In this document: one piece after another, positions 1 through 64,000 of the stretch
Layout: each line of letters starts with the position of its first letter
Position numbering within the stretch: position 1 is the first letter of the stretch
NCBI GenBank assembly: GCA_964427535.1
Contig: CAYRVF010000006.1
Span: 3,945-67,944 of the forward strand
Source of the DNA: an uncultured Ktedonobacterales bacterium
GTDB lineage: Bacteria > Chloroflexota > Ktedonobacteria > Ktedonobacterales > JADMIN01
Length of the DNA stretch: 64,000 bases
Direction: 5' to 3'
The notes under the pieces: generated by a model
Told to the model about the DNA's origin: nothing
What the model saw: the letters and a program-made list of their open reading frames with translations, nothing else
The model's database searches: none
Program-made: the position numbers and the translations under genes

Positions 1-324
1 CATCTGGAAGAACGAGCTGGGCCAGCCATGTGTGATGACGAGTGGCAGCGGATTCGGTCCGCGTCCGCGCACGTGGACAAAATGGACGCCGATGCCGTCG
101 ATGTCCGCACGAAACTGCGGGTACTGGTTGAGCATCACCTCGCACGTCCGCCAGTCGAACTGGTGTCGCCAGTAGTCCACCAGATTTCTGAGATAGTCCA
201 GGTTCGTGCCGTAGTCCCACCCCGCGCCGTCGACCTCGTCCGTCCAGCGGGTGCGTGACAGCCGCTGCTGCAGGTCATCGAGCACCGCCTGTGACACCTC
301 GATCTGAAACGGGTGCGCTGGCAT
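1..324 (-). CDS. epoxide hydrolase, N-terminal part only (gene runs off the left window edge)
   Basis: Not in ORF track because there is no stop in the window. Reverse-strand ATG at 324..322 is preceded by GGAGGG. Translation MPAHPFQIEVSQAVLDDLQQRLSRTRWTDEV...VHFVHVRGRGPNPLPLVITHGWPSSFFQM matches the epoxide hydrolase N-terminal (EHN) domain followed by the HGWP motif of alpha/beta hydrolases. Confidence 0.8.
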   Translation of the reverse strand, partial: MPAHPFQIEVSQAVLDDLQQRLSRTRWTDEVDGAGWDYGTNLDYLRNLVDYWRHQFDWRTCEVMLNQYPQFRADIDGIGVHFVHVRGRGPNPLPLVITHGWPSSFFQM

Positions 325-387
325 ATCGCCCTCCTGTCTCGTGCATCTGCACCTGCCTCTGCCCGAGCGGGCAGGGTTGGCTGTGTC

Positions 388-801
388 TCACCCAAACCGC
401 TCGAACACGACGAGCGGAATCTCGCGGCTGGTCTTCTGCTGCTGTGCGTCGAACCACGGCACGATCTCGGCCCGGCGCCCGAGAAGCCGCTCGCGCTCGG
501 TTCCCGCCGCGACCGATGCGCGGGCCTCGAACCGCTCGTCGCCCACCTCCACCGTCACCTCCGGATGCGCCAGCAGGTTGTAGTACCAGTCGGGATGCGC
601 GGGCGCTCCCGCGTTGGCGGCGACGACGACGAACCGCTCGCCGTCCTTCCCGTAGCCCAGCGGCACCGTGCGCGGCAATCCGCTTCTGGCGCCGGTCGTT
701 GTCAGCAAGAGGATGTGGCTGTTGGCGAGCTGTCCGCTGAGCCTGCCGCCATTCTCCCGAAACTCACGTATCAGCGCATCGTTGTATGCGCGCATGTCCA
801 T
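388..801 (-). CDS. nitroreductase-family deazaflavin (F420)-dependent oxidoreductase (DDN-like)
   Basis: ORF 388..801. NDALIREFRENGGRL, LLLTTTGARSGLPRTVPLGY and VVVAANAGAPAHPDWYYNL are typical of the DDN/PNPOx-like family. It is co-directional with the epoxide hydrolase gene and 63 nt upstream of it. Confidence 0.9.
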   Translation of the reverse strand: MDMRAYNDALIREFRENGGRLSGQLANSHILLLTTTGARSGLPRTVPLGYGKDGERFVVVAANAGAPAHPDWYYNLLAHPEVTVEVGDERFEARASVAAGTERERLLGRRAEIVPWFDAQQQKTSREIPLVVFERFG

Positions 802-894
802 TCGCTGCTCTCCGGTTCTCTGTCACTGGTGTACGCTCAGGGCCGGTTCCGCGGCGTGCTCATCTTCCCGCCCACCACGAGACCGTGTGTCCCA

Positions 895-1293
895 TCAGTC
901 GAAATCGTAGTCTAGCGTGACGGACGACGACTGTCCATGCTGAAAGAACAGGCCGCCGTCCCCACGCAGGCCGCGCAGATCGCCCGTCCCCGAGCCCTCG
1001 ATGACCGACCACGCCGCCTTCACCGCGCCGCCCTCGAAGACGCCGCTGACCCGCAGGGCGAAGCTCCCCGGCCGGTCGCCCAGCCGACCGACGACGCGCT
1101 CTAATCCGACGAAGGTGCATGACTCGTCGTCGCGGTACATCATCAGGTACTTGAACGTCGCCTCGCCCTCGATCTCGCCGTGGTAGAGGTCACTACCGCT
1201 GGCGCAGGCGATCTTCGGCGCGCCTTCAGCTTCGGCGCAGGGCTGCTCGTCCCAGCTCTTCATCTCAATAGTGCCCGCCGCGTGTGTGCTCAT
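895..1293 (-). CDS. DUF3224 domain-containing protein
   Basis: ORF 895..1293. KSWDEQP...GEIEGEATFKYLMMY...GRLGDRPGSFALRVSGVFEGG...VIEGSGTGDLRGLRGDG matches the DUF3224 pattern. It is divergent from the YafY-type regulator gene. Confidence 0.8.
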   Translation of the reverse strand: MSTHAAGTIEMKSWDEQPCAEAEGAPKIACASGSDLYHGEIEGEATFKYLMMYRDDESCTFVGLERVVGRLGDRPGSFALRVSGVFEGGAVKAAWSVIEGSGTGDLRGLRGDGGLFFQHGQSSSVTLDYDFD

Positions 1294-1372
1294 CGTGTCG
1301 CCTATCCTCCCCTACTCGATCTGTGAGGTGCCCGCGAAAGTGTCCCAGATGCTATTATTATGGCCGGTATAC

Positions 1373-1389
1373 CTGACATCTTCTGTCAG
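1373..1389. promoter_or_regulatory. inverted repeat CTGACA-N5-TGTCAG, candidate operator in the DUF3224/yafY divergent region
   Basis: Perfect 6-bp arms at 1373-1378 and 1384-1389, 23 nt upstream of the regulator ATG (1412). Confidence 0.3.
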
Positions 1390-1411
1390 TCTTTTCGGGG
1401 AGTATGCGCCG

Positions 1412-2431
1412 ATGCGTGCCAGCCGGTTAGTCTCGCTCCTTCTGCTGCTGCAGACGCGTGGACGCATGACCGCGCAGGACCTCGCGGACGAGCTCGGCGT
1501 CTCTGTGCGCACCATCTACCGTGACGTGGAATCGCTAAGCCTCGCGGGTGTGCCGGTGTATGCCGACCGTGGCCCGACGGGCGGCTTTCAACTCCTCGCG
1601 GGATACCGCACGCGTCTCACCGGACTGACACCAACCGAGGCTGAATCGCTCTTCCTCGCGGGCATCCCCGGACCCGCCGCCGAACTGGGACTGGGCACGG
1701 TACTCGCTGCGGCGGAACTCAAGCTGCTGGCGGCGCTGCCCGAGCCGCTGCGGCCACAGGTCGGGCGTGTGCGCGAACGATTCCACCTCGACGCGCCAGG
1801 ATGGTTCCAGGATGTCGGCGAGACGCCGTACCTCGGGGAAGTCGCCGAAGCCGTCTGGAATCAGTGGCCACTCCGCGTGCATCACCAGCGTGCGGGCCGG
1901 GGCGGGCATGTACACCGCATGCTGGAGCCGCTCGGCGTCGTGCTCAAAGCGGGCGCGTGGTATCTCGTCGCGCGCGTGCGTCCCGCGAAGGAAGGCGAGC
2001 CGAGCCCATCCGAGACGGCACACCCGATTCGCACCTATCGTGTGTCGCGCATACTCGCGCTGGAGACGCTGCGCGACGAGACCTTCGAGTGGCCGGAGGG
2101 CTTCGATCTCGCGGAGTTCTGGCACACGTGGTCGCGCGGCTTCGAGTCAGGCGTCTATCGCGGTGAGGCCAGCATCCGACTCTCGCCGCGCGGTGTCGAG
2201 CGCATGGTCTACCTGCTGAACCCGGCCACCAGCCACGCGGCGACCGAGACCGCCACGCCGCCTGAGGCGGACGGCTGGCTGCGAGCAACCGTTCCCATCG
2301 AGTCGGTCGAGCACGCGCTCTCCGAGCTGCTGCGTCTCGGCGCGGACGTCGAGGTCGTCTCGCCGCCCGAGCTGCGCGCCCGCATGGCCGAGGAATCCGC
2401 CGCGCTGGCCGAGTTGTACTGTAGCCCGTGA
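1412..2431 (+). CDS. YafY-family transcriptional regulator (HTH plus WYL domain)
   Basis: Same frame as ORF 1271..2431. I place the start at ATG 1412 because MRASRLVSLLLLLQTRGRMTAQDLADELGVSVRTIYRDVESLSLAGVPVYADRGPTGGFQLL is the canonical YafY N-terminus. The upstream 47 codons have no homology-like features. Confidence 0.85.
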   Translation: MRASRLVSLLLLLQTRGRMTAQDLADELGVSVRTIYRDVESLSLAGVPVYADRGPTGGFQLLAGYRTRLTGLTPTEAESLFLAGIPGPAAELGLGTVLAAAELKLLAALPEPLRPQVGRVRERFHLDAPGWFQDVGETPYLGEVAEAVWNQWPLRVHHQRAGRGGHVHRMLEPLGVVLKAGAWYLVARVRPAKEGEPSPSETAHPIRTYRVSRILALETLRDETFEWPEGFDLAEFWHTWSRGFESGVYRGEASIRLSPRGVERMVYLLNPATSHAATETATPPEADGWLRATVPIESVEHALSELLRLGADVEVVSPPELRARMAEESAALAELYCSP

Positions 2432-2501
2432 TTGAGTGCGGCACAGTTCGCGGTCACATGAAGCGTGGCCTCAAGGGGAAATGTGGGTCGGATGCGGCTT
2501 G

Positions 2502-3086
2502 CTATAGATCCGCCGAGCGCTGCTTCCGCTGCTGGCGGTAGGCGCGGGCGTGCATGCGGTTGCCGCACGTCGCCATCGAGCACCACACGCCGGAGTGGTT
2601 CTTCGAGGTGTCGTAGAACGCGCCCCCACAGGCCGTGTTGCGGCAGATTTTGAGCCGCGTCCAGGTTCCCGTCAGCATCGCGGCATACACCTCGCCGAAG
2701 ACACGCGCGAGCACGCCATCCACACCCGCGCTCTCGGGAGACAGCAGCACAGACGACGCCGAAGGGAACTGCACCATCAGCGGCAGATGACGCGCCATCT
2801 GATTGAGCGTCTCGTGTGCGTCCGCGACTGTGGAGCTATCCGCGTCGCCCCGTTGCAGCATGTGCCGCAGCGCCTCGCGCACGGTAAGCGCGCGCCGATA
2901 GTCGCCGTCCGACACTGGTGTATCTGCCGTGATCAGGCCATGCTGGACCAACCACGACCGCATCTCCTCACGATCGGGCCAGGCATCGTGCAGCCGCTGC
3001 CGCTGACCATATCGCGTATTGAGCAGGTCCTGCACGAGCGCCAGGCCGCCGGGAGCCCGCGTCGTCTGCCGATGGGCCATCGCCAT
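2502..3086 (-). CDS. CGNR zinc-finger domain-containing protein (ABATE plus zf-CGNR putative regulator)
   Basis: Same frame as ORF 2502..3167. C-terminus CRNTACGGAFYDTSKNHSGVWCSMATCGNRMHARAYRQR is the CGNR zinc-finger signature. Start ATG 3086 has GAAGGA 6 nt upstream. Confidence 0.85.
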   Translation of the reverse strand: MAMAHRQTTRAPGGLALVQDLLNTRYGQRQRLHDAWPDREEMRSWLVQHGLITADTPVSDGDYRRALTVREALRHMLQRGDADSSTVADAHETLNQMARHLPLMVQFPSASSVLLSPESAGVDGVLARVFGEVYAAMLTGTWTRLKICRNTACGGAFYDTSKNHSGVWCSMATCGNRMHARAYRQQRKQRSADL

Positions 3087-3199
3087 ATATCCTTCATGTC
3101 GCATCATAGACACCGCTATCACTACCATATTATATACACCGGTAACACACATCCAATAATACGCCATTTACGAAGCGCGCGCATAACCATCAAAGTATC

Positions 3200-3229
3200 T
3201 TGACTAGTTATTATAGGTCGGGCTACAGT
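3200..3229 (+). promoter_or_regulatory. candidate sigma-70 type promoter for the MFS gene
   Basis: TTGACT (3200-3205), 18-nt spacer, TACAGT (3224-3229), in an unusually AT-rich divergent intergenic region. Confidence 0.3.
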
Positions 3230-3280
3230 GTCACACATGGACAGTCATCCGCACGCCGTCTCCACGTGAAAGGCCCTCCG

Positions 3281-4831
3281 ATGCGCTCACCTCATGCAGA
3301 CTCACCCGATCACTCAGTTCAGAACGCGCATCCCGAGCCGCTGCCAGACCGCGCGAAGTGGCTTGCCCTGCTCGCGGCGTGCCTGGGGCTATTCATGCTC
3401 TACGTCGATCTCTTCATCGTGAATGTCGCTCTGCCCGCGATTGGCCGCGACTTCCACGCCGCCGTCTCGACCGTCTCGTGGACCGTGACAGGCTACGTGC
3501 TCGTGATCGGCGTCTTGCCGATGGGCGTCGGGCGCCTCGGCGACCTGTGGGGATATCGCCGGGTCTATCTCGCCGGACTCGCGCTCTTCGTGGTAGCATC
3601 CTTCGCCTGTGGCCTTGCGCCGTCCGTGCTGGCGCTGATCGTCTGCCGCGTGCTGCAGGGCGTTGGCGCCGCGCTCATGACGCCGACGACGCTGGCCATC
3701 GTCACGCGCGCGTTTCCTGTGGGGCAGCGTGGGCTGGCGCTCGGCGTCTACGGTGGCATCTCGTCGCTGGGGCTGGTCGCCGGACCGCTGCTCGGTGGCC
3801 TGCTCGTGAATAGCGCGTCCTGGCGCTGGGTCTTCTTTATCAATATCCCCATCGGCGTGCTCGCCATCGCGCTGACCCTGCTGTTCGTTCAAGATGTCCG
3901 GGGCGCGACTGGCGCCGAGCGCGTCGATTGGCTGGGATTGGCGCTGCTCTCATTCGGGATCCTCGGCCTGCTGCTCGCGTTGACGCGTAATGCGCTTGAC
4001 GTCTGGACCATCGTGCTCGTCGGCGGCGGGCTGGCGCTGTTCGCCATCTTTGTGCGCGTTGAGCGGCGCAGTCCGTGGCCGCTCATCGACCTCTCGGTCT
4101 TTCGTAATCGCGCCTTCGTGGGGGTCTCGGTGAGCTTCTTGCTCTTCTCGGCGGCCCTCTTTGGCTCGCAGCCGTACTGGAGTCTCTTCCTCCAGAACAC
4201 GTGGGGCCTTACTCCGCTGCAAGGCGGTCTCGCGTTCCTACCGGCCACTGCCTTGATCGCGGTGCTGACTCCCGCTTCGGGTCTCATCGGCCAGTGGGCA
4301 GGCGCGCGGGTGAGCCAGGTGGCCGCAATCGGCGCGGGCGTCATGGGGCTCGGGTATGCCGCGGTTGCCGTTCTCCTCTCCGCGCACAGCACCTACCTCA
4401 ACACGTTCTTGCCCGTGTTTTTGCTGCGTGGTTTGGGCATTCCGGTGTTTGTCACGTGCGCGCAGCTTGCCATGCTCGCGGCCGTGCCATCCAGCCAGGT
4501 CGGATTAGCATCAGGGACGCTTGGTATGGCACGCAACGTCGGTACCGCATTCGGGGTCGCGCTACTCGGCGGCGTCTACATCCAATCGCTGCAGCATACG
4601 GTCAGCGGGTCGCTGCGTGCTGGCGCCGGTCAGTTCCGCGTCACCGGACCGGCGGCGGCCCACGCCAGCGCGATATCGGCCATCCTCCAGAGCTTCAACG
4701 CACTCAACCTCGCCGCGGCGCTCTGCTGCGCGCTGGCCGTCGTGGCGCTGCTGGTCATCCGGGTGAAGACTGCGCCTGCCTCGACACAACCGGCACCTTC
4801 CGCCGCCAGCCCGGTGCCTGCCGCGCGCTAG
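3281..4831 (+). CDS. MFS transporter, DHA2 (EmrB/QacA-like, 14-TMS) drug:H+ antiporter family
   Basis: Same frame as ORF 3200..4831; ATG 3281 chosen. Many hydrophobic segments. LGRLGDLWGYRRVYLAGL and CRVLQGVGAALMTPTTLAI resemble MFS motifs A and C. Divergently paired with the CGNR regulator. Confidence 0.85.
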   Translation: MRSPHADSPDHSVQNAHPEPLPDRAKWLALLAACLGLFMLYVDLFIVNVALPAIGRDFHAAVSTVSWTVTGYVLVIGVLPMGVGRLGDLWGYRRVYLAGLALFVVASFACGLAPSVLALIVCRVLQGVGAALMTPTTLAIVTRAFPVGQRGLALGVYGGISSLGLVAGPLLGGLLVNSASWRWVFFINIPIGVLAIALTLLFVQDVRGATGAERVDWLGLALLSFGILGLLLALTRNALDVWTIVLVGGGLALFAIFVRVERRSPWPLIDLSVFRNRAFVGVSVSFLLFSAALFGSQPYWSLFLQNTWGLTPLQGGLAFLPATALIAVLTPASGLIGQWAGARVSQVAAIGAGVMGLGYAAVAVLLSAHSTYLNTFLPVFLLRGLGIPVFVTCAQLAMLAAVPSSQVGLASGTLGMARNVGTAFGVALLGGVYIQSLQHTVSGSLRAGAGQFRVTGPAAAHASAISAILQSFNALNLAAALCCALAVVALLVIRVKTAPASTQPAPSAASPVPAAR

Positions 4832-4982
4832 CCCGGCTCTGACATGCCCCCTCGAACCAGTATACTTAGACCAGAGCGCGACGCCGCCACGGCACAATTC
4901 GCGCTCTGCCAGCGGGATATGACCGTCAACGAGTGGATGCTAGCGAGCGGGGGCGCTCGATGCCTGAGAGGAGAGACGCACT

Positions 4983-6134
4983 GTGGCACGGTTCCTCTTC
5001 GTGACCTGGCCTGGCTCTGGTAATCAGGTCCCCACGCTCGGCATCGCCCAGGCTCTACGAGAACACGGTCACTCGGTCACATTCGCAGGGTATGTCAGCC
5101 AGCGCGAGCGGTTCGCTGCCCGGGGATTCCCGCTGACGCCGATGGAGCGGTCCTCGTCGGCACTCCAGAGGGCGCCAAAGGGTGATGTAATGGCCGCCCT
5201 GGTCGCGACCGTGTGGGCGACGCCCGATCACCTCGCGGATGTGCGCGACGCGGTTGAGCGCGAGTCTCCGGATGTGCTGGTCGTCGATTGTTTGCTGTTT
5301 GGCGTGCTCGCGGCGGCGGAATCGATGGGGGCGAACACCGCTGTCCTCGTCCACAGCGCGCCGGGGCTGCTGGAGCCGCCCGATGGTCCGTTCGAGCAGA
5401 CGCTCTTGCTCGCCCCCATCAATGCGGTGCGGGCATCGGCTGGCCTGGCGCCTGTGGCTCACGCATGGGACGTCTGGGCGCGCTTCCCCACCCTCTGCGC
5501 CTCGCTGCGCGTGCTAGACCCCCTGGCTGACCAGGCGCCGGAGTCGTTTCGCTATGTCGGCCCGGTCTTCGAGCGCATGCCCGACTCGGGCTGGCGCGCG
5601 CCGTGGGCGGCGGATGATACCCATCCGCTGGTGCTCGTCAGCTTCTCCGCGGGCGACGCCTGGGATCAGACATCACGCATCCAGCGTACGCTCGTCGCGC
5701 TCGCCGAGACGCCCGTCCGTGTGCTCGTCACGGCGGGTAGTGCGAACGTATCTGGCCTGACCATTCCTGACAACGCGGTGGTCATTCCAGGCGTTCCGCA
5801 CGCGGAGGTCTTGCCGTCCGTCGCGGCGGTGGTGACGCACGGCGGCCACGGCACCGTCACCGCAGCCCTCGCGCATGCGGTCCCCGTCATCTGCCTGCCC
5901 AATCTGACCTCCGACCAACCCGGCATCGCGGCTCAGATCGCGGCGCTTGGCGCGGGACTGGCGCTCGATGGCGACGCCGCGACGCCCGATGACATCCGTG
6001 CGGCGGTCGTTACCGTGCTGCGCGAGCCGTCCTATGCCGCCGCCGCTCGCCGTCTTGCCGCGATGATCGCCGAATCTCACAGCGCCGAGGCGTCAGTCAC
6101 CCTGTTGAAGCACGTTGCGGGCGCTGCTCACTAG
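4983..6134 (+). CDS. glycosyltransferase family 1 (MGT/UDP-glycosyltransferase type)
   Basis: ORF 4983..6134 (GTG start). N-terminal FVTWPGSGNQVPTLGIAQAL. C-terminal nucleotide-sugar motif VVTHGGHGTVTAALAHAVPVICLPNLTSDQPGIAAQIAALGAGLAL. Confidence 0.85.
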   Translation: MARFLFVTWPGSGNQVPTLGIAQALREHGHSVTFAGYVSQRERFAARGFPLTPMERSSSALQRAPKGDVMAALVATVWATPDHLADVRDAVERESPDVLVVDCLLFGVLAAAESMGANTAVLVHSAPGLLEPPDGPFEQTLLLAPINAVRASAGLAPVAHAWDVWARFPTLCASLRVLDPLADQAPESFRYVGPVFERMPDSGWRAPWAADDTHPLVLVSFSAGDAWDQTSRIQRTLVALAETPVRVLVTAGSANVSGLTIPDNAVVIPGVPHAEVLPSVAAVVTHGGHGTVTAALAHAVPVICLPNLTSDQPGIAAQIAALGAGLALDGDAATPDDIRAAVVTVLREPSYAAAARRLAAMIAESHSAEASVTLLKHVAGAAH

Positions 6135-8950
6135 CCCGTCTCTTGCAGCCCTGCCGCGATGCCGTTGATGCTGTGATGGATCGCGTCGAGCAGCGGCGCC
6201 GCGTCCTCGCCCTGCCCCCCCGTCGTCTGCGCGCGGTAGCGCCGTAGCAGTGCGATCTGCGCGACGTGCAACGCATCCACATAGGGATTGCGCAGGCGAA
6301 TCGAGCGCGCCAGCACGGAGGAGCGCTCCAGCAGAGTCTGCTGCCCCGTCACCCGCAGGACCGCGCGCACACTTCGGGCGTATTCGGCGTCGAGCAGGTC
6401 GAGCTGCGCGGAGCCATCGGTGGCGAGCGTTGTGTACCGGCGCACCGTCGGCATGTCGGCGATGCCGAGACTGCGCTGGGCGTTGTCCATCGCGGTCGCG
6501 AAGAAGCGCCATCCGGCATACATCGCGCGGAGGCGCTCTACCCCACCCGCGGCGATTTCCTCTTCGATGGCGGTGCCTAGCCCAAACCAGCCGGGCACGT
6601 TCGCGCGCGTCTGAGTCCAGCTAAAGCCCCAGGGAATGGCGCGTAGATCGGCGAGCGTCAGCGTCTGGCTGCCGCCCCGGCTGACCGGCCGCGAGGCGAG
6701 GTTGAGGCTCGCCAGCTCCGGAAACGGCGTGGCCTCACGGAAGTACCGCAGAAACTCGGGTGCGTTTTTGATGTGCCGCTGATACACCTCCCGCGAGCGC
6801 GACGCCAGCCGCTCCATTGTCCGCACCCACTCGTCGGGCGGGTCGCCTTCGGCGGGCTCCAGCGCCGAGCGCAGCAGCGCGTGGATCATCTGCTCGAAAT
6901 GCCGCTCCGCGATTTCTGGATGACTGTAGCGCGCGAAGATCACCTCACCCTGCTCTGTCACTTTCAGCGTGGGCAGCCGCGCCTCGGGCGGCCGGGCAAG
7001 AATCGCACGCCCCATTGGCCCGCCGCCACGCCCCACGGCGCCGCCACGTCCGTGAAACAGCTCCAGTCCCAACCCAGCGGAACGTGCCATCCGGGCCAGC
7101 GATTCTTGCGCGCGATAGGTCTCCCATGTGGCGGCAAGGTAGCCCGCGTCCTTGTTGCTATCGGAGTATCCCAGCATGATCTGCTGCTGCCAGCCGCGCG
7201 CACGCAGCGCCGCGCGGTACGCGGGGCTCACCAGCAGCGCCTCCATCACGCGGGCGCTGGACCGTAGCTCCTCCACTTCCTCGAAGAGCGGCACGATGTC
7301 GATGCGCGCGCGGCAGGTCTCGGAGGGCGCATCCGGCCCATCCCACGAGAACAGGCCCGTCTCGCGGGCGAGCACGAGCACCGCCAGCACATCCGAGGGC
7401 GCGTGGCACATCGAGATGATGACTGTCTGGCACGCCGCCTCGCCCTGACGATCCTGGATGGCGGCGATCGCGCGGAAGGTGGCCAGCGTCTGGCGCGTCT
7501 CCGCCGAGAGTGCCGCCGGGAGCACGGCGAGTGGCGACAGCGCGAGGGAGCGTTCAAGCAGCTCCGCCCGCTCGTGCTCGCTCAGGTCAGCGTATGAGCC
7601 GCTTCCGTGCAGTTGCAGCAGCTCGCCCACCGCCGCCGCGAAGCGTGCCGCGTGCTGCCGCACCTCCAGTTCGCAGAGGCTAAAGCCGAAGGTCCGCACG
7701 CGCACCTCAAGATCCCACAGCGCGCTGCCCGCGACCCGCTCGCTCCGGTGGGCCAGCAGGCTCGTCCGCATCAGCCGCAGATCGGCGAGCAACGCATCCG
7801 GCGTGGAGTAGCCACCCGGCTCATCCTCCGCCGTTCGTCGCAGCCGCTCGGCAATCAACCCGCACTTGCGGCGATACGGCTCATCGGCCCACTGCGGCAC
7901 CGGCTGCGCGCCTAGCGCCGCGAGGTCGCGCTCCAGCGAGGCCAGCAACTGGGGTGACGCACCGACGAGTCGCTGCGAGATGCTCAGATCGCGTCCGATT
8001 GCCTGCACGTCGTCGTGATAGCGCCGCAGCACGGCGGTACGGCCGAGCCGGGCGGCAGCCACGGTCACGTCAGGCGTCACGAACGGGTTGCCGTCGCGGT
8101 CGCCGCCGACCCACGAGCCAGGCCGCAGAAACGGGTGTGCCTCTGGCGAGGGCGGCAGCGCACGCTCTCCACCGAGCACCGCCGTCAGCAGCGTCCGCTG
8201 CGCCTGGGGTGCCACGTCGTAGACCGTGCCCGAGAGCACCCGCACGACACTCTGCACCTCGTCCAGCACACCGGGCCGCTCGGAGCGTGTCTCGGCCGTT
8301 TGCCACAGCAAAGTGATCTCAGCTCGCAGCGCATCGGCAATGGCCCGGCGCCGGCGCGGATTTGCCTTGAACACGTCGTGCTCGACGAGCAGCGCCATGC
8401 AGCGATCCAGATGTTGCAGCAGCGTCGGCCGGCGCACCTCCGACGGATGCGCGGTAAACACAGGACGCACGACCAGCACGGGCAACAGCGCCGAGATCTC
8501 GGTCTCGGTGACCCCTCGTTCGCGCAGCAGCGCGACGGCCGCCTCGATCGACTCTGGTAGCGGCGCATCCGACCGTTCACGCTCGTACAGGCGGCGCACG
8601 CGATGATGCTGTTCGGCCACGTTGATGAGGTGGAAGTAGACCGTGAATGCGCGGACGATGAGCGTCAGATCGGCTGTGCTCTGCGCCTCTGCCCACTCGA
8701 GCAGCGCGCGCTCGCGGTCTACATCCGCACGCCCCTCCGCGCGTGCCTCGATCGCCGCCAGCCGCACCGTCTCGACGAGTCCGAAGATTCGCTCGCCAGC
8801 CTGCTCGCGCACCACCTGGCCGACGATATCGCCGAGGGTATGCACATCTTCGCGCAGTGCATCCATTGCTGGCAGCGGCTCGACACGCGTCGCGCCCGCG
8901 CCAGCCTCTGGCGGCTGCTCCATCTGAAACGCCTCCCCCAACTCAGCCAT
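6131..8950 (-). CDS. ppc: phosphoenolpyruvate carboxylase
   Basis: ORF 6131..8950, 939 aa. Contains VFTAHPSEVRR, GYSDSNKDAGYL, FHGRGGAVGRGGGP and the C-terminal INGIAAGLQETG, all hallmark PEPC motifs. Confidence 0.97.
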   Translation of the reverse strand: MAELGEAFQMEQPPEAGAGATRVEPLPAMDALREDVHTLGDIVGQVVREQAGERIFGLVETVRLAAIEARAEGRADVDRERALLEWAEAQSTADLTLIVRAFTVYFHLINVAEQHHRVRRLYERERSDAPLPESIEAAVALLRERGVTETEISALLPVLVVRPVFTAHPSEVRRPTLLQHLDRCMALLVEHDVFKANPRRRRAIADALRAEITLLWQTAETRSERPGVLDEVQSVVRVLSGTVYDVAPQAQRTLLTAVLGGERALPPSPEAHPFLRPGSWVGGDRDGNPFVTPDVTVAAARLGRTAVLRRYHDDVQAIGRDLSISQRLVGASPQLLASLERDLAALGAQPVPQWADEPYRRKCGLIAERLRRTAEDEPGGYSTPDALLADLRLMRTSLLAHRSERVAGSALWDLEVRVRTFGFSLCELEVRQHAARFAAAVGELLQLHGSGSYADLSEHERAELLERSLALSPLAVLPAALSAETRQTLATFRAIAAIQDRQGEAACQTVIISMCHAPSDVLAVLVLARETGLFSWDGPDAPSETCRARIDIVPLFEEVEELRSSARVMEALLVSPAYRAALRARGWQQQIMLGYSDSNKDAGYLAATWETYRAQESLARMARSAGLGLELFHGRGGAVGRGGGPMGRAILARPPEARLPTLKVTEQGEVIFARYSHPEIAERHFEQMIHALLRSALEPAEGDPPDEWVRTMERLASRSREVYQRHIKNAPEFLRYFREATPFPELASLNLASRPVSRGGSQTLTLADLRAIPWGFSWTQTRANVPGWFGLGTAIEEEIAAGGVERLRAMYAGWRFFATAMDNAQRSLGIADMPTVRRYTTLATDGSAQLDLLDAEYARSVRAVLRVTGQQTLLERSSVLARSIRLRNPYVDALHVAQIALLRRYRAQTTGGQGEDAAPLLDAIHHSINGIAAGLQETG

Positions 8951-9050
8951 GGCCCGCCCAAGCCTCGCGCCCCATCTCTACCCGCATCAACACACACGAG
9001 GCGCCTCTACATCTATTGTACCCTCCGTGACTGATACACCCCTGCGACGG

Positions 9051-9093
9051 CCCCTCCCCTGAGAAGGGAAGGGATAGGGGGAGAGGTTCTGCC
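9051..9093. repeat. C/G-rich palindromic intergenic repeat (REP-like), copy A1
   Basis: CCCTCCCCT-GAGA-AGGGAAGGG (one mismatch) followed by the tail ATAGGGGGAGAGGTTCTGCC. Same architecture as the copies at 13.8-14.0 kb and 30.8 kb. Confidence 0.6.
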
Positions 9094-9200
9094 GTTCGGC
9101 GAGGTGCGGGCGAGGCATGCTTGGCCCCTACAGTAACGAACCGCCTGCTCGCCACTGGTGTCGCGGACGCTGCCGCTTCACCACCGCGGCTCATTCGCAG

Positions 9201-9240
9201 GCCCCATCCCTTGAGGGAAGGAGGTTGGGGGTTAAGTTCT
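9201..9240. repeat. REP-like repeat, degenerate copy A2
   Basis: CCCATCCCTTGAGGGAAGGAGGTTGGGGGTTAAGTTC. The tail closely resembles copy B3 (GGGTAGGGGGTTAGGTTC). It abuts the stop codon of the histidine kinase gene. Confidence 0.5.
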
Positions 9241-11937
9241 CTTCGTCTTCGACGGCGCGAGCGGCAGCGTGAACCAGAAGACCGCACCCCCACCTTCATT
9301 GCTCTCGACGCCGACATGGCCGTTGTGCAGCTCCACGATGGATCGGCTGAGATAGAGGCCCAGGCCCAGGCCAACGCCCGAGCCGGAGACGACCTGAATG
9401 CCTGGCACACGATGGAAGCGCTCCCAGATGCGCGGGCGTTCCTCCACTGGTATGCCCGGTCCCGAATCGCGCACCTCGACACGCGCATGCCTGCCTTCTT
9501 TACGCACCGCCACCGTCACGGGGCAGTCGCTCGGCGAGTACTTCAGCGCGTTCGTCAGATAATTCGAGATCACCTGGCCGATGCGCATGGCATCCGCGAT
9601 TACCGGCAAGGAGCCGCGTGGACGCTCCAGCTCGATCGTGCGCTCGGGCTGTTGTAGCCGCTGCTCGTCGACAGCCTCGACGACGATCGATGCCAGATCG
9701 GCGGGCTCGGGGCGCATCTCCAGCTTGCCACGCTGGATGCGTGAGGTATCGAGCAGCTCGTCGATCAGCCGCTCCTGCCGCACGACAGACGTCTCCGTGC
9801 GCTCGATCAGCGTGTGGAGCTGTTGTGCCGTGGCTCGCAAGGTCTCCTCAGGCACCGGGTCAGTGACGAGTCGGATGGTACGCCTGCCCAGCAACTGGAT
9901 GTTCACCTTAATGGTCGTCAGCGGTGTGAGCAGTTCGTGGCTGGCAAGACTCAAGAATTCATCCATGCGCCGGTTCGCCTCGGCCAGTGCGAGCACACTT
10001 GCGCGCGCCTCTTCGCGCTCGCGCAGCAGCCGCTCACGCTCAATCACCACCGCGCCAAGCTGCGCCACCGCGCCCGCCAGCTCGATTTCTTCCATGGTGA
10101 AGGCATGTGGTGATCCGCCAAAATCCAGCGTGAGCATGCCGACAATCTGATTGCCTACCCGCATTGGCGCTGCCAGTGTAGTCGTCACACCGTAGGGATT
10201 GGGCAGCTCGTTGTAGGGCGGCTCGCGCATGTCGATGACGAAGATTTCTCCGCCTCGGAAGCGCTCTATCTGCTCAGGATCGGCGCCATCGCCCAACCGC
10301 ACACCCTGCGCTTCGAGTGCACGCTGCTCGTCCCACCAGCGAGCCTCCACATCGGGAGGCAGGCCCACGACGGCGATCGCCCGCATAATCTGCGTCTCCG
10401 GGTCCACCGCTGTCACGCCCACGCGTGTGCAGCCCAGCACGCCGCATGTCAGCACGGCGATGCGGTGCGCGATCGCGTTGCGCCTTACCTCGTCAGAAGG
10501 CTCTCGGTCAGAAGGCTCTCGTACGGCGTCAGCCTCCTGGCCAACTGCCGAGGGCAGGTCCACCAGCGTCTGCGCCATCTCCAGCAGCGCTTCCAGCGCA
10601 TCGCGCGTGCGGCGTTCGAGCGCGATGCGCTCCGTCGCGTCCCGGAAGACCGCGACGCCGCCGATGACATGGCTGTCCGCGTCCAGCAGAGGCGCGCCGG
10701 TAACGCGCAGCCGGCGATGCGACCCGTCGAGCAGGTCCACGCGCAGATCCTGCTCGGGCAGATCCCGCAACGTCTCGCCATGCAGCAGCCGGTACGCGGG
10801 CGTGCGTTCGATGGGCAGTGGGCTGCCAGAGCTATCGCGCAAGACGCCCAGCCCCACGCGCTCCCCGAGCGGAAGGGAGTGTTGCTCCGTCTCTACGGCA
10901 CGCTGGAACAGGCTCCGCGCGGCCGTGTTGAAGCGTCGAATGCGGCCCTCGGCGTCATACACCACTACGCTGTCCGACATGTTCTCGAAGATGGCTTCGA
11001 GCTCGGTGGCCCGTTCGGCGAGCTGATGCTCAAGCTGGCGGCGCTCGGTCACATCGCGGTAAACCAGCACCGCCTTCTCGACGCGTCCGTGCTCGTCACG
11101 AATCGGGCTGCCTGTCACGCTGAGCAATACGTCACGTCCGCGCGCATTGCGTACCCACAGGTCGACCGCGCTCTCGCCGGTGAGCGTCTCGCCCCGCAGC
11201 ACGCGCGAGAATGCCGACGACTGCTCGGAAATCCGATGCCCCTCCGAGTCGCGCACCATGAGCATCTCGCGCCGCTCGGCGACCGTGTGCGCGAAGAAGT
11301 CCTCGTGCGCGTCGAGCGCGAAGAGCGCACGGTAGGCGGCATTCGTCTGCAGTACCCGTCCGTCAGCCGAGTAGACGGCCACGGCATCGGGGATCGTCTC
11401 AAGCATGGCGACAAGCTCGGCGGCGTTGAGCGTACGTTCGCGCTCGTCGCGTCGCTCGTGCGTGACGTCACGTGCCAGAGCGAGCGCGCCAATCACCTGC
11501 CCGTCGGCGTCCCTGACGGGTGCTCCCGTGAAGATCACGACACGCTCGCTGCCATCAGACATGCGCCCCCACACCTCCAACGGGGCATCCATGGAGATCG
11601 TCTCACCGGCGAGCAGGCGGGTGATATACCACTCCTCACGCGGCAGTGGTCGTCCATCCGGCCGGCGCGGGGCAAGCAACGGCGTCCACTCGTCTGGGCT
11701 GAGCGCGCTCACTCCAGGGAGCGCATCGAGGGCGATCAGGATACGCGCCTGCGCGTTCGCGCGCACGATCTGACCCTCCGCGTTATGCAGGAACGCCGCC
11801 GCCGGAAGTGTATCGAGCACTGCCGCGAGGGGTGTGCTCAAGAGGTCCTCGTCGGCATCGCCAAGATCGGTCACCGCCGGCACAAATTGCCGCTCCGACG
11901 GGTCTCCGGCGGGGCTCCGGTCATCGCGGAGGTTCAT
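9232..11937 (-). CDS. multi-PAS/GAF sensor histidine kinase (cytoplasmic, no adjacent response regulator)
   Basis: ORF 9232..11937, 901 aa. Repeated PAS-like modules (repeated ...GRV.../...RDVTER... signatures) and a GAF-like segment. HisKA H-box FLSLASHELLTPLTTI. HATPase motifs NYLTNALKYSP, VRDSGPGIP, GSGVGLGLGLYLS. No obvious TM segments. Confidence 0.9.
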   Translation of the reverse strand: MNLRDDRSPAGDPSERQFVPAVTDLGDADEDLLSTPLAAVLDTLPAAAFLHNAEGQIVRANAQARILIALDALPGVSALSPDEWTPLLAPRRPDGRPLPREEWYITRLLAGETISMDAPLEVWGRMSDGSERVVIFTGAPVRDADGQVIGALALARDVTHERRDERERTLNAAELVAMLETIPDAVAVYSADGRVLQTNAAYRALFALDAHEDFFAHTVAERREMLMVRDSEGHRISEQSSAFSRVLRGETLTGESAVDLWVRNARGRDVLLSVTGSPIRDEHGRVEKAVLVYRDVTERRQLEHQLAERATELEAIFENMSDSVVVYDAEGRIRRFNTAARSLFQRAVETEQHSLPLGERVGLGVLRDSSGSPLPIERTPAYRLLHGETLRDLPEQDLRVDLLDGSHRRLRVTGAPLLDADSHVIGGVAVFRDATERIALERRTRDALEALLEMAQTLVDLPSAVGQEADAVREPSDREPSDEVRRNAIAHRIAVLTCGVLGCTRVGVTAVDPETQIMRAIAVVGLPPDVEARWWDEQRALEAQGVRLGDGADPEQIERFRGGEIFVIDMREPPYNELPNPYGVTTTLAAPMRVGNQIVGMLTLDFGGSPHAFTMEEIELAGAVAQLGAVVIERERLLREREEARASVLALAEANRRMDEFLSLASHELLTPLTTIKVNIQLLGRRTIRLVTDPVPEETLRATAQQLHTLIERTETSVVRQERLIDELLDTSRIQRGKLEMRPEPADLASIVVEAVDEQRLQQPERTIELERPRGSLPVIADAMRIGQVISNYLTNALKYSPSDCPVTVAVRKEGRHARVEVRDSGPGIPVEERPRIWERFHRVPGIQVVSGSGVGLGLGLYLSRSIVELHNGHVGVESNEGGGAVFWFTLPLAPSKTKRT

Positions 11938-12280
11938 AGATGTCGTGTCTCCATAGAAGCGCGGGCGCGTGCTCGGGGAGCCGCTCTACATCGGCGCGCC
12001 GAGCAGAAGAGCATGCGGAGGGAAGCATACTCCCCGTCGAGTGCCCCCAGACAGGCAGCATACCGCATGCCAGCTCTTCCCGTCCGGACACCTGTTGCGC
12101 AGTAGCATACTCCATGCGCGAACGATACGGTAGCCCGCCAGTCCGCGGTAGTTCCTCTCCAGCCAACCCTGTCTGCTAGAAGGGGAGAGACACCCTGGGG
12201 GAAAGGCCTTCGCGCACGCGCCCAGGACTTGCTACCATTTCCTCCAGAGGCGCTGTGTTGGATGGAAAGGAGCCCGAGCC

Positions 12281-13822
12281 GTGAAGGTCGTGACGGTTGA
12301 TGAGATGCGCGAGATCGAGCGGCGCGCGGGCGAAGAGTACGGGTTGACGTCGCCAATTCTGATGGAGCACGCCGGGCGCAGCGTGGCCGAGCATCTGCGC
12401 GCGTTTCTCGGCGGCGACGTGACGGGCTGCGACGTACTGGTGCTTCTCGGGCCAGGCAACAACGGCGGCGACGGCCGTGTGATGGCACGCTTCCTGGCCG
12501 AGTGGGGCGCGCACATCACCCTCTGGAGCTGGCGCGAGCGGCGTCTCGAAATCGGCGAGACGCTTGTGCCGACCGGCGACGACCTCGGGCCCCTGCGCGC
12601 CGCCATCGCCCGTGCCGACGTAGTCGCCGACGCGATTCTTGGCACCGGCCACTCGCGTCCCCTCGACCCGCTGATGCGCGCCGCGCTGGCCCTCGTGCGC
12701 GACGAACGCGCGCGCAGGCCCGAGCTCGCCGTGCTGGCCGTCGATCTGCCCAGCGGTCTCAACGCCGACACCGGCGAGGTCGACGAAGGCACGCTCCCTG
12801 CCGATCTCACCGTCACGCTCGCCTTCCCCAAGGTTGGCCTGCTGCTCTTCCCTGGCGCCGAGTATGTCGGCGAGCTGGCCGTGGGAGACATCGGCCTGCC
12901 GCCAGACATGCCCATCTCGACGGGTATGGATCTGGTAGATGCGCCGATGCTTCGCCCGCTGCTGCCCGCGCGTCCGCTGGATAGCAACAAAGGCACGTAC
13001 GGCAAAGTGATGGTCGTCGCGGGCTCCTCGCTCTATATCGGCGCGGCGTATCTGGCGACGGCCGCGGCGGCACGCATCGGCGCGGGTCTCGTGACCTTCG
13101 CCACAACCGCCGAGCGCGCGCCGTTCTACGCCACCAAGCTCACCGAGGCGACCTACGCCCTGCTGCCCGACGAGCAGCACGCCTCGCCTGAGGACCGCGC
13201 CCAGTCACTGCTGCGGGCGCTCGCTGGCTACCGCGCCGCCGTCATTGGCCCGGGGCTGGGCCAGTCGGACGAGACACGCGCCTTTCTGGAGCACGTCTTC
13301 GCGGGCATCCAGCGCATGGACGACGCCGAGCGTCCGTGTCTGATCGTCGACGCCGACGGCCTGAACAACCTCGCCCATCTGGAGCGCTGGTGGGAGCGGC
13401 TGCCGCGCGACACGGTGATCACCCCGCACCCCGGCGAGATGACGCGGCTGCGCGGCGGCGAGAAGGTCTCCGGCGGCGGCGCGGACCGGCTGGATGTCGC
13501 GCGCGAGTCGGCGCCGAAGTGGGGTCTCGTCGTCGTGCTGAAGGGCGCGACCACGCTCATCGCCTCGCCAGAAGGCCAGCTTCGCGCGAACTGGCCGGGC
13601 AATCCGGCGATGGCAAGCGCGGGGACCGGCGACGTGCTCTCGGGAACGGTCGGCGGACTGCTGGCCCAGGGCCTGCTCCCCTTCGACGCGGCCAGCGCCG
13701 CCGTCTACCTGCACAGCCGCGCGGGCCTGCGAGTGAGCGCGCGCATCGGCGATGCGGGCCTGCTCGCCAGCGATCTGCTCGACGAGCTCCCCCTCGCCCT
13801 GCGCGATGTAAAACGCGGGTAG
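12281..13822 (+). CDS. nnr: bifunctional NAD(P)H-hydrate repair enzyme (epimerase / ADP-dependent dehydratase)
   Basis: ORF 12281..13822 (GTG start, AAGGAG upstream). N-terminal YjeF_N pattern VDEMREIERRA...LMEHAGRSVA...GPGNNGGDG. C-terminal carbohydrate-kinase pattern GTYGKVMVVAGS...TPHPGEM...GTGDVLSG. Confidence 0.92.
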   Translation: MKVVTVDEMREIERRAGEEYGLTSPILMEHAGRSVAEHLRAFLGGDVTGCDVLVLLGPGNNGGDGRVMARFLAEWGAHITLWSWRERRLEIGETLVPTGDDLGPLRAAIARADVVADAILGTGHSRPLDPLMRAALALVRDERARRPELAVLAVDLPSGLNADTGEVDEGTLPADLTVTLAFPKVGLLLFPGAEYVGELAVGDIGLPPDMPISTGMDLVDAPMLRPLLPARPLDSNKGTYGKVMVVAGSSLYIGAAYLATAAAARIGAGLVTFATTAERAPFYATKLTEATYALLPDEQHASPEDRAQSLLRALAGYRAAVIGPGLGQSDETRAFLEHVFAGIQRMDDAERPCLIVDADGLNNLAHLERWWERLPRDTVITPHPGEMTRLRGGEKVSGGGADRLDVARESAPKWGLVVVLKGATTLIASPEGQLRANWPGNPAMASAGTGDVLSGTVGGLLAQGLLPFDAASAAVYLHSRAGLRVSARIGDAGLLASDLLDELPLALRDVKRG

Positions 13823-13839
13823 GGCCTCATCCCCCCAAT

Positions 13840-13877
13840 CCCCTTCCCCCTTGCGAGGGGAAGGGGGAGCGACTGCC
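13840..13877. repeat. REP-like hairpin repeat, copy B1
   Basis: CCCCTTCCCC (13840-13849) pairs with GGGGAAGGGG (13857-13866); tail GAGCGACTGCC. Confidence 0.6.
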
Positions 13878-13908
13878 GTTGCCTGCCGGCACTGTGCTCG
13901 TTCTACGA

Positions 13909-13950
13909 TCTCCCCTCTCCCTGCCGGGAGAGGGGCCGGGGGTGAGGCCC
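13909..13950. repeat. REP-like hairpin repeat, copy B2
   Basis: CCCCTCTCCC (13912-13921), loop TGCC, GGGAGAGGGG (13926-13935); tail CCGGGGGTGAGGCCC. Confidence 0.65.
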
Positions 13951-14006
13951 CCACATCCTCACCTCAACTCAACTGCCCCCATCCACCACACTAGCCCAAT
14001 CAGCGA

Positions 14007-14045
14007 CCCCTTCCCTCAAGGGAAGGGGGTAGGGGGTTAGGTTCC
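14007..14045. repeat. REP-like hairpin repeat, copy B3
   Basis: CCCCTTCCC (14007-14015), loop TCAA, GGGAAGGGG (14020-14028); tail GTAGGGGGTTAGGTTCC ends immediately before the peptidase stop codon. Confidence 0.65.
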
Positions 14046-16139
14046 TCACCGTCCAAACTGTCGCAGCAGAAACGCCCAGGTATCGGCCGTCTCGGCGTTG
14101 ACCTGCTGCTTCGTCGAGCCCATGCCGTGCCCGCCCTGGTACTCGACCCGCAGCAGCACCGGCCTCCCCGACGATGTCGCCGCTTGCAGCCGCGCCGCCA
14201 TCTTCATCGCCATCCACGGCTCGACGCGGGGATCGTTGGCCCCCGTGGTCAGCAGCACCGCCGGATACGCCACGCCGTCGCGCACCTTCCGATACGAGTC
14301 GATGATCTGGAGCGCGCGGAAGCCCTCCTCCGTCGTGACCGAGCCGAACTCCAGAATGTTCGGCACGCCGTTCTCGGTGAACTCGGAGCGCAGCGCGTCC
14401 GTGACTGGCACGTTCATGACCATGACCGCCCAGAGATCGGGCCGCTTTACCAGCGCGCCGCCGCTGGGGATGCCGCCCGCGCTGCCACCTTCGCCAGCTA
14501 GCAGCTCCGGCCGGGTATATCCCTCGCGCACGAGATACTCAGCCGCCGCGATGAAGTCGTCGATGGTGTTCTGCTTGTTCAGCTTCTGGCCAGCCTTGTG
14601 CCACTCGTCGCCGTACTCCCCTCCGCCGCGGATATGCGCCACCGCCAGCACGCCGCCACGTTCGAGCCAGGCCAGCCATGTCGGGCGGAATCCCGGTGTC
14701 AACGAGATGCCATACGACCCATAGCCCATGAGCAGGGTCGGGCGCGAACCGTCGAGCGCGATACCCTTCGGCGTGAGAATCGAGACGGGAATCCGCGTAC
14801 CATCTGGCGCGGGCGCGAATACCTCACGCACCTCTACGCCGCTGAAATCCACTTGAGAGGGAGGCTGCCATCCAGTGTCGTCAAGCTGGCCGAGGCGTAT
14901 ATCCAGCCGGTAGATGCGCGGCGAGACGGTCCACGAGGTAAGCTGCACCAGCGCCTCCGACGAGCTAGGTGAGGTCGCGAGCGCCGTTAGGCTGCCATCC
15001 ACGGGGAGCGCGATCGGCTCAGGTGCGCCTGCCGTTCCTTCCGCCAGGCGTACCTTGCGCAACCGGTTCACGCCGCCGTCGAGATCGACCACCAGCAGCG
15101 TCTTCCCGGCGGCCGCTATCTCCTCGATCACCGCGCGGCTCTCTGGCACGATCACCCGCGCCGACGCGATATCCGGCTGGCCGAGCGGCGTGGCGAGCAC
15201 CTGGTAGCGCGGCGCTCCGGCGTGCGAGAGCAGGTAGAGCATCGTCTCGTCGAGGTCGACAGAGATCACGCCGTCTTCTACGTCGGCAACCTTTGTCCAG
15301 CGCGCGGCGCTCGGGTGTTCGAGATCCGCGAGCGGGGCGACGTAGATGGTGCGCTCGTTCTGGTCGCCATGCTGCACAACGCCGACCATCCACACGCTCT
15401 CCGGCGTCACCCGCAGCGAGGGAATATCCACCGGCTCCAGCGTGACACCCGGATGCACGCCGATGCCGAAGACGGCGACATCCTGTTCGACGGGCGTGCC
15501 CAGACGGTGCAGATACATACGGCTGGAGGTGTAGCGATTGGCCTCGCCGCCGTCCTCTGCCGCGAGCGGCGAGCGATTAAAGAGGAACACCTGACTATCG
15601 GCGAGCCAGACGACCGCGCCATAGATCGCGCGGGGGATGGCGATGTCGAGCGGCTGACCAGTCTCCGCGTCGAGCACGTGCAGCTCGCTCTCCTCCGAGC
15701 CACCTTGAGAGATGCCATACGCGACGTAGCGCCCATCCCAGGACGCCTCATAATAGTCTATGGCGCTATGCACCTCGCCGCTCAGCGTGTTCGGGTCGAG
15801 CAGCACACGCTCGGCGCCGCCATCCAGCGGACGCGTGACCAGCTTGCCTAGGTTCTCGCCAGGATCACGCCGCAGATAGAACACCCGCGTCCCGCGCAGC
15901 TGCAGCCCGTAGAGCGCCGGAGTGGCGTCGCTCAGCTCCGAGATGCGTGCCAGCAGGACGTCGCGCTCGGGCAGCGACTCGAGGTATTCGCGGGCATAGT
16001 CGGCCTGGGCACGCATCCACGCCTGCGTCTCCTCGCTCTGCTGCTGCTCCATCCAACGGTATGGATCGTCGACCGTCACGCCGAAGTGTGTCTCGCGGAC
16101 ATTCTCCACACGCGCGGCAGGTGGTTGGCCAGTCTGCAT
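14046..16139 (-). CDS. prolyl oligopeptidase family serine peptidase (S9A)
   Basis: Same frame as ORF 14046..16307. Start moved to ATG 16139 (AAGGAG 5 nt upstream) because MQTGQPPAARVENVRETHFGVTVDDPYRWME is the usual POP N-terminus. Catalytic GEGGSAGG serine motif and the C-terminal Asp/His region are present. Confidence 0.9.
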   Translation of the reverse strand: MQTGQPPAARVENVRETHFGVTVDDPYRWMEQQQSEETQAWMRAQADYAREYLESLPERDVLLARISELSDATPALYGLQLRGTRVFYLRRDPGENLGKLVTRPLDGGAERVLLDPNTLSGEVHSAIDYYEASWDGRYVAYGISQGGSEESELHVLDAETGQPLDIAIPRAIYGAVVWLADSQVFLFNRSPLAAEDGGEANRYTSSRMYLHRLGTPVEQDVAVFGIGVHPGVTLEPVDIPSLRVTPESVWMVGVVQHGDQNERTIYVAPLADLEHPSAARWTKVADVEDGVISVDLDETMLYLLSHAGAPRYQVLATPLGQPDIASARVIVPESRAVIEEIAAAGKTLLVVDLDGGVNRLRKVRLAEGTAGAPEPIALPVDGSLTALATSPSSSEALVQLTSWTVSPRIYRLDIRLGQLDDTGWQPPSQVDFSGVEVREVFAPAPDGTRIPVSILTPKGIALDGSRPTLLMGYGSYGISLTPGFRPTWLAWLERGGVLAVAHIRGGGEYGDEWHKAGQKLNKQNTIDDFIAAAEYLVREGYTRPELLAGEGGSAGGIPSGGALVKRPDLWAVMVMNVPVTDALRSEFTENGVPNILEFGSVTTEEGFRALQIIDSYRKVRDGVAYPAVLLTTGANDPRVEPWMAMKMAARLQAATSSGRPVLLRVEYQGGHGMGSTKQQVNAETADTWAFLLRQFGR

Positions 16140-16262
16140 GGTCACTCCTTGTACAGCGGATACGCTTCGTCCGGGAAGTTCGACTCCGCTCCGGCTTCGG
16201 CACCAGTATACGACGCCTCTCCCTCGCCGCTCCGGTTGCCCTTGTCGCCCGCGACGTGCCCG

Positions 16263-16298
16263 GCATGCCTTGCCCCTATGAACGGGGGCAAGGCATGC
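16263..16298. promoter_or_regulatory. perfect 14-bp inverted repeat in the peptidase/marR divergent intergenic region
   Basis: GCATGCCTTGCCCC (16263-16276), 8-nt spacer, GGGGCAAGGCATGC (16285-16298). Confidence 0.35.
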
Positions 16299-16452
16299 TT
16301 CGCTCACCCCCCGCCATAGACACAGGCATCTCGCTGGAGTACTCTATAGTTAGACAAACGAACGATCTCCGCCGCCCCTGCCTGCCCGCTCGGTCTCTTC
16401 AGCAACGCTCCAGAGGCAGTTTGACATCCCCACCCGCAAAGGAGGTGCGCGC

Positions 16453-16953
16453 ATGGGCACGCCTCACGATCCGGCAGACCCGCGCCAGCCGCTCACGACG
16501 GCCACCCAGGACGCGATCGACCCGACGGACACGCTGGCCATCGCGAACCGGCTGCGTCCGGTGCTACTGCGCATCCACCGCTATCTGCGCGACGACGCGC
16601 ACGAGCTGGGCGTCACCAGCACGCAGGCCAGCCTGCTCGGCACGGTCCACCACATGCCGGGCATCGGCGTCAACGAGCTCGCAACCCACGAGCACATGAG
16701 CGCCCCCACCCTTGTCAGCCACCTCGACCGGCTGGAGGCGATGGGCCTGGTCGAACGCAGTCGCGACAACCCTGCGGACCGCCGGCGCGTCGGGTTGCGG
16801 CTCACCGACAGAGGCGAGCAGACGTTACAGACGCTCCGCGAGCGGCGCACCGCCTGGCTGGCGACCCGGCTCGAGACCCTCTCACCCGAGGAGCTTGCCG
16901 CCGTCGCAGCCGCCATCGATCCCTTGCAGCAGTTAGTGAGGCGCGGCGAATGA
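16453..16953 (+). CDS. MarR-family transcriptional regulator
   Basis: ORF 16453..16953 with AAAGGAGG upstream. Winged-helix region LGVTSTQASLLGTVHHMPGIGVNELATHEHMSAPTLVSHLDRLEAMGLVERSRDNPADRRRVGLRLTDRG. Confidence 0.9.
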   Translation: MGTPHDPADPRQPLTTATQDAIDPTDTLAIANRLRPVLLRIHRYLRDDAHELGVTSTQASLLGTVHHMPGIGVNELATHEHMSAPTLVSHLDRLEAMGLVERSRDNPADRRRVGLRLTDRGEQTLQTLRERRTAWLATRLETLSPEELAAVAAAIDPLQQLVRRGE

Positions 16954-18248
16954 GGATCTCGCTTCGCGCGTCCACCGGATTGCAGTTGGGTAGCCGCACC
17001 TTTACGAGTCTGCGCCACCACTACAACTACCGTCTGTATTTCGCCGGGCAACTGCTTTCGCAGACCGGCACCTGGCTGCAAAGCGCGGCGATGGCCTGGC
17101 TGGTGCTCACGATGACGCACTCCGCCTTCGCCGTTGGCGTGCTCTCGTTCTGGCAATTTGGGCCGTATGCCGTGCTGGGCCTCTTCGGCGGCGCCATCGC
17201 CGACCGGCTCGATCACCGCGTCACGCTCATCGTCACCCAGACGGTGCTCGCGCTCTGCAGCACGGCGATGGCGGTGCTCACGCTGCTCCACGTCGTCACC
17301 GTGCAGGAGGCGTACATTATCGCGGCACTGCGCGGGCTCTCGCTCGTGCTCAACAATCCGAGCAGGCAGGCATTCATTCTGCAGATGGTCGGACGCGAGG
17401 AGCTGCCGAACGCGATCGCGCTCAATTCGAGCCTGGTAAATGCCACGCGCATCATTGGTCCCGGTATCGCGGGCGTCCTCATCGCGGCGTTCGGCGTGGG
17501 CATCTGTTTCAGCATCGACGCCGTCAGCTACTTCGCCGTCATCGTGGCGCTGCTGCTGATGCGCGTCAAAGACCTGACCCCGATCGAGCGCCGTCCGCAG
17601 CTCTCGGTGCTACGGAGCACGGGCGAGGGACTGCGCTACGTCTGGCGCACGCCGACAGTGCTGCTCGTGCTGACGATGTTCCTCTTCATCTGCACCGCGA
17701 GCATTAACTTTACCGTGCTGCTGCCCCTCGTGGCGAGCAACACCCTCGGCCAAGGCGCGCAGGTCTTCGGACTGCTGACTTCGTGTTTCGGGGCGGGTGC
17801 TCTCATCGGCGCGTTGATCTCGGCGTCCTTCGCCACGGCCACCTGGCGCATTCTGCTGGTCAGCGCGGCAGGATTCGGCCTTGGCGAGGTGCTGCTGGCG
17901 CCGCAGAAGACGCTCCTCGGCGCGATTGTGTTGCTGATGGCCACGGGCGTCTGTTACACGCTGTACACGTCGAACACCAACTCGCTCGTGCAGCTCAACA
18001 CGCCGGGCTACCTGCAAGGGCGAGTCGCCGGGCTGTATAGCTACATCTTCGCGGGCACCAGTCCGCTAGGTGCGCTGCTCGCCGGTGGATTGGCGGAGCG
18101 CGGCGGCACACAGCTCGCCTTCTTCGTCGCGGGCGGCACAGCGCTCGTCTTCGCCGCGTACGGGGTCGTCCAGGTGCGGCGCGGCTATGTTGCCGAAGGG
18201 CGTCCCTGCTCCGACGACGTAGCCTCCGACGACGTCGAACCGGTCTAG
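16950..18248 (+). CDS. MFS transporter (MFS_3 / enterobactin-exporter-like family)
   Basis: ORF 16950..18248. The ATGA overlap with the marR stop suggests translational coupling. There are 12 predicted hydrophobic segments. N-terminal FTSLRHHYNYRLYFAGQLLSQTGTWLQ is typical of this family. Confidence 0.88.
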   Translation: MRISLRASTGLQLGSRTFTSLRHHYNYRLYFAGQLLSQTGTWLQSAAMAWLVLTMTHSAFAVGVLSFWQFGPYAVLGLFGGAIADRLDHRVTLIVTQTVLALCSTAMAVLTLLHVVTVQEAYIIAALRGLSLVLNNPSRQAFILQMVGREELPNAIALNSSLVNATRIIGPGIAGVLIAAFGVGICFSIDAVSYFAVIVALLLMRVKDLTPIERRPQLSVLRSTGEGLRYVWRTPTVLLVLTMFLFICTASINFTVLLPLVASNTLGQGAQVFGLLTSCFGAGALIGALISASFATATWRILLVSAAGFGLGEVLLAPQKTLLGAIVLLMATGVCYTLYTSNTNSLVQLNTPGYLQGRVAGLYSYIFAGTSPLGALLAGGLAERGGTQLAFFVAGGTALVFAAYGVVQVRRGYVAEGRPCSDDVASDDVEPV

Positions 18249-18311
18249 CAGGGAAGCTCATCAAGAGCGGCCAGACGATTCCCTCTCCGGCCGCCACACT
18301 CCCGAGCAGGC

Positions 18312-18869
18312 TCACTGCGGCAGAGCCTCGCGCACGGTGCCCGCTTCGAGATCGAAGTAATGGCGCCGTATCAGCATCGGATTCTTGCCAAAGAGCACCA
18401 GCTCCTTCGCTGTGCCACCCATCCCTTGCTGCGAGTGGATGTCGTGGGGCGGCGCCATCCATACCACGTAGTCGCCTACCCCAAGCTCGCGCTCATACAG
18501 GAGGCGCAGACGCGCATGGCCGGGATTATCGCCCGCATCCATGCGCTCCCACTGCATGTAGCGATCATGGCCCGCCACTACACAGGCGATCCCCCACGAA
18601 TCGTGGTCGTGAACGGGCGTAGGCGCGGCGGCGGGGAACTCGGCCAGCATCAGTGTGAGCGCAGCGTCGCCGAGGGACGCCACGATCGTCGACGTGGCCG
18701 CGCTGTCGTGCATCGGCCTCATCTTGTCGTCAAAGATGAGGCCCGGCTCCCGCACCAGCTCCGCCAGGCGCTCACCCACCTGCCGCACGCTCGGCTCGGT
18801 CACACCCTCGCGGGCGAGAAAGGTCTGCGTCTCCCGCATGAAGCGGGTGATAGCCTCGTGCGTCGACAT
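18312..18869 (-). CDS. cupin-fold thiol dioxygenase-like protein (cysteine dioxygenase type I family-like)
   Basis: Same frame as ORF 18312..18983. Start ATG 18869 has GGAAGGAG upstream. Metal-binding-like PTPVHDHDSWGIACVVAGH ... PPHDIHS pattern. Last gene of the sulfur operon. Confidence 0.65.
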   Translation of the reverse strand: MSTHEAITRFMRETQTFLAREGVTEPSVRQVGERLAELVREPGLIFDDKMRPMHDSAATSTIVASLGDAALTLMLAEFPAAAPTPVHDHDSWGIACVVAGHDRYMQWERMDAGDNPGHARLRLLYERELGVGDYVVWMAPPHDIHSQQGMGGTAKELVLFGKNPMLIRRHYFDLEAGTVREALPQ

Positions 18870-18939
18870 CTCGATCTCCTTCCTTGCCATGACCTCCGCG
18901 ACATGTCGCATGGCTCCCCGTCTGCCTGTCACACGACCG

Positions 18940-20052
18940 TCACACGACCGACACGCACACGGTCTGAATGGCGTTATTGGCATAGCCGAGGCGGTTCCAC
19001 ACTGATTCGGCAGGCTGGGCGTTCCCGGCCTCGTCGAATGCCCGGCTGCGCAACGTCACCTCGCCGGGACGCTCGGGGTGCCAGACGTACTGCCACGACC
19101 TCCATGCGTAGCGAGACGGCTCGCTGGTCCAGTCGGCGAGCCACCACCTCGCGCCGCCGTCGACGCTGACCTCAACTCGGCGTACCGGTGCCATACCCGA
19201 CCAGGCCAGCCCACGCAGCACATGGCGCCCGCGCGCCAGAGTGGCACCGGCCTCCGGTGTCGTGATGACCGAGCGCACGGCGATCCTCGTGAGCGGCGTG
19301 GCGCCAGACGCGCCGCCCTCCGGATGCACCAGAATGTAGCGCTCGACCTGATAGAATCCACGGAAGCGCTGCGCGATCGCCGCGATGCGCACCACCCACT
19401 TCACCGCTGCTACCCCATACCAGCCGGGGACGACGAGGCGCACTGGGAAGCCGTGCTCCGGCGGCAGCGGTTCGCCGTTCATCACATATGCCAGCAGCGT
19501 ATCGGGGTGGAGGGCCTGCTCACGCGGCAGGCAGCGAGCGAAGGGAATCACCCCGTCCGCCGCGGCTACGTAGCCGTGATCGGCGCCCTCGACGACGATC
19601 TCGCGCGCCTCGGGCGACATGCCCGCCGCCTTCAGCACAGTCCGCAGGGGCACGCCGGTCCACTCCGCCGTGCTTGCCGCGCCATATCCCCACTGCTCGC
19701 CCTCGGCCCGTGGCCGCATCGCCGCGCGACCGTTGCCCGCGCACTCCAGCGTGACCCGCAGCGTGCGGCTCGGCAGCGCGCACAGCTCCTCATACGTCAG
19801 CTCCACCGGCGCCGCGACCTCGCCAGTGACCGCCAGGCGCCACTCCGCGGCCACACAGGTCGGCACGGCGAAGTGGTTGCGGACGTAGAATGCCGCGTTG
19901 GGTGTGACCACCCCCACGTGGCGCGCCAGCAGAGTCTCGGCGTTAAACGGTACCTCGCTGACGGCGGCGAGGCGCGGATCGTGAGCGGCGCCCAGCGCGA
20001 CCGCGCTGCCGCCGGATTGTGCGGACCGAGTCACCTCGTGATCGGTGGCCAT
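18940..20052 (-). CDS. sulfite oxidase-like molybdopterin oxidoreductase (Moco-binding plus dimerisation domains)
   Basis: ORF 18940..20052. FYVRNHF, the molybdenum-ligand cysteine context VTLECAGNGR, WTGVPL, and a C-terminal Mo-co dimerisation-like domain (VEVSVDGGARWWLA). No signal or Tat peptide. Confidence 0.88.
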   Translation of the reverse strand: MATDHEVTRSAQSGGSAVALGAAHDPRLAAVSEVPFNAETLLARHVGVVTPNAAFYVRNHFAVPTCVAAEWRLAVTGEVAAPVELTYEELCALPSRTLRVTLECAGNGRAAMRPRAEGEQWGYGAASTAEWTGVPLRTVLKAAGMSPEAREIVVEGADHGYVAAADGVIPFARCLPREQALHPDTLLAYVMNGEPLPPEHGFPVRLVVPGWYGVAAVKWVVRIAAIAQRFRGFYQVERYILVHPEGGASGATPLTRIAVRSVITTPEAGATLARGRHVLRGLAWSGMAPVRRVEVSVDGGARWWLADWTSEPSRYAWRSWQYVWHPERPGEVTLRSRAFDEAGNAQPAESVWNRLGYANNAIQTVCVSVV

Positions 20053-20062
20053 GGGACCCTCC

Positions 20063-21127
20063 TCACGCGCCCGGCGTGTGGCGCCCAGCCATCACGGCGG
20101 CCCTCTGCCAGGCCTCGGTGCCACCGCGCACGTTCATGACCTGCTCAAAGCCCACCTGCCGGAGGAACTGCGCCGCGCGCTGCGAGCGTGCGCCACTGCG
20201 GCACACGAGCAGCAGCGGACGGTCACGCGGCACTTCGTCCAGGCGCGCGGCAAGCTCGGCCTGCGGCAGATTGACCGCGCCGGGCACGTGTCCACCGGCG
20301 TATTCCTCCGGCTCGCGGACGTCCAGCACGAGCGCGTCCGGGGCCTGGCGTTCCAAATCGACGACATCCACCTGTGGCACGTCCGGGGCATCGGTGAGCA
20401 TCGCCCACGACATAGCGGCCATGCCGCGATTCGTCGCTTCGATAGCCATCATGTTCAGCGGCCGCGGGGGCACGCTGGACGTCAGGTCGGAGATGAACGC
20501 GGCACGGTCAAGCCGCGCCAGCGGATTGCAGAGGCGCTCGTAGCCGACCGTCGTGACGGGCTGGCCCGACATGCTCCTGCCGCACGGCCCCTCGAAGTGG
20601 CCAGGAAAGACCGCCACCCACTCCGGCAGCGCGAGCAGGCGCTGGATACTCTCGTATTGCGCCTCGGCGTCGCCGCCACCGAAGTCCGGGCGCCCCACAT
20701 CACCGGCCAGCAACGCATCGGCCGTCAGCGCCATCGCTGGCTCCGAATTACGCGGCGGGTTGACGAGCAGGATCGAGATCAACTCGGGGCGGTGACCCGG
20801 CGTGTGCAGCACGCGCAGGCGCAACTGCCCGAGCTCGAACTCCTGGCCGTCGTGCAGCGGCGTGAAGGGGTAGCTCGTACGCGCCGTCTCGTGAAGGCAC
20901 AGCTCCGCGCCAGACTGGGCCGCAAGCTGGCGCGCGCCCGAGACATGATCGGCGTGGATGTGCGTGTCGATCACGTAGCGCAACCGATAGCCGCGCAGGC
21001 GCAGCACCGACTCGTACTGCTCCGTCTCGAGCGCGGGGTCGACGATGACCGCTTCGAACGAGCGACGAGACGCGATGAGGTACGACGCGCAGCCGTGGAG
21101 CTGATTCAGAAACTGCTGGAAATACAT
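20063..21127 (-). CDS. persulfide dioxygenase (ETHE1-like MBL fold) fused to a rhodanese domain
   Basis: ORF 20063..21127. MBL motif VIDTHIHADHVSGA. C-terminal rhodanese with active-site loop VCRSGARS. Confidence 0.88.
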   Translation of the reverse strand: MYFQQFLNQLHGCASYLIASRRSFEAVIVDPALETEQYESVLRLRGYRLRYVIDTHIHADHVSGARQLAAQSGAELCLHETARTSYPFTPLHDGQEFELGQLRLRVLHTPGHRPELISILLVNPPRNSEPAMALTADALLAGDVGRPDFGGGDAEAQYESIQRLLALPEWVAVFPGHFEGPCGRSMSGQPVTTVGYERLCNPLARLDRAAFISDLTSSVPPRPLNMMAIEATNRGMAAMSWAMLTDAPDVPQVDVVDLERQAPDALVLDVREPEEYAGGHVPGAVNLPQAELAARLDEVPRDRPLLLVCRSGARSQRAAQFLRQVGFEQVMNVRGGTEAWQRAAVMAGRHTPGA

Positions 21128-21160
21128 GGCACGAACCCCCTCACTCTAGGCGCGCACCTG

Positions 21161-22036
21161 CTAGGCGCGCACTTGGGCGGGCACACCAGCCTCGATCGGG
21201 GAGCCCACCAGGCTGCCCCACTCCGTCCACGAGCCGTCGTAGTTGCGGACATCCGGATAGCCCAGCAACTCATGCAGCACGACCCAGGTGTGCGCACTCC
21301 GCTCGCCGATGCGGCAGTACGCGATCACCGCTTTCTCCGGCGTGACCCCCTTCCCGCCATAGATCATCCGCAGCTCGTCTGCTGACTTGAACGTGCCGTC
21401 CTCGGCCACGGCCGTCGCCCAGGGGATGTTCTGCGCGCTGGGGATGTGCCCGCCGCGCTGGGCGCCCTCCTGCGGCAGGTTGGCCGGCGCCAGCAGCTCA
21501 CCACTGTACTCGTCGGGGCTGCGCACATCGACCAGCGCGGTGGAAGGGGCGGAGAGCGCCGCGCGCACCTCGTCGCGCAGGGCGCGCAGGTCCGTGTCCA
21601 TCCGCCGCACCCGGTAGACAGTCGCCGGAATGCCCGGCGACTCGACAGTCAGCGCGCGGCCCTCGTCCATCCACTTCTTGCGCCCGCCGTTCATCAGCCG
21701 CACGTCGTTGTGCCCATAGAGTTTGAAGAGCCAGTAGGCGAAGGCCGCGAACCAGTTGTTGTTGTCACCGTAGAGCACGACGGTGGTGTCGTTGGCGATG
21801 CCAGAACGTCCGAGCAGCGCCTCCCAGTCGTCGGGCGTCGGGATGTTGCGCTCGGGGTGCCGCTGGAGATCGCGTTTCCAGTTCCACCCGACGGCGCCCG
21901 GAATGTGGCCGCCGTCGTAAGCCGACGTATCCACGTCCACCTCGACCAGCCGCATCGTCGGGTCATCGAGTCGCCCGGCCACCTCGCGTGTCGCGATCAG
22001 CGCATCCATCCTGACGTCGCCACCAGACTTCGTCAT
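21161..22036 (-). CDS. sseA: thiosulfate/3-mercaptopyruvate sulfurtransferase (tandem rhodanese, SseA-like)
   Basis: Same frame as ORF 21161..22285. Start ATG 22036 has GGAAGGAGG upstream. Two rhodanese domains; active-site loop YCRIGERS. Confidence 0.88.
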   Translation of the reverse strand: MTKSGGDVRMDALIATREVAGRLDDPTMRLVEVDVDTSAYDGGHIPGAVGWNWKRDLQRHPERNIPTPDDWEALLGRSGIANDTTVVLYGDNNNWFAAFAYWLFKLYGHNDVRLMNGGRKKWMDEGRALTVESPGIPATVYRVRRMDTDLRALRDEVRAALSAPSTALVDVRSPDEYSGELLAPANLPQEGAQRGGHIPSAQNIPWATAVAEDGTFKSADELRMIYGGKGVTPEKAVIAYCRIGERSAHTWVVLHELLGYPDVRNYDGSWTEWGSLVGSPIEAGVPAQVRA

Positions 22037-22114
22037 CGCAGTGCCTCCTTCCGCGGCCACCCAGACCGCATGTCGCCGACTCCCAGGCGCGGCCACGCCG
22101 CACCTCACGAAAGA

Positions 22115-22162
22115 AGGATAGGCGGTGCGGCTTCCCAGAAGCTTCCCAGAAGCTTCCCAGAA
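22115..22162 (-). promoter_or_regulatory. three perfect 11-nt direct repeats plus a -10-like hexamer upstream of the sulfur operon (candidate SARP box/promoter)
   Basis: Read on the minus strand: TTCTGGGAAGC x3 (22162-22130), then CGCACCGCC (9 nt), then TATCCT (22120-22115). The sseA ATG is at 22036. Confidence 0.45.
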
Positions 22163-22244
22163 ACCTCCCATGCGGTGGGGCCTGAGGGGAGCCGCGAGAC
22201 GTGAGACGACATCGAGCGGGCGGGAGGGTGCGCGCTGGCTGCCA

Positions 22245-25200
22245 TCAGGCCCGAGCGAGGGCGGCGGCGAGCGAGGGCGCGACATAGCGGGCGAGTATCA
22301 CCTCGGCCTGTCGATGCGCGTCAGTACGGTCCCGTCCGTCCTCCAGCGCGGCCAGTGCCCGCAGGGTTAGCGCCAGGTCGTAGTGGTCACCAGCCGCACC
22401 GAACAGGTCCGCGGCCTCCAGCAGGCAGCGCACGGCCTCGGCTGTCTCGTCACGCGCGGCATGGATCTGCCCGCGAACACGCGCCAGACGGGCGCGTCCG
22501 GGCCGGCTTTGCGCATAGCCGGAGAGTTGCCGCGCCCGCTCGATGCACCGCCACGCCTCGTCCGGCTCCCCGGCCATGAGGTGGAAGGTGGCCAGCGCCT
22601 CGCAGATCTCGACCTCGCAGACGGCGCACGGCGGGCAGGTGGCAGCGTGCGTTGTGGCCGCCTCGATCAGCGCCGTGGCGCCGCCCGCATTGCCCGCTTG
22701 TGAGCGGTTGCGGATGCCAGCCGCGTAGAGCTGCCGCAGACTGTGGTCGCGCAGGGAGGCCCGGCTCGCCGCCTCGATCCCTCGCTCGATGAGGCGGGCC
22801 GCAGGTGCATAGACGCCCGCTGCGGTGAGCAGCTCGACCTGCTGCGCCAGGGTGTACGCCACACCGGCCTGTGAGCCGATCTGCTCATGCAGCGCCAACG
22901 CTCGCGCGAAGTTCTCAGCGGCGGCGGCGGGGAGCCCTTGATGGAGCGCCAGGTTCCCCAATACGAAGTGGCAGACCGCCAGGCAGTGCTGGTTGCCGGC
23001 CGTCGCCGACTGCCGCGCGAGCGTTTCGATGAATCGCCGCGTGTGCTGCAGTGATTCCTCACCCTGGAACGCATGCAGGTACAGGCACAGGTGTGCATCC
23101 ACGGCCACCATAGTGTCGAGCGACCAGCCCGACGTCTGCCAACGCAGCTCGCAGCGCAGCCCCTCTTCCCAGTGGCCCAGTGGGAGGTGCGCGATCGCGA
23201 GCATCTCATAGGCCTGGCTGATCTCCGCTCGCGCGCCCACACGTTCGGCGATCACCAGCGCCCGCGAGGCATGCTGGAGCGCCATGTCATACTGGTGTCC
23301 GTACCAGGCGTAGAGGGCATCGGCGATCAGCAGCCGCGCTTCGTCGGCCGCGTCCGCTCCGCCGAGCGCGCGGGCCAGGGCCAGGTGTTCGGCCGCGACC
23401 GGCATATCCACATTCAGGATCGCGCCGACGGCGATCTTACGGTACAGGTTGAACCGACGGCCGCGCTCGAACGGCGCCTCCGCCTCCTGCCCGGCCAGGG
23501 CCTCCACTGCCTGGAGATACTGCTCGTGAGCACGTGCCACATCACCAATGGCGCGGTGGGTGTCGCCGGTGCGCTCGTGAACCTCGGCGAGCAGCGGCGC
23601 TCGATCGCGGTGCTGGCTGCGCTGCAGCAGCGCCAGCGCCTCGCCGTAGCGGCTGAGCGCGCCGTCATGGTCGTAGACCGCTTCGGCACGCGCCCCCGCC
23701 TGGAGCAGGTAGTGGACGGCGCGCCGCGTATCACCCGCTTGCCGGTAGTGGAAGGCGATGGCCTCGACCGGCGTCGACCCGGGCGCATCCGCCTGGAGTG
23801 TCTCCAGCACGCCGGCGACCACACCATGCAACATCGCCCGCCGGGCCTGCGAGAGTTGCTCATACACCGCCTCGCGCAGCAGCGGATGCGGGAAACGGAA
23901 GGTGAGACCCACCTCCGTCAGCACACCGGCGGCGAGCAATTCGTCCACCAGATCGAGCAGGGAGCCACCTTCCTCGCCACCCTTCATTCCGCGCTCAAGC
24001 AGCGACAAGGGGATATCGCGGCCGGCGACGGCGGCCAGCTGGAGCAGTTGTCCGGCGGCCGGCGAGAGCGACGCCATCCGGTGCCGGGCCAGCGCGTGCA
24101 GCGACGGCGGGATTGCTGAAGCCGTGATCGCTAGCGAGCCGGCTGGGTCGGGGTCGCCCGCGAAGCGCCAGGCGCCCTCCACCTGGACGATGCCGCCGTC
24201 GGCAGCAAGCTGGCGCGCCATCTCCCTGGCGAAGAGCGCGTTGCCTTCCGAGAGGCGATAGAGCGCGGCGGCAAGCTGAGGATTGACATCGCCAGCCCCA
24301 AGCGCCTGCGACACCAGGGCGCGGTGCTCCTCGGCGGTGAGGGCGGTCAGGTGCAGCCGCTGCAGGATCTGCACCCGCTCCAGGCTGGCGATGGTCTCGG
24401 CCAGAGCGGGCGCCGCGCCGGGCTCGTGGGGCCGCCAGCCGCCGACCAGCAGCAGGGGCAGGGTCGCCGTCTCGCGCGCGAGGTACGAGAAGAGCTTGAG
24501 CGAGCCCGCGTCAACGGCGTGCAGGTCGTCGAGGACCAGGATGATCGGCGCCGTGCGTGCCCGCGCCGCCAGGAAGCGAGCCACCCCCGCGAAGAGCGCG
24601 CGCTGGGCCGCCAGCCGGTCGGGGAGACTGACCAGCACCGACGCCGAGATCTCCGGGATGGCGACCGCCAGCTCTGCGGGGATGAGCTCCGCGCCGGTAG
24701 GGTCGTGCCAGAGGGTACCGCGCAACGCCTCGACGAACGGCATATAGGGCATCTGCCCCTCCTGCTCATGCGCGGTGCCGAAGAGGACATGCCAGTGCCG
24801 CTGCCAGCCGAGCCGCTGGATCTCCTGCGCCAGCCGCGTCTTGCCGATGCCCGCGTCCCCTTCCACCCCCAGGACCGCGCCACGTCCCCGCGCGAGACGA
24901 TCGAGGAGGGCGCCGATGACGCGCAGCTCCGTCCGGCGCCCGATCAGCGGCGGCAACATGGCGAGGTCGGTCGCGGGGCCGCTGCCGGGGAGCCCAGCGC
25001 GCTGCACTCGTTCCTCCAGAATGTCGTGATACAGCGCTGCGGTCTCGGTCGACACGTCCGTGCCCAGCTCGCGCGCCACGGCCTCCGTGCAGATGCGAAA
25101 CTGCCGCAGCGCGCGGGCGCGGCTGCCCTGCCGCGCATAGGCCAGCATCAGGCCGCGCTGTGCGTCTTCGCGTGTCGCGTCGCGGGCAACGGCCTGGCGG

Positions 25201-25808
25201 AGCGCCTCGGCGGCATCGGCCACAGCACCTGCCTCCAGGTACGCCTCGCCCAGCTCCACCAGCAGGTCGATATACCGCTCACGCAGCGTCTCGCGTCGCT
25301 CGGCCACCCACGGCTCATAGAGGTCGCCTGGCAGGAGGTCGCCCGTGTAGCGTCCGGCAGCCCGGTGGAGCGGGTCGAGATCTCGCGTCGTGAGCGCCTG
25401 GCGGGCTTGCGACTCGAACTCGGCGAGGTCGGTCGAGACGCCGCCCGGAGCGGACAGGCCAAGGACATCGCCGCGCAGATGCAGCAGCGCATCGGGCGGC
25501 TCCGGTGGCCCGGCGACGGCGAGCGCCTTGCGCGCTTGGTGGATCGCTTTGTAGAGTTGGGTCGCAGCCGAATCCGGGGTCAGCTCCGGCCAGAGGTGCT
25601 CCATCACCTGCTCGCGATGGAGCTGATAGCCAGGTTGTAGCGCCAGCAGCTTGAGCAGGCTCAGCGCCTTGCGGCGCGCGAAGGCCGCTTCCGGCACCGG
25701 TCGCTGACCGAGCCAGATGCTGAACTCACCCAGCAAGGTGAGCCGCAGCTCGGTGCGCCCGGCGGCGAGCTGCGCGGTGGCGCGTGGGGATTGCGAGCGG
25801 GATGTCAT
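22245..25808 (-). CDS. SARP/AfsR-type regulator: winged-helix DNA-binding domain, BTAD, P-loop NTPase (AAA_16) and TPR-like C-terminal region
   Basis: Same frame as ORF 22245..25982. Start ATG 25808 has AGGAGG upstream. LRLTLLGEFSIWLGQRPV...KALSLLKLLAL (OmpR/SARP-type head). BTAD segment YTGDLLPGDLYEPWV...RQGSRARALRQF. Walker A GVEGDAGIGKTRLAQE; Walker B ILVLDDLHAVD. Long helical-repeat C-terminus. Confidence 0.85.
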   Translation of the reverse strand: MTSRSQSPRATAQLAAGRTELRLTLLGEFSIWLGQRPVPEAAFARRKALSLLKLLALQPGYQLHREQVMEHLWPELTPDSAATQLYKAIHQARKALAVAGPPEPPDALLHLRGDVLGLSAPGGVSTDLAEFESQARQALTTRDLDPLHRAAGRYTGDLLPGDLYEPWVAERRETLRERYIDLLVELGEAYLEAGAVADAAEALRQAVARDATREDAQRGLMLAYARQGSRARALRQFRICTEAVARELGTDVSTETAALYHDILEERVQRAGLPGSGPATDLAMLPPLIGRRTELRVIGALLDRLARGRGAVLGVEGDAGIGKTRLAQEIQRLGWQRHWHVLFGTAHEQEGQMPYMPFVEALRGTLWHDPTGAELIPAELAVAIPEISASVLVSLPDRLAAQRALFAGVARFLAARARTAPIILVLDDLHAVDAGSLKLFSYLARETATLPLLLVGGWRPHEPGAAPALAETIASLERVQILQRLHLTALTAEEHRALVSQALGAGDVNPQLAAALYRLSEGNALFAREMARQLAADGGIVQVEGAWRFAGDPDPAGSLAITASAIPPSLHALARHRMASLSPAAGQLLQLAAVAGRDIPLSLLERGMKGGEEGGSLLDLVDELLAAGVLTEVGLTFRFPHPLLREAVYEQLSQARRAMLHGVVAGVLETLQADAPGSTPVEAIAFHYRQAGDTRRAVHYLLQAGARAEAVYDHDGALSRYGEALALLQRSQHRDRAPLLAEVHERTGDTHRAIGDVARAHEQYLQAVEALAGQEAEAPFERGRRFNLYRKIAVGAILNVDMPVAAEHLALARALGGADAADEARLLIADALYAWYGHQYDMALQHASRALVIAERVGARAEISQAYEMLAIAHLPLGHWEEGLRCELRWQTSGWSLDTMVAVDAHLCLYLHAFQGEESLQHTRRFIETLARQSATAGNQHCLAVCHFVLGNLALHQGLPAAAAENFARALALHEQIGSQAGVAYTLAQQVELLTAAGVYAPAARLIERGIEAASRASLRDHSLRQLYAAGIRNRSQAGNAGGATALIEAATTHAATCPPCAVCEVEICEALATFHLMAGEPDEAWRCIERARQLSGYAQSRPGRARLARVRGQIHAARDETAEAVRCLLEAADLFGAAGDHYDLALTLRALAALEDGRDRTDAHRQAEVILARYVAPSLAAALARA

Positions 25809-26095
25809 GGTCGGACCTCCTGACGTGTCCGATCCCGCCGCCTCGCGAGGGATGGCGGGAAGTACGCTCCCCCTTGTGCTCTCTACCGCGATTGTACTCC
25901 ATCGGATGGGCCGCGGAGACGACGTCGTGATAGCGCATCGCCACGCGTGTCGAAGCGCATGCGACATATCCGGCATGGGCAAGACGAGAGCAACGTCTGT
26001 CCCAAAACGGCGCGGTCAACCCTCTTCATGTGTGACCGCGACACTGTGGTGGTCATGACGATAGCGCAGCCATACAAACAAAGAGAGGGCATGTG

Positions 26096-26899
26096 ATGCA
26101 TATCGCCGTCTTTGGAGCACATGGCAAGACAGGGCAACTCTTGACGCAACAGGCGCTTGCCGAAGGGCACGCGGTGACGGCCGTCACACGTCATCCGGAG
26201 ACATTTCCTCTTCGTCACCAACGACTACAGGTGATGCGTGCAGACGTGTTCGATCTCGCATCGGTTGAACACGCCATCGCCGGACAGGATGCCGTCCTCT
26301 CGACCCTGGGCGTGCCATTCAGTCGCAAGCCGATCACCGTGTATTCACAAGGCACCGCGCAGATCGTGCAGGCCATGACGCGGCACGGCGTTCGCCGCCT
26401 CGTCTGCGTGAGTTCGAGCGCAACCGACCCGCGGACACGCTACCACGACACAGGCGGTGGCTTCCTCTTTGAGAGGATTCTCAAGCCAATCATCATCAAT
26501 ACGCTTGGGCGCACCACGTATGAAGATATGCAGAAGATGGAAGCGCTGGTGATGAACAGTCAGCTTGAGTGGGTCATTGTCCGTCCCTCTGGTCTCTTTG
26601 AGACGGACTCCATCACCGACTATCGTGTGGCTGAAACGTCCATACGCGGACAATTTACCTCCAGGGCGGATCTCGCGGACTGCATGCTCCAGCAGCTCAC
26701 CAGTGACCGGTTTCTCCGGAAGGCGGTGGCGGTGGCGACGTTCTCGGCGCGGCCGAACCTGCTGCAGTTCGTTGGCGGAGAGGCATTCCAGCGCCAGCCA
26801 ACCGCCTCGAACGGCATCGAGTCTCACGCGAGCACGACCACGACCACGACCACCGCTCTCCATCGGGACGAGGCAGGAACGTATGACAAGGTCAGATAG
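26096..26899 (+). CDS. NAD(P)H-binding protein (NmrA/atypical SDR, flavin reductase-like)
   Basis: Same frame as ORF 26093..26899. MHIAVFGAHGKTGQLLTQQALAEGHAVTAVTRHPE Rossmann motif. C-terminal low-complexity tail with a poly-Thr run. Confidence 0.85.
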   Translation: MHIAVFGAHGKTGQLLTQQALAEGHAVTAVTRHPETFPLRHQRLQVMRADVFDLASVEHAIAGQDAVLSTLGVPFSRKPITVYSQGTAQIVQAMTRHGVRRLVCVSSSATDPRTRYHDTGGGFLFERILKPIIINTLGRTTYEDMQKMEALVMNSQLEWVIVRPSGLFETDSITDYRVAETSIRGQFTSRADLADCMLQQLTSDRFLRKAVAVATFSARPNLLQFVGGEAFQRQPTASNGIESHASTTTTTTTALHRDEAGTYDKVR

Positions 26900-27332
26900 A
26901 GCGCCACGTTTTGTGCGCGGAGCCAATATCCTGATAGTCGCCCTGGCACGTGCGGGGTTCAAGCTCGTCGGGTTCGGGAAATATCCCATGTATCTGGTCA
27001 CGATACGCGGACGTACAAGCGGGCAGCCGCGTACGGTTCCGCTCGTGATTATTGAGCGCAATGGGAAGCAATACCTGGCCTCTCCGTTTGGGGTCGTCAA
27101 TTGGGTGCGTAATCTGCGGGTGGCGGGAGAAGCGACCCTTACGCGTGGGCGTCGTTCTGCGACGGTCACGGCGAGGGAGCTCCCGAAAGACGAAGCGACC
27201 CTCGTGTTGCGGGACGACATCAGAGACGGGAACCCCTTCGCGCGCTACTTCGGCGTGACCGCGGACTCCTCGCTTGAGGAGTTTGAGCACGCGGCGGCCA
27301 GCCATCCCGTGTTTGAGTTGGAGAGGAAGTGA
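26883..27332 (+). CDS. nitroreductase-family deazaflavin (F420)-dependent oxidoreductase (DDN-like), second copy
   Basis: In frame with ORF 26565..27332. ATG 26883 chosen because homology-like sequence begins there (LVTIRGRTSGQPRTVPLVIIERNGKQYLASPFGVVNWVRNLRVAGEATL). Overlaps the preceding gene by 17 nt. Confidence 0.85.
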   Translation: MTRSDRAPRFVRGANILIVALARAGFKLVGFGKYPMYLVTIRGRTSGQPRTVPLVIIERNGKQYLASPFGVVNWVRNLRVAGEATLTRGRRSATVTARELPKDEATLVLRDDIRDGNPFARYFGVTADSSLEEFEHAAASHPVFELERK

Positions 27333-27345
27333 GGCAGGGAATCCC

Positions 27346-28215
27346 ATGGAATCCTTCGAGACCTACCGGCCATACCTCTTCTCCATTGCCTACCGCATGC
27401 TCGGCAGCGCGATGGATGCCGAAGATATGGTGCAGGAGACCTACCTGCGCTACCAGCGAACGCCTCCGGAGAGCATTCATTCGCTCAAAGCGTATCTGAC
27501 GACCATCCTGACGCGCTTGTGTATGGATCAACTCCAGCTCGCGCGCAGGAAGCGTGAGCTCTATGTCGGTCCCTGGCTACCGGAGCCGATCCTCACCCCT
27601 GAGACGGCTGATGGTGCTGATGTGGGCGATCCAGAGAAGCGTGTCGAGCTCGAGGAGTCGGTTTCACTGGCCTTCCTGGTCTTACTGGAGCAGCTCCAAC
27701 CATTCGAGCGCGCGGTCTTCCTGCTGCGCGAAGTCTTCGCATACGAATTCGCCGAGATCGCGACGATGCTCGACAAGAGTGAAGCCGCCTGCCGCCGCTC
27801 GTTCAGTCGGGCAAAGCGGCATCTGCGGGAGCAACGGCCACGATTCCCGGCCTCTCCGCGCGTCCATCAACAACTGCTCAACGGATACTATCAGGCGGTG
27901 CGGGGCGGCGAGATGGCCCCCTTGATGCACCTGCTTTCCGAAACGGTGACACTCTGGGCGGATGGAGGCGGGAATGTCAGGCAAGCTGCGCTGCGTCCGA
28001 TTTACGGGCGTGATGCGGTCGCGCGCTTTAGCCTGGGAACGCGGCGCTTCTGGCCAGCGGACGCGCGTGTCGAGCTGGAGGAGGTCAACGGCCAGACGGC
28101 GCTGGTCGTCCGTACGGGCAGTGACGTCTTCGCCGTTCTGACCATCGAGGTGGAGCAGGGGCAGATCCAGGCGATTCGCGTCATCGCCAACCCAGAAAAA
28201 CTCGCAAGGCTGTAG
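27346..28215 (+). CDS. ECF sigma factor, ECF41 (SigJ-like) group with C-terminal SnoaL/NTF2-like extension
   Basis: Same frame as ORF 27274..28215; start ATG 27346. Region 2 is YRPYLFSIAYRMLGSAMDAEDMVQETYLRY; region 4 is FERAVFLLREVFAYEFAEIATMLDKSEAACRRSFSRAKRHL. Group-specific motifs WLPEP, DGGGN and C-terminal NPEKL are all present. Confidence 0.9.
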   Translation: MESFETYRPYLFSIAYRMLGSAMDAEDMVQETYLRYQRTPPESIHSLKAYLTTILTRLCMDQLQLARRKRELYVGPWLPEPILTPETADGADVGDPEKRVELEESVSLAFLVLLEQLQPFERAVFLLREVFAYEFAEIATMLDKSEAACRRSFSRAKRHLREQRPRFPASPRVHQQLLNGYYQAVRGGEMAPLMHLLSETVTLWADGGGNVRQAALRPIYGRDAVARFSLGTRRFWPADARVELEEVNGQTALVVRTGSDVFAVLTIEVEQGQIQAIRVIANPEKLARL

Positions 28216-28301
28216 GGCGTCTTCGCGTACTGCCGCCCGCGGTGCATCCACTGCTGACACGCAAGTGACCACGCCCCCTAGCAGACGGCCCTCATTTCGC
28301 A

Positions 28302-28334
28302 GGCACAGGCACTGAGAGACACGGTGCCTGTGCC
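28302..28334 (+). terminator. hairpin downstream of the sigma factor gene
   Basis: GGCACAGGCAC (28302-28312) pairs with GTGCCTGTGCC (28324-28334), an 11-bp perfect stem. There is no U-tract. Confidence 0.4.
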
Positions 28335-28339
28335 ATCGC

Positions 28340-28368
28340 TTGACGGAGCGACCACTGCCCGCTAGGAT
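28340..28368 (+). promoter_or_regulatory. candidate promoter of the small membrane protein gene
   Basis: TTGACG (28340-28345), 17-nt spacer, TAGGAT (28363-28368), about 40 nt before ATG 28409. Confidence 0.3.
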
Positions 28369-28408
28369 ACGTCCTGGCGAACACTCCGCTTGTTAGCGAA
28401 AGGGATGT

Positions 28409-28825
28409 ATGAACACCGAGGTCCGCTTCACTGACACCTGGCGCATTGGCCTGTATGTCTTGTGTGCCATCACCGTGCTCAACTACGTCGCGCAGATTCC
28501 CTACTACATCCACTTCTACGGCGTCCACGGCGCGGCTCCGTCTCCGTTGGGGGTCGTGCTCCTGGCGCTCACGTTCCTCTTGTTTCTCGCCGGCTATGTC
28601 TTCACGCTCCAGGGTCGGCGCCTCGGCGGATGGCTGCTCCTCGGATTCCTCGTCCTCGAGTTCGCCTTCTACGTGCTGCACAACCTCTCCGGAGCGTTTC
28701 TGAAGGATCTCCCCCTGCACGATCCGCTCTTCCTGGTCGTCTCGCTGATCGGGTATCTCAACACGCTCGTGGCACTCGTGTTCGCGGTCTTGATGATTCG
28801 CGACCACAAGGTCTTCTTGCGCTAG
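28409..28825 (+). CDS. hypothetical integral membrane protein (four predicted TM helices)
   Basis: ORF 28409..28825. Four long hydrophobic stretches and normal codon bias. No family recognised. Confidence 0.6.
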   Translation: MNTEVRFTDTWRIGLYVLCAITVLNYVAQIPYYIHFYGVHGAAPSPLGVVLLALTFLLFLAGYVFTLQGRRLGGWLLLGFLVLEFAFYVLHNLSGAFLKDLPLHDPLFLVVSLIGYLNTLVALVFAVLMIRDHKVFLR

Positions 28826-28940
28826 CAGCCGCCAGCTCCCCATCCTCGGGGTCATGCCGCGCCAGAGGGCACCGCCGAACGTATGGTAGAATACTCCCTG
28901 CATTCGCGCCTGAGCGCGCGCGAGAAGACCGGGAGGCCGT

Positions 28941-30137
28941 ATGGGGACGGGAACGCCAGGCAGCGACGCGGCGAGCGCGAACCCACAGGTCGCGGACCGC
29001 TATCGCGTGCTCGCGCGCGTGGGCGTTGGCGGCACCGCCGTCGTCTATCGCTGCCTCGATCTGCATACCGAACAGGTCGTCGCCGTCAAGGTGTTACGCA
29101 CCAACGGACCGCTCATCCCCGAGGCCGCCGCGCGCTTTCGCCGCGAGGCGCATCTCGCCGCCACGCTCTCGCATCCCCACATCGTGCGCGTGCTCGATTT
29201 CGGCTACACGCTGCCGCTGCCTTCGCAGCCGCACGCCACCTGGGAAGAAGACGCTGACCGGCCGGTGCCCTACCTCGCGATGGAGTACGTCTTCGGCTCG
29301 ACGCTCAAAGAGCTCGTGCGGCGGCTCGGACCACTCCCCTACGACTGGGTCTGGCGCATCGGCGAACAGCTCTGCGCCGCCCTCGCCGCCGCGCACGCCT
29401 TCGGCGTCGTCCATCGCGACGTCAAGCCGCAGAACGTCATGGTGCTCGACGCGCCGATGGAGCTGCTGACCAAGCTCACCGACTTCGGCATCGCCCGACA
29501 GGTAGGCGGCGAGTACACCAATCTCACGACGACCGGGCAGGTGCTCGGCACGCCAGATTACCTCTCGCCCGAGCAGGTGTTGGGAGAGCCGGGCGGTCCC
29601 TCCGCCGACCTCTACGCGCTGGGGGTCGTGCTCTACGAGCTGCTCACCGGCAGGCTACCCTTCGAGGCGGATTCTCCGCTCGCCGCTGCCTCGCGCCGCA
29701 TGGTCGCCGACGCGCCGCCGCTGACCGCCTATCGCCGCGACGTGCCCGTGCCCCTGCAGGAGGTCGTCCTGCTGGCGCTGCGCCGCGATCCCTCGGAGCG
29801 CTACGGCAACGCGCTGGAGTTCGCCCAGGCGCTGCGCTGGAGCCGCGAGCGCTCAGCCTTGCCACCCTCGTCGGAGCGTGGGGGCTGGGTGCTGGAGCGC
29901 AAGGCGCCACGACCGCCGAAGCCCAAGCCCGACCTCGTGCCCATCGACGATGGGGCGCAACCGGCGACGCCCGAGTTCGAGGCGCAGAGCACGGTGCTGC
30001 GTGTCACGACCTCGCTGGCCGGCTTCGAGCTAACGCCGGACTCCGACTCTGATCCGCTCGCCCGCGGCCTGGATACATCGGGCGCCGATGAACCCGCCGG
30101 CGAGGACGCATTTCCACCGCCCAAAGATGAGAATTGA
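28941..30137 (+). CDS. serine/threonine protein kinase (Hanks type)
   Basis: ORF 28941..30137 with GGGAGG upstream. GVGGTAVVY...VAVKVL, catalytic loop HRDVKPQNVMV, DFGIAR, GTPDYLSPEQ. Pro/acidic-rich C-terminal tail without a TM segment. Confidence 0.9.
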   Translation: MGTGTPGSDAASANPQVADRYRVLARVGVGGTAVVYRCLDLHTEQVVAVKVLRTNGPLIPEAAARFRREAHLAATLSHPHIVRVLDFGYTLPLPSQPHATWEEDADRPVPYLAMEYVFGSTLKELVRRLGPLPYDWVWRIGEQLCAALAAAHAFGVVHRDVKPQNVMVLDAPMELLTKLTDFGIARQVGGEYTNLTTTGQVLGTPDYLSPEQVLGEPGGPSADLYALGVVLYELLTGRLPFEADSPLAAASRRMVADAPPLTAYRRDVPVPLQEVVLLALRRDPSERYGNALEFAQALRWSRERSALPPSSERGGWVLERKAPRPPKPKPDLVPIDDGAQPATPEFEAQSTVLRVTTSLAGFELTPDSDSDPLARGLDTSGADEPAGEDAFPPPKDEN

Positions 30138-30319
30138 CCTACGCGCTGGCCTGTAACGTGCTGCTGGAGTCGCTCGTATACAACTGTGTTCGATCGCACG
30201 TTTGCCAGGCTGACTGTCAGTCTGCTTGGCACAGTCTGTGCGCTAGCTGAACGTGCCTGTGCGTTGTGCATAGGTCGTATAGACACGAACGAGGAAGCGT
30301 TCGAGGAGGGACGGGGACA

Positions 30320-30661
30320 ATGAAGCGCGGACAGGTATTTGCTCTGGTGGCAGGTGTCGTCGTTGGTCTGGCTGGCGTCGCTCTTGGTGTGGTGCTCTCG
30401 CGGCGCGAGGGCCGTGAGGCGGCGAAGAAGGTCCTTGACCAGTATGGCCCATATGCCCAGAAGGGCGCGGATGTCGCCAAGAACGTCGCCCAGCAGGCCA
30501 GCCGCGTCAGCGGCCAGGTCGCGAAGGTCGCCGCGGACCAGTATTCGACGCAGGCCCCGCGCGCCCGCGAAGTGCTCAGCGGAGTCGTCGCGCAGGCGCC
30601 GCAGCGGATGGAGGCGATTGTCTCCGCACTGCCGGGCCGCAACGGCAAGGCCGAGGCATAG
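30320..30661 (+). CDS. small membrane-anchored helical protein (YtxH-like, tentative)
   Basis: In frame with ORF 30266..30661. ATG 30320 is preceded by GAGGAGG. One N-terminal TM (FALVAGVVVGLAGVALGVVL), then an Ala/Lys/Gln-rich helical region. Confidence 0.5.
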   Translation: MKRGQVFALVAGVVVGLAGVALGVVLSRREGREAAKKVLDQYGPYAQKGADVAKNVAQQASRVSGQVAKVAADQYSTQAPRAREVLSGVVAQAPQRMEAIVSALPGRNGKAEA

Positions 30662-30801
30662 CTCAGCAGAGGCACAAGCATCACACGCGAACACGGGCAG
30701 GTGGCACCAACGTCATCCGCCCGTGTCGTCGTTTCCCCACTACATCGTGCATGTGCGAGAGGATTCCATCCGTGCCCGAAGGCAAGGCCCCTCGCCTCAC
30801 G

Positions 30802-30846
30802 CCCCCTCCCCTCTTCCTTTAGAGGGGAGGGGGAGAGGTGCTGCCC
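30802..30846. repeat. REP-like hairpin repeat, copy C
   Basis: CCCCCTCCCCTC (30802-30813), 8-nt loop, GAGGGGAGGGGG (30822-30833); tail AGAGGTGCTGCCC. Lies between convergent genes. Confidence 0.65.
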
Positions 30847-30855
30847 CCAAGGGTG

Positions 30856-31662
30856 TCAATCCCTCTCAGGCGGCATCAGCGCGAGTTGGCGCGACTGCGC
30901 GAGGAGCACGCCATTGCGGCTCCAGATCTCGCCATCCTCTTCGAAGAAGCCGTTGCGAGCCAGCCGCGAGGAGAAGACGCCGAGGTAGTAGTCGTCGGGC
31001 CGGGCGTTCGGCAGCGGCAGGTCGGCGCGGAAGTGAATGGTCAGGTCGATGGTCGGCACACCAGCGGGTCCGGTCAGCCGGGGAAAGATGGATGGCACCC
31101 AGGCATCAGTGAAGGCCGCCACCGCGATCGCGTCCGCTACACGTGGCTCGGCGAGGCGCATCCAGCCACCGGCACGCGCATGCTCCGAGCCTGAGAACGG
31201 CATATCGCCCAGCGCCCAGTGATTATCATAGTTTCCCGCGAACGCCGGCGCCTCCGCGAACCGCTCGCCCCGTGTGGCATCTGGTGGCGGGGTCACGTTT
31301 GGCATCCGCAGTTCAGAGAGCTCGACGCTGCGGCGGGGCGTGGCGAAGGCCCCAGCCGCCAGAACGCAGGTGTATCCGTTTTGGAGCAGACGCGCCGAGA
31401 CCGTCGCGAAGCTGCGTCCCGCGCGCTCGACGACGACTCTAGCGGTATATGGCCCGGCATCGAGCGGCTCCAGGTAGTGGAGCGTCAGCGAGCGCGGATG
31501 ACGCGTGGGATCGTCGAGCGCCAGCAGCATCGCGCGCAGCGTGACGGCCGCCAGATAGCCACCGTTCACACCACGTCCGACACGCCAGCCCTCTGGAGCC
31601 TCGCCCATATACTGGCCGTTCCCTACCTGGGTCAGGGCGGTGTCGTCGTCAAACCGCGTCAT
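30856..31662 (-). CDS. acyl-CoA thioesterase II-like (double hotdog) thioesterase family protein
   Basis: Same frame as ORF 30856..31968. Start ATG 31662 has AGGAGG upstream. GRGVNGGYLAAVTLRAM...HPRSLTLHYL...TIDLTIHF pattern of TesB-like thioesterases. Confidence 0.78.
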   Translation of the reverse strand: MTRFDDDTALTQVGNGQYMGEAPEGWRVGRGVNGGYLAAVTLRAMLLALDDPTRHPRSLTLHYLEPLDAGPYTARVVVERAGRSFATVSARLLQNGYTCVLAAGAFATPRRSVELSELRMPNVTPPPDATRGERFAEAPAFAGNYDNHWALGDMPFSGSEHARAGGWMRLAEPRVADAIAVAAFTDAWVPSIFPRLTGPAGVPTIDLTIHFRADLPLPNARPDDYYLGVFSSRLARNGFFEEDGEIWSRNGVLLAQSRQLALMPPERD

Positions 31663-31934
31663 GTCGTCGCGTCCTCCTGCTCGGGGCTCTCGCGGAGCGT
31701 GGTCGTCGCCGTCCGCTGCCAGTGTACCCCATGTGTGCCACCTGAGAGGCCGTCGCCAGCTACACGCTCTCGGTCGCGATGGTGTGGCATTTTGACGCCC
31801 GCCCGGCACGCGCCGTAGAATGCTAGACGGGACGGGCCAGACAAGTGTAGCGAGACGAGACAGCACGGCGAGCGCGGGATGGTCGGCGAGACACGCGACC
31901 GGGCGCGGACGTGCTGAGCGAAGGCGGAATCGGA

Positions 31935-32990
31935 ATGGCTCCAGGGAGACGGGTGCGGTTGACGACACTCGCGAGTTGCGCCGGTTGAGCGTCGAAGATG
32001 GGCATCGAGACCCTGGACGCCGTGTTGCGTCCGCTCGCCGCCACCTTCACCGCCGGAGTACCCGCCGACCTGCTGGTCGGTCTGGGCAATGCCGACGACG
32101 CCGCCGTCTACCGTCTGAACGACGAGCAGGCCATCGTCGCGACCACCGATTTCTTCCCGCCGGTGGTTGACGATCCCTACTCCTTTGGTGCGATCGCGGC
32201 CGCCAACGCGCTGAGCGACATCTACGCGATGGGCGGCGATCCGCTGTTCTGCCTGAATCTCGTCGCCTTCCCCGACGACCTCGACCCGGCCATCCTCACC
32301 GAAATCCTGCGTGGGGGCGCAGAGACTGTGCGCGCGGCGGGGGCCGTCGTGGCGGGCGGCCACTCGGTGACGGACGACGAGCCGAAATATGGGCTCGCCG
32401 CCATCGGGACGGTCCATCCGCGGCGCATCTTCACCAAGGGCGGCGCGCGGCCGGGCGACGTGCTCGTGCTGACGAAGCCGCTCGGTACGGGGGTGATCAC
32501 GACGGCGGGCAAACGCGAGACGGTCAGCGAGGAGCATCTCACCGCCGCCATCGCCAGCATGATGAACCTGAATGGTCCCGCTTCACGGGCGCTGCGGAGT
32601 CTTGGGGACGCCGTGCATGCCTGTACTGACATCACCGGATTCGGCCTGCTCGGGCACGCCTATGAGATGGCGGAGCAGAGCGGCGTGGGCATGCGCTTCA
32701 CGCTCGCGGCGATTCCCTGGCTGCCCGGTGCGCGGGCGTACGCTGAGGCGGGCGCGGTACCCGGCGGCACGGCACGCAACAGGTCAGCCGTCGAGCCGCA
32801 CGTGACGTACGGCGATGCGGTCGGCGCGGTGGACCGCCTCTTGCTCTTCGATCCTCAGACCTCCGGTGGTCTCTTCGCGGCGGTCGCGCCAGACGCGCTC
32901 GACCAGGCCCGCGCGGCCTTCGAGGCTGCGGGAGTCAGCGCAGCGGAGGTTGGCGTGGTCGTCGCGGATGGCGGCCTGCGCGTAGAGTGA
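31935..32990 (+). CDS. selD: selenide, water dikinase (selenophosphate synthetase) with in-frame UGA read as selenocysteine at 31986..31988
   Basis: ORF track gives only 31998..32990. The same frame upstream reads MAPGRRVRLTTLASCAG-[TGA]-ASKMGIETLDAVL. This matches the SelD N-terminal loop, with the stop at the Cys/Sec position and Lys at +3. An alternative start is GTG 31953 (AGGGAG 4 nt upstream). The remainder carries the AIR-synthase-like SelD body (GNADDAAVY, TTDFFPPVVDDPYSFG, AANALSDIYAMGG). Confidence 0.85.
31986..32032 (+). promoter_or_regulatory. UGA recoding site plus SECIS-like hairpin(s)
   Basis: GGACGC (32015-32020), loop CGTGTT, GCGTCC (27-32). An alternative pairing is GCGTC (31989-31993) with GACGC (32016-32020). 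Confidence 0.5.
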
Positions 32991-33733
32991 AGGACCCGAT
33001 GGCGAGAAAAGCCTCCAGCACGGACATCGACCCGGAGCGCTTCGAGCAGCTTCAGCGGGCGCTCAACCACACGTTCGCCGAGCCGGGTCTGCTCGTCGAT
33101 GCGCTCACCCACCGCTCGTATCTGAACGAGCACGGTGGCCCAGGCGTCGTCTCGAACGAGCGCCTCGAATTCCTCGGCGACGCCGTGCTGGCCCTCGTGA
33201 GCGCCGAATTGCTTTACCGCCAGTTTCCACATGCTCCGGAGGGCGAGCTGACCCAGTTGCGGGCGGCGCTAGTACGAGGTACCGCGCTGGCGGGTTTCGC
33301 GCGCCGCTATGCGCTCGGCGAGGCGGTGCGCGTGGCCCGCAGCGAGGAGCAGAAGAGCGGACGCGAGCGTGACGCGCTGCTGGCGGCGACCTTCGAGGCG
33401 GTGCTCGGCGCGCTCTATCTCGACGCCGGTTTAGAGGAGGCCCGCCGCTTCCTCACGCCGCTCCTCACGGAAGAGGCGGAGGGCGCGATCCAACAGCGGC
33501 GCGTCAAAGACGCTAAGTCGCGGCTGCAAGAGCTCGCGCAGGCGCGTCTCGGCGTGACGCCACGCTACCGCACTGTGAGCGAGTCGGGTCCGGCGCACCA
33601 GCGGACGTTTACCGTCGAGGTGGTCATCGGCGAGCTGGCACCAGCGCGTGGCGAAGGCCCGAGCAAGCAACAAGCGGAGCAGGCGGCGGCGCGCCTCGCA
33701 CTGCAAGACCAGGGCTGGCTCGACGACGAGTGA
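32987..33733 (+). CDS. rnc: ribonuclease III
   Basis: ORF 32987..33733. The GTG overlaps the selD stop as GTGA; an alternative start is ATG 32999. ALTHRSY and NERLEFLGDAVL catalytic signature, with a C-terminal dsRBD (PRYRTVSESGPAHQRTFTVEV). Confidence 0.92.
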   Translation: MKDPMARKASSTDIDPERFEQLQRALNHTFAEPGLLVDALTHRSYLNEHGGPGVVSNERLEFLGDAVLALVSAELLYRQFPHAPEGELTQLRAALVRGTALAGFARRYALGEAVRVARSEEQKSGRERDALLAATFEAVLGALYLDAGLEEARRFLTPLLTEEAEGAIQQRRVKDAKSRLQELAQARLGVTPRYRTVSESGPAHQRTFTVEVVIGELAPARGEGPSKQQAEQAAARLALQDQGWLDDE

Positions 33734-33760
33734 GCCCCGCTCCCAGAGCGCCCATGCCGC

Positions 33761-33790
33761 TTGACACTCCGCTACCCACTGGGGTACCCT
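33761..33790 (+). promoter_or_regulatory. candidate promoter of tRNA-Thr
   Basis: TTGACA (33761-33766), 18-nt spacer, TACCCT (33785-33790), about 24 nt before the tRNA 5' end. Confidence 0.3.
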
Positions 33791-33813
33791 AAATGAGGTT
33801 TGCTCCCTCATCC

Positions 33814-33885
33814 GCCAGCGTAGCTCAGGGGCAGAGCAGCTGTTTCGTAAACAGCAGGCCGTGGGTTCGAATCCCACCGCTGGCT
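33814..33885 (+). tRNA. tRNA-Thr (anticodon CGT)
   Basis: Manual cloverleaf. Acceptor GCCAGCG/CGCTGGC; D-arm GCTC-AGGGGCA-GAGC; anticodon arm GCTGT-TTCGTAA-ACAGC; variable AGGCC; T-arm GTGGG-TTCGAAT-CCCAC; discriminator T. CCA is not encoded. Confidence 0.95.
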
Positions 33886-34221
33886 CCCCAGGAATATTCG
33901 GGCTTTGTCTCCCCAGGCCCAACACATAACAGCTGCCCTACCCCTGAGCTACTTCTGTCTCCAAGGGGTATTGAAGGACAGCTATTTCATTTTAGCACGC
34001 GGTATTTGTAGCTCGCTAGCTCAGCTGTTGTGTCCTGTTGTGTCATAGGCCGTGTTGCTCACCCCGAGCACAAAGCAGACTATGCCCATCTCCTACGCCA
34101 ATCGTTCGGCAGGGCGTTCACACACAGTACAATCAGTGCATAAGTGTGCACATCATGGTTGGTAGCGCCACGTAAGGTAGTGTAAGCCCGGTGTGACGGG
34201 GCACTCTTCCGAGCAGTTTCA

Positions 34222-34244
34222 GTCGAATTCCCACCACTCGGTCC
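34222..34244 (+). other. partial copy of the tRNA-Thr 3' end (T-loop to acceptor)
   Basis: GTCGAATTCCCACCACTCGGTCC versus tRNA GTTCGAATCCCACCGCTGGCTCC: 19 of 22 aligned positions with two 1-nt indels. Same orientation, about 340 nt downstream of the tRNA. Confidence 0.5.
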
Positions 34245-34258
34245 CTTCATTCCGTCGA

Positions 34259-34288
34259 GGGCGGGTTCGACTCCCATACGCCTCTGCC
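34259..34288 (+). other. second tRNA/tmRNA-like 3'-end remnant
   Basis: GGGCGGGTTCGACTCCCATACGCCTCTGCC contains the GGTTCGACTCC T-loop consensus, but the stem no longer pairs fully. No matching 5' acceptor strand was found. Confidence 0.4.
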
Positions 34289-34314
34289 CTAGATTGTATC
34301 TGTCACGGCAGCAC

Positions 34315-34680
34315 TCACTGGAAAGCATCGTCAGTGGACACAATCGCGTACAGCAGCACCGCGCGGCGCCCGCCATGTGGTGGCGCGGGCACGCGCTCAC
34401 CTTCCCGAATGACGCCCTCCTGCAAGAGCGCTGCGGTGATTGCACCCACTGTCGTACGCGACAGGCTGGTTTGCTCAGCGAGTTTGACGCGCGAGATTGG
34501 CCCGTGCTCGCGGACACAGGTGAACACGAGTGTCCGATTGATTCGGCGTAGCCAGCGCTGGTCAACGTGATGCACAGGGCCGAGCGTGGGCGGCCACGTT
34601 GCTGTGATTTCGTCATCTGCACGCTCGCCATGCTCGGCACCTGCCGCTGTGCTCTCGCGAGCGCGCCCCGACATCGGCAT
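34315..34680 (-). pseudogene. ROK-family transcriptional regulator, truncated to its N-terminal winged-helix domain
   Basis: In frame with ORF 34315..34809. INRTLVFTCVREHGPISRVKLAEQTSLSRTTVGAITAALLQEGVIREGERVPAPPHGGRRAVLL is a ROK-repressor HTH. The ORF then ends after 11 unrelated residues, and no sugar-kinase-like domain follows in any frame. Confidence 0.6.
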
Positions 34681-34826
34681 GCTTGCATCATGGTAGTTTC
34701 GTGTGTTCCGCACCGCCAAACCTCTCTTCCGCTGTAGGCTCTGCCCCGTTTGGCAGCTTGGCACCGCCAGGCGATTGATGTCGCGCGCCGCTCCGCCCCC
34801 TGCCTGCAAGTGCGCGGTTCTAGTTC

Positions 34827-35966
<1,140 letters not shown>

Positions 35967-36030
35967 AGATTCCCTCTTCCTCCCCGGATACCGCCATCTC
36001 CCACCCCACCGACTCGGCGCGCCTGTCAGC

Positions 36031-37398
36031 TCAGCGTGTGTGACAGGCGCGCTGGTCGGCGATGAAACCGGCATACCAGAGGCCGCTGTCTTTCACAATG
36101 CGCCGCTGGGTTGCGTAGTCCACGTAGACCACGCCGAACCGTTGACTGTAGCCCCTATCCCATTCAAAGTTGTCGAACAGCGACCAGACGAAGTAGCCGG
36201 CGACAGGCACACCATGTGCCACGGCAGTGCCGACCGCCTCCAGGTGTTCGCGCAAATAGGCCACACGGCGCGGATCGCTCACGCGGCCGTTGCCGTTCCA
36301 CGTGTCTTCGAACGATGCGCCGTTCTCGGTGATGAGGATCGAGGAGACATGGCAGGTGCGCGTGATCTCCTCCAGAATGAGATTGAGGCCATGGGGAAAC
36401 ACCTCCCAGCCCATCGTCGTGATGGTAGCGCCTGGAGGACCGGGCATATACTCTAAACCCGCTGGAACACGATCGCGCGCGCCGTCGAGCTGAGGTTTCG
36501 CCCGCACGATCCACCGATTGTAGTAGTTGACGCCAAGGAAGTCGGTGGGCTCGCTGATGATCTCGAGGTCGCCATCCTGGATAGGTGGAGGCGCGACCCC
36601 CAGATCTTCGAAGAGGCCGGGAGCATACTCGCCCCGCGAGACCGGATCGAGAAACCACCGGTTGTGAAATCGATGGGCGCGCTCGACCGCGCGGAGGGTC
36701 TCGCCGCGCGCATCACCTGCGAAGATGGGGAACAGATTGAGCGCGATGCCCACACGCGCGCCCCCCTTCGCCGCTGCACGAATCCGTGGGACGGCGAGGC
36801 CATGTGACAGCAACAGGTGATGTCCCACGTCTACCGCCGCCTGGACATCGCCGCGAATGCCTGGCGCGTGCAGTCCCTCGACGTAGCCCAAGTAGGCGCT
36901 GCACCAGGGCTCGTTCTGGGTCACCCACCAGCGAATCCGGTCGCCGAGGCGCCCCGCGACGAGCTCCGCATAGTCCGCGAAGGCCCAGGCGGTATCGCGG
37001 TTTCGCCAGCCGCCGCGCTCATAGAGGGCGAGCGGCAGATCCCAGTGATAGAGGGTCGCGACCGGCTCGATGCCATGCGCGAGCAGGCAATCGACCAGGC
37101 GATCGTAGAACGCGAGCCCAGCGGGGTTGACCCGCCCTGTCCCCTCCGGCAGGATACGCGGCCAGGCGATGGAGAAGCGATAGGCATTCAGGCCGAGGCT
37201 GGCCATGAGCGCGACGTCTTGCTCCATGTGGTGATAGTGGTCGATGGCGACGTCGCCGGTCTCGCCGTTCCGTGTACGTCCGGGGAGCGCCGCGAACCGG
37301 TCCCAGGTCGATGGGCCGCGGCCATCTTCGTGCGCCGCGCCTTCGATCTGATAGGCTGAGGTCGCCGCGCCCCAGAGAAAATCGCGGGGAAAGGTCAT
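36031..37398 (-). CDS. GH1 beta-glucosidase
   Basis: Same frame as ORF 36031..37428; start ATG 37398. FPRDFLWGAATSAYQIEG, acid/base TQNEPW, nucleophile ITENGAS. Confidence 0.95.
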   Translation of the reverse strand: MTFPRDFLWGAATSAYQIEGAAHEDGRGPSTWDRFAALPGRTRNGETGDVAIDHYHHMEQDVALMASLGLNAYRFSIAWPRILPEGTGRVNPAGLAFYDRLVDCLLAHGIEPVATLYHWDLPLALYERGGWRNRDTAWAFADYAELVAGRLGDRIRWWVTQNEPWCSAYLGYVEGLHAPGIRGDVQAAVDVGHHLLLSHGLAVPRIRAAAKGGARVGIALNLFPIFAGDARGETLRAVERAHRFHNRWFLDPVSRGEYAPGLFEDLGVAPPPIQDGDLEIISEPTDFLGVNYYNRWIVRAKPQLDGARDRVPAGLEYMPGPPGATITTMGWEVFPHGLNLILEEITRTCHVSSILITENGASFEDTWNGNGRVSDPRRVAYLREHLEAVGTAVAHGVPVAGYFVWSLFDNFEWDRGYSQRFGVVYVDYATQRRIVKDSGLWYAGFIADQRACHTR

Positions 37399-37469
37399 GA
37401 TCGTTCCCTTCCAGGTGGTGTCTGCCACTGGTCGTCCGTGTGCCGCTCGCTGCGCGCGGGTCGCCCAGG

Positions 37470-38384
37470 CTAGCCGGTCACGCTGCCGAAAGCCAGGCCG
37501 GCACGCCAGTAGCGCTGCAGGAACAGGAACATTCCGATGAGGGGCAGCACGGCGATGAAGGACCCGGTCACGATCAGTCTGTAGAGCAGCTCGTGGGACG
37601 CCGGATCGAAGTTCCAGGTCGCCAGCCCAAGGTTGACGGGGAAGAGGCTGGGATCGGTGAGCACAATCAAGGGGAGGAAGAAGCTGTTCCAGATCGCGAC
37701 GAACTGAAACAGAAAGATGGTGACCATGCCTGGAGCGAGCAACGGAATCGCTATGCGCGCGAAGACCCGCAACTCACCCGCACCATCCACCCGAGCGGCG
37801 TCCAACAGCTCATTCGGGACCGCATCTGTCGCATAGACGCGTGCCAGGAAGACACCGAACGGGCTGAGCAGCGAGGGGAGCAGCACCGCCCAATAGGTGT
37901 TGGTCAGGTTGATCTTGCTCAGCACCATGAAGAGTGGCAGCGCAAGCGTAGTTTGGGGCACCAGCACCGCCCCCAACACCAGGCCGAAGATCGCATTGCG
38001 ACCGGTGAACCGATACTTCGCCAGCGCGTAGCCGCACATGACGGAGATGAGCATGCTGAAAAAGCCACCCACACCGGCGTAGAGGACGGTGTTCACGAGC
38101 CAGCGCGGGTAGGTGCCGCCGTCATGCGTGAACGTGTCAACCAGGTTCTGCCAGAGATTGAAGTGGGCGAACCAGAGCCCAAACGACGCGAACAGGTCGG
38201 TGTTGTCTTTCGTAGCAGCGAGGATGAGCCAGTACAGCGGTGTGAGGCAATAGACGGTCAGCGCGACGAGCACGACGTAGGCCATGAGGCTTCTCGATGC
38301 GAACGAGCGGATGCCTATCGGACGCCGCGCGCTGTCACCTTTCTGGGTCCGTTGCGAGTCCACGACGAGTGGCGCGTTTGCCAT
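37470..38384 (-). CDS. carbohydrate ABC transporter permease (MalG-like)
   Basis: Same frame as ORF 37470..38441. Start ATG 38384 lies 2 nt after the upstream permease stop. EAA-like loop AARVDGAGELRVFARIAIPL. Confidence 0.9.
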   Translation of the reverse strand: MANAPLVVDSQRTQKGDSARRPIGIRSFASRSLMAYVVLVALTVYCLTPLYWLILAATKDNTDLFASFGLWFAHFNLWQNLVDTFTHDGGTYPRWLVNTVLYAGVGGFFSMLISVMCGYALAKYRFTGRNAIFGLVLGAVLVPQTTLALPLFMVLSKINLTNTYWAVLLPSLLSPFGVFLARVYATDAVPNELLDAARVDGAGELRVFARIAIPLLAPGMVTIFLFQFVAIWNSFFLPLIVLTDPSLFPVNLGLATWNFDPASHELLYRLIVTGSFIAVLPLIGMFLFLQRYWRAGLAFGSVTG

Positions 38385-38386
38385 CT

Positions 38387-39358
38387 TCAGACTCCTAGCT
38401 GTCGGCGCGTGAGGCGCAGGAAGCCAAACGAGAAAATGCATGTCACGATGCCGAGGATCACGGCGATGGCTCCGCCGTAGTTGAAATCGGTGTTGACCAC
38501 CGCGACGTTATACGCGAATATATTCGGCGTGTACGAGGTCGTGATTGCTGAATTTGTCAGGTTTTTCAGGACCGTCGGCTCGTTGAACAACTGCAGGGTG
38601 CCAACAATCGAGAAGAGCATTCCGATGATGACAGCCGGCACGATCAAGGGCAGCTTGAGCCGCAGCGCGATCCCCGTTTCGGAGAGGCCGTCCAGCCGGC
38701 CAGACTCGTAGATTTCCTGGGGAATGCCCTGAAGCGCCGAATACAAGATGATCATGTTGTAGCCGGTGAATTCCCAGGTGGAGATATTCACGATGGACCA
38801 CAGTGTCTGGGATGGACCGAGAAAGGTCGGTGCCGGCAGGTGGAGGGCTGTGAATGCCTGGACGATTGGGCTGGACGTTGGACTATAGAAGAATCCCCAC
38901 ATAATGGCGGCAATCACGATAGGAACCGCATACGGAACGAAGAATGCAAGACGGAAGAAGTGCCGGAAGCGGATCACCGCCGAATCCATCAGCAGCGCCA
39001 ACACCAGTGCGACGATCATCATGATCGGGATTTGGACGGCCCCGAAGAGCAGCACTCGGCCGAATCCGCTCCAGAGGTTCGGATCATGCAGCGCGGCGAT
39101 GTAGTTCGCGGCACCTGCCCACTCAATTTGCGGCGGCCCGAACCCCAGGCCGCTACGATGTTCCGAGTAGAGACTTTGTGAGAAGGCATACAGAAGGGGC
39201 GCGACGAAAAACGCGGCGAAGAGGAGGAGAAACGGCAGCACAAACAGATAGGGAACGAGCAGGCGCGAGAACCGCCGAAATAGCATGGCCGGACCGCGCT
39301 GCCCGGCGCTCCCCGCGGATGCCATCCGCGATGCGTGAACGATCGTTTTCGGCTCCAT
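38387..39358 (-). CDS. carbohydrate ABC transporter permease (MalF-like)
   Basis: Same frame as ORF 38387..39544. ATG 39358 chosen (alternative 39325). EAA-like loop ESGRLDGLSETGIALRLKLPL. Six hydrophobic segments. Confidence 0.88.
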   Translation of the reverse strand: MEPKTIVHASRMASAGSAGQRGPAMLFRRFSRLLVPYLFVLPFLLLFAAFFVAPLLYAFSQSLYSEHRSGLGFGPPQIEWAGAANYIAALHDPNLWSGFGRVLLFGAVQIPIMMIVALVLALLMDSAVIRFRHFFRLAFFVPYAVPIVIAAIMWGFFYSPTSSPIVQAFTALHLPAPTFLGPSQTLWSIVNISTWEFTGYNMIILYSALQGIPQEIYESGRLDGLSETGIALRLKLPLIVPAVIIGMLFSIVGTLQLFNEPTVLKNLTNSAITTSYTPNIFAYNVAVVNTDFNYGGAIAVILGIVTCIFSFGFLRLTRRQLGV

Positions 39359-39640
39359 TGACGGCCGTCCTTCCCGACAAAGCAGCGCACGGTGCTGCTC
39401 GTGCTGACTGGCGCACAGCGGGTCGTAGATTGCGCATGAGCGCCACCCGAAGCGGATCATTGCGGGCGCCCACAGACGCCCAATGGAGATGAAGAAGCAG
39501 CGCCCGGTACCACTTAGCGTGTGAGGTACCGTTCTGTGAGGCAAGAGGCAGGTGGGAGGGGCGACGTGCCACCCCTCCCGCCCGTGGTTGTGAAGGAGCG
39601 CTCACGCTGATGAGTGCATCTTCACAGCCACAGCACACCG

Positions 39641-40945
39641 TCACGCGCCTTCCGCGTTGATGCCATTGCCCTTGAGATCGTTGAGGACCTGATTCTGGAG
39701 TTGGTCGAGCGCGGCGCTCAACGACGTATGGCTCGTGACGGCGGTACTGAAGTCATCGCCTTGCAGGTTCGTCACCGAGGTGAGGTCGGGTGGGAACAGC
39801 CACCCAGACTGGACAGTCTCCTTGACGAACACCTGGTCCACCACCTGGTTGCCATAGTACGCAACCGAGGAGTTCACCGCCGTGGAACGGGCTTGCATAT
39901 TCGACGGATACCAGCCGATTTGCTGTACGCCGATCTGAAGGCTCCCCTGGTTAGTGAGATACCACTGGGCGAACTCGTTGGCCTCTTTCGGGTGTTTCGT
40001 GCCGGAGATCACCGAGATGGCCGACCCGCCCCACATTGCGGTGGTACTCGCGCCCGCCGTCCACTGCGGCAGTGCAGCGACCGCCCAGTTGCCGGATTGG
40101 GTCTTCGCGTCGCCGGGGATCACGCCCTGGCCCCAGACCGCCGATGGCCAGGCTGCGATCGTCCCCTTATCGAGCCCTGCCGCCCAGTCGTTCCCGAAGT
40201 CGGCGACCGTGGAGACCAGGCCCTTGTCGAGGAGGTTCTGCCAGAAGTCGGCGACCTGCTTCGAGGCAGCGCTGTTGATGCTCACCTTCCAGGCCTTTTT
40301 GCCAGTGTCGATCGAGAACCACTGGACGCCAGCTTGCCACTCTAGGCCCTGGAACCAGCCTGTGCTCTGCGGCGGGAAGGCGGTGATGTAGTAGTCAGGT
40401 CCGAGCGCGTGGATCCTCGCGGCGTCCTGCGCGAATTCGTCCCAGGTAGCAGGCGGATTCGCGATTCCGGCCCTCTGGAAGATGGCTTTGTTGTAGAAGA
40501 GCGCCATCGGACCCGTATCCTGCGGATAGCCGTATTGGGCGCCGTTTTCGCCGGAAAGCGCCCAGGCGGCGGGGTCAAACTGACTCTGCACGCTGTTGGC
40601 GCCGTACTTCGAGATGTCTACCAACGCGCCATTGGCGACCATCGTCGGGATGTACTGGTACTCGATGAGCGCGACGTCCGGCGCGGTGCCGGCTCGCACG
40701 GAAGCGAGCACCTTCGGATAGTACTGGCCGAAGCCCGATGGCTCCCTATCATAGGTGACGTGGATATTGGGATGTGTCTGATTGAACAGATCCACCTGCT
40801 TCTGCTCCGGTGCATCGAAGCTCCAGAAGGTGAGATGGACGACTCCATTGCCGCTCGACGAAGACGTATTGCACGCGGACAAAATGGTGACGAGCCCAAG
40901 GATCAGCGCCAGGGTAAGTGATGCCCGTTTGTGCGTGTACCGCAC
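39641..40945 (-). CDS. sugar ABC transporter substrate-binding lipoprotein (family 1 SBP)
   Basis: Same frame as ORF 39641..40978. Start moved to GTG 40945 because AGGAGG lies 6 nt upstream. Lipobox LVTILSAC followed by a Ser-rich linker. Confidence 0.88.
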   Translation of the reverse strand: MRYTHKRASLTLALILGLVTILSACNTSSSSGNGVVHLTFWSFDAPEQKQVDLFNQTHPNIHVTYDREPSGFGQYYPKVLASVRAGTAPDVALIEYQYIPTMVANGALVDISKYGANSVQSQFDPAAWALSGENGAQYGYPQDTGPMALFYNKAIFQRAGIANPPATWDEFAQDAARIHALGPDYYITAFPPQSTGWFQGLEWQAGVQWFSIDTGKKAWKVSINSAASKQVADFWQNLLDKGLVSTVADFGNDWAAGLDKGTIAAWPSAVWGQGVIPGDAKTQSGNWAVAALPQWTAGASTTAMWGGSAISVISGTKHPKEANEFAQWYLTNQGSLQIGVQQIGWYPSNMQARSTAVNSSVAYYGNQVVDQVFVKETVQSGWLFPPDLTSVTNLQGDDFSTAVTSHTSLSAALDQLQNQVLNDLKGNGINAEGA

Positions 40946-41163
40946 GGTAGACCTCCTGACAGTGGATGAGTGGATCACGACAAGGATCCAGCTGTCGTAC
41001 CGCCTGCGCCGGGTGCAGGGATGTCCTCGCGGCAGCGCGCTGATCGGCCTGTGCGCCCGCGAGGACGTGCGTCAGGAAAACGAAGCGAGGGAATGCATAG
41101 CGACCCGAACGGGATAGCGCGAGACGCCGGTTCCTCCTCTCCCCTTCGTTCTGCGAATGCGCT

Positions 41164-41185
41164 ACCGTTACCGTTTCCGGAACCG
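41164..41185. promoter_or_regulatory. conserved 22-nt box upstream of the transporter operon (candidate LacI-type operator)
   Basis: ACCGTTACCGTTTCCGGAACCG is identical at 20 of 22 positions to the reverse complement of 42529-42550. Confidence 0.4.
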
Positions 41186-41279
41186 TTTACGGGGAGTATA
41201 GTGAGGCTCCGCTCGGTTGTCAAGCCTCTCTGCTAAAGTCGCCGGACGATGTGCGGGCCTATCGCGCGTGAGAGGCCAC

Positions 41280-42431
41280 CTAGTCGGCACTCACGCGAAC
41301 GTCCGGGCGCGGCTGGGGAAGCGGACCCCCCGACGATTCACGGACGATGAGCTCAGTGGGGAGCTGAATATGCACGGCGCGCAGTGCATCGCGGTCCGCG
41401 CGGGCATGACCCGCGTGGGTGACCTGGTCATACCAGCCACCATCGAAATCATGCGCGATCTCGGCCAGCGCGAGCAGCGTTTCCGCCGCGCGCTTGCCCA
41501 TCTCCTGGAAGGGCTGCCGCACGGTCGTAAGCGTGGGCCGCAAGGGTGCGACGAGGGCGATGTCGTCGAAGCCGACGACCGCCAAATCGCCCGGCACGCA
41601 GAGGCCCGCCGCGCGCGCCGCCTCCAGCACGCCATACGCCATCTGGTCGTTCCCGGCGAAGATGGCGGTCGGGCGGTCCTCCATGTCGAGCAGGCGGAAG
41701 GTAACAGCCTGGCCACCGGGAGTCGTGAAATCGCCCTGGGCGACGAGCTCGGGATCGAACGCGATACCTGCTTCCTCGAGCGCCTGCCGGTACCCGGCGA
41801 GGCGGTCATGGGAACACTGGTATTGTGCTGGGCCCTGGATGTGCGCGATTCGCCGGTGCCCGAGACCCAGCAGGTACCGCACCGCATCGTAGGCACCGAC
41901 GCGGTTGTCTGGTCCGATCCACGGGACGTGGCTGGGAAGCCGTTGGTCATCCAGAATGACCACGGGGAAGCCCTGCTCGTAGACCTCCAGCAGGTGATTC
42001 GATGCCTCACGCTCGACGGCGTCCGAGGATTCGACTGGGGCAATGCCATCCGGGTAGACCGCGATCAGGCCGTCGATGAGCTCGGTTGCCAGGATCCGGT
42101 CAATGAGCGCGCTGCGATCCGTGCGATGGCTGATACTATACAGCACGAGCTCGTAGGCGGTCTGTTCGATCACCTCAGCGATCCCCTGCAGGATATGCGG
42201 CATGAGCGGCCATGTCAGCGACGGCACCAGCACGCCGAAGAGCCGCGACCGCCCGCCAGCCAGCCGGGAAGCAGTCCCGCTCGGGACGTAGCGATGTTCG
42301 TTCACGATGCGCAGAATGCGCTCACGTGTCTCTGGATCAACGTCCGGCTTGTGATTGAGCGTCCGGGAGACGGTGGTTGTCGACACACCGGCGAGCCGCG
42401 CGATGTCACGTATGGTGAACTTGACCGGCAT
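41280..42431 (-). CDS. LacI-family transcriptional regulator
   Basis: Same frame as ORF 41280..42527; start ATG 42431. HTH TIRDIARLAGVSTTTVSRTLNHKPDV and a periplasmic-binding-protein-like effector domain. Confidence 0.92.
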   Translation of the reverse strand: MPVKFTIRDIARLAGVSTTTVSRTLNHKPDVDPETRERILRIVNEHRYVPSGTASRLAGGRSRLFGVLVPSLTWPLMPHILQGIAEVIEQTAYELVLYSISHRTDRSALIDRILATELIDGLIAVYPDGIAPVESSDAVEREASNHLLEVYEQGFPVVILDDQRLPSHVPWIGPDNRVGAYDAVRYLLGLGHRRIAHIQGPAQYQCSHDRLAGYRQALEEAGIAFDPELVAQGDFTTPGGQAVTFRLLDMEDRPTAIFAGNDQMAYGVLEAARAAGLCVPGDLAVVGFDDIALVAPLRPTLTTVRQPFQEMGKRAAETLLALAEIAHDFDGGWYDQVTHAGHARADRDALRAVHIQLPTELIVRESSGGPLPQPRPDVRVSAD

Positions 42432-42528
42432 GGTATACGCCTTTAGCAGAGAATCCGGGTGCTCCGTCGTGAGGACGACGAACGTCCCGTGGTGCATCTC
42501 TGTCAACAGAGGGTCAGGAGTCAGCATC

Positions 42529-42550
42529 CGGTTCCGGTTACGGTAACGGT
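42529..42550. promoter_or_regulatory. second copy (inverted) of the 22-nt box, upstream of the LacI gene
   Basis: CGGTTCCGGTTACGGTAACGGT. It contains the odd-centred palindrome GTTAC-G-GTAAC and lies 98-119 nt upstream of the lacI-type start codon. Confidence 0.4.
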
Positions 42551-42855
42551 TTCAAGCAATGGTAAAACCGGCCGAAGCCGTTGTCAAGGCTGTTTGCTCC
42601 CTGCCGACATCTCCGCTGGAGCGGAACACGCGCTGTTCTACCAAAGGGCCTCACACGCCCACGCCGGCGAGCACTCGTCGCCTTCCAACTGCCTTCTTCC
42701 AGGCACCTGGTAGGCTGCAGATGCGCTGTCGCGAGCGGCACTCGTACAGGCTACACGCTTTAGGCTCACTCTGTGCGAAGAAAGACGGGCGTTCACCTCG
42801 ATCCGGGAGATGGACTGGACGGACCGTGCCGCAGGCATTGCACAGGAGAGCAGGT

Positions 42856-44019
42856 ATGAACTTGGATTGGCGCACGAAGCTCATCCACCCACAAGTGACG
42901 GCTCCCGAAGGCTTTCGCTCGCTGGTGACACCAACCTACCGGGGCTCGACGACGCTCTTCGAGAGCGCGACCGACGTCACCGATGACTGGGACCAGACTC
43001 GCGTCCCCTACAGCTACGGGCTCTATGGCACACCAACGAGCTTCGAGCTTGCCGGGCGTCTAGCAGACCTCGAAGGCGGAACGCACTGCTTCCTGACACC
43101 CGGCGGTCAGGCGGCGATTGCCCTCATCTACTTCGCGTGCGTGCGTACGGGAGGCCATGTGCTCGTGCCTGAGAGCGCCTACGGGCCAAACCGGGCACTG
43201 GCCGGCCGCATGTTGGCACGGCTGGGCATCACCACCGAGTATTACGACCCAATGACCGGCGGCGAGATCCGCAGGCTGATCCGCGACACGACCCAGTTGA
43301 TCTGGTGCGAGAGCCCAGGGTCCGTGACGATGGAAGTGCAAGATGTGCCCGCCATCACGGCTGCCGCCCGGCACGCGGGTGTCGTCACGGCGATCGACAA
43401 CACCTATGCCGCCGGCGTGCTCTTCGACGCGTTCGCCCACGGCGCGGACATCACGATGCAGGCACTGACGAAGTACGTCGGCGGGCACAGCGATCTGTTG
43501 CTCGGCTCTGTCACAGTGCGAGACCCTGCGCTGTACGAGGCCGTTGGGGATGCGCATCAATTGCTCGGCATGGGCGTTTCGCCCGACGATTGCAGTCTGG
43601 CGCTGCGAGGGCTGCAGACCCTGGCGGTCCGGCTGAAGCAGCTGGAGGATGCCACGCTTGCGGTGGCGCGCTGGTTTGCCGAGCAGCCAGAGGTCGACTT
43701 GGTGCTCCATCCAGCGCTTCCCACATGCCCAGGTCACAAGTTCTGGCAGCGCGACTTCAGCGGTTCTGCGAGCGTCTTCTCCGTCGTCTTCGCTGCAGCA
43801 GTTTCGTCAGACGCGATACTCCGCTTTGTCGATCGTCTCAGTCTGTTCAAGATCGGCTACAGTTGGGGCGGGGTGACGAGCCTGGTGATGCCACACTTCG
43901 ATCTGCGACGGACGTATCGCGCGTACGGCGACCGGCTCGTGCGCTTCAACGTCGGGCTGGAGACCGTCGACGATCTGCTTGCCGATCTGGAGCAGGCGTT
44001 CTCCGCCATTCGAGCGTGA
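42856..44019 (+). CDS. metC: cystathionine beta-lyase (Cys/Met-metabolism PLP enzyme)
   Basis: Same frame as ORF 42559..44019; start ATG 42856 (AGGAGAG upstream). MNLDWRTKLIH...TPTYRGSTTLF N-terminus. PLP-lysine context ITMQALTKYVGGHSDLLLGSV. Confidence 0.85.
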   Translation: MNLDWRTKLIHPQVTAPEGFRSLVTPTYRGSTTLFESATDVTDDWDQTRVPYSYGLYGTPTSFELAGRLADLEGGTHCFLTPGGQAAIALIYFACVRTGGHVLVPESAYGPNRALAGRMLARLGITTEYYDPMTGGEIRRLIRDTTQLIWCESPGSVTMEVQDVPAITAAARHAGVVTAIDNTYAAGVLFDAFAHGADITMQALTKYVGGHSDLLLGSVTVRDPALYEAVGDAHQLLGMGVSPDDCSLALRGLQTLAVRLKQLEDATLAVARWFAEQPEVDLVLHPALPTCPGHKFWQRDFSGSASVFSVVFAAAVSSDAILRFVDRLSLFKIGYSWGGVTSLVMPHFDLRRTYRAYGDRLVRFNVGLETVDDLLADLEQAFSAIRA

Positions 44020-44347
44020 GTGCGCCGCGTGGCGTGCGCCCAGCAAGACCCTTGCCTGCACCGTCATGCGGCCTGTGCATGCCTATAAAGGCCCATGGGT
44101 GCTGTTCGGGCGGACTGCCCGGGTGCACTGGTTGCTGCACGTCGCGCCATGCAGGCCTGGACTTCTCAGCCGGGGCGACCGTCTTCGTCGCCGTGATCGA
44201 CCCCATCGCCCCATGGGTGTGACAGAACAGCTGACATAGGCGACTCCGAAAATGGGGCGCTTTCGTATGCGCCTGTGCCATCTCTGCAGCTCTCTCCGCG
44301 ACAGGCTTGAGAATAGGCATGCGATGCAGCCATATCGGCGAAATGTG

Positions 44348-44560
44348 CTAGAAGAGGCGTTGACAAACACCCGGGATGTCTGGGCACGGGCACGCTCTTC
44401 CAATAGTCAAGTCGAAATCTGGCTTGCCAGAAGCCAGTTCGATAACAATTTCAAACTCTTCGTCCACGACGAGACCCGTATACGCGCCGTCGACCCAGAC
44501 GATGTCTTGCGCCTGATTCGGGACGTAGCTGCGTGTTTGCCAAGACTTCTCGATGCATCT
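44348..44560 (-). mobile_element. possible decayed IS5-family (DDE_Tnp_1-like) transposase C-terminal remnant
   Basis: Part of ORF 44348..44719. DIVWVDGAYTGLVVDEEFEIVIELASGKPDF resembles the W-x-D-x-G-Y-x-G-x-LV ... I-V ... G-F region around the second Asp of IS5-type transposases. An overlapping frame gives ARFRLDYWK, which resembles the RRL..DYE motif. No intact ORF and no terminal repeats were found. Locally lower GC. Confidence 0.25.
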
Positions 44561-45081
44561 GCTGACGCGATGCCTCATCCGACAGCGCCACTTGGCGCTC
44601 CCTGTGCCGCTGGCACCCGGTACATAGCGCGCACGAGGCAGACGTGCCATAGTGGTTTCCAGAAAGAGTGCTCCCCGGTCGCGCTGGCGTCGACGGCGCA
44701 CCATCCCCCGCTGCCTCACTCACCGCCCTACGGTGTCCCAGCAGTGGGCGCCCGTCCGGTATTCCCCCACTCCGCACACACCTGGCACCTTGTCCCGCCT
44801 GGCTGGTCGCAATACCCTCTCTGCCGTGTCTCGCGCACACTGGCCTGCCACCTGTGAGATCGGCGCCTCGCCTGCTGTCTATCGCCTGCGCGCGCCTTCG
44901 GCGCCCGACCAGGCTGTACGCGCTCGGTGGGCGCGAGGGGAACACGCCCTCCTGCACTGTGAGTCCACCTACCGGCCGAGGCAACCGCTCCTGCCGCGTC
45001 CTGAGAGGACAGTCTCCGAAGCCGCAGCTAACATACATGCGCGGCGCCACCTGGGCCGAGTTGGTCCCGAATGTTGGCCCG

Positions 45082-45639
45082 ATGTCCGCCGATGAGCTGA
45101 TGGAGCTTCCCGACGACGACTGGCGCTACGAGCTCGTGGCGGGACGGCGGGTGCGGCTCCCGCCCACGACGCTGCGCCACGACATAGTCGCGAGCAACCT
45201 GCTCTGGGCGCTGGCAACCTTCGCCGCGTACATGCGCCTGGGCAGCGTCACGCTCCCGGACACGGGATTCCTGATGAGCCAGCCTGGCCAGCCGGATACC
45301 GTCCTGGTCCCCGCCATCGCCTTCGTGCGCGCCGCGCGCATGCCTGTGGCTCTTGCCGCCACCGCGGCGACCGACTACATACTGCGCGTGGTACCCGATC
45401 TCGTCGTCGAGATCGCCGCACCCTACCAGCCGGGGGCCGCCTTAGCGGACAAGGCCGTCTGGTGGCTGGCGGCGGGCGTCGAGGCAGTATGGGCCATCTG
45501 GCCTGGGAGTGGCCGGGCCGACACGTAGCGCTCGGGCCCCGCGGGCTGCGCGCCTTCTATGCTGGCGATCCACAACCACCTCGACGGCCAGAACATCGTG
45601 CCCGGCGTCACGTATCTCGTCACGCGTCTCGTCTTGTGA
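45082..45639 (+). pseudogene. Uma2-family (DUF820) endonuclease gene interrupted by an in-frame TAG at 45526..45528
   Basis: In frame with ORF 44668..45528. MSADELMELPDDDWRYELVAGRRV..., PDLVVEIAAP...KAVWWLAAGVEAVWAIWPGSGRADT-[TAG]-RSGPAG...LDGQNIVPGVTYLVTRLVL. The post-stop segment supplies the usual Uma2 C-terminus (L.G..vlPGf.l.v..lf) in the same frame. Confidence 0.65.
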
Positions 45640-45835
45640 AGCGATGTGGTACACTAATGGCGCAGTTGATCGCGTATGCACGCTCAGCGTTTGTGCGGCC
45701 TCTGGGAGAGCATCCCCCATCGCTCGCCCCACGAATCCTCCGAGTGACGCGCACATTGACCGCCTGTGTTGTGTCCGTGTGTTGCGTTGGCGCCGCCACT
45801 CGAAGGCGGCCCCCATCTCGTGAAGGAGAGGCCTC

Positions 45836-46129
45836 ATGGCCACCCGCATCTACGTCGGCGGTTTGCCGTACTCGACGACCGACGACCAGCTTCTCACCCT
45901 CTTTAACGCGTACGGCGAGGTCACTGAGGCCACAGTCGCAGTGGACCGGCAGACTGCCCGCTCCAAGGGCTTCGGGTTCGTGCAGATGCCCGATGATGCC
46001 GCCGCCTCCACCGCCATCGCCCAACTCGATGGACACATGATGGACGGCCGTTCCCTCCGCGTGAACGTGGCCCAGCCCCGCAGCGACCGTCCGAGGAGTG
46101 ACAGCGATTCTCATACACGCCGCTGGTAA
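45836..46129 (+). CDS. RRM-domain RNA-binding protein
   Basis: ORF 45836..46129 with GAAGGAGAG upstream. RNP2 IYVGGL and RNP1 KGFGFVQM, with an Arg/Ser/Asp-rich tail. Confidence 0.9.
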   Translation: MATRIYVGGLPYSTTDDQLLTLFNAYGEVTEATVAVDRQTARSKGFGFVQMPDDAAASTAIAQLDGHMMDGRSLRVNVAQPRSDRPRSDSDSHTRRW

Positions 46130-46244
46130 TCCCTGCCCGCCACGATAGCTGGCGAGCGGCGTCCACGCGTCCGGCATCCGGTGGGGGCGGCGCGCCCCTA
46201 TCCTCGTCCTCGCCGTCCGGGCGCACGCTGAAAGGACGGCGCAT

Positions 46245-46517
46245 ATGATACCTGCCCCTGAGCCGGCGACGTGCAGCGTCAAGGAGTGCGGACAGCCGGC
46301 CGCGCAACCGTGCGACGGGTGCGGGAGACCGTATTGTGACCAGCACCTCGTGCGGCTCACCCTACAGCGCCGCACGGAGCCGGACAGGGTGGCGCGCGAC
46401 TTATTGGACCTCAGGCGTGTCCCGAGCCAAACCGAGACCTACCTCGTCTGCCCCCACTGTCACAAGAAGCCGTTCGCCGGCAAGGTGCCACGGTTCGTTA
46501 GCTCGCGAAGTGAGTAG
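46245..46517 (+). CDS. hypothetical Cys-rich small protein (putative zinc-binding)
   Basis: ORF 46245..46517 with AAGGA upstream. C-x4-C-x7-C-x2-C-x4-C-x2-H and a later CPHC. Confidence 0.45.
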   Translation: MIPAPEPATCSVKECGQPAAQPCDGCGRPYCDQHLVRLTLQRRTEPDRVARDLLDLRRVPSQTETYLVCPHCHKKPFAGKVPRFVSSRSE

Positions 46518-46566
46518 CGGGGACCGCCGAGGCGTCGGGCGCCATCACATGAAAGCCGGAGGTGCT

Positions 46567-46812
46567 ATGAAAGAGCTGGAATTGGCGGATACCACGGATG
46601 CCCTCCGTCTGCGCGTGGAGGAGCTGGAGGCCAAGGTCGAGGCGATGCGACCGATCGTCGTGCGGATGGCCGAGGCGCGTATGTGCCGGGACTCGGTCAC
46701 GATGATCGAGTCGTGCCCCCATTGCAGCCTCAAGCGTGGCGGCAAGTTTGGCTACGCGGGGAAGCACGACGACAGCTGCGTCGTCTCTCAGGCGCGGCGA
46801 CTGGGCTTCTGA
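46567..46812 (+). CDS. hypothetical small protein (coiled-coil N-terminus, CPHC motif)
   Basis: In frame with ORF 46336..46812. ATG 46567 is preceded by GGAGG. LRLRVEELEAKVEAM, then C...CPHC...C. Confidence 0.4.
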   Translation: MKELELADTTDALRLRVEELEAKVEAMRPIVVRMAEARMCRDSVTMIESCPHCSLKRGGKFGYAGKHDDSCVVSQARRLGF

Positions 46813-47055
46813 TCCCTCGCCGATCCTCTGGCCCTCCTGACGCTCGCTCAACCCCTCACTGGGCCGCCCTCGTCTGGCTGAGCATAGCCGTGCACACTGC
46901 ATCCTCGTCGTCTTCCCGTATCAGCCATACCTGTAACGCGTGCCGTACCCCCTGGGGTATCCACCGGCTCATCTCGCGCGAGCACGATACCGACATCCGC
47001 TCTCAGCTGGCATGAGAGGGTACAGATGGCGTCTTAAGGACGGCCCCACGCGAAG

Positions 47056-47092
47056 TCGTAAACGGCAAGCCGTGGGTTCGAGTCGCAGCGCC
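47056..47092 (+). other. non-functional partial copy of tRNA-Thr(CGT), anticodon loop to acceptor strand
   Basis: TCGTAAACGGCAAGCCGTGGGTTCGAGTCGCAGCGCC matches tRNA positions 33845-33880 at 31 of 36 positions. The T-stem and anticodon stem cannot pair, and there is no 5' half. Confidence 0.55.
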
Positions 47093-47121
47093 AATACGTG
47101 ACTCGCTGACCTTGCTTCAGA

Positions 47122-48018
47122 TCAGCTTCGGCCTCTGGCGGCTGCGATCAGCTCCCGCAGCATCCGCTCCATCGCGCCGATGCCAATCGAGAGATGCCCT
47201 TCGCCAGCTTCTAGGTGCGCTACGACGCCCGGGATGCGCTCCGCCAGCCATCTGCCGTGGTCGGCCGGCACCATCAGATCGACGGAGCCCTGCCACAACA
47301 GGGTCGGCACGGCGACCTCGCCGAGTGAGAATCCCCATGGCTTTACGAATGCCAGGTCGTCGTCCAGCCAGCCGTCCACGCCGGTGCGCATCGCCTCGCG
47401 AAAGCCAGCGGCCATGTCCTCCCCCACCGCACCAGTGAGCACCGCCCGGTCGACCGGCGGAAGGATGGTATTCAAGGCGGTGACAACATCTGCCGCGGTG
47501 GCCTCGCGGAGCTGCTCGCGTTCCTTATCGAGATACGGTCGCAGCGCCGCCTCTCCCTGCATCGCTGTGCCGAACTCGACCACGTTCTCCTCGCCCATTC
47601 CTGCCATCCAGTCGAGCCCCTCAGCCGGGTAGGGCGCCACACCCGCGATGATGAGGGCCGCGTCGACGCGGTCGGCGAGCCGGGCGGCGCACGCCAGCGC
47701 ATGCGGGCCACCGCCAGACCAGCCCGCGACGAGGCACCGATCGGCCCCGATCACGTCCAGGACGGCCGCCGTGTCGGCGACGACATCCACCACGCGGCGG
47801 CCCGCATGGCGCGTGGAGTCGCCATAGCCAGGTCGCGAGGTGGTCAGGAAGCGCAGCCCCAGACGGTGCGCGGCATCTGTCATCATCCGGATCGGCACAC
47901 GTGCGCCAGGGGTACCGTGATGGAACACCAGGACCTGACCGTCAGGCGGCCCGCTCTCCAGCACATCAATTGAGCGCCCATCAGCTAGTCGAAGCTGCCT
48001 TTGTGTCGCGGTATCCAC
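47122..48018 (-). CDS. alpha/beta hydrolase
   Basis: ORF 47122..48018 (GTG start). HHGTPG oxyanion region, nucleophile elbow GWSGGG, and a C-terminal His region (GEGHLS). Confidence 0.85.
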
Positions 48019-48289
48019 CCATGGCCCCTTTCACCCTTGCCCACATTTCCAAACACCGAGTCGGAAGAAACCGTATTCCAGAGAGACGCGCTGGGGCGAG
48101 CCTCCCATACGAACACTGTACCTGAAGAGCGGCTAGCCTGTCGCGCGCCTCGTATGGGAGCCGCCGGCGACGCAACCGGACACGCGAGGCCCCGTAGTTG
48201 CGAAAAGCGAAGCTTACATGCTAAACAGGGTGCGGGCGAGGCGCGCGACGTGGCGTAGTCGCTCGAATCGCCGCGGGAGGAGCATACCG

Positions 48290-50932
48290 ATGTCGTGGAT
48301 CTCACTTGCTGAGCGAACAGCGGGACTGCCCCTCATCCTCGCGGGTCCGATCCTCCGTCGGGTTGACGCGGAATCGGTCACGGTCTGGGTGGCGCTGCGT
48401 GAGCCGCGCCGCGTGACGCTGCGAGTATACCCGTGGGACGCGGCGACGGGCCGCGGGACAGCGAGGCTAGCCGGTTCACGGCAGTCAGTGCGGCTGAGCG
48501 ACGGGCTGCACATAGTAGCCGTCACGGCGCGGGCAGCGGACGCGAGCGGCGCCGTCGAGGCAGACAGGCTTTACTGCTATAACCTCTTCTTCCAGGATGC
48601 GTACAGGCAGGGCGTTGCACGCGACGGCGATGCTCCCAGCCTGCTCTCACCGGGCGTGCTCGTGCGCGACCCCGAGACCGCCAGCGAGGTCGAGCGGCTC
48701 GTCTATCCAGGAATGCTCCTGCCGTCGTTTGCGTCCTCCGCGACCACGCTCCAGCGAGTACGCATCTTCCACGGGTCATGCCGGAAGCCGCATGGGGTGG
48801 GCAGAGACGCGCTGGCGACAGTGGACCTCGTGCTCGCGAAATCGGCGAGCGATCTCCGCACCCGTCCGCAGCAACTCTACCTCACCGGCGACCAAATCTA
48901 TGCCGACGATGTGGCGACACCGTTGCTCCCCGTCCTGATGGATGCGGCGCAGACCCTGGTCGGGGCAGAGCAGCTTCCTGGCGTGCCACCCGACATGCAC
49001 GTGATGGCGCCAGGCCAGCGGACGACTGTGGTACGAGACGTCGCGAACTTCACGACCTCGACGCCCGAGAACCACCTGCTGACACGCGGCGAGTATCTGG
49101 CGATGTACCTCTTCACCTGGTCCGACGTGCTCTGGCCGCCCGAGCTACCCTCGATGGAGGAGATGTGGCAGGCCTATCCGCTGACCTGGCCAGCGGACGC
49201 GGACGAGCGGCAGCGGGTAGAGGACCGCTGGCAACTGGAGATGCGCGAGCTGGCGGACTTCCGCGAGACGCTGCCACGGGTACGGCGAGCGCTGGCGAAC
49301 GTGCCGACATATATGGTCTGCGACGACCACGACGTAACCGACGACTGGTATCTCGACGGCGCCTGGTGCGCCAGGGTGTTGGGCAGTCCGCTTGGGCGGC
49401 GCATTCTCCGCAACGCGCTGTATGCCTACGCGCTCTGTCAGGCCTGGGGCAACGATCCCGAGCAGTTCGCGGGGCCAAACGGCCGGTCGTTCCTGGATGT
49501 CGTGGACCGCTGGCGAGGTGATGCGGACAACGGGGAAGACGATGCTGACGCGGCCCTGCTCACCGAGCACCTGGGAATCCCTGAGGAGTTCGCGGGCGGG
49601 GGCACGTTGCCGCGCACCGAGCGCGCGCTGCGCTGGCACTATACGGTGGAGACGCCCGCCTACCGCATGCACGTGCTCGACGCGCGGACGCGGCGTGTGT
49701 ACGATCATCCAGACGCGGCGCCCGGCCTGCTTTCAGAGGAGGCGATGGCGGAGCAGATCGGCGACCCACTCCCCGGCGACACGCGGCTGACATTGTTAGT
49801 GGCGCAGACCCCTGTGCTGGGCGTGGATATCGTCGAGAAGATCCAGATGCTCAGCCTGGACCACTATGCCTACGACCGCGAGTCGTGGTCGCTCAACCGC
49901 CGCACCTACCAGGCACTCATGCGGCGGCTGGCCCGCTTCGGGCGCGTCGTGATCCTCTCGGGCGACGTGCATTACGGCTTCGGCTCGACGATGGAATGCT
50001 GGGAGCAGGCGGCGGACGGCACGAGCGGTCAGGGGACAGCGCAGCGCTCGGCCATGATCGTGAACTTCACTTCCAGCGCGTGCAAGAATGCCGCCGCAGG
50101 TGTGCAGAAGGCGTTGCTCACGGTGGTGTATCCGCACCTATTCCACCTGCTGAGTCAGGGACGCATGCCGCCGGTTGATCTGCTCGCCTGGAATGAGGGG
50201 ACACAGGCGAACGCCGACGCACTTGCCGCGGCGACACGTGCCGTTAGGCGCGGCGCACTCGCCGTGTGGTGGTCGATGCCGCGTGCCGCGACGCTGCTTC
50301 GCTTTCCCTCGGCGCTGCTCCTTCCGGCGCATGGCTGGCCCGCTCGCACATTCGACCAGGCGCCGCCAGCGCGACGGATGCGGCTGCGCTACCTGCGCGA
50401 CGTATGCAAGCCGATCACACCCGCGGAACCGGAGGATGAGTCGGTGAATCCTCGGGCGGCGCTGGAGGCGTTGCGGGCGGCGCACGACACCCACGTGCGC
50501 GAGACGGTGGCGGCGCTCAGCGGTGAGGGACATGTCGACACAGAGGCTGCGCTCGAAGCGACGCGAGTGCTGGGGTCGAGTCAGCATCCGCACCCCATCC
50601 CGGTGAGTGTGACGCAGCGTCTCCTGGAGTTGGCTCGCTCGACCTTCGGCGACGGGCACCCGCTGCGCGACCGGCTGGACGCGAGCCTCAGTCACCTGCT
50701 CCACACCTCGATCGCGCACCCCGAACTCTGGGCGAGTGTGTGGTCGGACGGCGACCTGCATATCGTGGGCGACGCGAACATCGGGGATATCCGCTTCGAC
50801 GAGGAGGGCCAGGTCGCAGTGCAGCGACTGTGGTGGTATCCTCCCGACGTCCCCGGCGGCCCGCACCCCGCGACGGAGTATCGCGCCAGCCTCGCGCCAC
50901 CCGCACAGTCCGACGAGCCACCTCTGCCGTAG
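48290..50932 (+). CDS. large PhoD-like metallophosphoesterase family protein (divergent)
   Basis: Same frame as ORF 48218..50932; start ATG 48290 (GGAGGAG upstream). The N-terminal ILAGPILRRVDAESVTVWVAL resembles the PhoD N-terminal domain. Metallophosphatase-like motifs LTGDQIYADD, MVCDDHDVTDDWY and ILSGDVHYG. No signal or Tat peptide. Confidence 0.6.
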   Translation: MSWISLAERTAGLPLILAGPILRRVDAESVTVWVALREPRRVTLRVYPWDAATGRGTARLAGSRQSVRLSDGLHIVAVTARAADASGAVEADRLYCYNLFFQDAYRQGVARDGDAPSLLSPGVLVRDPETASEVERLVYPGMLLPSFASSATTLQRVRIFHGSCRKPHGVGRDALATVDLVLAKSASDLRTRPQQLYLTGDQIYADDVATPLLPVLMDAAQTLVGAEQLPGVPPDMHVMAPGQRTTVVRDVANFTTSTPENHLLTRGEYLAMYLFTWSDVLWPPELPSMEEMWQAYPLTWPADADERQRVEDRWQLEMRELADFRETLPRVRRALANVPTYMVCDDHDVTDDWYLDGAWCARVLGSPLGRRILRNALYAYALCQAWGNDPEQFAGPNGRSFLDVVDRWRGDADNGEDDADAALLTEHLGIPEEFAGGGTLPRTERALRWHYTVETPAYRMHVLDARTRRVYDHPDAAPGLLSEEAMAEQIGDPLPGDTRLTLLVAQTPVLGVDIVEKIQMLSLDHYAYDRESWSLNRRTYQALMRRLARFGRVVILSGDVHYGFGSTMECWEQAADGTSGQGTAQRSAMIVNFTSSACKNAAAGVQKALLTVVYPHLFHLLSQGRMPPVDLLAWNEGTQANADALAAATRAVRRGALAVWWSMPRAATLLRFPSALLLPAHGWPARTFDQAPPARRMRLRYLRDVCKPITPAEPEDESVNPRAALEALRAAHDTHVRETVAALSGEGHVDTEAALEATRVLGSSQHPHPIPVSVTQRLLELARSTFGDGHPLRDRLDASLSHLLHTSIAHPELWASVWSDGDLHIVGDANIGDIRFDEEGQVAVQRLWWYPPDVPGGPHPATEYRASLAPPAQSDEPPLP

Positions 50933-51239
50933 CGCACTCGCTGCTTGGCCACTCAGTTCCACCTGCTCTTCCGCGCAGCATGTCGGTTGCTTGATATGTT
51001 GGGCCGGAGGCTCGTGCAGGCACAGTTCCCGCGCTTGCTCACCGCCGCTCCGTAGCGCTACTTCAGCGGATAGTCGCGTGGGTATTCCTCGGAGGCGTTG
51101 ATGGCACATTTTCTGCAGACCGTCATCACTATCGGGTGGGATATGCCCGGTGGCTGCTCCATCCGACGTGTGCTTCCGATTGAAGCGATACTGCCCGTAC
51201 CTTTATCCGTTATCCGCGTAGTGTGGTGGGCAGTATCAG

Positions 51240-51279
51240 CACAGGCCCTGAGGGGTTACGCCGACCCTCAGGGCCTGTG
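51240..51279. terminator. 15-bp perfect hairpin between convergent genes (candidate bidirectional terminator)
   Basis: CACAGGCCCTGAGGG (51240-51254), 10-nt loop, CCCTCAGGGCCTGTG (51265-51279). Confidence 0.5.
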
Positions 51280-51399
51280 TGTGTGCCGCTGAGCGCTTCC
51301 GTAGCACACACGCTCCGACAACCCGCCGCCTCTCCATTGACCTCAGCTTGCCGCCCATCGTGTCCCATACACGTGCGCCGACGTGCCTCACGGCACGAG

Positions 51400-52776
51400 T
51401 TAGGCGGCGAGATGGCGATCAAGACCATCGCGATCATAGTGCCGCGCGGCGGGCGCAGAGGAGACACGACACACCTGCGTCGGCTCTGTCTCCTTCCACT
51501 CCTCGCTCCCCTCGGTCTCCTCCGCGGTATCCTGCCGAGCATTCCACAGGAGCCAGCCGCGACCCAGCACACGCGGGTCTTGTGCGCCCACTCCCGCCAG
51601 CAGCGTGTCCTCGTCATCCTCCAGCTCATGGAGCGAGACGGTCATGGTGACGGTCTCCAGCCCGACTGCCGGTTCCGGACCAGAGACCTCAGATGACGCG
51701 CTGAGTGCCGAGGTGACCGTGATGGCCTCCAACGCCGATGGGCATGGCCGTGGCGTGGCAGGCGCAGGCGCCTGTACCAGAGACCGCACCTGCGCGCGAA
51801 GCTCAGACTGGAGCACCAGCCCCACCACCAGCGCCAGCGCGAACGAGGAGCCGAGCGCGAGCGTGCGGTCGAGCAGCATCACGCCCACGGCGGCGCTCTT
51901 GCCGACGCCGATCCCCAGCGCGAGGAAGACGCCCACACCGCCCAGTTCCGTCGAGCCGAGATCCATCGGCAGCGGAATGACGGTGGCGAATGCGAGGCTG
52001 AAGCAGTACACCGTCAGCGCCTGGCCCACCGTCACCTGCGTGAGTCCGAGTCCCCAGGCGAGCACTGCCAGCCCCAGCCCACCCAGCGCGAGGTACGTCG
52101 CGCTCAGCAGTGCGGCGGGCAGCAGCACGCGTAGTCGCAGCACCTGCGCGCCGCCCGCGCGGAACTGCCGTAGCTCCTCCTGAGCGGCTCGCACGCGCGG
52201 ATGCCCTGCGAACCGAGCGGGCAAGTGCAAGGCGCTCGTCGCGGCGGACCTCGCGCGGACCCAGGCGAGCCAGCGCACGCACAGCCAGACGAGCAGCGCG
52301 AACGCGGCGAGGCCGCCTACGATGAGCGGCCGCAGCCAGCCCCAGGCAGGCACGCCGAGCACCACCAGCCCGAGGAGCGTGAGCGCCACCTCCAGCAGGT
52401 TGATGGCGAGCGTCACGGAGGAAGCCAGGCCGAAATCGGTCCCCTGCGAACGACGCAAGACGTAGTCCGGCACGAAGTTGCCGATTGGCAGGCACTTCAT
52501 CACCTCGCCGGTCACATACGTGAGCACCTGTGTTCGCGGCGGAACGCGAATCCCCAGCGCGCGCAACAGGAAGCCCCATTGCAGGCAGCGGACGACCTCA
52601 TACGCCAGCAGCACCGCTACGAACGCCGCCAGGAAGCGCGGCTGGAAGCGGCCGAGTTGCGCCGCCACGTCATGCACATTCCCCATCGCCAGCAACGCCA
52701 TCAGTAACACGCCGCCCACCACCACCGGCAGCACGACTCGTGGACGGAACACCCATCGCAGCGCTGAACGCACCAT
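51400..52776 (-). CDS. lysylphosphatidylglycerol-synthase-TM-region-like (flippase-like, UPF0104) membrane protein with acidic C-terminal extension
   Basis: ORF 51400..52776. About 8 hydrophobic segments. N-terminal pattern LLAFVAVLLAYEVVRCLQWGFLLRALGI...TYVTGEVMKCLP. The last ~130 aa are soluble and Glu/Asp-rich. Confidence 0.72.
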   Translation of the reverse strand: MVRSALRWVFRPRVVLPVVVGGVLLMALLAMGNVHDVAAQLGRFQPRFLAAFVAVLLAYEVVRCLQWGFLLRALGIRVPPRTQVLTYVTGEVMKCLPIGNFVPDYVLRRSQGTDFGLASSVTLAINLLEVALTLLGLVVLGVPAWGWLRPLIVGGLAAFALLVWLCVRWLAWVRARSAATSALHLPARFAGHPRVRAAQEELRQFRAGGAQVLRLRVLLPAALLSATYLALGGLGLAVLAWGLGLTQVTVGQALTVYCFSLAFATVIPLPMDLGSTELGGVGVFLALGIGVGKSAAVGVMLLDRTLALGSSFALALVVGLVLQSELRAQVRSLVQAPAPATPRPCPSALEAITVTSALSASSEVSGPEPAVGLETVTMTVSLHELEDDEDTLLAGVGAQDPRVLGRGWLLWNARQDTAEETEGSEEWKETEPTQVCRVSSAPAARHYDRDGLDRHLAA

Positions 52777-52986
52777 ATGGCTTCCCCGCTTCCCGCTCGT
52801 GTTTGGCCGATCTCGCGCCGGCCAGTTCCGGTATCCGCTCCCTCATCTATTCTTTTTGAGGGGTGCGGGCCGGTCAGCGCTGGGGGGCAATGTGCTCCTG
52901 CCACACAGCGCGATGAGCGAAAAACAGGGAAGCCACCAAATGGACTGCGGGACAAGCCTGTCGAGCTGGCGCCTTGGCACACACGT

Positions 52987-53253
52987 CTAGCGGTCAATGC
53001 CAAGGCGGGCCAGCGCGCGTGTCAGCTCATCGGTGGTGTCAGGGCTGGGTGCGGCGCTCTTCCGGGCCAGTGCACGTGCCGCCTCGTTGCTCTCGACAAC
53101 GGAGGAGTGTGACTGTGACGGCGCGGCCGCCCCCAATTGCGTCGCGGTCCTCCCGCAGGCCGAGAGGCCACTCACCGCGAGCAGCAAGCCAAGAAGACTA
53201 GCGAGCACGATCCGGTTCAGCTTCACCTTCGTGTCATACAGCATCGTCCGCAT
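52987..53253 (-). CDS. small putative lipoprotein
   Basis: In frame with ORF 52987..53412. ATG 53253 (or 53244) precedes the signal peptide IVLASLLGLLLAVSGLSAC, which carries a lipobox. Confidence 0.5.
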   Translation of the reverse strand: MRTMLYDTKVKLNRIVLASLLGLLLAVSGLSACGRTATQLGAAAPSQSHSSVVESNEAARALARKSAAPSPDTTDELTRALARLGIDR

Positions 53254-53549
53254 GGGGATCTGCCTTCCTGTCGCCCTCGCGACAACTGATGCTCCGGTGG
53301 CCCCTGTGGGACCCCTCCTCGAAAACGCCATCAATCTGTGACCAGTGTGCGTGGCAACAGGAATCCAGGCCACCGACAACTCGTACAACGCCTCCGACAA
53401 TCGCTCGCACAATTACCGAGCATCGCGTTGATGGGGGGGTAGCCGCAGTGGTATCATGGCGGCTAAGTTAAGCGGGACGTGGATGTGGCGTGGCGGGACC
53501 CTGGCTCCTGTTGGTTGCGGCCAAACAGAGTGGAAAGGGGACCAGCACC

Positions 53550-56480
53550 GTGGCACCGCTTGCATCACCCCTGTTTGAAGACCTGCTGCGGCGATTCCGG
53601 ATGGCCGCCGGGCTGACACAGGAAGAGCTGGCCGAGCGCGCCGGTCTCAGCGCCGATGCCATCAGCGCTCTGGAACGTGGCGCCAGGCGTGCGCCGCGCA
53701 AAGACACCGTCGCCCTGCTCGCCGATGCGCTGCAGCTCGCGGCACCCCAGCGCGAGCTCCTCACGGCGGCTGCCCACCGCCGTCCGCCCTCCTCTGTCCC
53801 GTCTCCGTCTCTGCGTTCCGATGGCGTGCTCCCCGTCGCGGGCTTCGTGGGAGCACTGCCAACTGGCCTGCTGGTCTCCCGCGAGGACGAGCTCGCGCAG
53901 GCGATGGCCGCTCTTGAGGCGGTAACTGGTGGGGCTGGCCGCCTGCTGCTCCTCTCGGGTGAACCAGGCATTGGCAAGACGCGGCTGGCGCAAGAGGTCG
54001 CGGTGATCGCGCGAGACAAGGCGTTCGTGGTCGCTCCGGGACGCTGCTACGAACCTGAGCGCACCGTGACGTACTATCCGTTCCTGGAAGCCCTGTCACT
54101 CGCATACGCGTCCGCTCCGTCGTGGGTGCGTACCGCGCTACCGGACCGCTGGCCCGACGTCGTCCAGCTCCTGCCCGAGCTGCAGCTCGCGGTGACCAGC
54201 AGGCCCTCGTCCGCCCTCTCATCGGACAGCCCCATGGCGCAGCAGCGCCTCTTTTGGTCGGTCACGGGATTCGTGCGAGCGCTGGCCAGCGAACACCCGG
54301 TCGCGTTTCTGCTCGACGACCTCCACTGGGCAGATAGTGCCAGCCTCGCACTGCTCGTGCATCTGGCACGCCACACACGTACCGAGCGTGTGCTGCTGCT
54401 GGGTACCTATCGTGATGAGGCCGCTCCCGGCCAGCAGATCCTCGACACGCTGCTGCGCGACTTGCATCGTGAACAACTCGTCGAGCATATCGGCCTCCGT
54501 CCGCTCTCGCAGAACGGGACGGCGGCCCTGATTGCGGCAGCCTTCGGCGAGGGCCCGATATCGCCGGACTTCGCCGCGCTCCTGCATCAGCGCACCGAGG
54601 GTAATCCGTTCTTCGCGCATGAGGTGCTGCGGGCGCTGGTCGAGCGCGGCGACATCTATCGCCAGAACGGCGGCTGGCAGCGGCGCGCGCTCGTGGAGCT
54701 GCGCGTGCCGGACAACGTTCGCGCGGTCATTGGCGAGCGGGTCGCGCGCCTAAGCGAGTCCGCCCGGCAAACGCTGCGGGAGGCGAGCGTTCTGGGGCAG
54801 ACCTTCACCTTCGCCGACTTCGCGGGCCTACGCACGCGGCCAGAAGACGAGGTCGAGGCGGCGCTGGAGGAAGCGACGGCGGCGAATCTGGTGCGCGAGA
54901 GTGACGACGAGAGCTACACATTCTCACACGTGCTCATCCTGCAGACGCTGTATGAGGCGTTGCCCGCACGAAGGAAACAGCGACTCCATCGCATTGCCGG
55001 CGAGGCGCTGGAGCGGTTGCCAGAGCGCCAACGCCAGCAGCGTGTGGCCGAGCTTGCCTACCAGTTTGTCCGTGGCAACGACGCGGAGAAGGCGCTCGTC
55101 TACCTGCTCCCAGCAGCGGAGATATCCCATGCGGCGGGCGCTTTCCGGGAAGAGATCACGTTGCTTGACCAGGCTATTATGTTTGCGGAGCGCCTGGAGC
55201 ATCCGACCGCGGAGCTGCGCGCGAGGCGTGGCCTGGCATACTACGCGCTCTCCATCTGGAAAGCGGCCGATACGGATCTCACCACCGCTTTGCACGAGCT
55301 TGGGCCGGATCAGCGTGAGCTGCGCGCCAAAGCGACGAGTGCCCTAGCACAGATACGCCAATGGCTCTTCGATGAGAACGCCAATACGCGCCGGCTCGCA
55401 ACCGAAGCGCTCGCGCTGGCAAACGAGATTGGGCGCGACGACCTGGCAGCCAGCGCCATCAGCACCCTTGGCGTGCTCGACGTGTTCGTTGGAGATCTCC
55501 AGGGCAGTTTGCGGCATTTCGAGCAGTCGGTCGCGCGAGTTGGCTCCGAGCACCTGCGCGAGACACAGTGGGGCGCGGGCGGGGTCGAGTTCTCGGGTGT
55601 GGTGCTGTACTGGCTGGGCGACCTGGATCGCGCCATCGAGCGCGAGCGGCAGGCGCTCGACCTGGCGCGCCAGCAACACAACGTGGCCACCACCGGTAGC
55701 ATGCTGCACACACTCGGCCTCGCGCTCGCGGTCACCGGGCGCTACGGTGAGGGGCTCCAGGCCATTGCCGACGGGGAGCGTGTCGCCCGTGAGTATGAGG
55801 CTCGCCAATGGCTGGCGCGCGGCCTCGCGATCCATGGTGGCGTGCATCTCGCGGCCTTCGATTACGCCACCGCGCAGGCGCTCTCTGAGGAGGCGCGCGA
55901 TACCAGCCGGTCCGCGAATTGGCCGCACGCCACCATCAGCGCGGGGATCGATCTGGTGCAGAACTTCGCTCGTCGGCAGGAACCCGGTCGTGCCGATCGG
56001 CTGATCGACGAGCTGGCCCAGGCCGTCGCGGGTGACCACAGCCATAAGCGCTGGCTGTGGCAGATGCGCCTCGCCGAAGCGCGCGCCGAGATCGCCCTGG
56101 TGCGTGGCGAGTATGAGGACACCGTACGCTGGGCAGAGGAAGTCATCGCGCTCAGCCGCCTGCGCGGGCGTGTGAAGTACGAGGCGCTTGGTCTCTGTAC
56201 CCACGCGCAAGCGCTTGACAAGCTCGGTCACACACTGGACGCGATCGGTGATCTGCGGAAGGCCGTCGCGCTCGCCCGCTCGATGGGCGATCTGCCGCTC
56301 TTCCTGCACGTCGCCGCGCCGTTGCTCGTCCTCGCGGGTGACGATGCGCTGCTCGCCGAGGCACGCGCGGCGGCGGACCGCATCGCCTCCTCTCTGCCAG
56401 AGGGCGCCCTCCTGCGTCACTTCCATGCCGCCGAGCCGGTGGCGCTGCTGCATCGATTGAGCTCAACGGCACGCAGATAG
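53550..56480 (+). CDS. XRE-type HTH plus P-loop NTPase (AAA_16) plus TPR-like repeat regulator (STAND-like)
   Basis: Same frame as ORF 53490..56480. GTG 53550 is preferred (purine-rich GGAAAGGGGA ends 8 nt upstream). FEDLLRRFRMAAGLTQEELAERAGLSADAISALERGARRAP is the HTH. Walker A LLSGEPGIGKTRLAQE; Walker B FLLDDLHWAD. Long helical-repeat C-terminus. Confidence 0.8.
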   Translation: MAPLASPLFEDLLRRFRMAAGLTQEELAERAGLSADAISALERGARRAPRKDTVALLADALQLAAPQRELLTAAAHRRPPSSVPSPSLRSDGVLPVAGFVGALPTGLLVSREDELAQAMAALEAVTGGAGRLLLLSGEPGIGKTRLAQEVAVIARDKAFVVAPGRCYEPERTVTYYPFLEALSLAYASAPSWVRTALPDRWPDVVQLLPELQLAVTSRPSSALSSDSPMAQQRLFWSVTGFVRALASEHPVAFLLDDLHWADSASLALLVHLARHTRTERVLLLGTYRDEAAPGQQILDTLLRDLHREQLVEHIGLRPLSQNGTAALIAAAFGEGPISPDFAALLHQRTEGNPFFAHEVLRALVERGDIYRQNGGWQRRALVELRVPDNVRAVIGERVARLSESARQTLREASVLGQTFTFADFAGLRTRPEDEVEAALEEATAANLVRESDDESYTFSHVLILQTLYEALPARRKQRLHRIAGEALERLPERQRQQRVAELAYQFVRGNDAEKALVYLLPAAEISHAAGAFREEITLLDQAIMFAERLEHPTAELRARRGLAYYALSIWKAADTDLTTALHELGPDQRELRAKATSALAQIRQWLFDENANTRRLATEALALANEIGRDDLAASAISTLGVLDVFVGDLQGSLRHFEQSVARVGSEHLRETQWGAGGVEFSGVVLYWLGDLDRAIERERQALDLARQQHNVATTGSMLHTLGLALAVTGRYGEGLQAIADGERVAREYEARQWLARGLAIHGGVHLAAFDYATAQALSEEARDTSRSANWPHATISAGIDLVQNFARRQEPGRADRLIDELAQAVAGDHSHKRWLWQMRLAEARAEIALVRGEYEDTVRWAEEVIALSRLRGRVKYEALGLCTHAQALDKLGHTLDAIGDLRKAVALARSMGDLPLFLHVAAPLLVLAGDDALLAEARAAADRIASSLPEGALLRHFHAAEPVALLHRLSSTARR

Positions 56481-56561
56481 TGGCGCCGGCACCCAGGGAA
56501 GGGAACGGCGAAGCTCCACGCTAGCGGTGGCCAAATCAAACAGAGAGGGGGCGATTGCGAT

Positions 56562-57839
56562 ATGCGCACGCGCATTCGTGCTGGAGCAACCCTCTTGAGC
56601 GCGGCTCTAGCCCTGACCACAAGTCTCCTGGCTGCCTGTGACACGCACATCAGCACGAGCATCAGCGGTCCCAGGCATCTCCTCATTGCCACGGACCTGC
56701 CCGTCTCGGGTCTCGACGCGGCAGGCGGCTTGCCCACGCAGTATGGCGTTGATCTGGCGATTCAGCAGCACCACGACCTCGGCCACGGCTACACGCTCGA
56801 CGCCCTTCACATGAACGATGAGGGCACGAACGGCCCGGACGGTTCGATCGGCGCGGCGAACATCCAGCAACTGGTCTCCAACGCAGACGTGATGGCGGTT
56901 GTCGGCCCTTTCAACAGTGGTGTCGCGAAGCTGGAGATTCCAGTTGCGAGCTCCGCAGGCCTCGTCTTGATCAGCCCGGCCAACACCAATCCCGGACTGA
57001 CCAAGGCGCAGTACGCGGCCGCGAACGGCATCAACTTCGAGCAGCTGCATCCGGCTGGCAAGCCTGAGGCGTACTTCCGCATTCCGGCCACCGACGACGT
57101 GCAGGGCAAGGTCGATGCGCTGATCGCCGCGCAGCAACTCAACACCAAAACCGCCTATGTGATCGACGACAAGACCACGTACGGCAAGGGCCTAGCAGGT
57201 TACTTCACGCAGAACTTCCAGGCGGACGGCGGCACGATCGTCGGCAGCCAGGAGATCGACGCGAACCAGACCACCAACTTTCCGGCGGTGGCGACCGATA
57301 TCATCGGCAAGCACCCCGATGTCGTCTTCTTCGGTGGTCTGTCGTCTAGCGGCGGCGGCGCCCTCAAGGCCGATCTCGTCTCGGCGGGCGGCAACATCCC
57401 GATGGTCGGCGGCGACGGCATCGCGGACGACCCCTCGTGGATAAGCACGGCGGGTGCCGGCGCGAACAACACCTATGGCACGGTTGCGGCACCTGAGATC
57501 TCCGCACTGACGAGTACGGCCGCGACGCGGTTCAAGGGCGCCTACACCGCCTTCGTCGCCGGTAAGCCCGACAATGAGCTGCTCCCCTACAGCGCCCAGG
57601 CATATGACGCGGCGATGATCGAGATCCAGGCCATCAAGAACGTCATCGCCTCGGGGAACGCCGTCACACGCGCGGCGGTGCGCGAGCAGGTGGCGAAGAC
57701 CAATTACACCGGCCTAACGGGGCGGATCTCATTCGACGCGAACGGCGACAACTCCGGCCAGAAGGTCTTCAGCGTGTACGCGATCGACGCCGCAACGAAC
57801 GGCCAGTGGAAGTTCCTGCGGCAGGTCTACGCACCCTGA
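56562..57839 (+). CDS. branched-chain amino acid-type ABC substrate-binding lipoprotein (LivJ/Peripla_BP_6 family), orphan
   Basis: ORF 56562..57839. Lipobox LLAAC. ATDLPVSGLDAAGG...VVGPFNSGVA...YVIDDKTTYGKGLA pattern. No permease or ATPase genes are adjacent. Confidence 0.85.
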   Translation: MRTRIRAGATLLSAALALTTSLLAACDTHISTSISGPRHLLIATDLPVSGLDAAGGLPTQYGVDLAIQQHHDLGHGYTLDALHMNDEGTNGPDGSIGAANIQQLVSNADVMAVVGPFNSGVAKLEIPVASSAGLVLISPANTNPGLTKAQYAAANGINFEQLHPAGKPEAYFRIPATDDVQGKVDALIAAQQLNTKTAYVIDDKTTYGKGLAGYFTQNFQADGGTIVGSQEIDANQTTNFPAVATDIIGKHPDVVFFGGLSSSGGGALKADLVSAGGNIPMVGGDGIADDPSWISTAGAGANNTYGTVAAPEISALTSTAATRFKGAYTAFVAGKPDNELLPYSAQAYDAAMIEIQAIKNVIASGNAVTRAAVREQVAKTNYTGLTGRISFDANGDNSGQKVFSVYAIDAATNGQWKFLRQVYAP

Positions 57840-57989
57840 GCGGTCCAGTGCTGTGGTCTCGTGCCACGCGGTCCTCTTCCCATTGCGATACAGATGGCGG
57901 TGTGGGAACATTGGGGATACGTGATCGTCGGAGAAGTCCGCTCGCTCTCCGCGTGTCCAACTCGGCGCATCTTACAAGGAGACACTGCT

Positions 57990-59129
57990 ATGCCACAGCC
58001 ATCGGTGCTGATCGTCGGAGGCGGAGTCATGGGGCTGGCCACCGGCTACGCCCTCGCTCAGCGCGATGTCCGCGTGACGGTGCTCGAACGCGAGACGATC
58101 GGCCACGCGTGGGCCTCCTCGCACGGACTCTCGCGCGTGATTCGCCACGAGTACGGTCCACACGCGATCTACACGCGGATGGCGGCCCGCAGCCTGGTGC
58201 TCTGGGATGAGCTGGCGCGCGCATCCGGCCAGCACCTCTACACCGAGACGGGCGTCTTGCAGCTTGGCTGGGAAGACGACGGCGAGACACTCGCCGGGCT
58301 TGAGGTGATGCAATCAGAGCAGCTCCCCGCCGTCCGGCTCAGCGCGGAGGAGTGCGCGGCGCGGTTTCCGCAGTTCGTGCCGGACGAGTTCACGGCCATC
58401 TCCTACAACCCGCTCGGCGGCATGCTGCACGTCTCGGAGTGCCTGAGCGCGCTCGTCGCGGGCATCCGCTCGCATGGCGGCGAGGTGTACGAGCTCGCAC
58501 GCGTGCAGCGCGTCGGCGCGAGCGAGGGGCGTGGGCGCGTCACCCTCACGGACGGCACCCAACTGCGCGCGGACCGCATCGTCGTGACGCCCGGCCCCTG
58601 GATTCACGATGTCGTGCCCGAGCTGCATCTGCCGGTGCGCGTGTTGCGCCAACAGGTGCTCTACTTCTCCGGCTTGCCCGCCGAGCGGTTCGGCGCGGGC
58701 GCGTTCCCCGTCTTCCTGACGCCCGCGTTCCACACGCCCGAGGTCTATGGCCTGCCGTTGCAGGGTCCAGGCTGGTGGAAGATTGCCTCGGGAGGCACTA
58801 ACGAGTCGGACCCGAACGTGCCCTATCCGCCCGATGAGGACAACATCGCCAACGTGCGCGAGTATATGGAGCGGGTCATTCCGTCTTCGACGGGGGGCAC
58901 GCTCGCGCTCGTCGATCGCTGCCGCATCGACATGACGCCCGACGCGCACTACATCCTCGACCGGCACCCCAGCTATCCCGAGGTGATTCTCGGCTCAGGG
59001 TTCTCCGGGCACGGCTTCAAGATGGGCATCCTCGTCGGGCGCCTGCTCGCCGCGCTGGCGCTAAATGAAGAGCCCGAGATGCCGCTCGATACCTTCCGCG
59101 TCAGCCGATTCGCGGGTGAGCAGCGCTGA
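57990..59129 (+). CDS. FAD-dependent amine oxidase (sarcosine / N-methyltryptophan oxidase-like, DAO family)
   Basis: Same frame as ORF 57861..59129; start ATG 57990 (AAGGAG upstream). Dinucleotide fold VLIVGGGVMGLATGYALA. C-terminal GSGFSGHGFKMG. Confidence 0.85.
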   Translation: MPQPSVLIVGGGVMGLATGYALAQRDVRVTVLERETIGHAWASSHGLSRVIRHEYGPHAIYTRMAARSLVLWDELARASGQHLYTETGVLQLGWEDDGETLAGLEVMQSEQLPAVRLSAEECAARFPQFVPDEFTAISYNPLGGMLHVSECLSALVAGIRSHGGEVYELARVQRVGASEGRGRVTLTDGTQLRADRIVVTPGPWIHDVVPELHLPVRVLRQQVLYFSGLPAERFGAGAFPVFLTPAFHTPEVYGLPLQGPGWWKIASGGTNESDPNVPYPPDEDNIANVREYMERVIPSSTGGTLALVDRCRIDMTPDAHYILDRHPSYPEVILGSGFSGHGFKMGILVGRLLAALALNEEPEMPLDTFRVSRFAGEQR

Positions 59130-59165
59130 GCGGCCCTCTCTCACCGTCGCGTGCTCTCCACAACA

Positions 59166-60725
59166 TCACGATGCCCGCAGCCGCTGGGCAAGCAGATGCT
59201 TCTGTACTTTGCCTAGCGCGTTGCGTGGCAGCGACTCGACGTACACCACCCGGCGCGGCTTCTTGTAGCTGGCGAGCCGCTCGCGGCAGAAGGCGATGAT
59301 CTCTGTGGCATCCGGCTGTGCGCCGTCCTTCGGCACGATCACCGCGACCACCTGCTCGCCGAGATCGGCGTCGGGCAGGCCCAGCACCGCGACCTCCGAC
59401 ACCGCCGGGTGCGCCGCCAGCACGTCTTCGACCTCGCGCGGATAGACGTTGTAGCCGCCGCTGATGATGAGCTCACGCGCGCGTCCGGTGATGGTGTAGT
59501 AGCCATCGGCGCTGACCCAGCCGAGATCGCCCGTCTTGAACCAGCCGTCGGCACTGAAAGCCTCCGCCGTCGCCTCCGGCCGGTTCCAGTAGCCTGCGAA
59601 GACGTGCGGGCCGCGCACCTCGATCTCGCCGACCTCGCCCGCTGGCAGTGGCTGACGCGAGCGCACGTCCACCACGCGCGCCTCCTGTCCGGGGAAGGGC
59701 CCGCCGACGGTGCCCGCGCGTCGCTCGCCATCGTAGGGATTGGTTAGGTTCATGATCGTCTCGGTCATGCCGTAGCGTTCGAGGATGCGCTGCCCAAACA
59801 CCCGCTCGAACTCGGCGAAGACCTGCGCGCTGAGCGGCGCCGAGCCGGAGACGAAGAGCCGCAGCGCGGGCGGCGGCGCGCTCTGCACCGCGGCCTCCGC
59901 GAGCAACCGGCTATACATCGTGGGCACGCCGAAGAAGAGGCTGATGCGCGGATCGCCGCGCAGGGTGGCAAGCACGTCGGCCGCGTCGAATCCGCGCCGC
60001 AGCACCACGCTCGCGCCCGTCCAGAGCGTGCCGTGCATGCCGACCATCAGGCCGTGCGTGTAGAAGAGTGGCAGCGTCAGCAACAGGCGGTCGTCTTCCG
60101 TCCAGTGCCATGCCTCGGTGAGCGCGGCGATGTTCGCGGTGAGGTTGCGATGGAGCAGTAGCGCGCCCTTCGCCCGCCCGGTCGTCCCCGAGGTGTAGCC
60201 GAGCACGGCGGGAGCGTCCGCGGCTGGCATCATAAGCGGACGGTGCTCGCCGCCACCCTCCCGCGCGAGGAATTCGTCGTACGCGATGCGCTGAAACGGG
60301 GACGGAGTGGGAGGTGTCTCCACAGTCGCGGGCGCACCCACGACTACAAGCGCCTCCAGAGGAAGCTCCGCTGTCACGAGTCGCACCAGCTCATCCGCGC
60401 CCGCTGGCGACGTGACGCATAGTCGCACGCCCGCGTCGGCCAGAATGTGGCCCAGCTCGGTCTGCCGGTACTGGGTGTTGACCAGCACGACGATGCCGCC
60501 CGCGAGATGTGTCCCCAAGTACGCGACGACGAACTCGGGAGAGTTGTGCAACATCAGCGCGACGCGGTCGCCCGGCCGCACGCCCCAGGAGACCAGGGCA
60601 CGCGCGAAGCGCTCGACGGCCGCGAAAAGCTGCCCGTAGCTGAGATCCTGTCCCTCGAAAAGAATTGCGGTGCGCTCCGGGTGCCGCTGCGCGTGAGAGG
60701 ATACCGCCTCGACGATCGAATCCAC
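59166..60725 (-). CDS. AMP-dependent acyl-CoA synthetase/ligase
   Basis: Same frame as ORF 59166..60806. Start moved to GTG 60725 (GAGGAG 5 nt upstream), which removes the overlap with the neighbouring gene. AMP motif LGYTSGTTGRAKG, plus TGDLG...GYYTITGR and the C-terminal PRNALGKVQK. Confidence 0.9.
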   Translation of the reverse strand: MDSIVEAVSSHAQRHPERTAILFEGQDLSYGQLFAAVERFARALVSWGVRPGDRVALMLHNSPEFVVAYLGTHLAGGIVVLVNTQYRQTELGHILADAGVRLCVTSPAGADELVRLVTAELPLEALVVVGAPATVETPPTPSPFQRIAYDEFLAREGGGEHRPLMMPAADAPAVLGYTSGTTGRAKGALLLHRNLTANIAALTEAWHWTEDDRLLLTLPLFYTHGLMVGMHGTLWTGASVVLRRGFDAADVLATLRGDPRISLFFGVPTMYSRLLAEAAVQSAPPPALRLFVSGSAPLSAQVFAEFERVFGQRILERYGMTETIMNLTNPYDGERRAGTVGGPFPGQEARVVDVRSRQPLPAGEVGEIEVRGPHVFAGYWNRPEATAEAFSADGWFKTGDLGWVSADGYYTITGRARELIISGGYNVYPREVEDVLAAHPAVSEVAVLGLPDADLGEQVVAVIVPKDGAQPDATEIIAFCRERLASYKKPRRVVYVESLPRNALGKVQKHLLAQRLRAS

Positions 60726-60786
60726 GCCCACTCCTCGCTCATCAGTCGCACATTTCTCGTGAGAGCATTGTATCGCGGCGGGCTCG

Positions 60787-61416
60787 CTACAGGCGATACA
60801 GTGCACGGATGCGCGGCGCGAAGACGTAATTGAGCTGCACGAGCACGATGGCCGCGATGCTCACATACGTATTGATGACGCAGAGCAACGCACCAACGGC
60901 ATACAGCGCCTGCGCGACTATGATACGCCGGTACATCACCGACCGCATCTCGGCGGTCACGTCGTCGTTCATCAGCCCGGAGCGTGTTGTATACGCCAAC
61001 GACGCGAAGAGCATGGCGCCGAGCAGCAGGATGTTGAACCAATAGAGTCCGAGGGCCAGACGATAGGTGATGAATGCGGCGAGCAATGCTGTCGAGAACG
61101 GCATCAGCGTGACCGCGAGCAGGAAGCCGAGGTGTATCCAGGCGAGGTCGCGGGTGCTGCGAGTGAGATTGGTGAGCTGCGTCTGCTGACCGACCCAGAA
61201 GATACCGAGCGTCAGAAAGCTCATCACGTACGGGATGATACGTGGGAGCAGTCCGCCCAGCGCGCGCAACAGGCCGAGTTCGGAGTGGACGTCCGAACTT
61301 GCGGGCACGACAAGGTTCAGCGCGAGTACCGTCATCGAGAAGGCGAAGACGCCGTCGCTCAGAGCGGCCAGCCGGTCAAGACTCTCACCAGCGAAGCGGT
61401 TATAGAGTGCGCTCAT
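60787..61416 (-). CDS. TMEM175-family (DUF1211) potassium channel-like membrane protein
   Basis: Same frame as ORF 60787..61476; start ATG 61416 (AAGGAGAG upstream). Signature RLAALSDGVFAFSMTVLAL. Six hydrophobic helices. Confidence 0.85.
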   Translation of the reverse strand: MSALYNRFAGESLDRLAALSDGVFAFSMTVLALNLVVPASSDVHSELGLLRALGGLLPRIIPYVMSFLTLGIFWVGQQTQLTNLTRSTRDLAWIHLGFLLAVTLMPFSTALLAAFITYRLALGLYWFNILLLGAMLFASLAYTTRSGLMNDDVTAEMRSVMYRRIIVAQALYAVGALLCVINTYVSIAAIVLVQLNYVFAPRIRALYRL

Positions 61417-61592
61417 TTCTCTCCTTTTCCGTCTCGTTCTCAGGTGAGCAGCGGGGAAATCGGCTTCCTTGTCCATTCTACCGAATCCTGGCCAGCTTCA
61501 CGCGCGGGCCCGAACGACAGACAGCCTCGTAACCTCCCGCCGAATACGAACCAGAGCACTGCTTGAACGGACGATGCCCAGGAGGCACAACG

Positions 61593-61961
61593 ATGGCGAT
61601 ACAGTACCGCTCGCGGCGTTCTGTCGGAGGCGTTCCGCTCGTCCACATCGCATTCGGCAGCCGTCAGGTGGGGGGGCGCTACCGGCCAGCGCGAGCGCGC
61701 GGTGTGCTAGCTGTCGGCGATATCGCGCAGGGTGTGATCGCGGTTGGCGTCGTCGCCATCGGAGCCGTCTCGCTGGGGGTCGTCTCGGTGGGGATTGTCA
61801 CGCTGGGGCTGGTCGCCGTCGGGCTGGTCGCGGCGGGCGTGGCGGCTGTCGGACTCATCGCCGTCGGTGTCGTCGCGGTAGGGCTGCTCGCGGTGGGCGT
61901 CGTCGCCGTCGGCGCGCTGCGTGCCATCGGGGTCGTCGTCGCAGGCGCCGGGTCGAGATGA
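61593..61961 (+). CDS. hypothetical membrane protein made of hydrophobic G-x4 pentapeptide repeats
   Basis: In frame with ORF 61563..61961. ATG 61593 is preceded by GGAGG (7-nt spacing). N-terminus MAIQYRSRRSVGGVPLVHIAFG, then 15 consecutive 5-residue units (GVLAV GDIAQ GVIAV GVVAI GAVSL ...). Confidence 0.6.
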   Translation: MAIQYRSRRSVGGVPLVHIAFGSRQVGGRYRPARARGVLAVGDIAQGVIAVGVVAIGAVSLGVVSVGIVTLGLVAVGLVAAGVAAVGLIAVGVVAVGLLAVGVVAVGALRAIGVVVAGAGSR

Positions 61962-62017
61962 CACGCGAGCACAATGCCCGGCGATGATTCAGAGGTGCGA
62001 GACGCCGGGTCGCGCGG

Positions 62018-62344
62018 CTATTGCCTGCGCTCTTGCGCACCTACGGGAATCATCGCCTCGACGCCCACCTCGAACACCGTGCGCTGTGGTGGCGCTGAGA
62101 ACAGCGGTGCGAACTTGTCTAACTGTGCCTGGTAATATCCATTGGCCTCGCTTGCCGCGATATCCTCGGCAGTCTCAAAATAGGTGACTGTCATGCCTCT
62201 GCCGGTTGCCCGGTCTGTCAGCAGGTATGTGCTGCGAAAGCCCTTCTGTGCCTGTGCGGCTGGCACCACGGAATCGTGATAGAGCTGGATTGCCTCGTCC
62301 AACTTCTCGGGCCGCATCTGAACGGTCGTGACGCGCGCAAACAT
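62018..62344 (-). CDS. antibiotic-biosynthesis-monooxygenase (ABM)-like ferredoxin-fold protein
   Basis: Same frame as ORF 62018..62413; start ATG 62344 (AAGGAG 9 nt upstream). MFARVTTVQMRPEKLDEAIQLY...GFRSTYLLTDRATGRGMTVTYFET. Confidence 0.65.
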   Translation of the reverse strand: MFARVTTVQMRPEKLDEAIQLYHDSVVPAAQAQKGFRSTYLLTDRATGRGMTVTYFETAEDIAASEANGYYQAQLDKFAPLFSAPPQRTVFEVGVEAMIPVGAQERRQ

Positions 62345-62510
62345 GGTGCTCATCTCCTTCGTATTCGCGTGTGGCCCAGCGCCACACCCCTCGACATTCT
62401 CGGAGACCAACAACCCACTCGCAGCGTACAGCGATTCTCACCCGAGCATCCCGCACCTCTCGCCGCAGTCTATCCCATGCGCGTGGCGAACGCCCAGCGA
62501 CGGAAATGCG

Positions 62511-63356
62511 CTACAGGTCGCGCAGGCTGAAGGCGCGCATCGCCAGCAGCAGCAGCCCGACGACGTAGACGCCGGCGTAGATTACCATCGCCGAGCTGGG
62601 CACCGCGCCGAGGCTGAACGGCGAGACACCGAAGTTGTTGAGGATGGGCGGCTGCATGAGCGAGGCAGTGAGACGCCAGAGGGCTTCGACTGGCAACAGC
62701 AGGCTCGACACCACGCCGATCTGCGCCGTGGTGGAGCTTTGGAAGAAGCTGCCAATCTGCTCGATCCACGAGCCGATGAAGGCCAGCCCATACAGCATGA
62801 AGAGCAGGATGCCGTTCGTCAGCGTCGAGACGAAGACGCCGAAGAGCAGCGAGAGCGAGACCAGCACCGCGACCTGCAGCAAGATCAGCGACACGCCCGC
62901 TACGACGTTCGGCGGTATGTAGCCCGCGATCAGCCATGTCTCCAGCAGCAGGCCAATGCTCAGGAGCGCGGTGTAGAGCACGAGCATCACGACGTAGCCG
63001 AGCCACTTGCCCGCGATCACCTGCCAGCGGTACAGCGGCTTCGTCACGATCGACTGAATCGTGTGTGAGCCGATCTCGCCCGAGACCGCGTCGACGGTCG
63101 CGACAATGGCCAGCATGATCGCCAGAAAGTGGACCACGTAGAGTCCCGCGACCGTCAGCAGATTGTAGACGGTCGTCTGCGTGATGCTGCTGACGCCAGC
63201 GCCGCCCCCACGCAGATCCTGGTTTTGCACGATCGTGTGCATGCCCAGGCCGAAGAGCAGCAGAAAGCCTGCTCCCAGGGCGAGCGCGACGATCACCATG
63301 CTGCGCCGCCGCGCCTCGTGGAATGTCAGCCAAGCGAGAGTTCCGATGGCGTTCAC
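62511..63356 (-). CDS. ABC-2 type transporter permease
   Basis: Same frame as ORF 62511..63515. Start GTG 63356 overlaps the ATPase stop as GTGA. N-terminus NAIGTLAWLTFHEARRRSMVIVALAL and six hydrophobic segments. Confidence 0.8.
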   Translation of the reverse strand: MNAIGTLAWLTFHEARRRSMVIVALALGAGFLLLFGLGMHTIVQNQDLRGGGAGVSSITQTTVYNLLTVAGLYVVHFLAIMLAIVATVDAVSGEIGSHTIQSIVTKPLYRWQVIAGKWLGYVVMLVLYTALLSIGLLLETWLIAGYIPPNVVAGVSLILLQVAVLVSLSLLFGVFVSTLTNGILLFMLYGLAFIGSWIEQIGSFFQSSTTAQIGVVSSLLLPVEALWRLTASLMQPPILNNFGVSPFSLGAVPSSAMVIYAGVYVVGLLLLAMRAFSLRDL

Positions 63357-64000
63357 TGGCCGCTGTCCTCCGTGCCCACGATATCGAGAAAGAGCTGTTC
63401 GAGCGAGGTCCGCCTGGGCGTCAACGCGTACATCCGCGCGCCGACGTCGATGGTCGCCCGCGCCACCAGCGGCACACGCGCCTCGTCGGTCACGATTTCG
63501 AGCGTCCGCGGCCACGAGTCTTCGCCGCAGCCATCGCGCGCGCCCTCGGGAGTGGTCGTCTCCTCCTCACCGTCGAGGAAGCGCCACTCCACCACATGTG
63601 GGGCGATGCCCTCTAGCAGCGCGGAGGTGACGCGATCGACGCGCAGCTCGTAGTGGCGATACTCGTCGCTCAACTCGTGCAACTCGAGCGTCCGCAACAC
63701 ACTGCCGTCCTTGATGAAGGCCACGCGGTCGCACGTCACCTCCACCTCGCTGAGCAGATGCGAGTTGAGGAAGACCGTCGTGCCTTGTGCCTTCACCTGC
63801 TGGATAACCGTGCGTACGAGCCGTCTACCGAAGGGGTCGAGCGCGGAGGTCGGCTCGTCGAAGAACACCAGCTCCGGGCTATGCAGTAGCGCCTGCGCCA
63901 GCCCGATCCGCTGTAGCATCCCCTTCGAGAAGCCCGCGAGCGGGCGGTTGACGGCGTCGCTCAGCCCGACCATCTCCAGCACCTCGGCGGTGCGCTTGCG
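63353..64000 (-). CDS. ABC transporter ATP-binding protein (5' end beyond the right window edge)
   Basis: The frame of ORF 63353..63982 stays open to position 64000. Signature FSKGMLQRIGLAQAL, Walker B LVFFDEPTSALD, H-loop FLNSHL. The Walker A region lies outside the window. Confidence 0.9.
   Translation of the reverse strand, partial: RKRTAEVLEMVGLSDAVNRPLAGFSKGMLQRIGLAQALLHSPELVFFDEPTSALDPFGRRLVRTVIQQVKAQGTTVFLNSHLLSEVEVTCDRVAFIKDGSVLRTLELHELSDEYRHYELRVDRVTSALLEGIAPHVVEWRFLDGEEETTTPEGARDGCGEDSWPRTLEIVTDEARVPLVARATIDVGARMYALTPRRTSLEQLFLDIVGTEDSGQ

What the first reader, a model, noticed from the sequence alone, without database searches (positions are those of the whole stretch)
22115..22173. 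Perfect 3 x 11-nt direct repeat phased with a -10 hexamer between a SARP-STAND regulator gene and the sulfur operon
On the minus (coding) strand the 208-nt gap reads ...TGGGAGGT TTCTGGGAAGC TTCTGGGAAGC TTCTGGGAAGC CGCACCGCC TATCCT... The three identical 11-nt units span 22162-22130. A degenerate fourth unit lies upstream. A 9-nt spacer separates the last unit from a TATCCT -10-like hexamer (22120-22115), about 80 nt before the sseA ATG. SARP regulators are known to bind heptameric direct repeats spaced 11 nt apart (one helical turn). Their promoter-proximal repeat sits about 8 nt upstream of the -10 element and substitutes for a -35. The gene immediately upstream on the same strand (22245..25808) encodes exactly such a regulator, fused to a STAND NTPase/TPR sensor. 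Each unit also contains TTC-N3-GAA dyad symmetry. SARPs are best known from actinomycete antibiotic clusters, so one wired to a thiol/persulfide oxidation operon would be an unusual regulon.
Basis: partly seen in the sequence, partly recalled or inferred. Interest (0 to 1): 0.7.

Follow-up and report, generated by a model that had tools for sequence, protein, structure and literature searches.

The report
SARP activator boxes before sulfur operon
The 11-base repeats are very probably the docking sites of the neighbouring AfsR-like (SARP) activator, which stand in for a missing -35 promoter element and switch on a sulfur-oxidation operon. The same box-plus-regulator pairing recurs in several bacterial phyla next to sulfur and thiol genes.

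Summary
On the minus strand, 22170-22115 reads TGGGAGG-tttc-TGGGAAG-cttc-TGGGAAG-cttc-TGGGAAG-N10-TATCCT. An independent assembly shows the same array.

No binding or transcription experiment was possible.

- **Regulator:** the upstream gene (22245-25808) has SARP, STAND ATPase and TPR domains. Its modelled N-terminus superposes on DNA-bound AfsR (TM 0.76).
- **Near relatives:** in all 14 relatives at 42-69% identity whose 3' flank is available, a pair nGGGAAG-N4-nGGGAAG follows the regulator gene, 10 nt before a TAnnnT-type hexamer.
- **Whole family:** across 1.09 Mb of family loci, GGGAAG pairs peak sharply at period 11 (113, against 3-20 at other periods). The -10 hexamer sits at exactly N10. 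Start codons pile up 6-7 nt after it, as expected for leaderless mRNAs.
- **Geometry:** heptamers at -29 and -40 reproduce the AfsR afs box. The window's two extra units are a lineage-specific in-phase expansion.
- **Targets:** these are rhodanese, persulfide-dioxygenase-like, sulfite oxidase, TusA, DsrE and OsmC genes, not antibiotic clusters.
- **Host:** the host is a Chloroflexota bacterium.
- **Sensor clue:** the regulators share three invariant cysteines.

The mechanism is canonical. The subfamily, its regulon and its phylum range appear undescribed.

The parts
22164..22170 (-). Distal, degenerate heptamer TGGGAGG (unit 4). It lies at about -62..-56 if the TSS is at 22108.
   Evidence: Sequence. 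It is in 11-nt phase with the other units. No counterpart exists in near relatives L001, L003 or L004.
22153..22159 (-). Heptamer TGGGAAG (unit 3), at about -51..-45. This is an extra upstream unit.
   Evidence: Sequence. Its CTTC spacer is identical to that of the next unit, which implies a recent 11-bp duplication. Arrays of 3 units (28 cases) and 4 units (3 cases) occur elsewhere in the family.
22142..22148 (-). Heptamer TGGGAAG (unit 2), at about -40..-34. It is the equivalent of the upstream direct repeat of the AfsR afs box and replaces the -35.
   Evidence: Conserved in all near relatives. Geometry compared with PMC10936776.
22131..22137 (-). Promoter-proximal heptamer TGGGAAG (unit 1), at about -29..-23. 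It is the equivalent of the downstream direct repeat of the afs box.
   Evidence: It lies 10 nt upstream of the -10 hexamer, as in 81 of 100 family arrays.
22115..22120 (-). -10 hexamer TATCCT.
   Evidence: A TAnnnT/nAnnnT hexamer sits at exactly N10 across the family. Start codons peak 6-7 nt after it, as for leaderless mRNAs.
22108..22108 (-). Predicted transcription start (G), 7 nt after the -10. It gives a leader of about 72 nt.
   Evidence: Inferred from the family-wide position of leaderless start codons. Not measured.
22044..22050 (-). Shine-Dalgarno sequence AAGGAGG, 7 nt before the rhodanese ATG.
   Evidence: Sequence.
22245..25808 (-). AfsR-like regulator of 1187 aa. It has a SARP domain (winged helix plus BTAD), a STAND ATPase (AAA_16) and a long TPR region with an invariant Cys triad (C908, C1061, C1064).
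21161..22036 (-). Two-domain rhodanese (SseA / 3-mercaptopyruvate sulfurtransferase-like). First gene of the controlled operon.
   Evidence: Pfam Rhodanese 1.7e-36. NCBIfam 3-MST model at 119 bits, below its cut-off.
20063..21127 (-). Metallo-beta-lactamase-fold plus rhodanese fusion (persulfide-dioxygenase-like).
   Evidence: Pfam Lactamase_B and Rhodanese. Blh and GloB models match below their cut-offs.
18940..20052 (-). Molybdopterin sulfite oxidase/dehydrogenase (SorA/SoxC-like).
   Evidence: Pfam Oxidored_molyb 4.8e-58 and Mo-co_dimer. SorA model at 261 bits, below its cut-off.
18312..18911 (-). Last gene of the operon, about 200 aa, with no family match.
   Evidence: No Pfam or NCBIfam hit even at E<=1. 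It is convergent with the MFS transporter gene at 16950-18248.

Best explanation
The array is the operator of an activator-dependent promoter for the operon at 22036-18312 (rhodanese, persulfide-dioxygenase-like enzyme, sulfite oxidase).

**Proposed mechanism.** The promoter has a -10 (TATCCT) but no -35. Two protomers of the adjacent AfsR-like SARP regulator bind side by side, on one face of the helix, to the two promoter-proximal TGGGAAG units at about -40 and -29. There they take the place of sigma region 4 / -35 recognition and recruit RNA polymerase, as AfsR does at afsS.

The two further in-phase units, at about -51 and the degenerate one at -62, arose by recent 11-bp tandem duplication. 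They most likely raise occupancy or cooperativity for a regulator that oligomerises through its STAND ATPase.

The STAND/TPR part is thought to keep the SARP domain inactive until ATP and an unknown signal release it. The signal may be sensed through three invariant cysteines.

**Shown here:** the sequence anatomy, the domain architecture, the conservation of box, phase and distance to the -10, and the conserved link to sulfur/thiol genes.

**Inferred:** binding, activation, the TSS, the role of the extra units and the nature of the signal.
For: 1. **Anatomy**.

2. **Regulator is SARP + STAND + TPR.**
- Pfam.
- Profile hits to AfsR 8hvr (4.6e-16), 8k60, and EmbR (1.9e-13) over the whole SARP domain.
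- AF2 model with pLDDT 84.5. Foldseek to AfsR chains 8k60_I and 8hvr_I gives TM 0.76, rmsd 3.5-3.7 A. The top hit is a STAND-TPR protein, 6mfv.

3. **Near relatives.** All 14 relatives at 42-69% identity whose 3' flank is available carry nGGGAAG-N4-nGGGAAG-N10-TAnnnT or nAnnnT shortly after the regulator's stop codon. These are L001, L003, L004, L005, L006, L007, L009-L013 and L104-L106.

4. **Internal controls on 1.09 Mb of loci.**
- GGGAAG pairs at period 11 number 113, against 3-20 at every other period from 6 to 30.
- TAnnnT lies at spacer 10 in 39 cases, at 9 in 1, and at no other spacer from 0 to 20.

5. **Arrays.** There are 100 arrays in 82 loci. Of these, 81 have nAnnnT at N10. ATG/GTG counts peak at offsets 6 (12) and 7 (10) after the hexamer, against about 1-2 elsewhere. 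These leaderless transcripts independently mark the hexamer as a real -10.

6. **Geometry.** With the TSS at 22108 the units start at -29 and -40. That equals the afs box, with DRup at -40..-30, DRdown at -29..-19 and the first 8 bp contacted (PMC10936776). Here 8 positions (nGGGAAGr) are conserved and 3 are variable.

7. **Common neighbour.** The regulator is the only gene shared by all box-bearing loci. The targets vary: OsmC 18, DsrE 6, TusA 4, plus rhodanese, SCO4226-like and PIG-L.

8. **Covariation.** The flanking box positions vary with the recognition helix. The QLYK clade has T/C at position 1, and the (R/K/N)LHK clade has G/C.

9. **Specificity.** Strict boxes occur in 43 of 58 loci with a full-length family member, against 4 of 21 loci with only partial matches.
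Against: - There are no experimental data. No footprint, TSS or expression data exist for this or any family member in the papers I could search.
- The loci were collected through the regulator, so adjacency is partly by design. The period and spacer controls and the variable target genes mitigate this but do not remove it.
- 15 of 58 full-length loci lack a strict box. Several of these have weaker ones, and many contigs are short.
- The Trans_reg_C hit of the winged helix is below Pfam's cut-off (22.6 against 26.2 bits).
- The perfect identity of three units, including the presumably uncontacted spacer, shows recent slippage rather than selection on each unit. The extra units may therefore do nothing.
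- The covariation is confounded with phylogeny and G+C content.
Confidence: 0.8

Rival explanations
1. Only the two proximal heptamers are functional. The perfect repeat that caught the reader's eye (units 3 and 4) would be a neutral product of replication slippage that is tolerated because it adds whole helical turns upstream of the real site.
For: - The closest relatives (L001, L003, L004, L104-L106) have just two units.
- The two CTTC spacers are identical, which indicates very recent duplication.
- 69 of 100 family arrays have two units.
Against: - Arrays of 3 units (28) and 4 units (3) recur independently in distant lineages, always in phase and always upstream of a pair that keeps N10.
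- Known SARPs such as DnrI, ActII-ORF4 and PimR use three heptamers (PMC10972967).
- The same copy number is found in a second assembly.
Confidence: 0.3
2. The array is the operator of a different, dimeric regulator that reads the TTC-N3-GAA dyads or the GAAGCTTC palindromes. A persulfide-sensing repressor of the CstR, BigR or SqrR type would be a candidate.
For: The dyads and an 8-bp palindrome at the unit junctions are really present. Known sulfide-oxidation operons are usually controlled by such repressors (established knowledge).
Against: - The TTC spacer is not conserved in the (R/K/N)LHK clade, whereas GGGAAG is invariant.
- Direct-repeat phasing at 11 bp and a fixed N10 distance to the -10 are the conserved features.
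- No such repressor gene is shared by the loci.
- The promoter lacks a -35, so it needs an activator.
Confidence: 0.05
3. The repeat acts at the RNA level, as a terminator or processing site of the regulator transcript, as a small RNA, or as part of a structured leader.
For: There is a sub-threshold Rfam match to CcsR1 over 22092-22165 (23.5 bits, E 0.032). The units can pair locally because of the palindrome.
Against: - The Rfam score is far below the gathering score of 65.3.
- Folding energy is no better than shuffled sequence (z = 0.01).
- No terminator-like site is present.
- The array lies upstream of the predicted TSS.
- Conservation is of a DNA direct repeat at fixed distance to a -10, not of pairing.
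Confidence: 0.03
4. The SARP protein binds the array but represses the operon, by occluding RNA polymerase, rather than activating it.
For: The sites overlap the -35 region and the spacer, where repressors also bind.
Against: - There is no recognisable -35 for unaided sigma-70-type initiation.
- The geometry is identical to the activating AfsR complex.
- BTAD-containing SARPs are activators in all characterised cases (PMC10972967).
Confidence: 0.05

Closest known systems
AfsR of Streptomyces coelicolor and its afs box at the afsS promoter
   Same: - Same architecture of SARP (winged helix plus BTAD), STAND/NOD ATPase and TPR.
- Two 11-bp direct repeats on one helix face at -40..-19, overlapping a poor or absent -35.
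- About 8 conserved and 3 variable bp per unit.
- The modelled SARP domain superposes on DNA-bound AfsR (TM 0.76).
   Different: - Only about 25% identity. The NCBIfam AfsR model scores 38 bits against a cut-off of 1430.
- Different box sequence (nGGGAAGr).
- Up to four units.
- The C-terminal TPR region is about 190 aa longer and carries an invariant Cys triad that did not align to AfsR.
- The host is Chloroflexota.
- The targets are sulfur/thiol genes, not afsS or antibiotic pathways.
Small pathway-specific SARPs (ActII-ORF4, DnrI, RedD) and SARP-LAL PimR
   Same: Heptameric direct repeats with 4-nt spacers, in arrays of two or three units, overlapping or adjoining the -35 (PMC10972967).
   Different: Those regulators sit in antibiotic gene clusters of actinomycetes. 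The small ones lack the STAND/TPR part, and the PimR site does not overlap the -35. Their heptamers are of the TCGAGxx type (from memory, not checked here).
EmbR of Mycobacterium tuberculosis
   Same: SARP domain fold (profile E 1.9e-13, Foldseek TM 0.56). It is a non-antibiotic regulon in the sense that it controls cell-wall genes.
   Different: EmbR has a C-terminal FHA domain and is controlled by phosphorylation. It has no STAND/TPR part.
Persulfide/sulfide-responsive regulators of sqr-pdo-rhodanese operons (CstR, BigR/SqrR, FisR)
   Same: The same kind of target genes (rhodanese, persulfide dioxygenase, sulfite handling). Sensing through cysteines is possible in both.
   Different: Unrelated protein families: CsoR-like or ArsR-like repressors on palindromic operators, and a sigma-54 activator. 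None uses direct repeats that replace a -35. This comparison rests on established knowledge and was not tested here.
OmpR-family activators on tandem 11-bp units (PhoP PHO boxes, GlnR boxes)
   Same: Winged-helix protomers bound head-to-tail on direct repeats one helical turn apart. PMC11301090 notes the resemblance.
   Different: Those are response regulators activated by phosphorylation. They have no BTAD or STAND domains.

Membership tests
SARP family (protein) | N-terminal OmpR-type winged-helix DNA-binding domain followed by a BTAD domain | tested here: met
   - BTAD 3.4e-18, above its cut-off.
- Trans_reg_C 1.2e-4, below its cut-off.
- Profile of 24 family N-termini hits AfsR 8hvr at 4.6e-16 over profile positions 4-247, and EmbR at 1.9e-13.
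- Foldseek to AfsR gives TM 0.76 and rmsd about 3.6 A.
SARP family (binding site) | Direct, not inverted, heptameric repeats with 11-bp (or 22-bp) periodicity | tested here: met
   The window has four units at period 11. Family-wide, period 11 gives 113 pairs against 3-20 for other periods.
SARP family (binding site) | 3' repeat about 8 bp from the -10, with the site overlapping or replacing the -35 | tested here: met
   - The gap is 10 nt from the heptamer TGGGAAG, or 6 nt from the end of the 11-bp unit. This gives the same -40/-29 register as the afs box if the TSS is at 22108.
- The exact number depends on how the heptamer register is drawn.
- No -35 is present.
SARP family | Specific binding of the protein to the repeats and activation of transcription | not testable with these tools
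   Needs EMSA or footprinting, in vitro transcription or genetics.
SARP family (as described in reviews) | Actinobacterial host and control of secondary-metabolite clusters | tested here: not met
   - The host is Chloroflexota. The PEP carboxylase's best named relatives are Ktedonobacterales at 64-72%.
- The targets are sulfur/thiol genes.
- The review PMC10972967 states that SARPs are exclusively actinobacterial.
- This is a habit of the known members rather than a structural criterion.
Large SARPs of the AfsR type | SARP domain followed by a STAND (NOD) ATPase and C-terminal TPR sensor | tested here: met
   AAA_16 1.8e-22, plus TPR_12, TPR_2 and MalT-like TPR. The top Foldseek hit is the STAND-TPR protein 6mfv_A at E 1e-12.
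AfsR orthologue | Scores above the curated AfsR equivalog model | tested here: not met
   NF053617 scores 38 bits against a cut-off of 1430. This is a distinct subfamily.
Sulfide/persulfide oxidation operon | Rhodanese, persulfide-dioxygenase (MBL-fold) and sulfite-oxidising enzyme encoded together | tested here: inconclusive
   The domains are present, but all curated equivalog models score below their cut-offs. No SQR gene is in the operon, and enzyme activities are untested.

The most novel reading that the evidence does not exclude
The window exposes an uncharacterised family of AfsR-like STAND activators that spans several phyla: Chloroflexota, Actinomycetota, Balneolaceae and KSB1.

- The family has its own conserved operator: nGGGAAGr in 2-4 copies, 11-bp phase, N10 to the -10.
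- It has an invariant D-x-H/Y-x-C ... C-x-x-C triad in the TPR sensor.
- It would act as a cysteine- or metal-based sensor of reactive sulfur, or possibly selenium or thiol stress.
- It would switch on sulfur-trafficking and thiol-protection genes (rhodanese, PDO, sulfite oxidase, TusA, DsrE, OsmC, SCO4226-like, mycothiol-type amidases).

That would make it a new class of sulfur/redox-responsive transcription factor. It would also show that the 'antibiotic regulatory protein' mechanism serves primary stress physiology well outside the actinomycetes.
Probability: 0.3. Interest if true: 0.75.

Novelty: new variant of a known kind. Interest (0 to 1): 0.6.

Why it matters
SARPs are textbook antibiotic-pathway activators, and a recent review calls them exclusive to actinobacteria (PMC10972967). 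This locus and about 80 related ones point to something broader:

- The same sigma-adaptation mechanism, with tandem boxes replacing the -35, appears in Chloroflexota and other phyla.
- It appears to govern sulfur-transfer and thiol-protection genes.
- It uses one strongly conserved box that allows regulon prediction from sequence alone.

This gives a concrete, testable candidate for a new regulator class of sulfide/persulfide or thiol stress. Known regulators of such operons (CstR, SqrR/BigR, FisR) belong to other families.

It also offers a natural series of 2-, 3- and 4-unit operators for asking how STAND oligomerisation couples to promoter occupancy. Several cultured carriers make experiments feasible: Kribbella, Cellulomonas, Salinilacustrithrix, Halalkalibaculum and Kallotenue.

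Tried and rejected
- **Metagenome scan for close relatives.** I scanned for the exact two-unit string TGGGAAGCTTCTGGGAAGC, hoping to find relatives with other copy numbers. It returned 19 contigs, and none encodes the regulator or the sulfur enzymes (tblastn). Most are unrelated GGAAGCTTCC satellite-like repeats in low-GC contigs. L093 has a similar array of 3 perfect units plus degenerate ones, but no -10 at N10 and no informative context.\n- **Rfam.** On 17000-27000 there is only a sub-threshold CcsR1 hit over the repeat. I judged it chance.\n- **RNA folding of the intergenic region.** No better than shuffles.\n- **PDB search with the single protein sequence.** It found only a designed TPR protein. 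A family profile was needed. A profile of the winged helix alone gave only marginal hits.\n- **PDB search with a profile of the Cys-containing C-terminal region.** Only generic TPR proteins matched, and AfsR matched at E 0.24 without covering the cysteines.\n- **The last operon gene (18312-18911).** No Pfam or NCBIfam match even at E<=1.\n- **Is the array coding?** The 374-aa ORF 21161-22285 runs through the repeat in frame with the rhodanese. I rejected this reading. Homologues and the public gene call start at the ATG at 22036, which has a strong Shine-Dalgarno.\n- **Literature.** Three literature searches timed out. The three that ran found no paper linking SARPs to persulfide, rhodanese or OsmC genes, or to a GGGAAG box. 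Absence from that library is not proof of novelty.

Full report
**1.

Read on the minus strand, the 208-nt gap between the regulator's stop codon (22245) and the rhodanese ATG (22036) contains this sequence:

TGGGAGG-tttc-TGGGAAG-cttc-TGGGAAG-cttc-TGGGAAG-ccgcaccgcc-TATCCT-tctttc-GTG

The three identical 11-mers TTCTGGGAAGC lie at 22162-22130, the 9-nt spacer follows, and TATCCT is at 22120-22115.
- Tandem Repeats Finder reports period 11, 3.7 copies.
- The 11-mer is otherwise almost absent from the window.
- No sigma-70-like -35/-10 pair and no terminator lie in the region.
- An independent public assembly (L107), which encodes the identical rhodanese, has the same 3 + 1 units. Its contig ends exactly at the upstream edge of the array.

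**2.

- The regulator at 22245-25808 (1187 aa) has BTAD, AAA_16 and TPR domains. Its winged-helix hit is sub-threshold.
- A profile of 24 family N-termini matches the AfsR SARP domain (8hvr, 4.6e-16; 8k60) and EmbR (1.9e-13) end to end.
- An AlphaFold2 model (mean pLDDT 84.5) superposes on DNA-bound AfsR chains with TM 0.76 and rmsd about 3.6 A. Its best PDB match overall is a STAND-TPR protein.
- Downstream, on the same strand, lie four genes:
  - a two-domain rhodanese,
  - a metallo-beta-lactamase-fold/rhodanese fusion (persulfide-dioxygenase-like),
  - a SorA/SoxC-like molybdenum sulfite oxidase,
  - a gene of about 200 aa with no family match.
- The host is a Chloroflexota bacterium. The window's PEP carboxylase is closest to Ktedonobacterales MAGs (64-72%) and Thermomicrobiales (63%). 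G+C is 64-68%.

**3. Orthologous loci keep the box**

Homologues of the regulator are numerous. I fetched loci for the closest ones and 80 more from species genomes.

In every near relative (42-69% identity) whose 3' flank is present, a pair nGGGAAG-N4-nGGGAAG lies 4-140 nt after the regulator's stop codon. In L013 the regulator ORF is split, and the pair lies about 800 nt after the first stop. The pair is followed after exactly 10 nt by a TAnnnT or nAnnnT hexamer. These relatives are L001, L003, L004, L005, L006, L007, L009-L013 and L104-L106. L004 has a second box facing the divergent gene.

These relatives have two units, or three in L005 and L007. The window's units 3 and 4 have no counterpart in L001, L003 or L004. 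The identical CTTC spacers point to a recent 11-bp duplication.

**4. Family-wide statistics with internal controls**

These figures come from 1.09 Mb of loci.

- Pairs of GGGAAG cores (up to 1 mismatch in total) number 113 at period 11. At every other period from 6 to 30 they number 3-20.
- Given such a pair, TAnnnT lies 10 nt after the proximal core in 39 cases and 9 nt in one. It lies at no other spacer from 0 to 20. Five cases at 21 nt are three-unit arrays.
- Chaining units gives 100 arrays in 82 non-redundant loci: 69 with two units, 28 with three and 3 with four. Of these, 81 have nAnnnT at N10.
- ATG/GTG codons pile up 6 and 7 nt after the hexamer (12 and 10 cases, background about 1-2). 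This is the signature of leaderless mRNAs that start at the predicted +1, and it marks the hexamer independently as a working -10.
- The consensus unit is n-G-G-G-A-A-G-r plus three variable bases.
- Strict boxes occur in 43 of 58 loci with a full-length family member, but in only 4 of 21 loci whose match is partial.

**5. The geometry equals the AfsR paradigm**

PMC10936776 reports that SARP sites are direct repeats 11 or 22 bp apart, with the 3' repeat 8 bp from the -10. In that paper, the afs box spans -40..-19 as two 11-bp repeats. [quoted passage not shown] The dimer also holds sigma region 4, the beta flap, the beta' zinc-binding domain and the alpha C-terminal domain. PMC11301090 says the same.

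If transcription starts 7 nt after TATCCT (G at 22108), the window's units begin at -29, -40, -51 and -62. The proximal pair then coincides with DRdown and DRup of the afs box. The 8-conserved + 3-variable pattern fits as well.

**6. Which protein reads the box**

The regulator is the only gene common to the box-bearing loci, and the genes behind the boxes vary. The recognition helix (window residues about 80-96, SAATQLYKAIHQARKAL) is the most conserved stretch of the family.

Its two variants go with different flanking bases of the box:

| Helix variant | Sites | Box position 1 | Box position 8 |
|---|---|---|---|
| QLYK | 14 | T/C (G 0%) | A/G |
| (R/K/N)LHK | 47 | G/C (T 1%) | G (87%) |

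GGGAAG itself is invariant in both groups. This correlation is suggestive, but it is confounded by phylogeny and G+C content.

The TTC-N3-GAA dyad and the GAAGCTTC junction palindrome exist only where the spacer is T-rich, which is the near clade. They are therefore not the conserved signal.

**7. What the family controls**

Of 81 first ORFs behind boxes:

- 18 are OsmC-like
- 6 are DsrE
- 4 are TusA
- 3 are PIG-L (mycothiol-type deacetylase/amidase fold)
- 3 are SAM methyltransferases
- others are flavin or pyridine-nucleotide-disulfide oxidoreductases

In the near clade the targets are of three kinds:

- rhodanese, sulfite oxidase and PDO (window, L001, and the contig of P0005),
- a SCO4226-like small protein, sometimes followed by TusA and DsrE (L003, L004, L104-L106; neighbouring M19 dipeptidase and gamma-glutamyltranspeptidase genes in L104/L106 are not behind the box),
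- OsmC plus a methyltransferase (L005, L006).

The sulfur/thiol regulon is therefore typical of the subfamily and not peculiar to this window. Many members are in Actinomycetota. There the box usually precedes an OsmC / oxidoreductase / oxidoreductase / regulator operon, which implies positive autoregulation.

**8. The sensor**

Three cysteines are invariant in all 41 full-length members aligned: D904-x-(H/Y)906-x-C908 and C1061-x-x-C1064. The window's clade adds C942-x3-C946-H.

This region is TPR/MalT-like, and it did not align to AfsR over the cysteines. A thiol- or metal-based sensor is an attractive inference given the regulon. Nothing here tests it.

**9. Mechanism proposed**

- Shown: the anatomy and the conservation.
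- Inferred: the rest.

An unknown signal, together with ATP, would release the SARP domains from inhibition by the STAND/TPR part, as reported for AfsR. Two protomers would then occupy units 1 and 2, substitute for the missing -35 and recruit RNA polymerase. Transcription would start near 22108 and run through a 72-nt leader into the four-gene operon. Units 3 and 4 probably add cooperative occupancy for an oligomerising regulator, but they may be neutral.

**10. Rivals**

| Rival | Confidence |
|---|---|
| Extra units neutral | 0.3 |
| Operator of another, dimeric repressor | 0.05 |
| RNA-level element | 0.03 |
| Repression instead of activation | 0.05 |

The evidence for and against each is given in the rival entries.

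**11. Novelty and verdict**

- The mechanism is that of a known kind (AfsR-type SARP box).
- The subfamily, its box, its Cys-bearing sensor, its sulfur/thiol regulon and its presence in Chloroflexota, Balneolaceae and KSB1 are not described in the papers I could search (three further searches failed).
- This contradicts the review statement that SARPs are exclusively actinobacterial.
- Confidence that the array is this regulator's activating operator is 0.8.
- Interest is 0.6.

Noticed in passing
window 22617-23087 (-), regulator residues 904-1064: Three cysteines are invariant in all 41 aligned family members from several phyla: D-x-H/Y-x-C908 and C1061-x-x-C1064. The window's clade adds C942-x3-C946-H. 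This may be a metal or thiol-redox sensor. It did not align to AfsR.
   Followed up: partly
L107 1-60 (equivalent to window 22172-22113): An independent Logan assembly of a near-identical strain ends exactly at the upstream edge of the repeat array. This suggests an assembly break caused by the repeat or by copy-number heterogeneity in the sample.
   Followed up: no
L093 1340-1430 (-): A soil metagenome contig carries a similar 11-nt array with 3 perfect TTCTGGGAAGC units and about 3 degenerate ones upstream. It has no -10 at N10 and no regulator or sulfur gene on the 3.8-kb contig. A second repeat (cgtacttccc) lies just downstream.
   Followed up: partly
L013, L015, L018, L021, L026 (regulator genes): In some family members the ORF stops after about 870-900 aa while the protein similarity continues beyond the stop. 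The Cys-bearing C-terminal TPR part may be a separate gene, or these may be frameshifts. Database proteins of 757-887 aa (P0041, P0068 and others) fit the same pattern.
   Followed up: no
L038-L083, about 2750-6000 in locus coordinates: In Actinomycetota the box typically precedes an operon of OsmC-like protein, pyridine-nucleotide-disulfide oxidoreductase, FAD monooxygenase and the regulator itself, which suggests positive autoregulation. Many neighbouring box promoters are divergent pairs that drive leaderless genes.
   Followed up: partly
L003, L004, L104, L105, L106 (first gene after the box): In the near clade the commonest first target is a small SCO4226-like (nickel-binding family) protein. 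In L104 and L106 the neighbouring genes (not behind the box) include an M19 dipeptidase, gamma-glutamyltranspeptidase, a methyltransferase and DJ-1/PfpI. This pattern hints at low-molecular-weight thiol catabolism.
   Followed up: no
window 21161-22285 (-): A 374-aa ORF runs in frame from inside the regulator's 3' end through the repeat into the rhodanese gene. Gene callers could wrongly extend the rhodanese N-terminus across the promoter.
   Followed up: yes
window 53490-56480 (+): A second STAND-type regulator is present, with a different DNA-binding head (XRE-type HTH_3 + AAA_16/NACHT + MalT-like TPR).
   Followed up: no
window 42559-44019 (+): A cystathionine beta-lyase gene (539 bits, above its cut-off) lies 20 kb from the operon. 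It is another sulfur-metabolism gene and has no box in front of it.
   Followed up: no
window 18312-18911 (-): The last gene of the operon has no match in Pfam or NCBIfam. Its sequence contains HDHD...H motifs, but I could not assign a fold.
   Followed up: partly
window 61738-61912: The strongest tandem repeat in the window has period 15/30 and about 6-7 copies. It is probably a coding repeat. I did not examine it.
   Followed up: no
window 22092-22165 (-): A sub-threshold Rfam match to the stress-induced sRNA CcsR1 (23.5 bits against a gathering score of 65.3) overlaps the repeat. I judged it a chance match.
   Followed up: yes

Follow-up and report, generated by a model that had tools for sequence, protein, structure and literature searches.

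A selenophosphate synthetase gene of a Ktedonobacterales bacterium with an in-frame UGA predicted to encode selenocysteine

The 64-kb stretch of Ktedonobacterales DNA analysed here (the window) contains a selD gene that is very probably an ordinary gene of the selenocysteine (Sec) type, in which an in-frame UGA would be decoded by standard SelB- and SECIS-dependent Sec insertion. We propose that translation initiates at ATG 31935, that Sec is inserted as residue 18 and that reading goes on as far as the stop codon TGA 32988. The predicted product is a 351-residue selenophosphate synthetase that would make selenophosphate from selenide and ATP. Sec18 and Lys21 would lie in the selenium-binding loop of the N-terminus, which is flexible and rich in glycine, and the ATP/metal motifs of the predicted enzyme appear intact. 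The selenophosphate formed would supply SelA with selenium, and by this route every selenoprotein, SelD included. This is the known 'bootstrapping': the selenium donor on which the synthesis of a selenoprotein depends is made by that selenoprotein. Both the insertion of Sec at the UGA and the binding of SelB are inferred from sequence. Three other explanations, namely a truncated gene or pseudogene, read-through that does not insert Sec, and a sequencing or assembly error, share between them a small remainder of the probability.

Gene model and identity of the encoded protein

The gene and its start region comprise the following features.

31935..32990, + strand: full selD coding sequence, selenide, water dikinase (selenophosphate synthetase), 351 codons including Sec18, stop TGA 32988-32990
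31920..31928, + strand: Shine-Dalgarno-like purine run GAAGGCGGA, read from the sequence and of putative function, with the start codon 6 nt further on
31974..31997, + strand: N-terminal catalytic loop S14-C15-A16-G17-U18-A19-S20-K21, from alignment with E. coli HGAGCGCK and A. aeolicus SSGCAAK
31986..31988, + strand: in-frame UGA, predicted Sec codon (codon 18, Sec18); the same column is TGA in 37 of 80 loci and also in L083-L086
31998..32000, + strand: Met22, the false start chosen by ORF callers, from the mechanical ORF list

Reading the DNA from 31700 to 33200 in the frame of selD gave MAPGRRVRLTTLASCAG-TGA(31986-31988)-ASK-M(31998) for the upstream part, with an ATG at 31935 and a GTG at 31953. 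The joined frame translates as ...GGIG-M(31935)APGRRVRLTTLASCAG-TGA(31986-31988)-ASK-M(31998)GIETLDAVLRPL... and terminates at TGA 32988-32990. The mechanical ORF list begins selD at Met 31998 and returns 330 aa, which is 21 residues short. An earlier note on this DNA, made from the letters and an ORF list, had reported the ATG, the GTG, the frame, the TGA and the letters of two downstream hairpins, and all of these are found where it had placed them.

The joined 351-residue protein, scored against NCBIfam with U replaced by C, reached 393.1 bits for TIGR00476 (the selD equivalog; cutoff 125) over residues 8-321 and from model position 1, and 356.5 bits for NF002098 (cutoff 299). Its best match among solved structures was E. 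coli SelD 3u0o (E = 7e-75, residues 6-347), on whose RLTQYSHGAG-C17-GCK the window's RLTTLASCAG-UGA-ASK aligns, with the Lys at +3 corresponding to E. coli Lys20. Both of these E. coli residues, Cys17 and Lys20, are essential for activity. The second structure match was Aquifex aeolicus SelD (2yye), which has its SSG-C-AAK, the natural Sec site, in the column of the UGA. The earlier proposal that the stop occupies the Cys17/Sec position, with a Lys at +3, is thus borne out by the alignment to both enzymes.

The motifs DDAAVY (54), TTDFF (70), NALSDIYAMGG (91) and TDITGFGLLGH (231) are likewise present and aligned with E. coli. From the E. coli and Aquifex structures, we take these motifs (the third as SDIYAMGG) to hold the ATP/metal-binding and catalytic aspartates. 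Close relatives of the protein carry PF00586 and PF02769 (PurM-like AIRS and AIRS_C). Since the SelD matches are full length and the ATP/metal motifs are present, the gene looks intact apart from the UGA.

Conservation of the UGA and of the codons before it

For comparison, 80 related loci were taken from a scan of one genome per species, and each was read in frame upstream of its match. Aligning the extended N-terminus with Cys- and Sec-type SelD, as the earlier note had proposed, brought 37 TGA codons and 42 Cys codons (TGC/TGT) into one column across the 80 loci; the remaining locus, L033, stops short of the site. TGA occupies this column in every Chloroflexota locus among the 80, covering Ktedonobacterales, Anaerolineae, Caldilineaceae, Thermomicrobiales/Sphaerobacter, Chloroflexia, Dehalococcoidia and Thermoflexales, and it recurs outside the phylum in Tissierella, Anaeromonas, Syntrophomonas, Desulfatiglans and others. 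The Cys-type loci belong to Burkholderiaceae (GGG-C-GCK) and others. The catalytic-loop motif is kept in all Sec-type and Cys-type relatives. Neither TAA nor TAG was found at this column in any of the 80 loci. TGA also serves as an ordinary stop in this DNA, in selD itself, in rnc and in many high-GC3 ORFs, so that a reassigned genetic code does not explain the in-frame TGA. By its position on E. coli Cys17 and the A. aeolicus Sec site, by the fit of the N-terminal extension to the selD model and by its recurrence in these loci, the placement of the UGA is more than chance.

The closest relatives among the 80, L001 and L002, come from Ktedonobacterales metagenome-assembled genomes; they show 73% identity, a MAPGRK start and the same selD-rnc-tRNA-Thr(CGU) order. 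A MAPGR(R/K) start is common to the window, L001, L002 and a further relative, L084. When the codons before the TGA were compared (12 codons), synonymous changes exceeded non-synonymous ones by 8:1 in L001, 7:2 in L002 and 6:1 in L084, a pattern that indicates purifying selection on this upstream stretch. The 5' UTRs upstream of the ATG permitted no alignment between the window and L001, L002 and L084. Purine runs comparable to that of the window (GCAGGAGA, AAAGGTGGG) lie at a similar distance, 5-8 nt before the ATG, in Ktedonobacterales relatives. The mostly synonymous change before the TGA, the unalignable 5' UTRs and the Shine-Dalgarno-like runs together argue that the N-terminal peptide is translated and that its start is ATG 31935.

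These observations bear on the possibility that the TGA is a genuine stop, leaving either a pseudogene or a truncated SelD-like protein that begins at Met 31998 without the Sec/Cys-Lys loop. ORF callers and most database entries do use this start, and in many relatives, as in the window, an ATG lies three codons past the TGA. In a protein-collection search, the relatives were accordingly mostly 329-330 aa long and covered 94% of the query, which is the same truncated ORF call. We nevertheless regard a genuine stop as very unlikely. The 17 upstream codons are conserved as protein, their peptide fits the SelD model from its first position, and the TGA is kept at a single column in 37 diverse loci where no other stop codon occurs. 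The loop that would be deleted holds the residues aligned with E. coli Cys17 and Lys20, and Met 31998 lacks a Shine-Dalgarno-like element, the preceding sequence being GGTTGAGCGTCGAAG. The earlier suspicion that an ORF caller truncates selD at Met 31998 is upheld by the full-length TIGR00476 match, the conserved TGA and the purifying selection upstream of it.

The downstream hairpin and the Sec-decoding machinery

Two mutually exclusive pairings follow the UGA.

32006..32037, + strand: predicted bacterial SECIS hairpin, present in the minimum-free-energy (MFE) fold and within the bSECIS limits given below; putative function
31989..32020, + strand: alternative hairpin of GCGUC 31989-31993 with GACGC 32016-32020, present as complementarity and rejected as functional

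The MFE fold of 31986-32050 forms a lower stem of 4 bp (32006-32009/32034-32037), a 4-nt bulge and an upper stem of 7 bp (32014-32020/32027-32033). The complementarity of GGACGC (32015-32020) and GCGTCC (32027-32032) around CGTGTT is present, and a U32014-G33 wobble lengthens the stem. The apical loop CGUGUU (32021-32026) starts 32 nt past the A of the UGA. Published bSECIS criteria ask for a loop of 3-9 nt, an upper stem of 4-16 bp, a G in the first two loop positions, a distance of 16-37 nt from the UGA and an energy of <= -7.5 kcal/mol (PMC13188914, Fig. 2). We applied these strictly, requiring a contiguous stem, and the window falls within every limit, with a loop of 6 nt, a stem of 7 bp, G and U at loop positions 2-3, a spacing of 32 nt and -10.0 kcal/mol. 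This agrees with the earlier description of an apical loop with G/U about 30 nt after the UGA, as in a bacterial SECIS.

Considered alone, the window hairpin is only weakly beyond chance and its stability is unremarkable: in this 66% GC DNA its energy gives z = -0.96 against dinucleotide shuffles and -0.82 against synonymous-codon shuffles. Sec-type and Cys-type genes could not be told apart by best-hairpin energy (p = 0.21), in a test whose Cys-type set consists largely of very GC-rich Burkholderiaceae, and the Cys-type Ktedonobacterales fold equally strongly (-31 kcal/mol over 66 nt) via different pairings. When each gene was set against its own synonymous shuffles, the Sec-type genes proved the more structured, with a mean z of -1.02 as against -0.31 for the Cys-type (p = 0.003). 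The bSECIS limits are also passed by 4.5% of synonymous shuffles and by 4.0% of the window's 1460 TGA triplets, and because of this background of about 4% a pass is not decisive alone. With an unremarkable energy and about 4% of random TGAs passing, the case rests on comparative evidence.

This evidence is of two kinds. The first is the distribution of the element between the two classes of gene, in a comparison not corrected for phylogeny and in which many Cys-type loci are closely related Burkholderiaceae: 25 of 39 Sec-type and 2 of 44 Cys-type loci pass the bSECIS limits (Fisher p = 3e-9), and GU stands at columns 37-38 in 36 of 39 Sec-type and 5 of 44 Cys-type loci (p = 1e-14). The second is covariation. 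In an ungapped alignment of 38 Sec-type sequences, 78.6% of cells in hairpin columns 30-36/40-46 are paired, versus 28-55% after sliding the partner by 1-3 columns. Of the seven hairpin pairs, six are altered on both sides in these sequences, and the covariation score was reached by none of 500 shuffles. Compensated stems in relatives include GGCGCA/UGCGCC, GCUGCA/UGCAGC, GGCCCA/UGGGCC and UUGCUCA/UGAGCAA. In the window and in L058, the equivalent stem is shifted by one nucleotide in register relative to the closest relatives, and the shift accompanies Asp-Ala (or Ala-Ala) where relatives show Ala-His or Ala-Gln.

RNAalifold found no consensus structure in the 38-sequence alignment, probably because two pairing registers coexist. 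Rfam, run over the whole window at the gathering threshold and in sensitive mode over 31600-32150, matched no SECIS or tRNA-Sec family; its only match was a chance mir-638 (E = 7.3). Of the two mutually exclusive hairpins in the earlier note, the one at 32014-32033 stands, by its pairing and its place within the bSECIS limits. The other, 31989-31993/32016-32020, does not: 33.2% of its cells are paired in the 38 Sec-type sequences, against 26-66% in slid controls, and it is not conserved. Once compared with its orthologues, the retained hairpin makes a convincing candidate SECIS.

The Sec-decoding genes themselves were sought in the window and around the related loci. ARAGORN and Rfam found no tRNA-Sec in the 64-kb window, whose single tRNA is tRNA-Thr(CGU) at 33814-33887; across the 37 Sec-type loci, ARAGORN found tRNA-Sec solely in L040, a Firmicute in which selD, selA, selB and tRNA-Sec form one cluster. 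Searched by tblastn, SelA and SelB of L040 matched neither the window nor the 10-kb regions flanking selD in any Chloroflexota locus, their matches being confined to Firmicutes, Burkholderiaceae and Dokdonella loci. With neither SelA nor SelB nor tRNA-Sec beside its selD loci, selD thus appears to be unlinked from the other sel genes in Chloroflexota. Pfam annotation of about 39 window ORFs revealed no SelA or SelB and recognised no typical selenoprotein family (FdhA, GrdA/B). Further UGA-interrupted genes were not found in the window, either by this annotation or by a GC3-based screen, which is insensitive and missed selD itself. The GC3 screen gave a single candidate, at the edge of the window (390, - strand), which resembles read-through of non-coding sequence. 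The window ORFs are a mixed set, with a PEP carboxylase, sensor kinases, transporters, a Ser/Thr kinase, an acyl-CoA thioesterase, RNase III, a sugar ABC system and a GH1 glycosidase.

The Sec machinery is documented for relatives. Ktedonobacter racemifer is SelD+ SelA+ SelB+ and YbbB- YqeB- YqeC-, with 5 selenoproteins, and the cultured Chloroflexi with SelD are mostly SelA+ SelB+ (Peng et al. 2016, Tables S1, S2). By analogy with K. racemifer, it is reasonable to suppose that selA, selB and selC lie elsewhere in this genome.

An alternative in which the UGA is read through other than as Sec, by near-cognate Trp or Cys decoding or by a suppressor tRNA, with a hairpin that slows the ribosome or is incidental, would fit the lack of visible Sec machinery within the window and a hairpin stability that is unexceptional for the GC content. 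We consider it highly improbable, as homologues carry either Sec or Cys at precisely the recoded position, and the loop G-U is kept in Sec-type genes and lost in Cys-type genes, those of the Cys-type Ktedonobacterales included. The records of SelA and SelB in Ktedonobacter and in most cultured Chloroflexi with SelD, together with the complete cluster in the Sec-type relative L040, also speak against it and for decoding as Sec.

Cys-type relatives, known systems and meaning

Some Ktedonobacterales encode SelD with Cys at the critical position. In the protein collection, the 350-aa relatives with 100% coverage are genuine Cys-type enzymes of other Ktedonobacterales (SCAG-C-AAKMGADALANAL), and TGC was confirmed at the critical codon in the DNA of two of them (L081, L082). 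These enzymes (P0009, P0010, P0013, P0015; L081, L082) resemble that of the window in their identity of about 70%, their SCAG-x-AAK loop and their selD-rnc neighbourhood. They differ from it in the TGC codon and in an Ala that replaces the Val at the loop G-U (ANAL instead of AHVL/DAVL). Since the GUN codon of this Val supplies the loop G-U, the canonical apical loop is lost in the Cys-type Ktedonobacterales, as would be expected after the SECIS constraint had been lifted. A similar pattern has been described for SelD and hydrogenases (PMC13582414).

With Cys-type SelD bearing the SCAG-C-AAK motif in other Ktedonobacterales, and a single base change interconverting the two forms, the TGA could in principle reflect a fault in sequencing or assembly, or else a nonsense mutation of a Cys codon (TGC/TGT to TGA) peculiar to this strain. 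We give this idea a negligible probability. The closest relatives all have the TGA and the conserved hairpin, and L083 (Logan SRR31070047), an independently assembled, 99%-identical strain, has the same 200 nt over the length compared, TGA included, which excludes a sequencing error.

The arrangement that we favour, a Sec-type SelD, is well known, common and already described. Among bacterial selenoproteins, SelD forms the second largest family (Zhang et al. 2006; Peng et al. 2016; PMC13188914); its Sec type made up 38 of 285 bacterial selenoproteins in one survey (Zhang et al. 2006), and another counted 383 organisms in which SelD is a selenoprotein (Peng et al. 2016, Table S3), in keeping with the earlier view that the recoding is of a known kind and the family not new. 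The A. aeolicus enzyme (PDB 2yye/2zod, crystallised as a Sec-to-Cys variant) belongs to the same TIGR00476 family and the same AIRS/AIRS_C fold families as that of the window. The two also share a UGA at the same catalytic position, a glycine-rich loop with a Lys three residues on and, within the coding region, a stem-loop some 30 nt past the UGA. Haemophilus influenzae SelD also contains Sec. The Cys-type SelD of E. coli (3u0o) shares the ATP/metal motifs and the length and register of the N-terminal loop with the window, and its selD needs no recoding because Cys17 stands where the window has UGA.

The SelD of the window nonetheless has traits of its own. It shows at most 73% identity to relatives in the genome collection and far lower identity to the solved structures, and its selD is not clustered with selA or selB. 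A Cys lies three residues before the Sec (C-A-G-U), whereas E. coli has its second Cys two residues after the catalytic one and Aquifex has no second Cys. The hairpin shares with the bSECIS consensus (the bSECISearch model, with E. coli fdhF as prototype; PMC13188914, Fig. 2) its location within the coding sequence right after the UGA, but shows no primary-sequence resemblance to the fdhF element.

Two of these traits invite a joint reading, which we put forward tentatively and with considerable doubt. The register-shifted hairpin, created by the coupled replacement of Ala-His/Gln by Asp-Ala at residues 11-12 after the Sec, might preserve SECIS function, and Cys15 and Sec18 might form a Chloroflexota C-x-x-U redox pair, as against the C17-x-C19 of E. 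coli. If the first part were true, protein sequence would here have been bent to preserve RNA structure. If the joint reading held, and given that Sec- and Cys-type SelD co-occur in Ktedonobacterales, this clade would offer a natural setting in which to study recent Sec/Cys switching in SelD.

The gene leaves knowledge of selenium biology unchanged. What changes is its annotation: the coding sequence would be 31935-32990 and the product a protein of 351 residues with Sec18, in place of the 330-residue ORF. Truncated public entries leave the catalytic loop missing from downstream structural and functional analysis. As selD marks its organism as a Sec user, the genome should be given a selenoprotein-aware (UGA-aware) annotation.

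A second cysteine near the catalytic position

Most Sec-type SelDs of Chloroflexota, encoded with TGA at the catalytic column, and the Cys-type SelDs of Ktedonobacterales, with a Cys codon there, carry a further cysteine at -3 from the Sec/Cys site (S-C-A-G-U/C; loci L001-L030, same column). This arrangement constitutes a CxxU/CxxC pair, which in the window is encoded as follows:

31977-31988 (+), Cys15 to predicted Sec18 of SelD

In contrast to the -3 position found in most Chloroflexota Sec-type SelDs, the second cysteine of E. coli SelD sits at +2, and Phototrophicaceae loci read GSAG-U-ASKC, which places the cysteine at +4. The cysteine near the Sec/Cys site may be a lineage-specific resolving cysteine.

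Gene order around selD

rnc may start at GTG 32987, which overlaps the selD stop codon TGA (32988-32990), or alternatively at ATG 32999. The selD-rnc order recurs across Ktedonobacterales (window, L002, L083-L086), which is suggestive of an operon. In the window, within 32987-33887, and in L002, one of its two closest relatives, tRNA-Thr(CGU) is the next gene. Synteny also extends upstream of selD to a Ser/Thr kinase gene and a small ORF, and an acyl-CoA thioesterase gene, 30856-31662 (-), separates these syntenic genes from selD in just two loci, the window and the 99%-identical L083. Three ORFs with a strong GC3 coding signal had no Pfam match: 28409-28825 (+), 18312-18983 (-) and 30266-30661 (+). 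The last, of 131 aa, lies between the kinase gene and selD, a place taken in L084-L086 by an ORF of 109 aa for which no Pfam hit is recorded.

Just downstream of tRNA-Thr, GC content falls to 0.59 (33600-34199) and, within the sugar ABC permease region, to 0.56 (38400-38999), compared to about 0.66 overall. No convincing high-GC3 ORF was found in 33900-34800, and an element that once integrated at tRNA-Thr may have left a remnant here. About 10 kb upstream of selD are two adjoining rhodanese-domain genes, 20063-21127 (-) and 21161-22285 (-); one product combines a metallo-beta-lactamase fold with a rhodanese domain, while the second matches rhodanese twice.

Hairpins at the predicted SECIS site and truncated SelD entries

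Pairing in the SECIS-like stem of the window (32014-32033) is shifted by one nucleotide relative to the closest relatives, L001 and L002 (9989+29..+46), and alongside this shift Asp-Ala replaces Ala-His or Ala-Gln. The register of the window also occurs in L058 (Thermoflexales). In some Cys-type Paraburkholderia selD genes (L048, L050, L053, L054, L060, L068), the segment from +23 to +56 relative to the Cys codon contains a highly stable hairpin (-20.7 kcal/mol). This hairpin occupies the SECIS site of Sec-type genes but does not have the G-U signature in its loop, and it may be either a fossil SECIS or a chance product of GC-rich codons for Ala, Leu and Arg.

Most public protein entries nearest to the window SelD (P0001-P0120) are 329-330 aa long, with the Met that follows the UGA as their first residue. 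These entries are systematically truncated and lack the catalytic loop.
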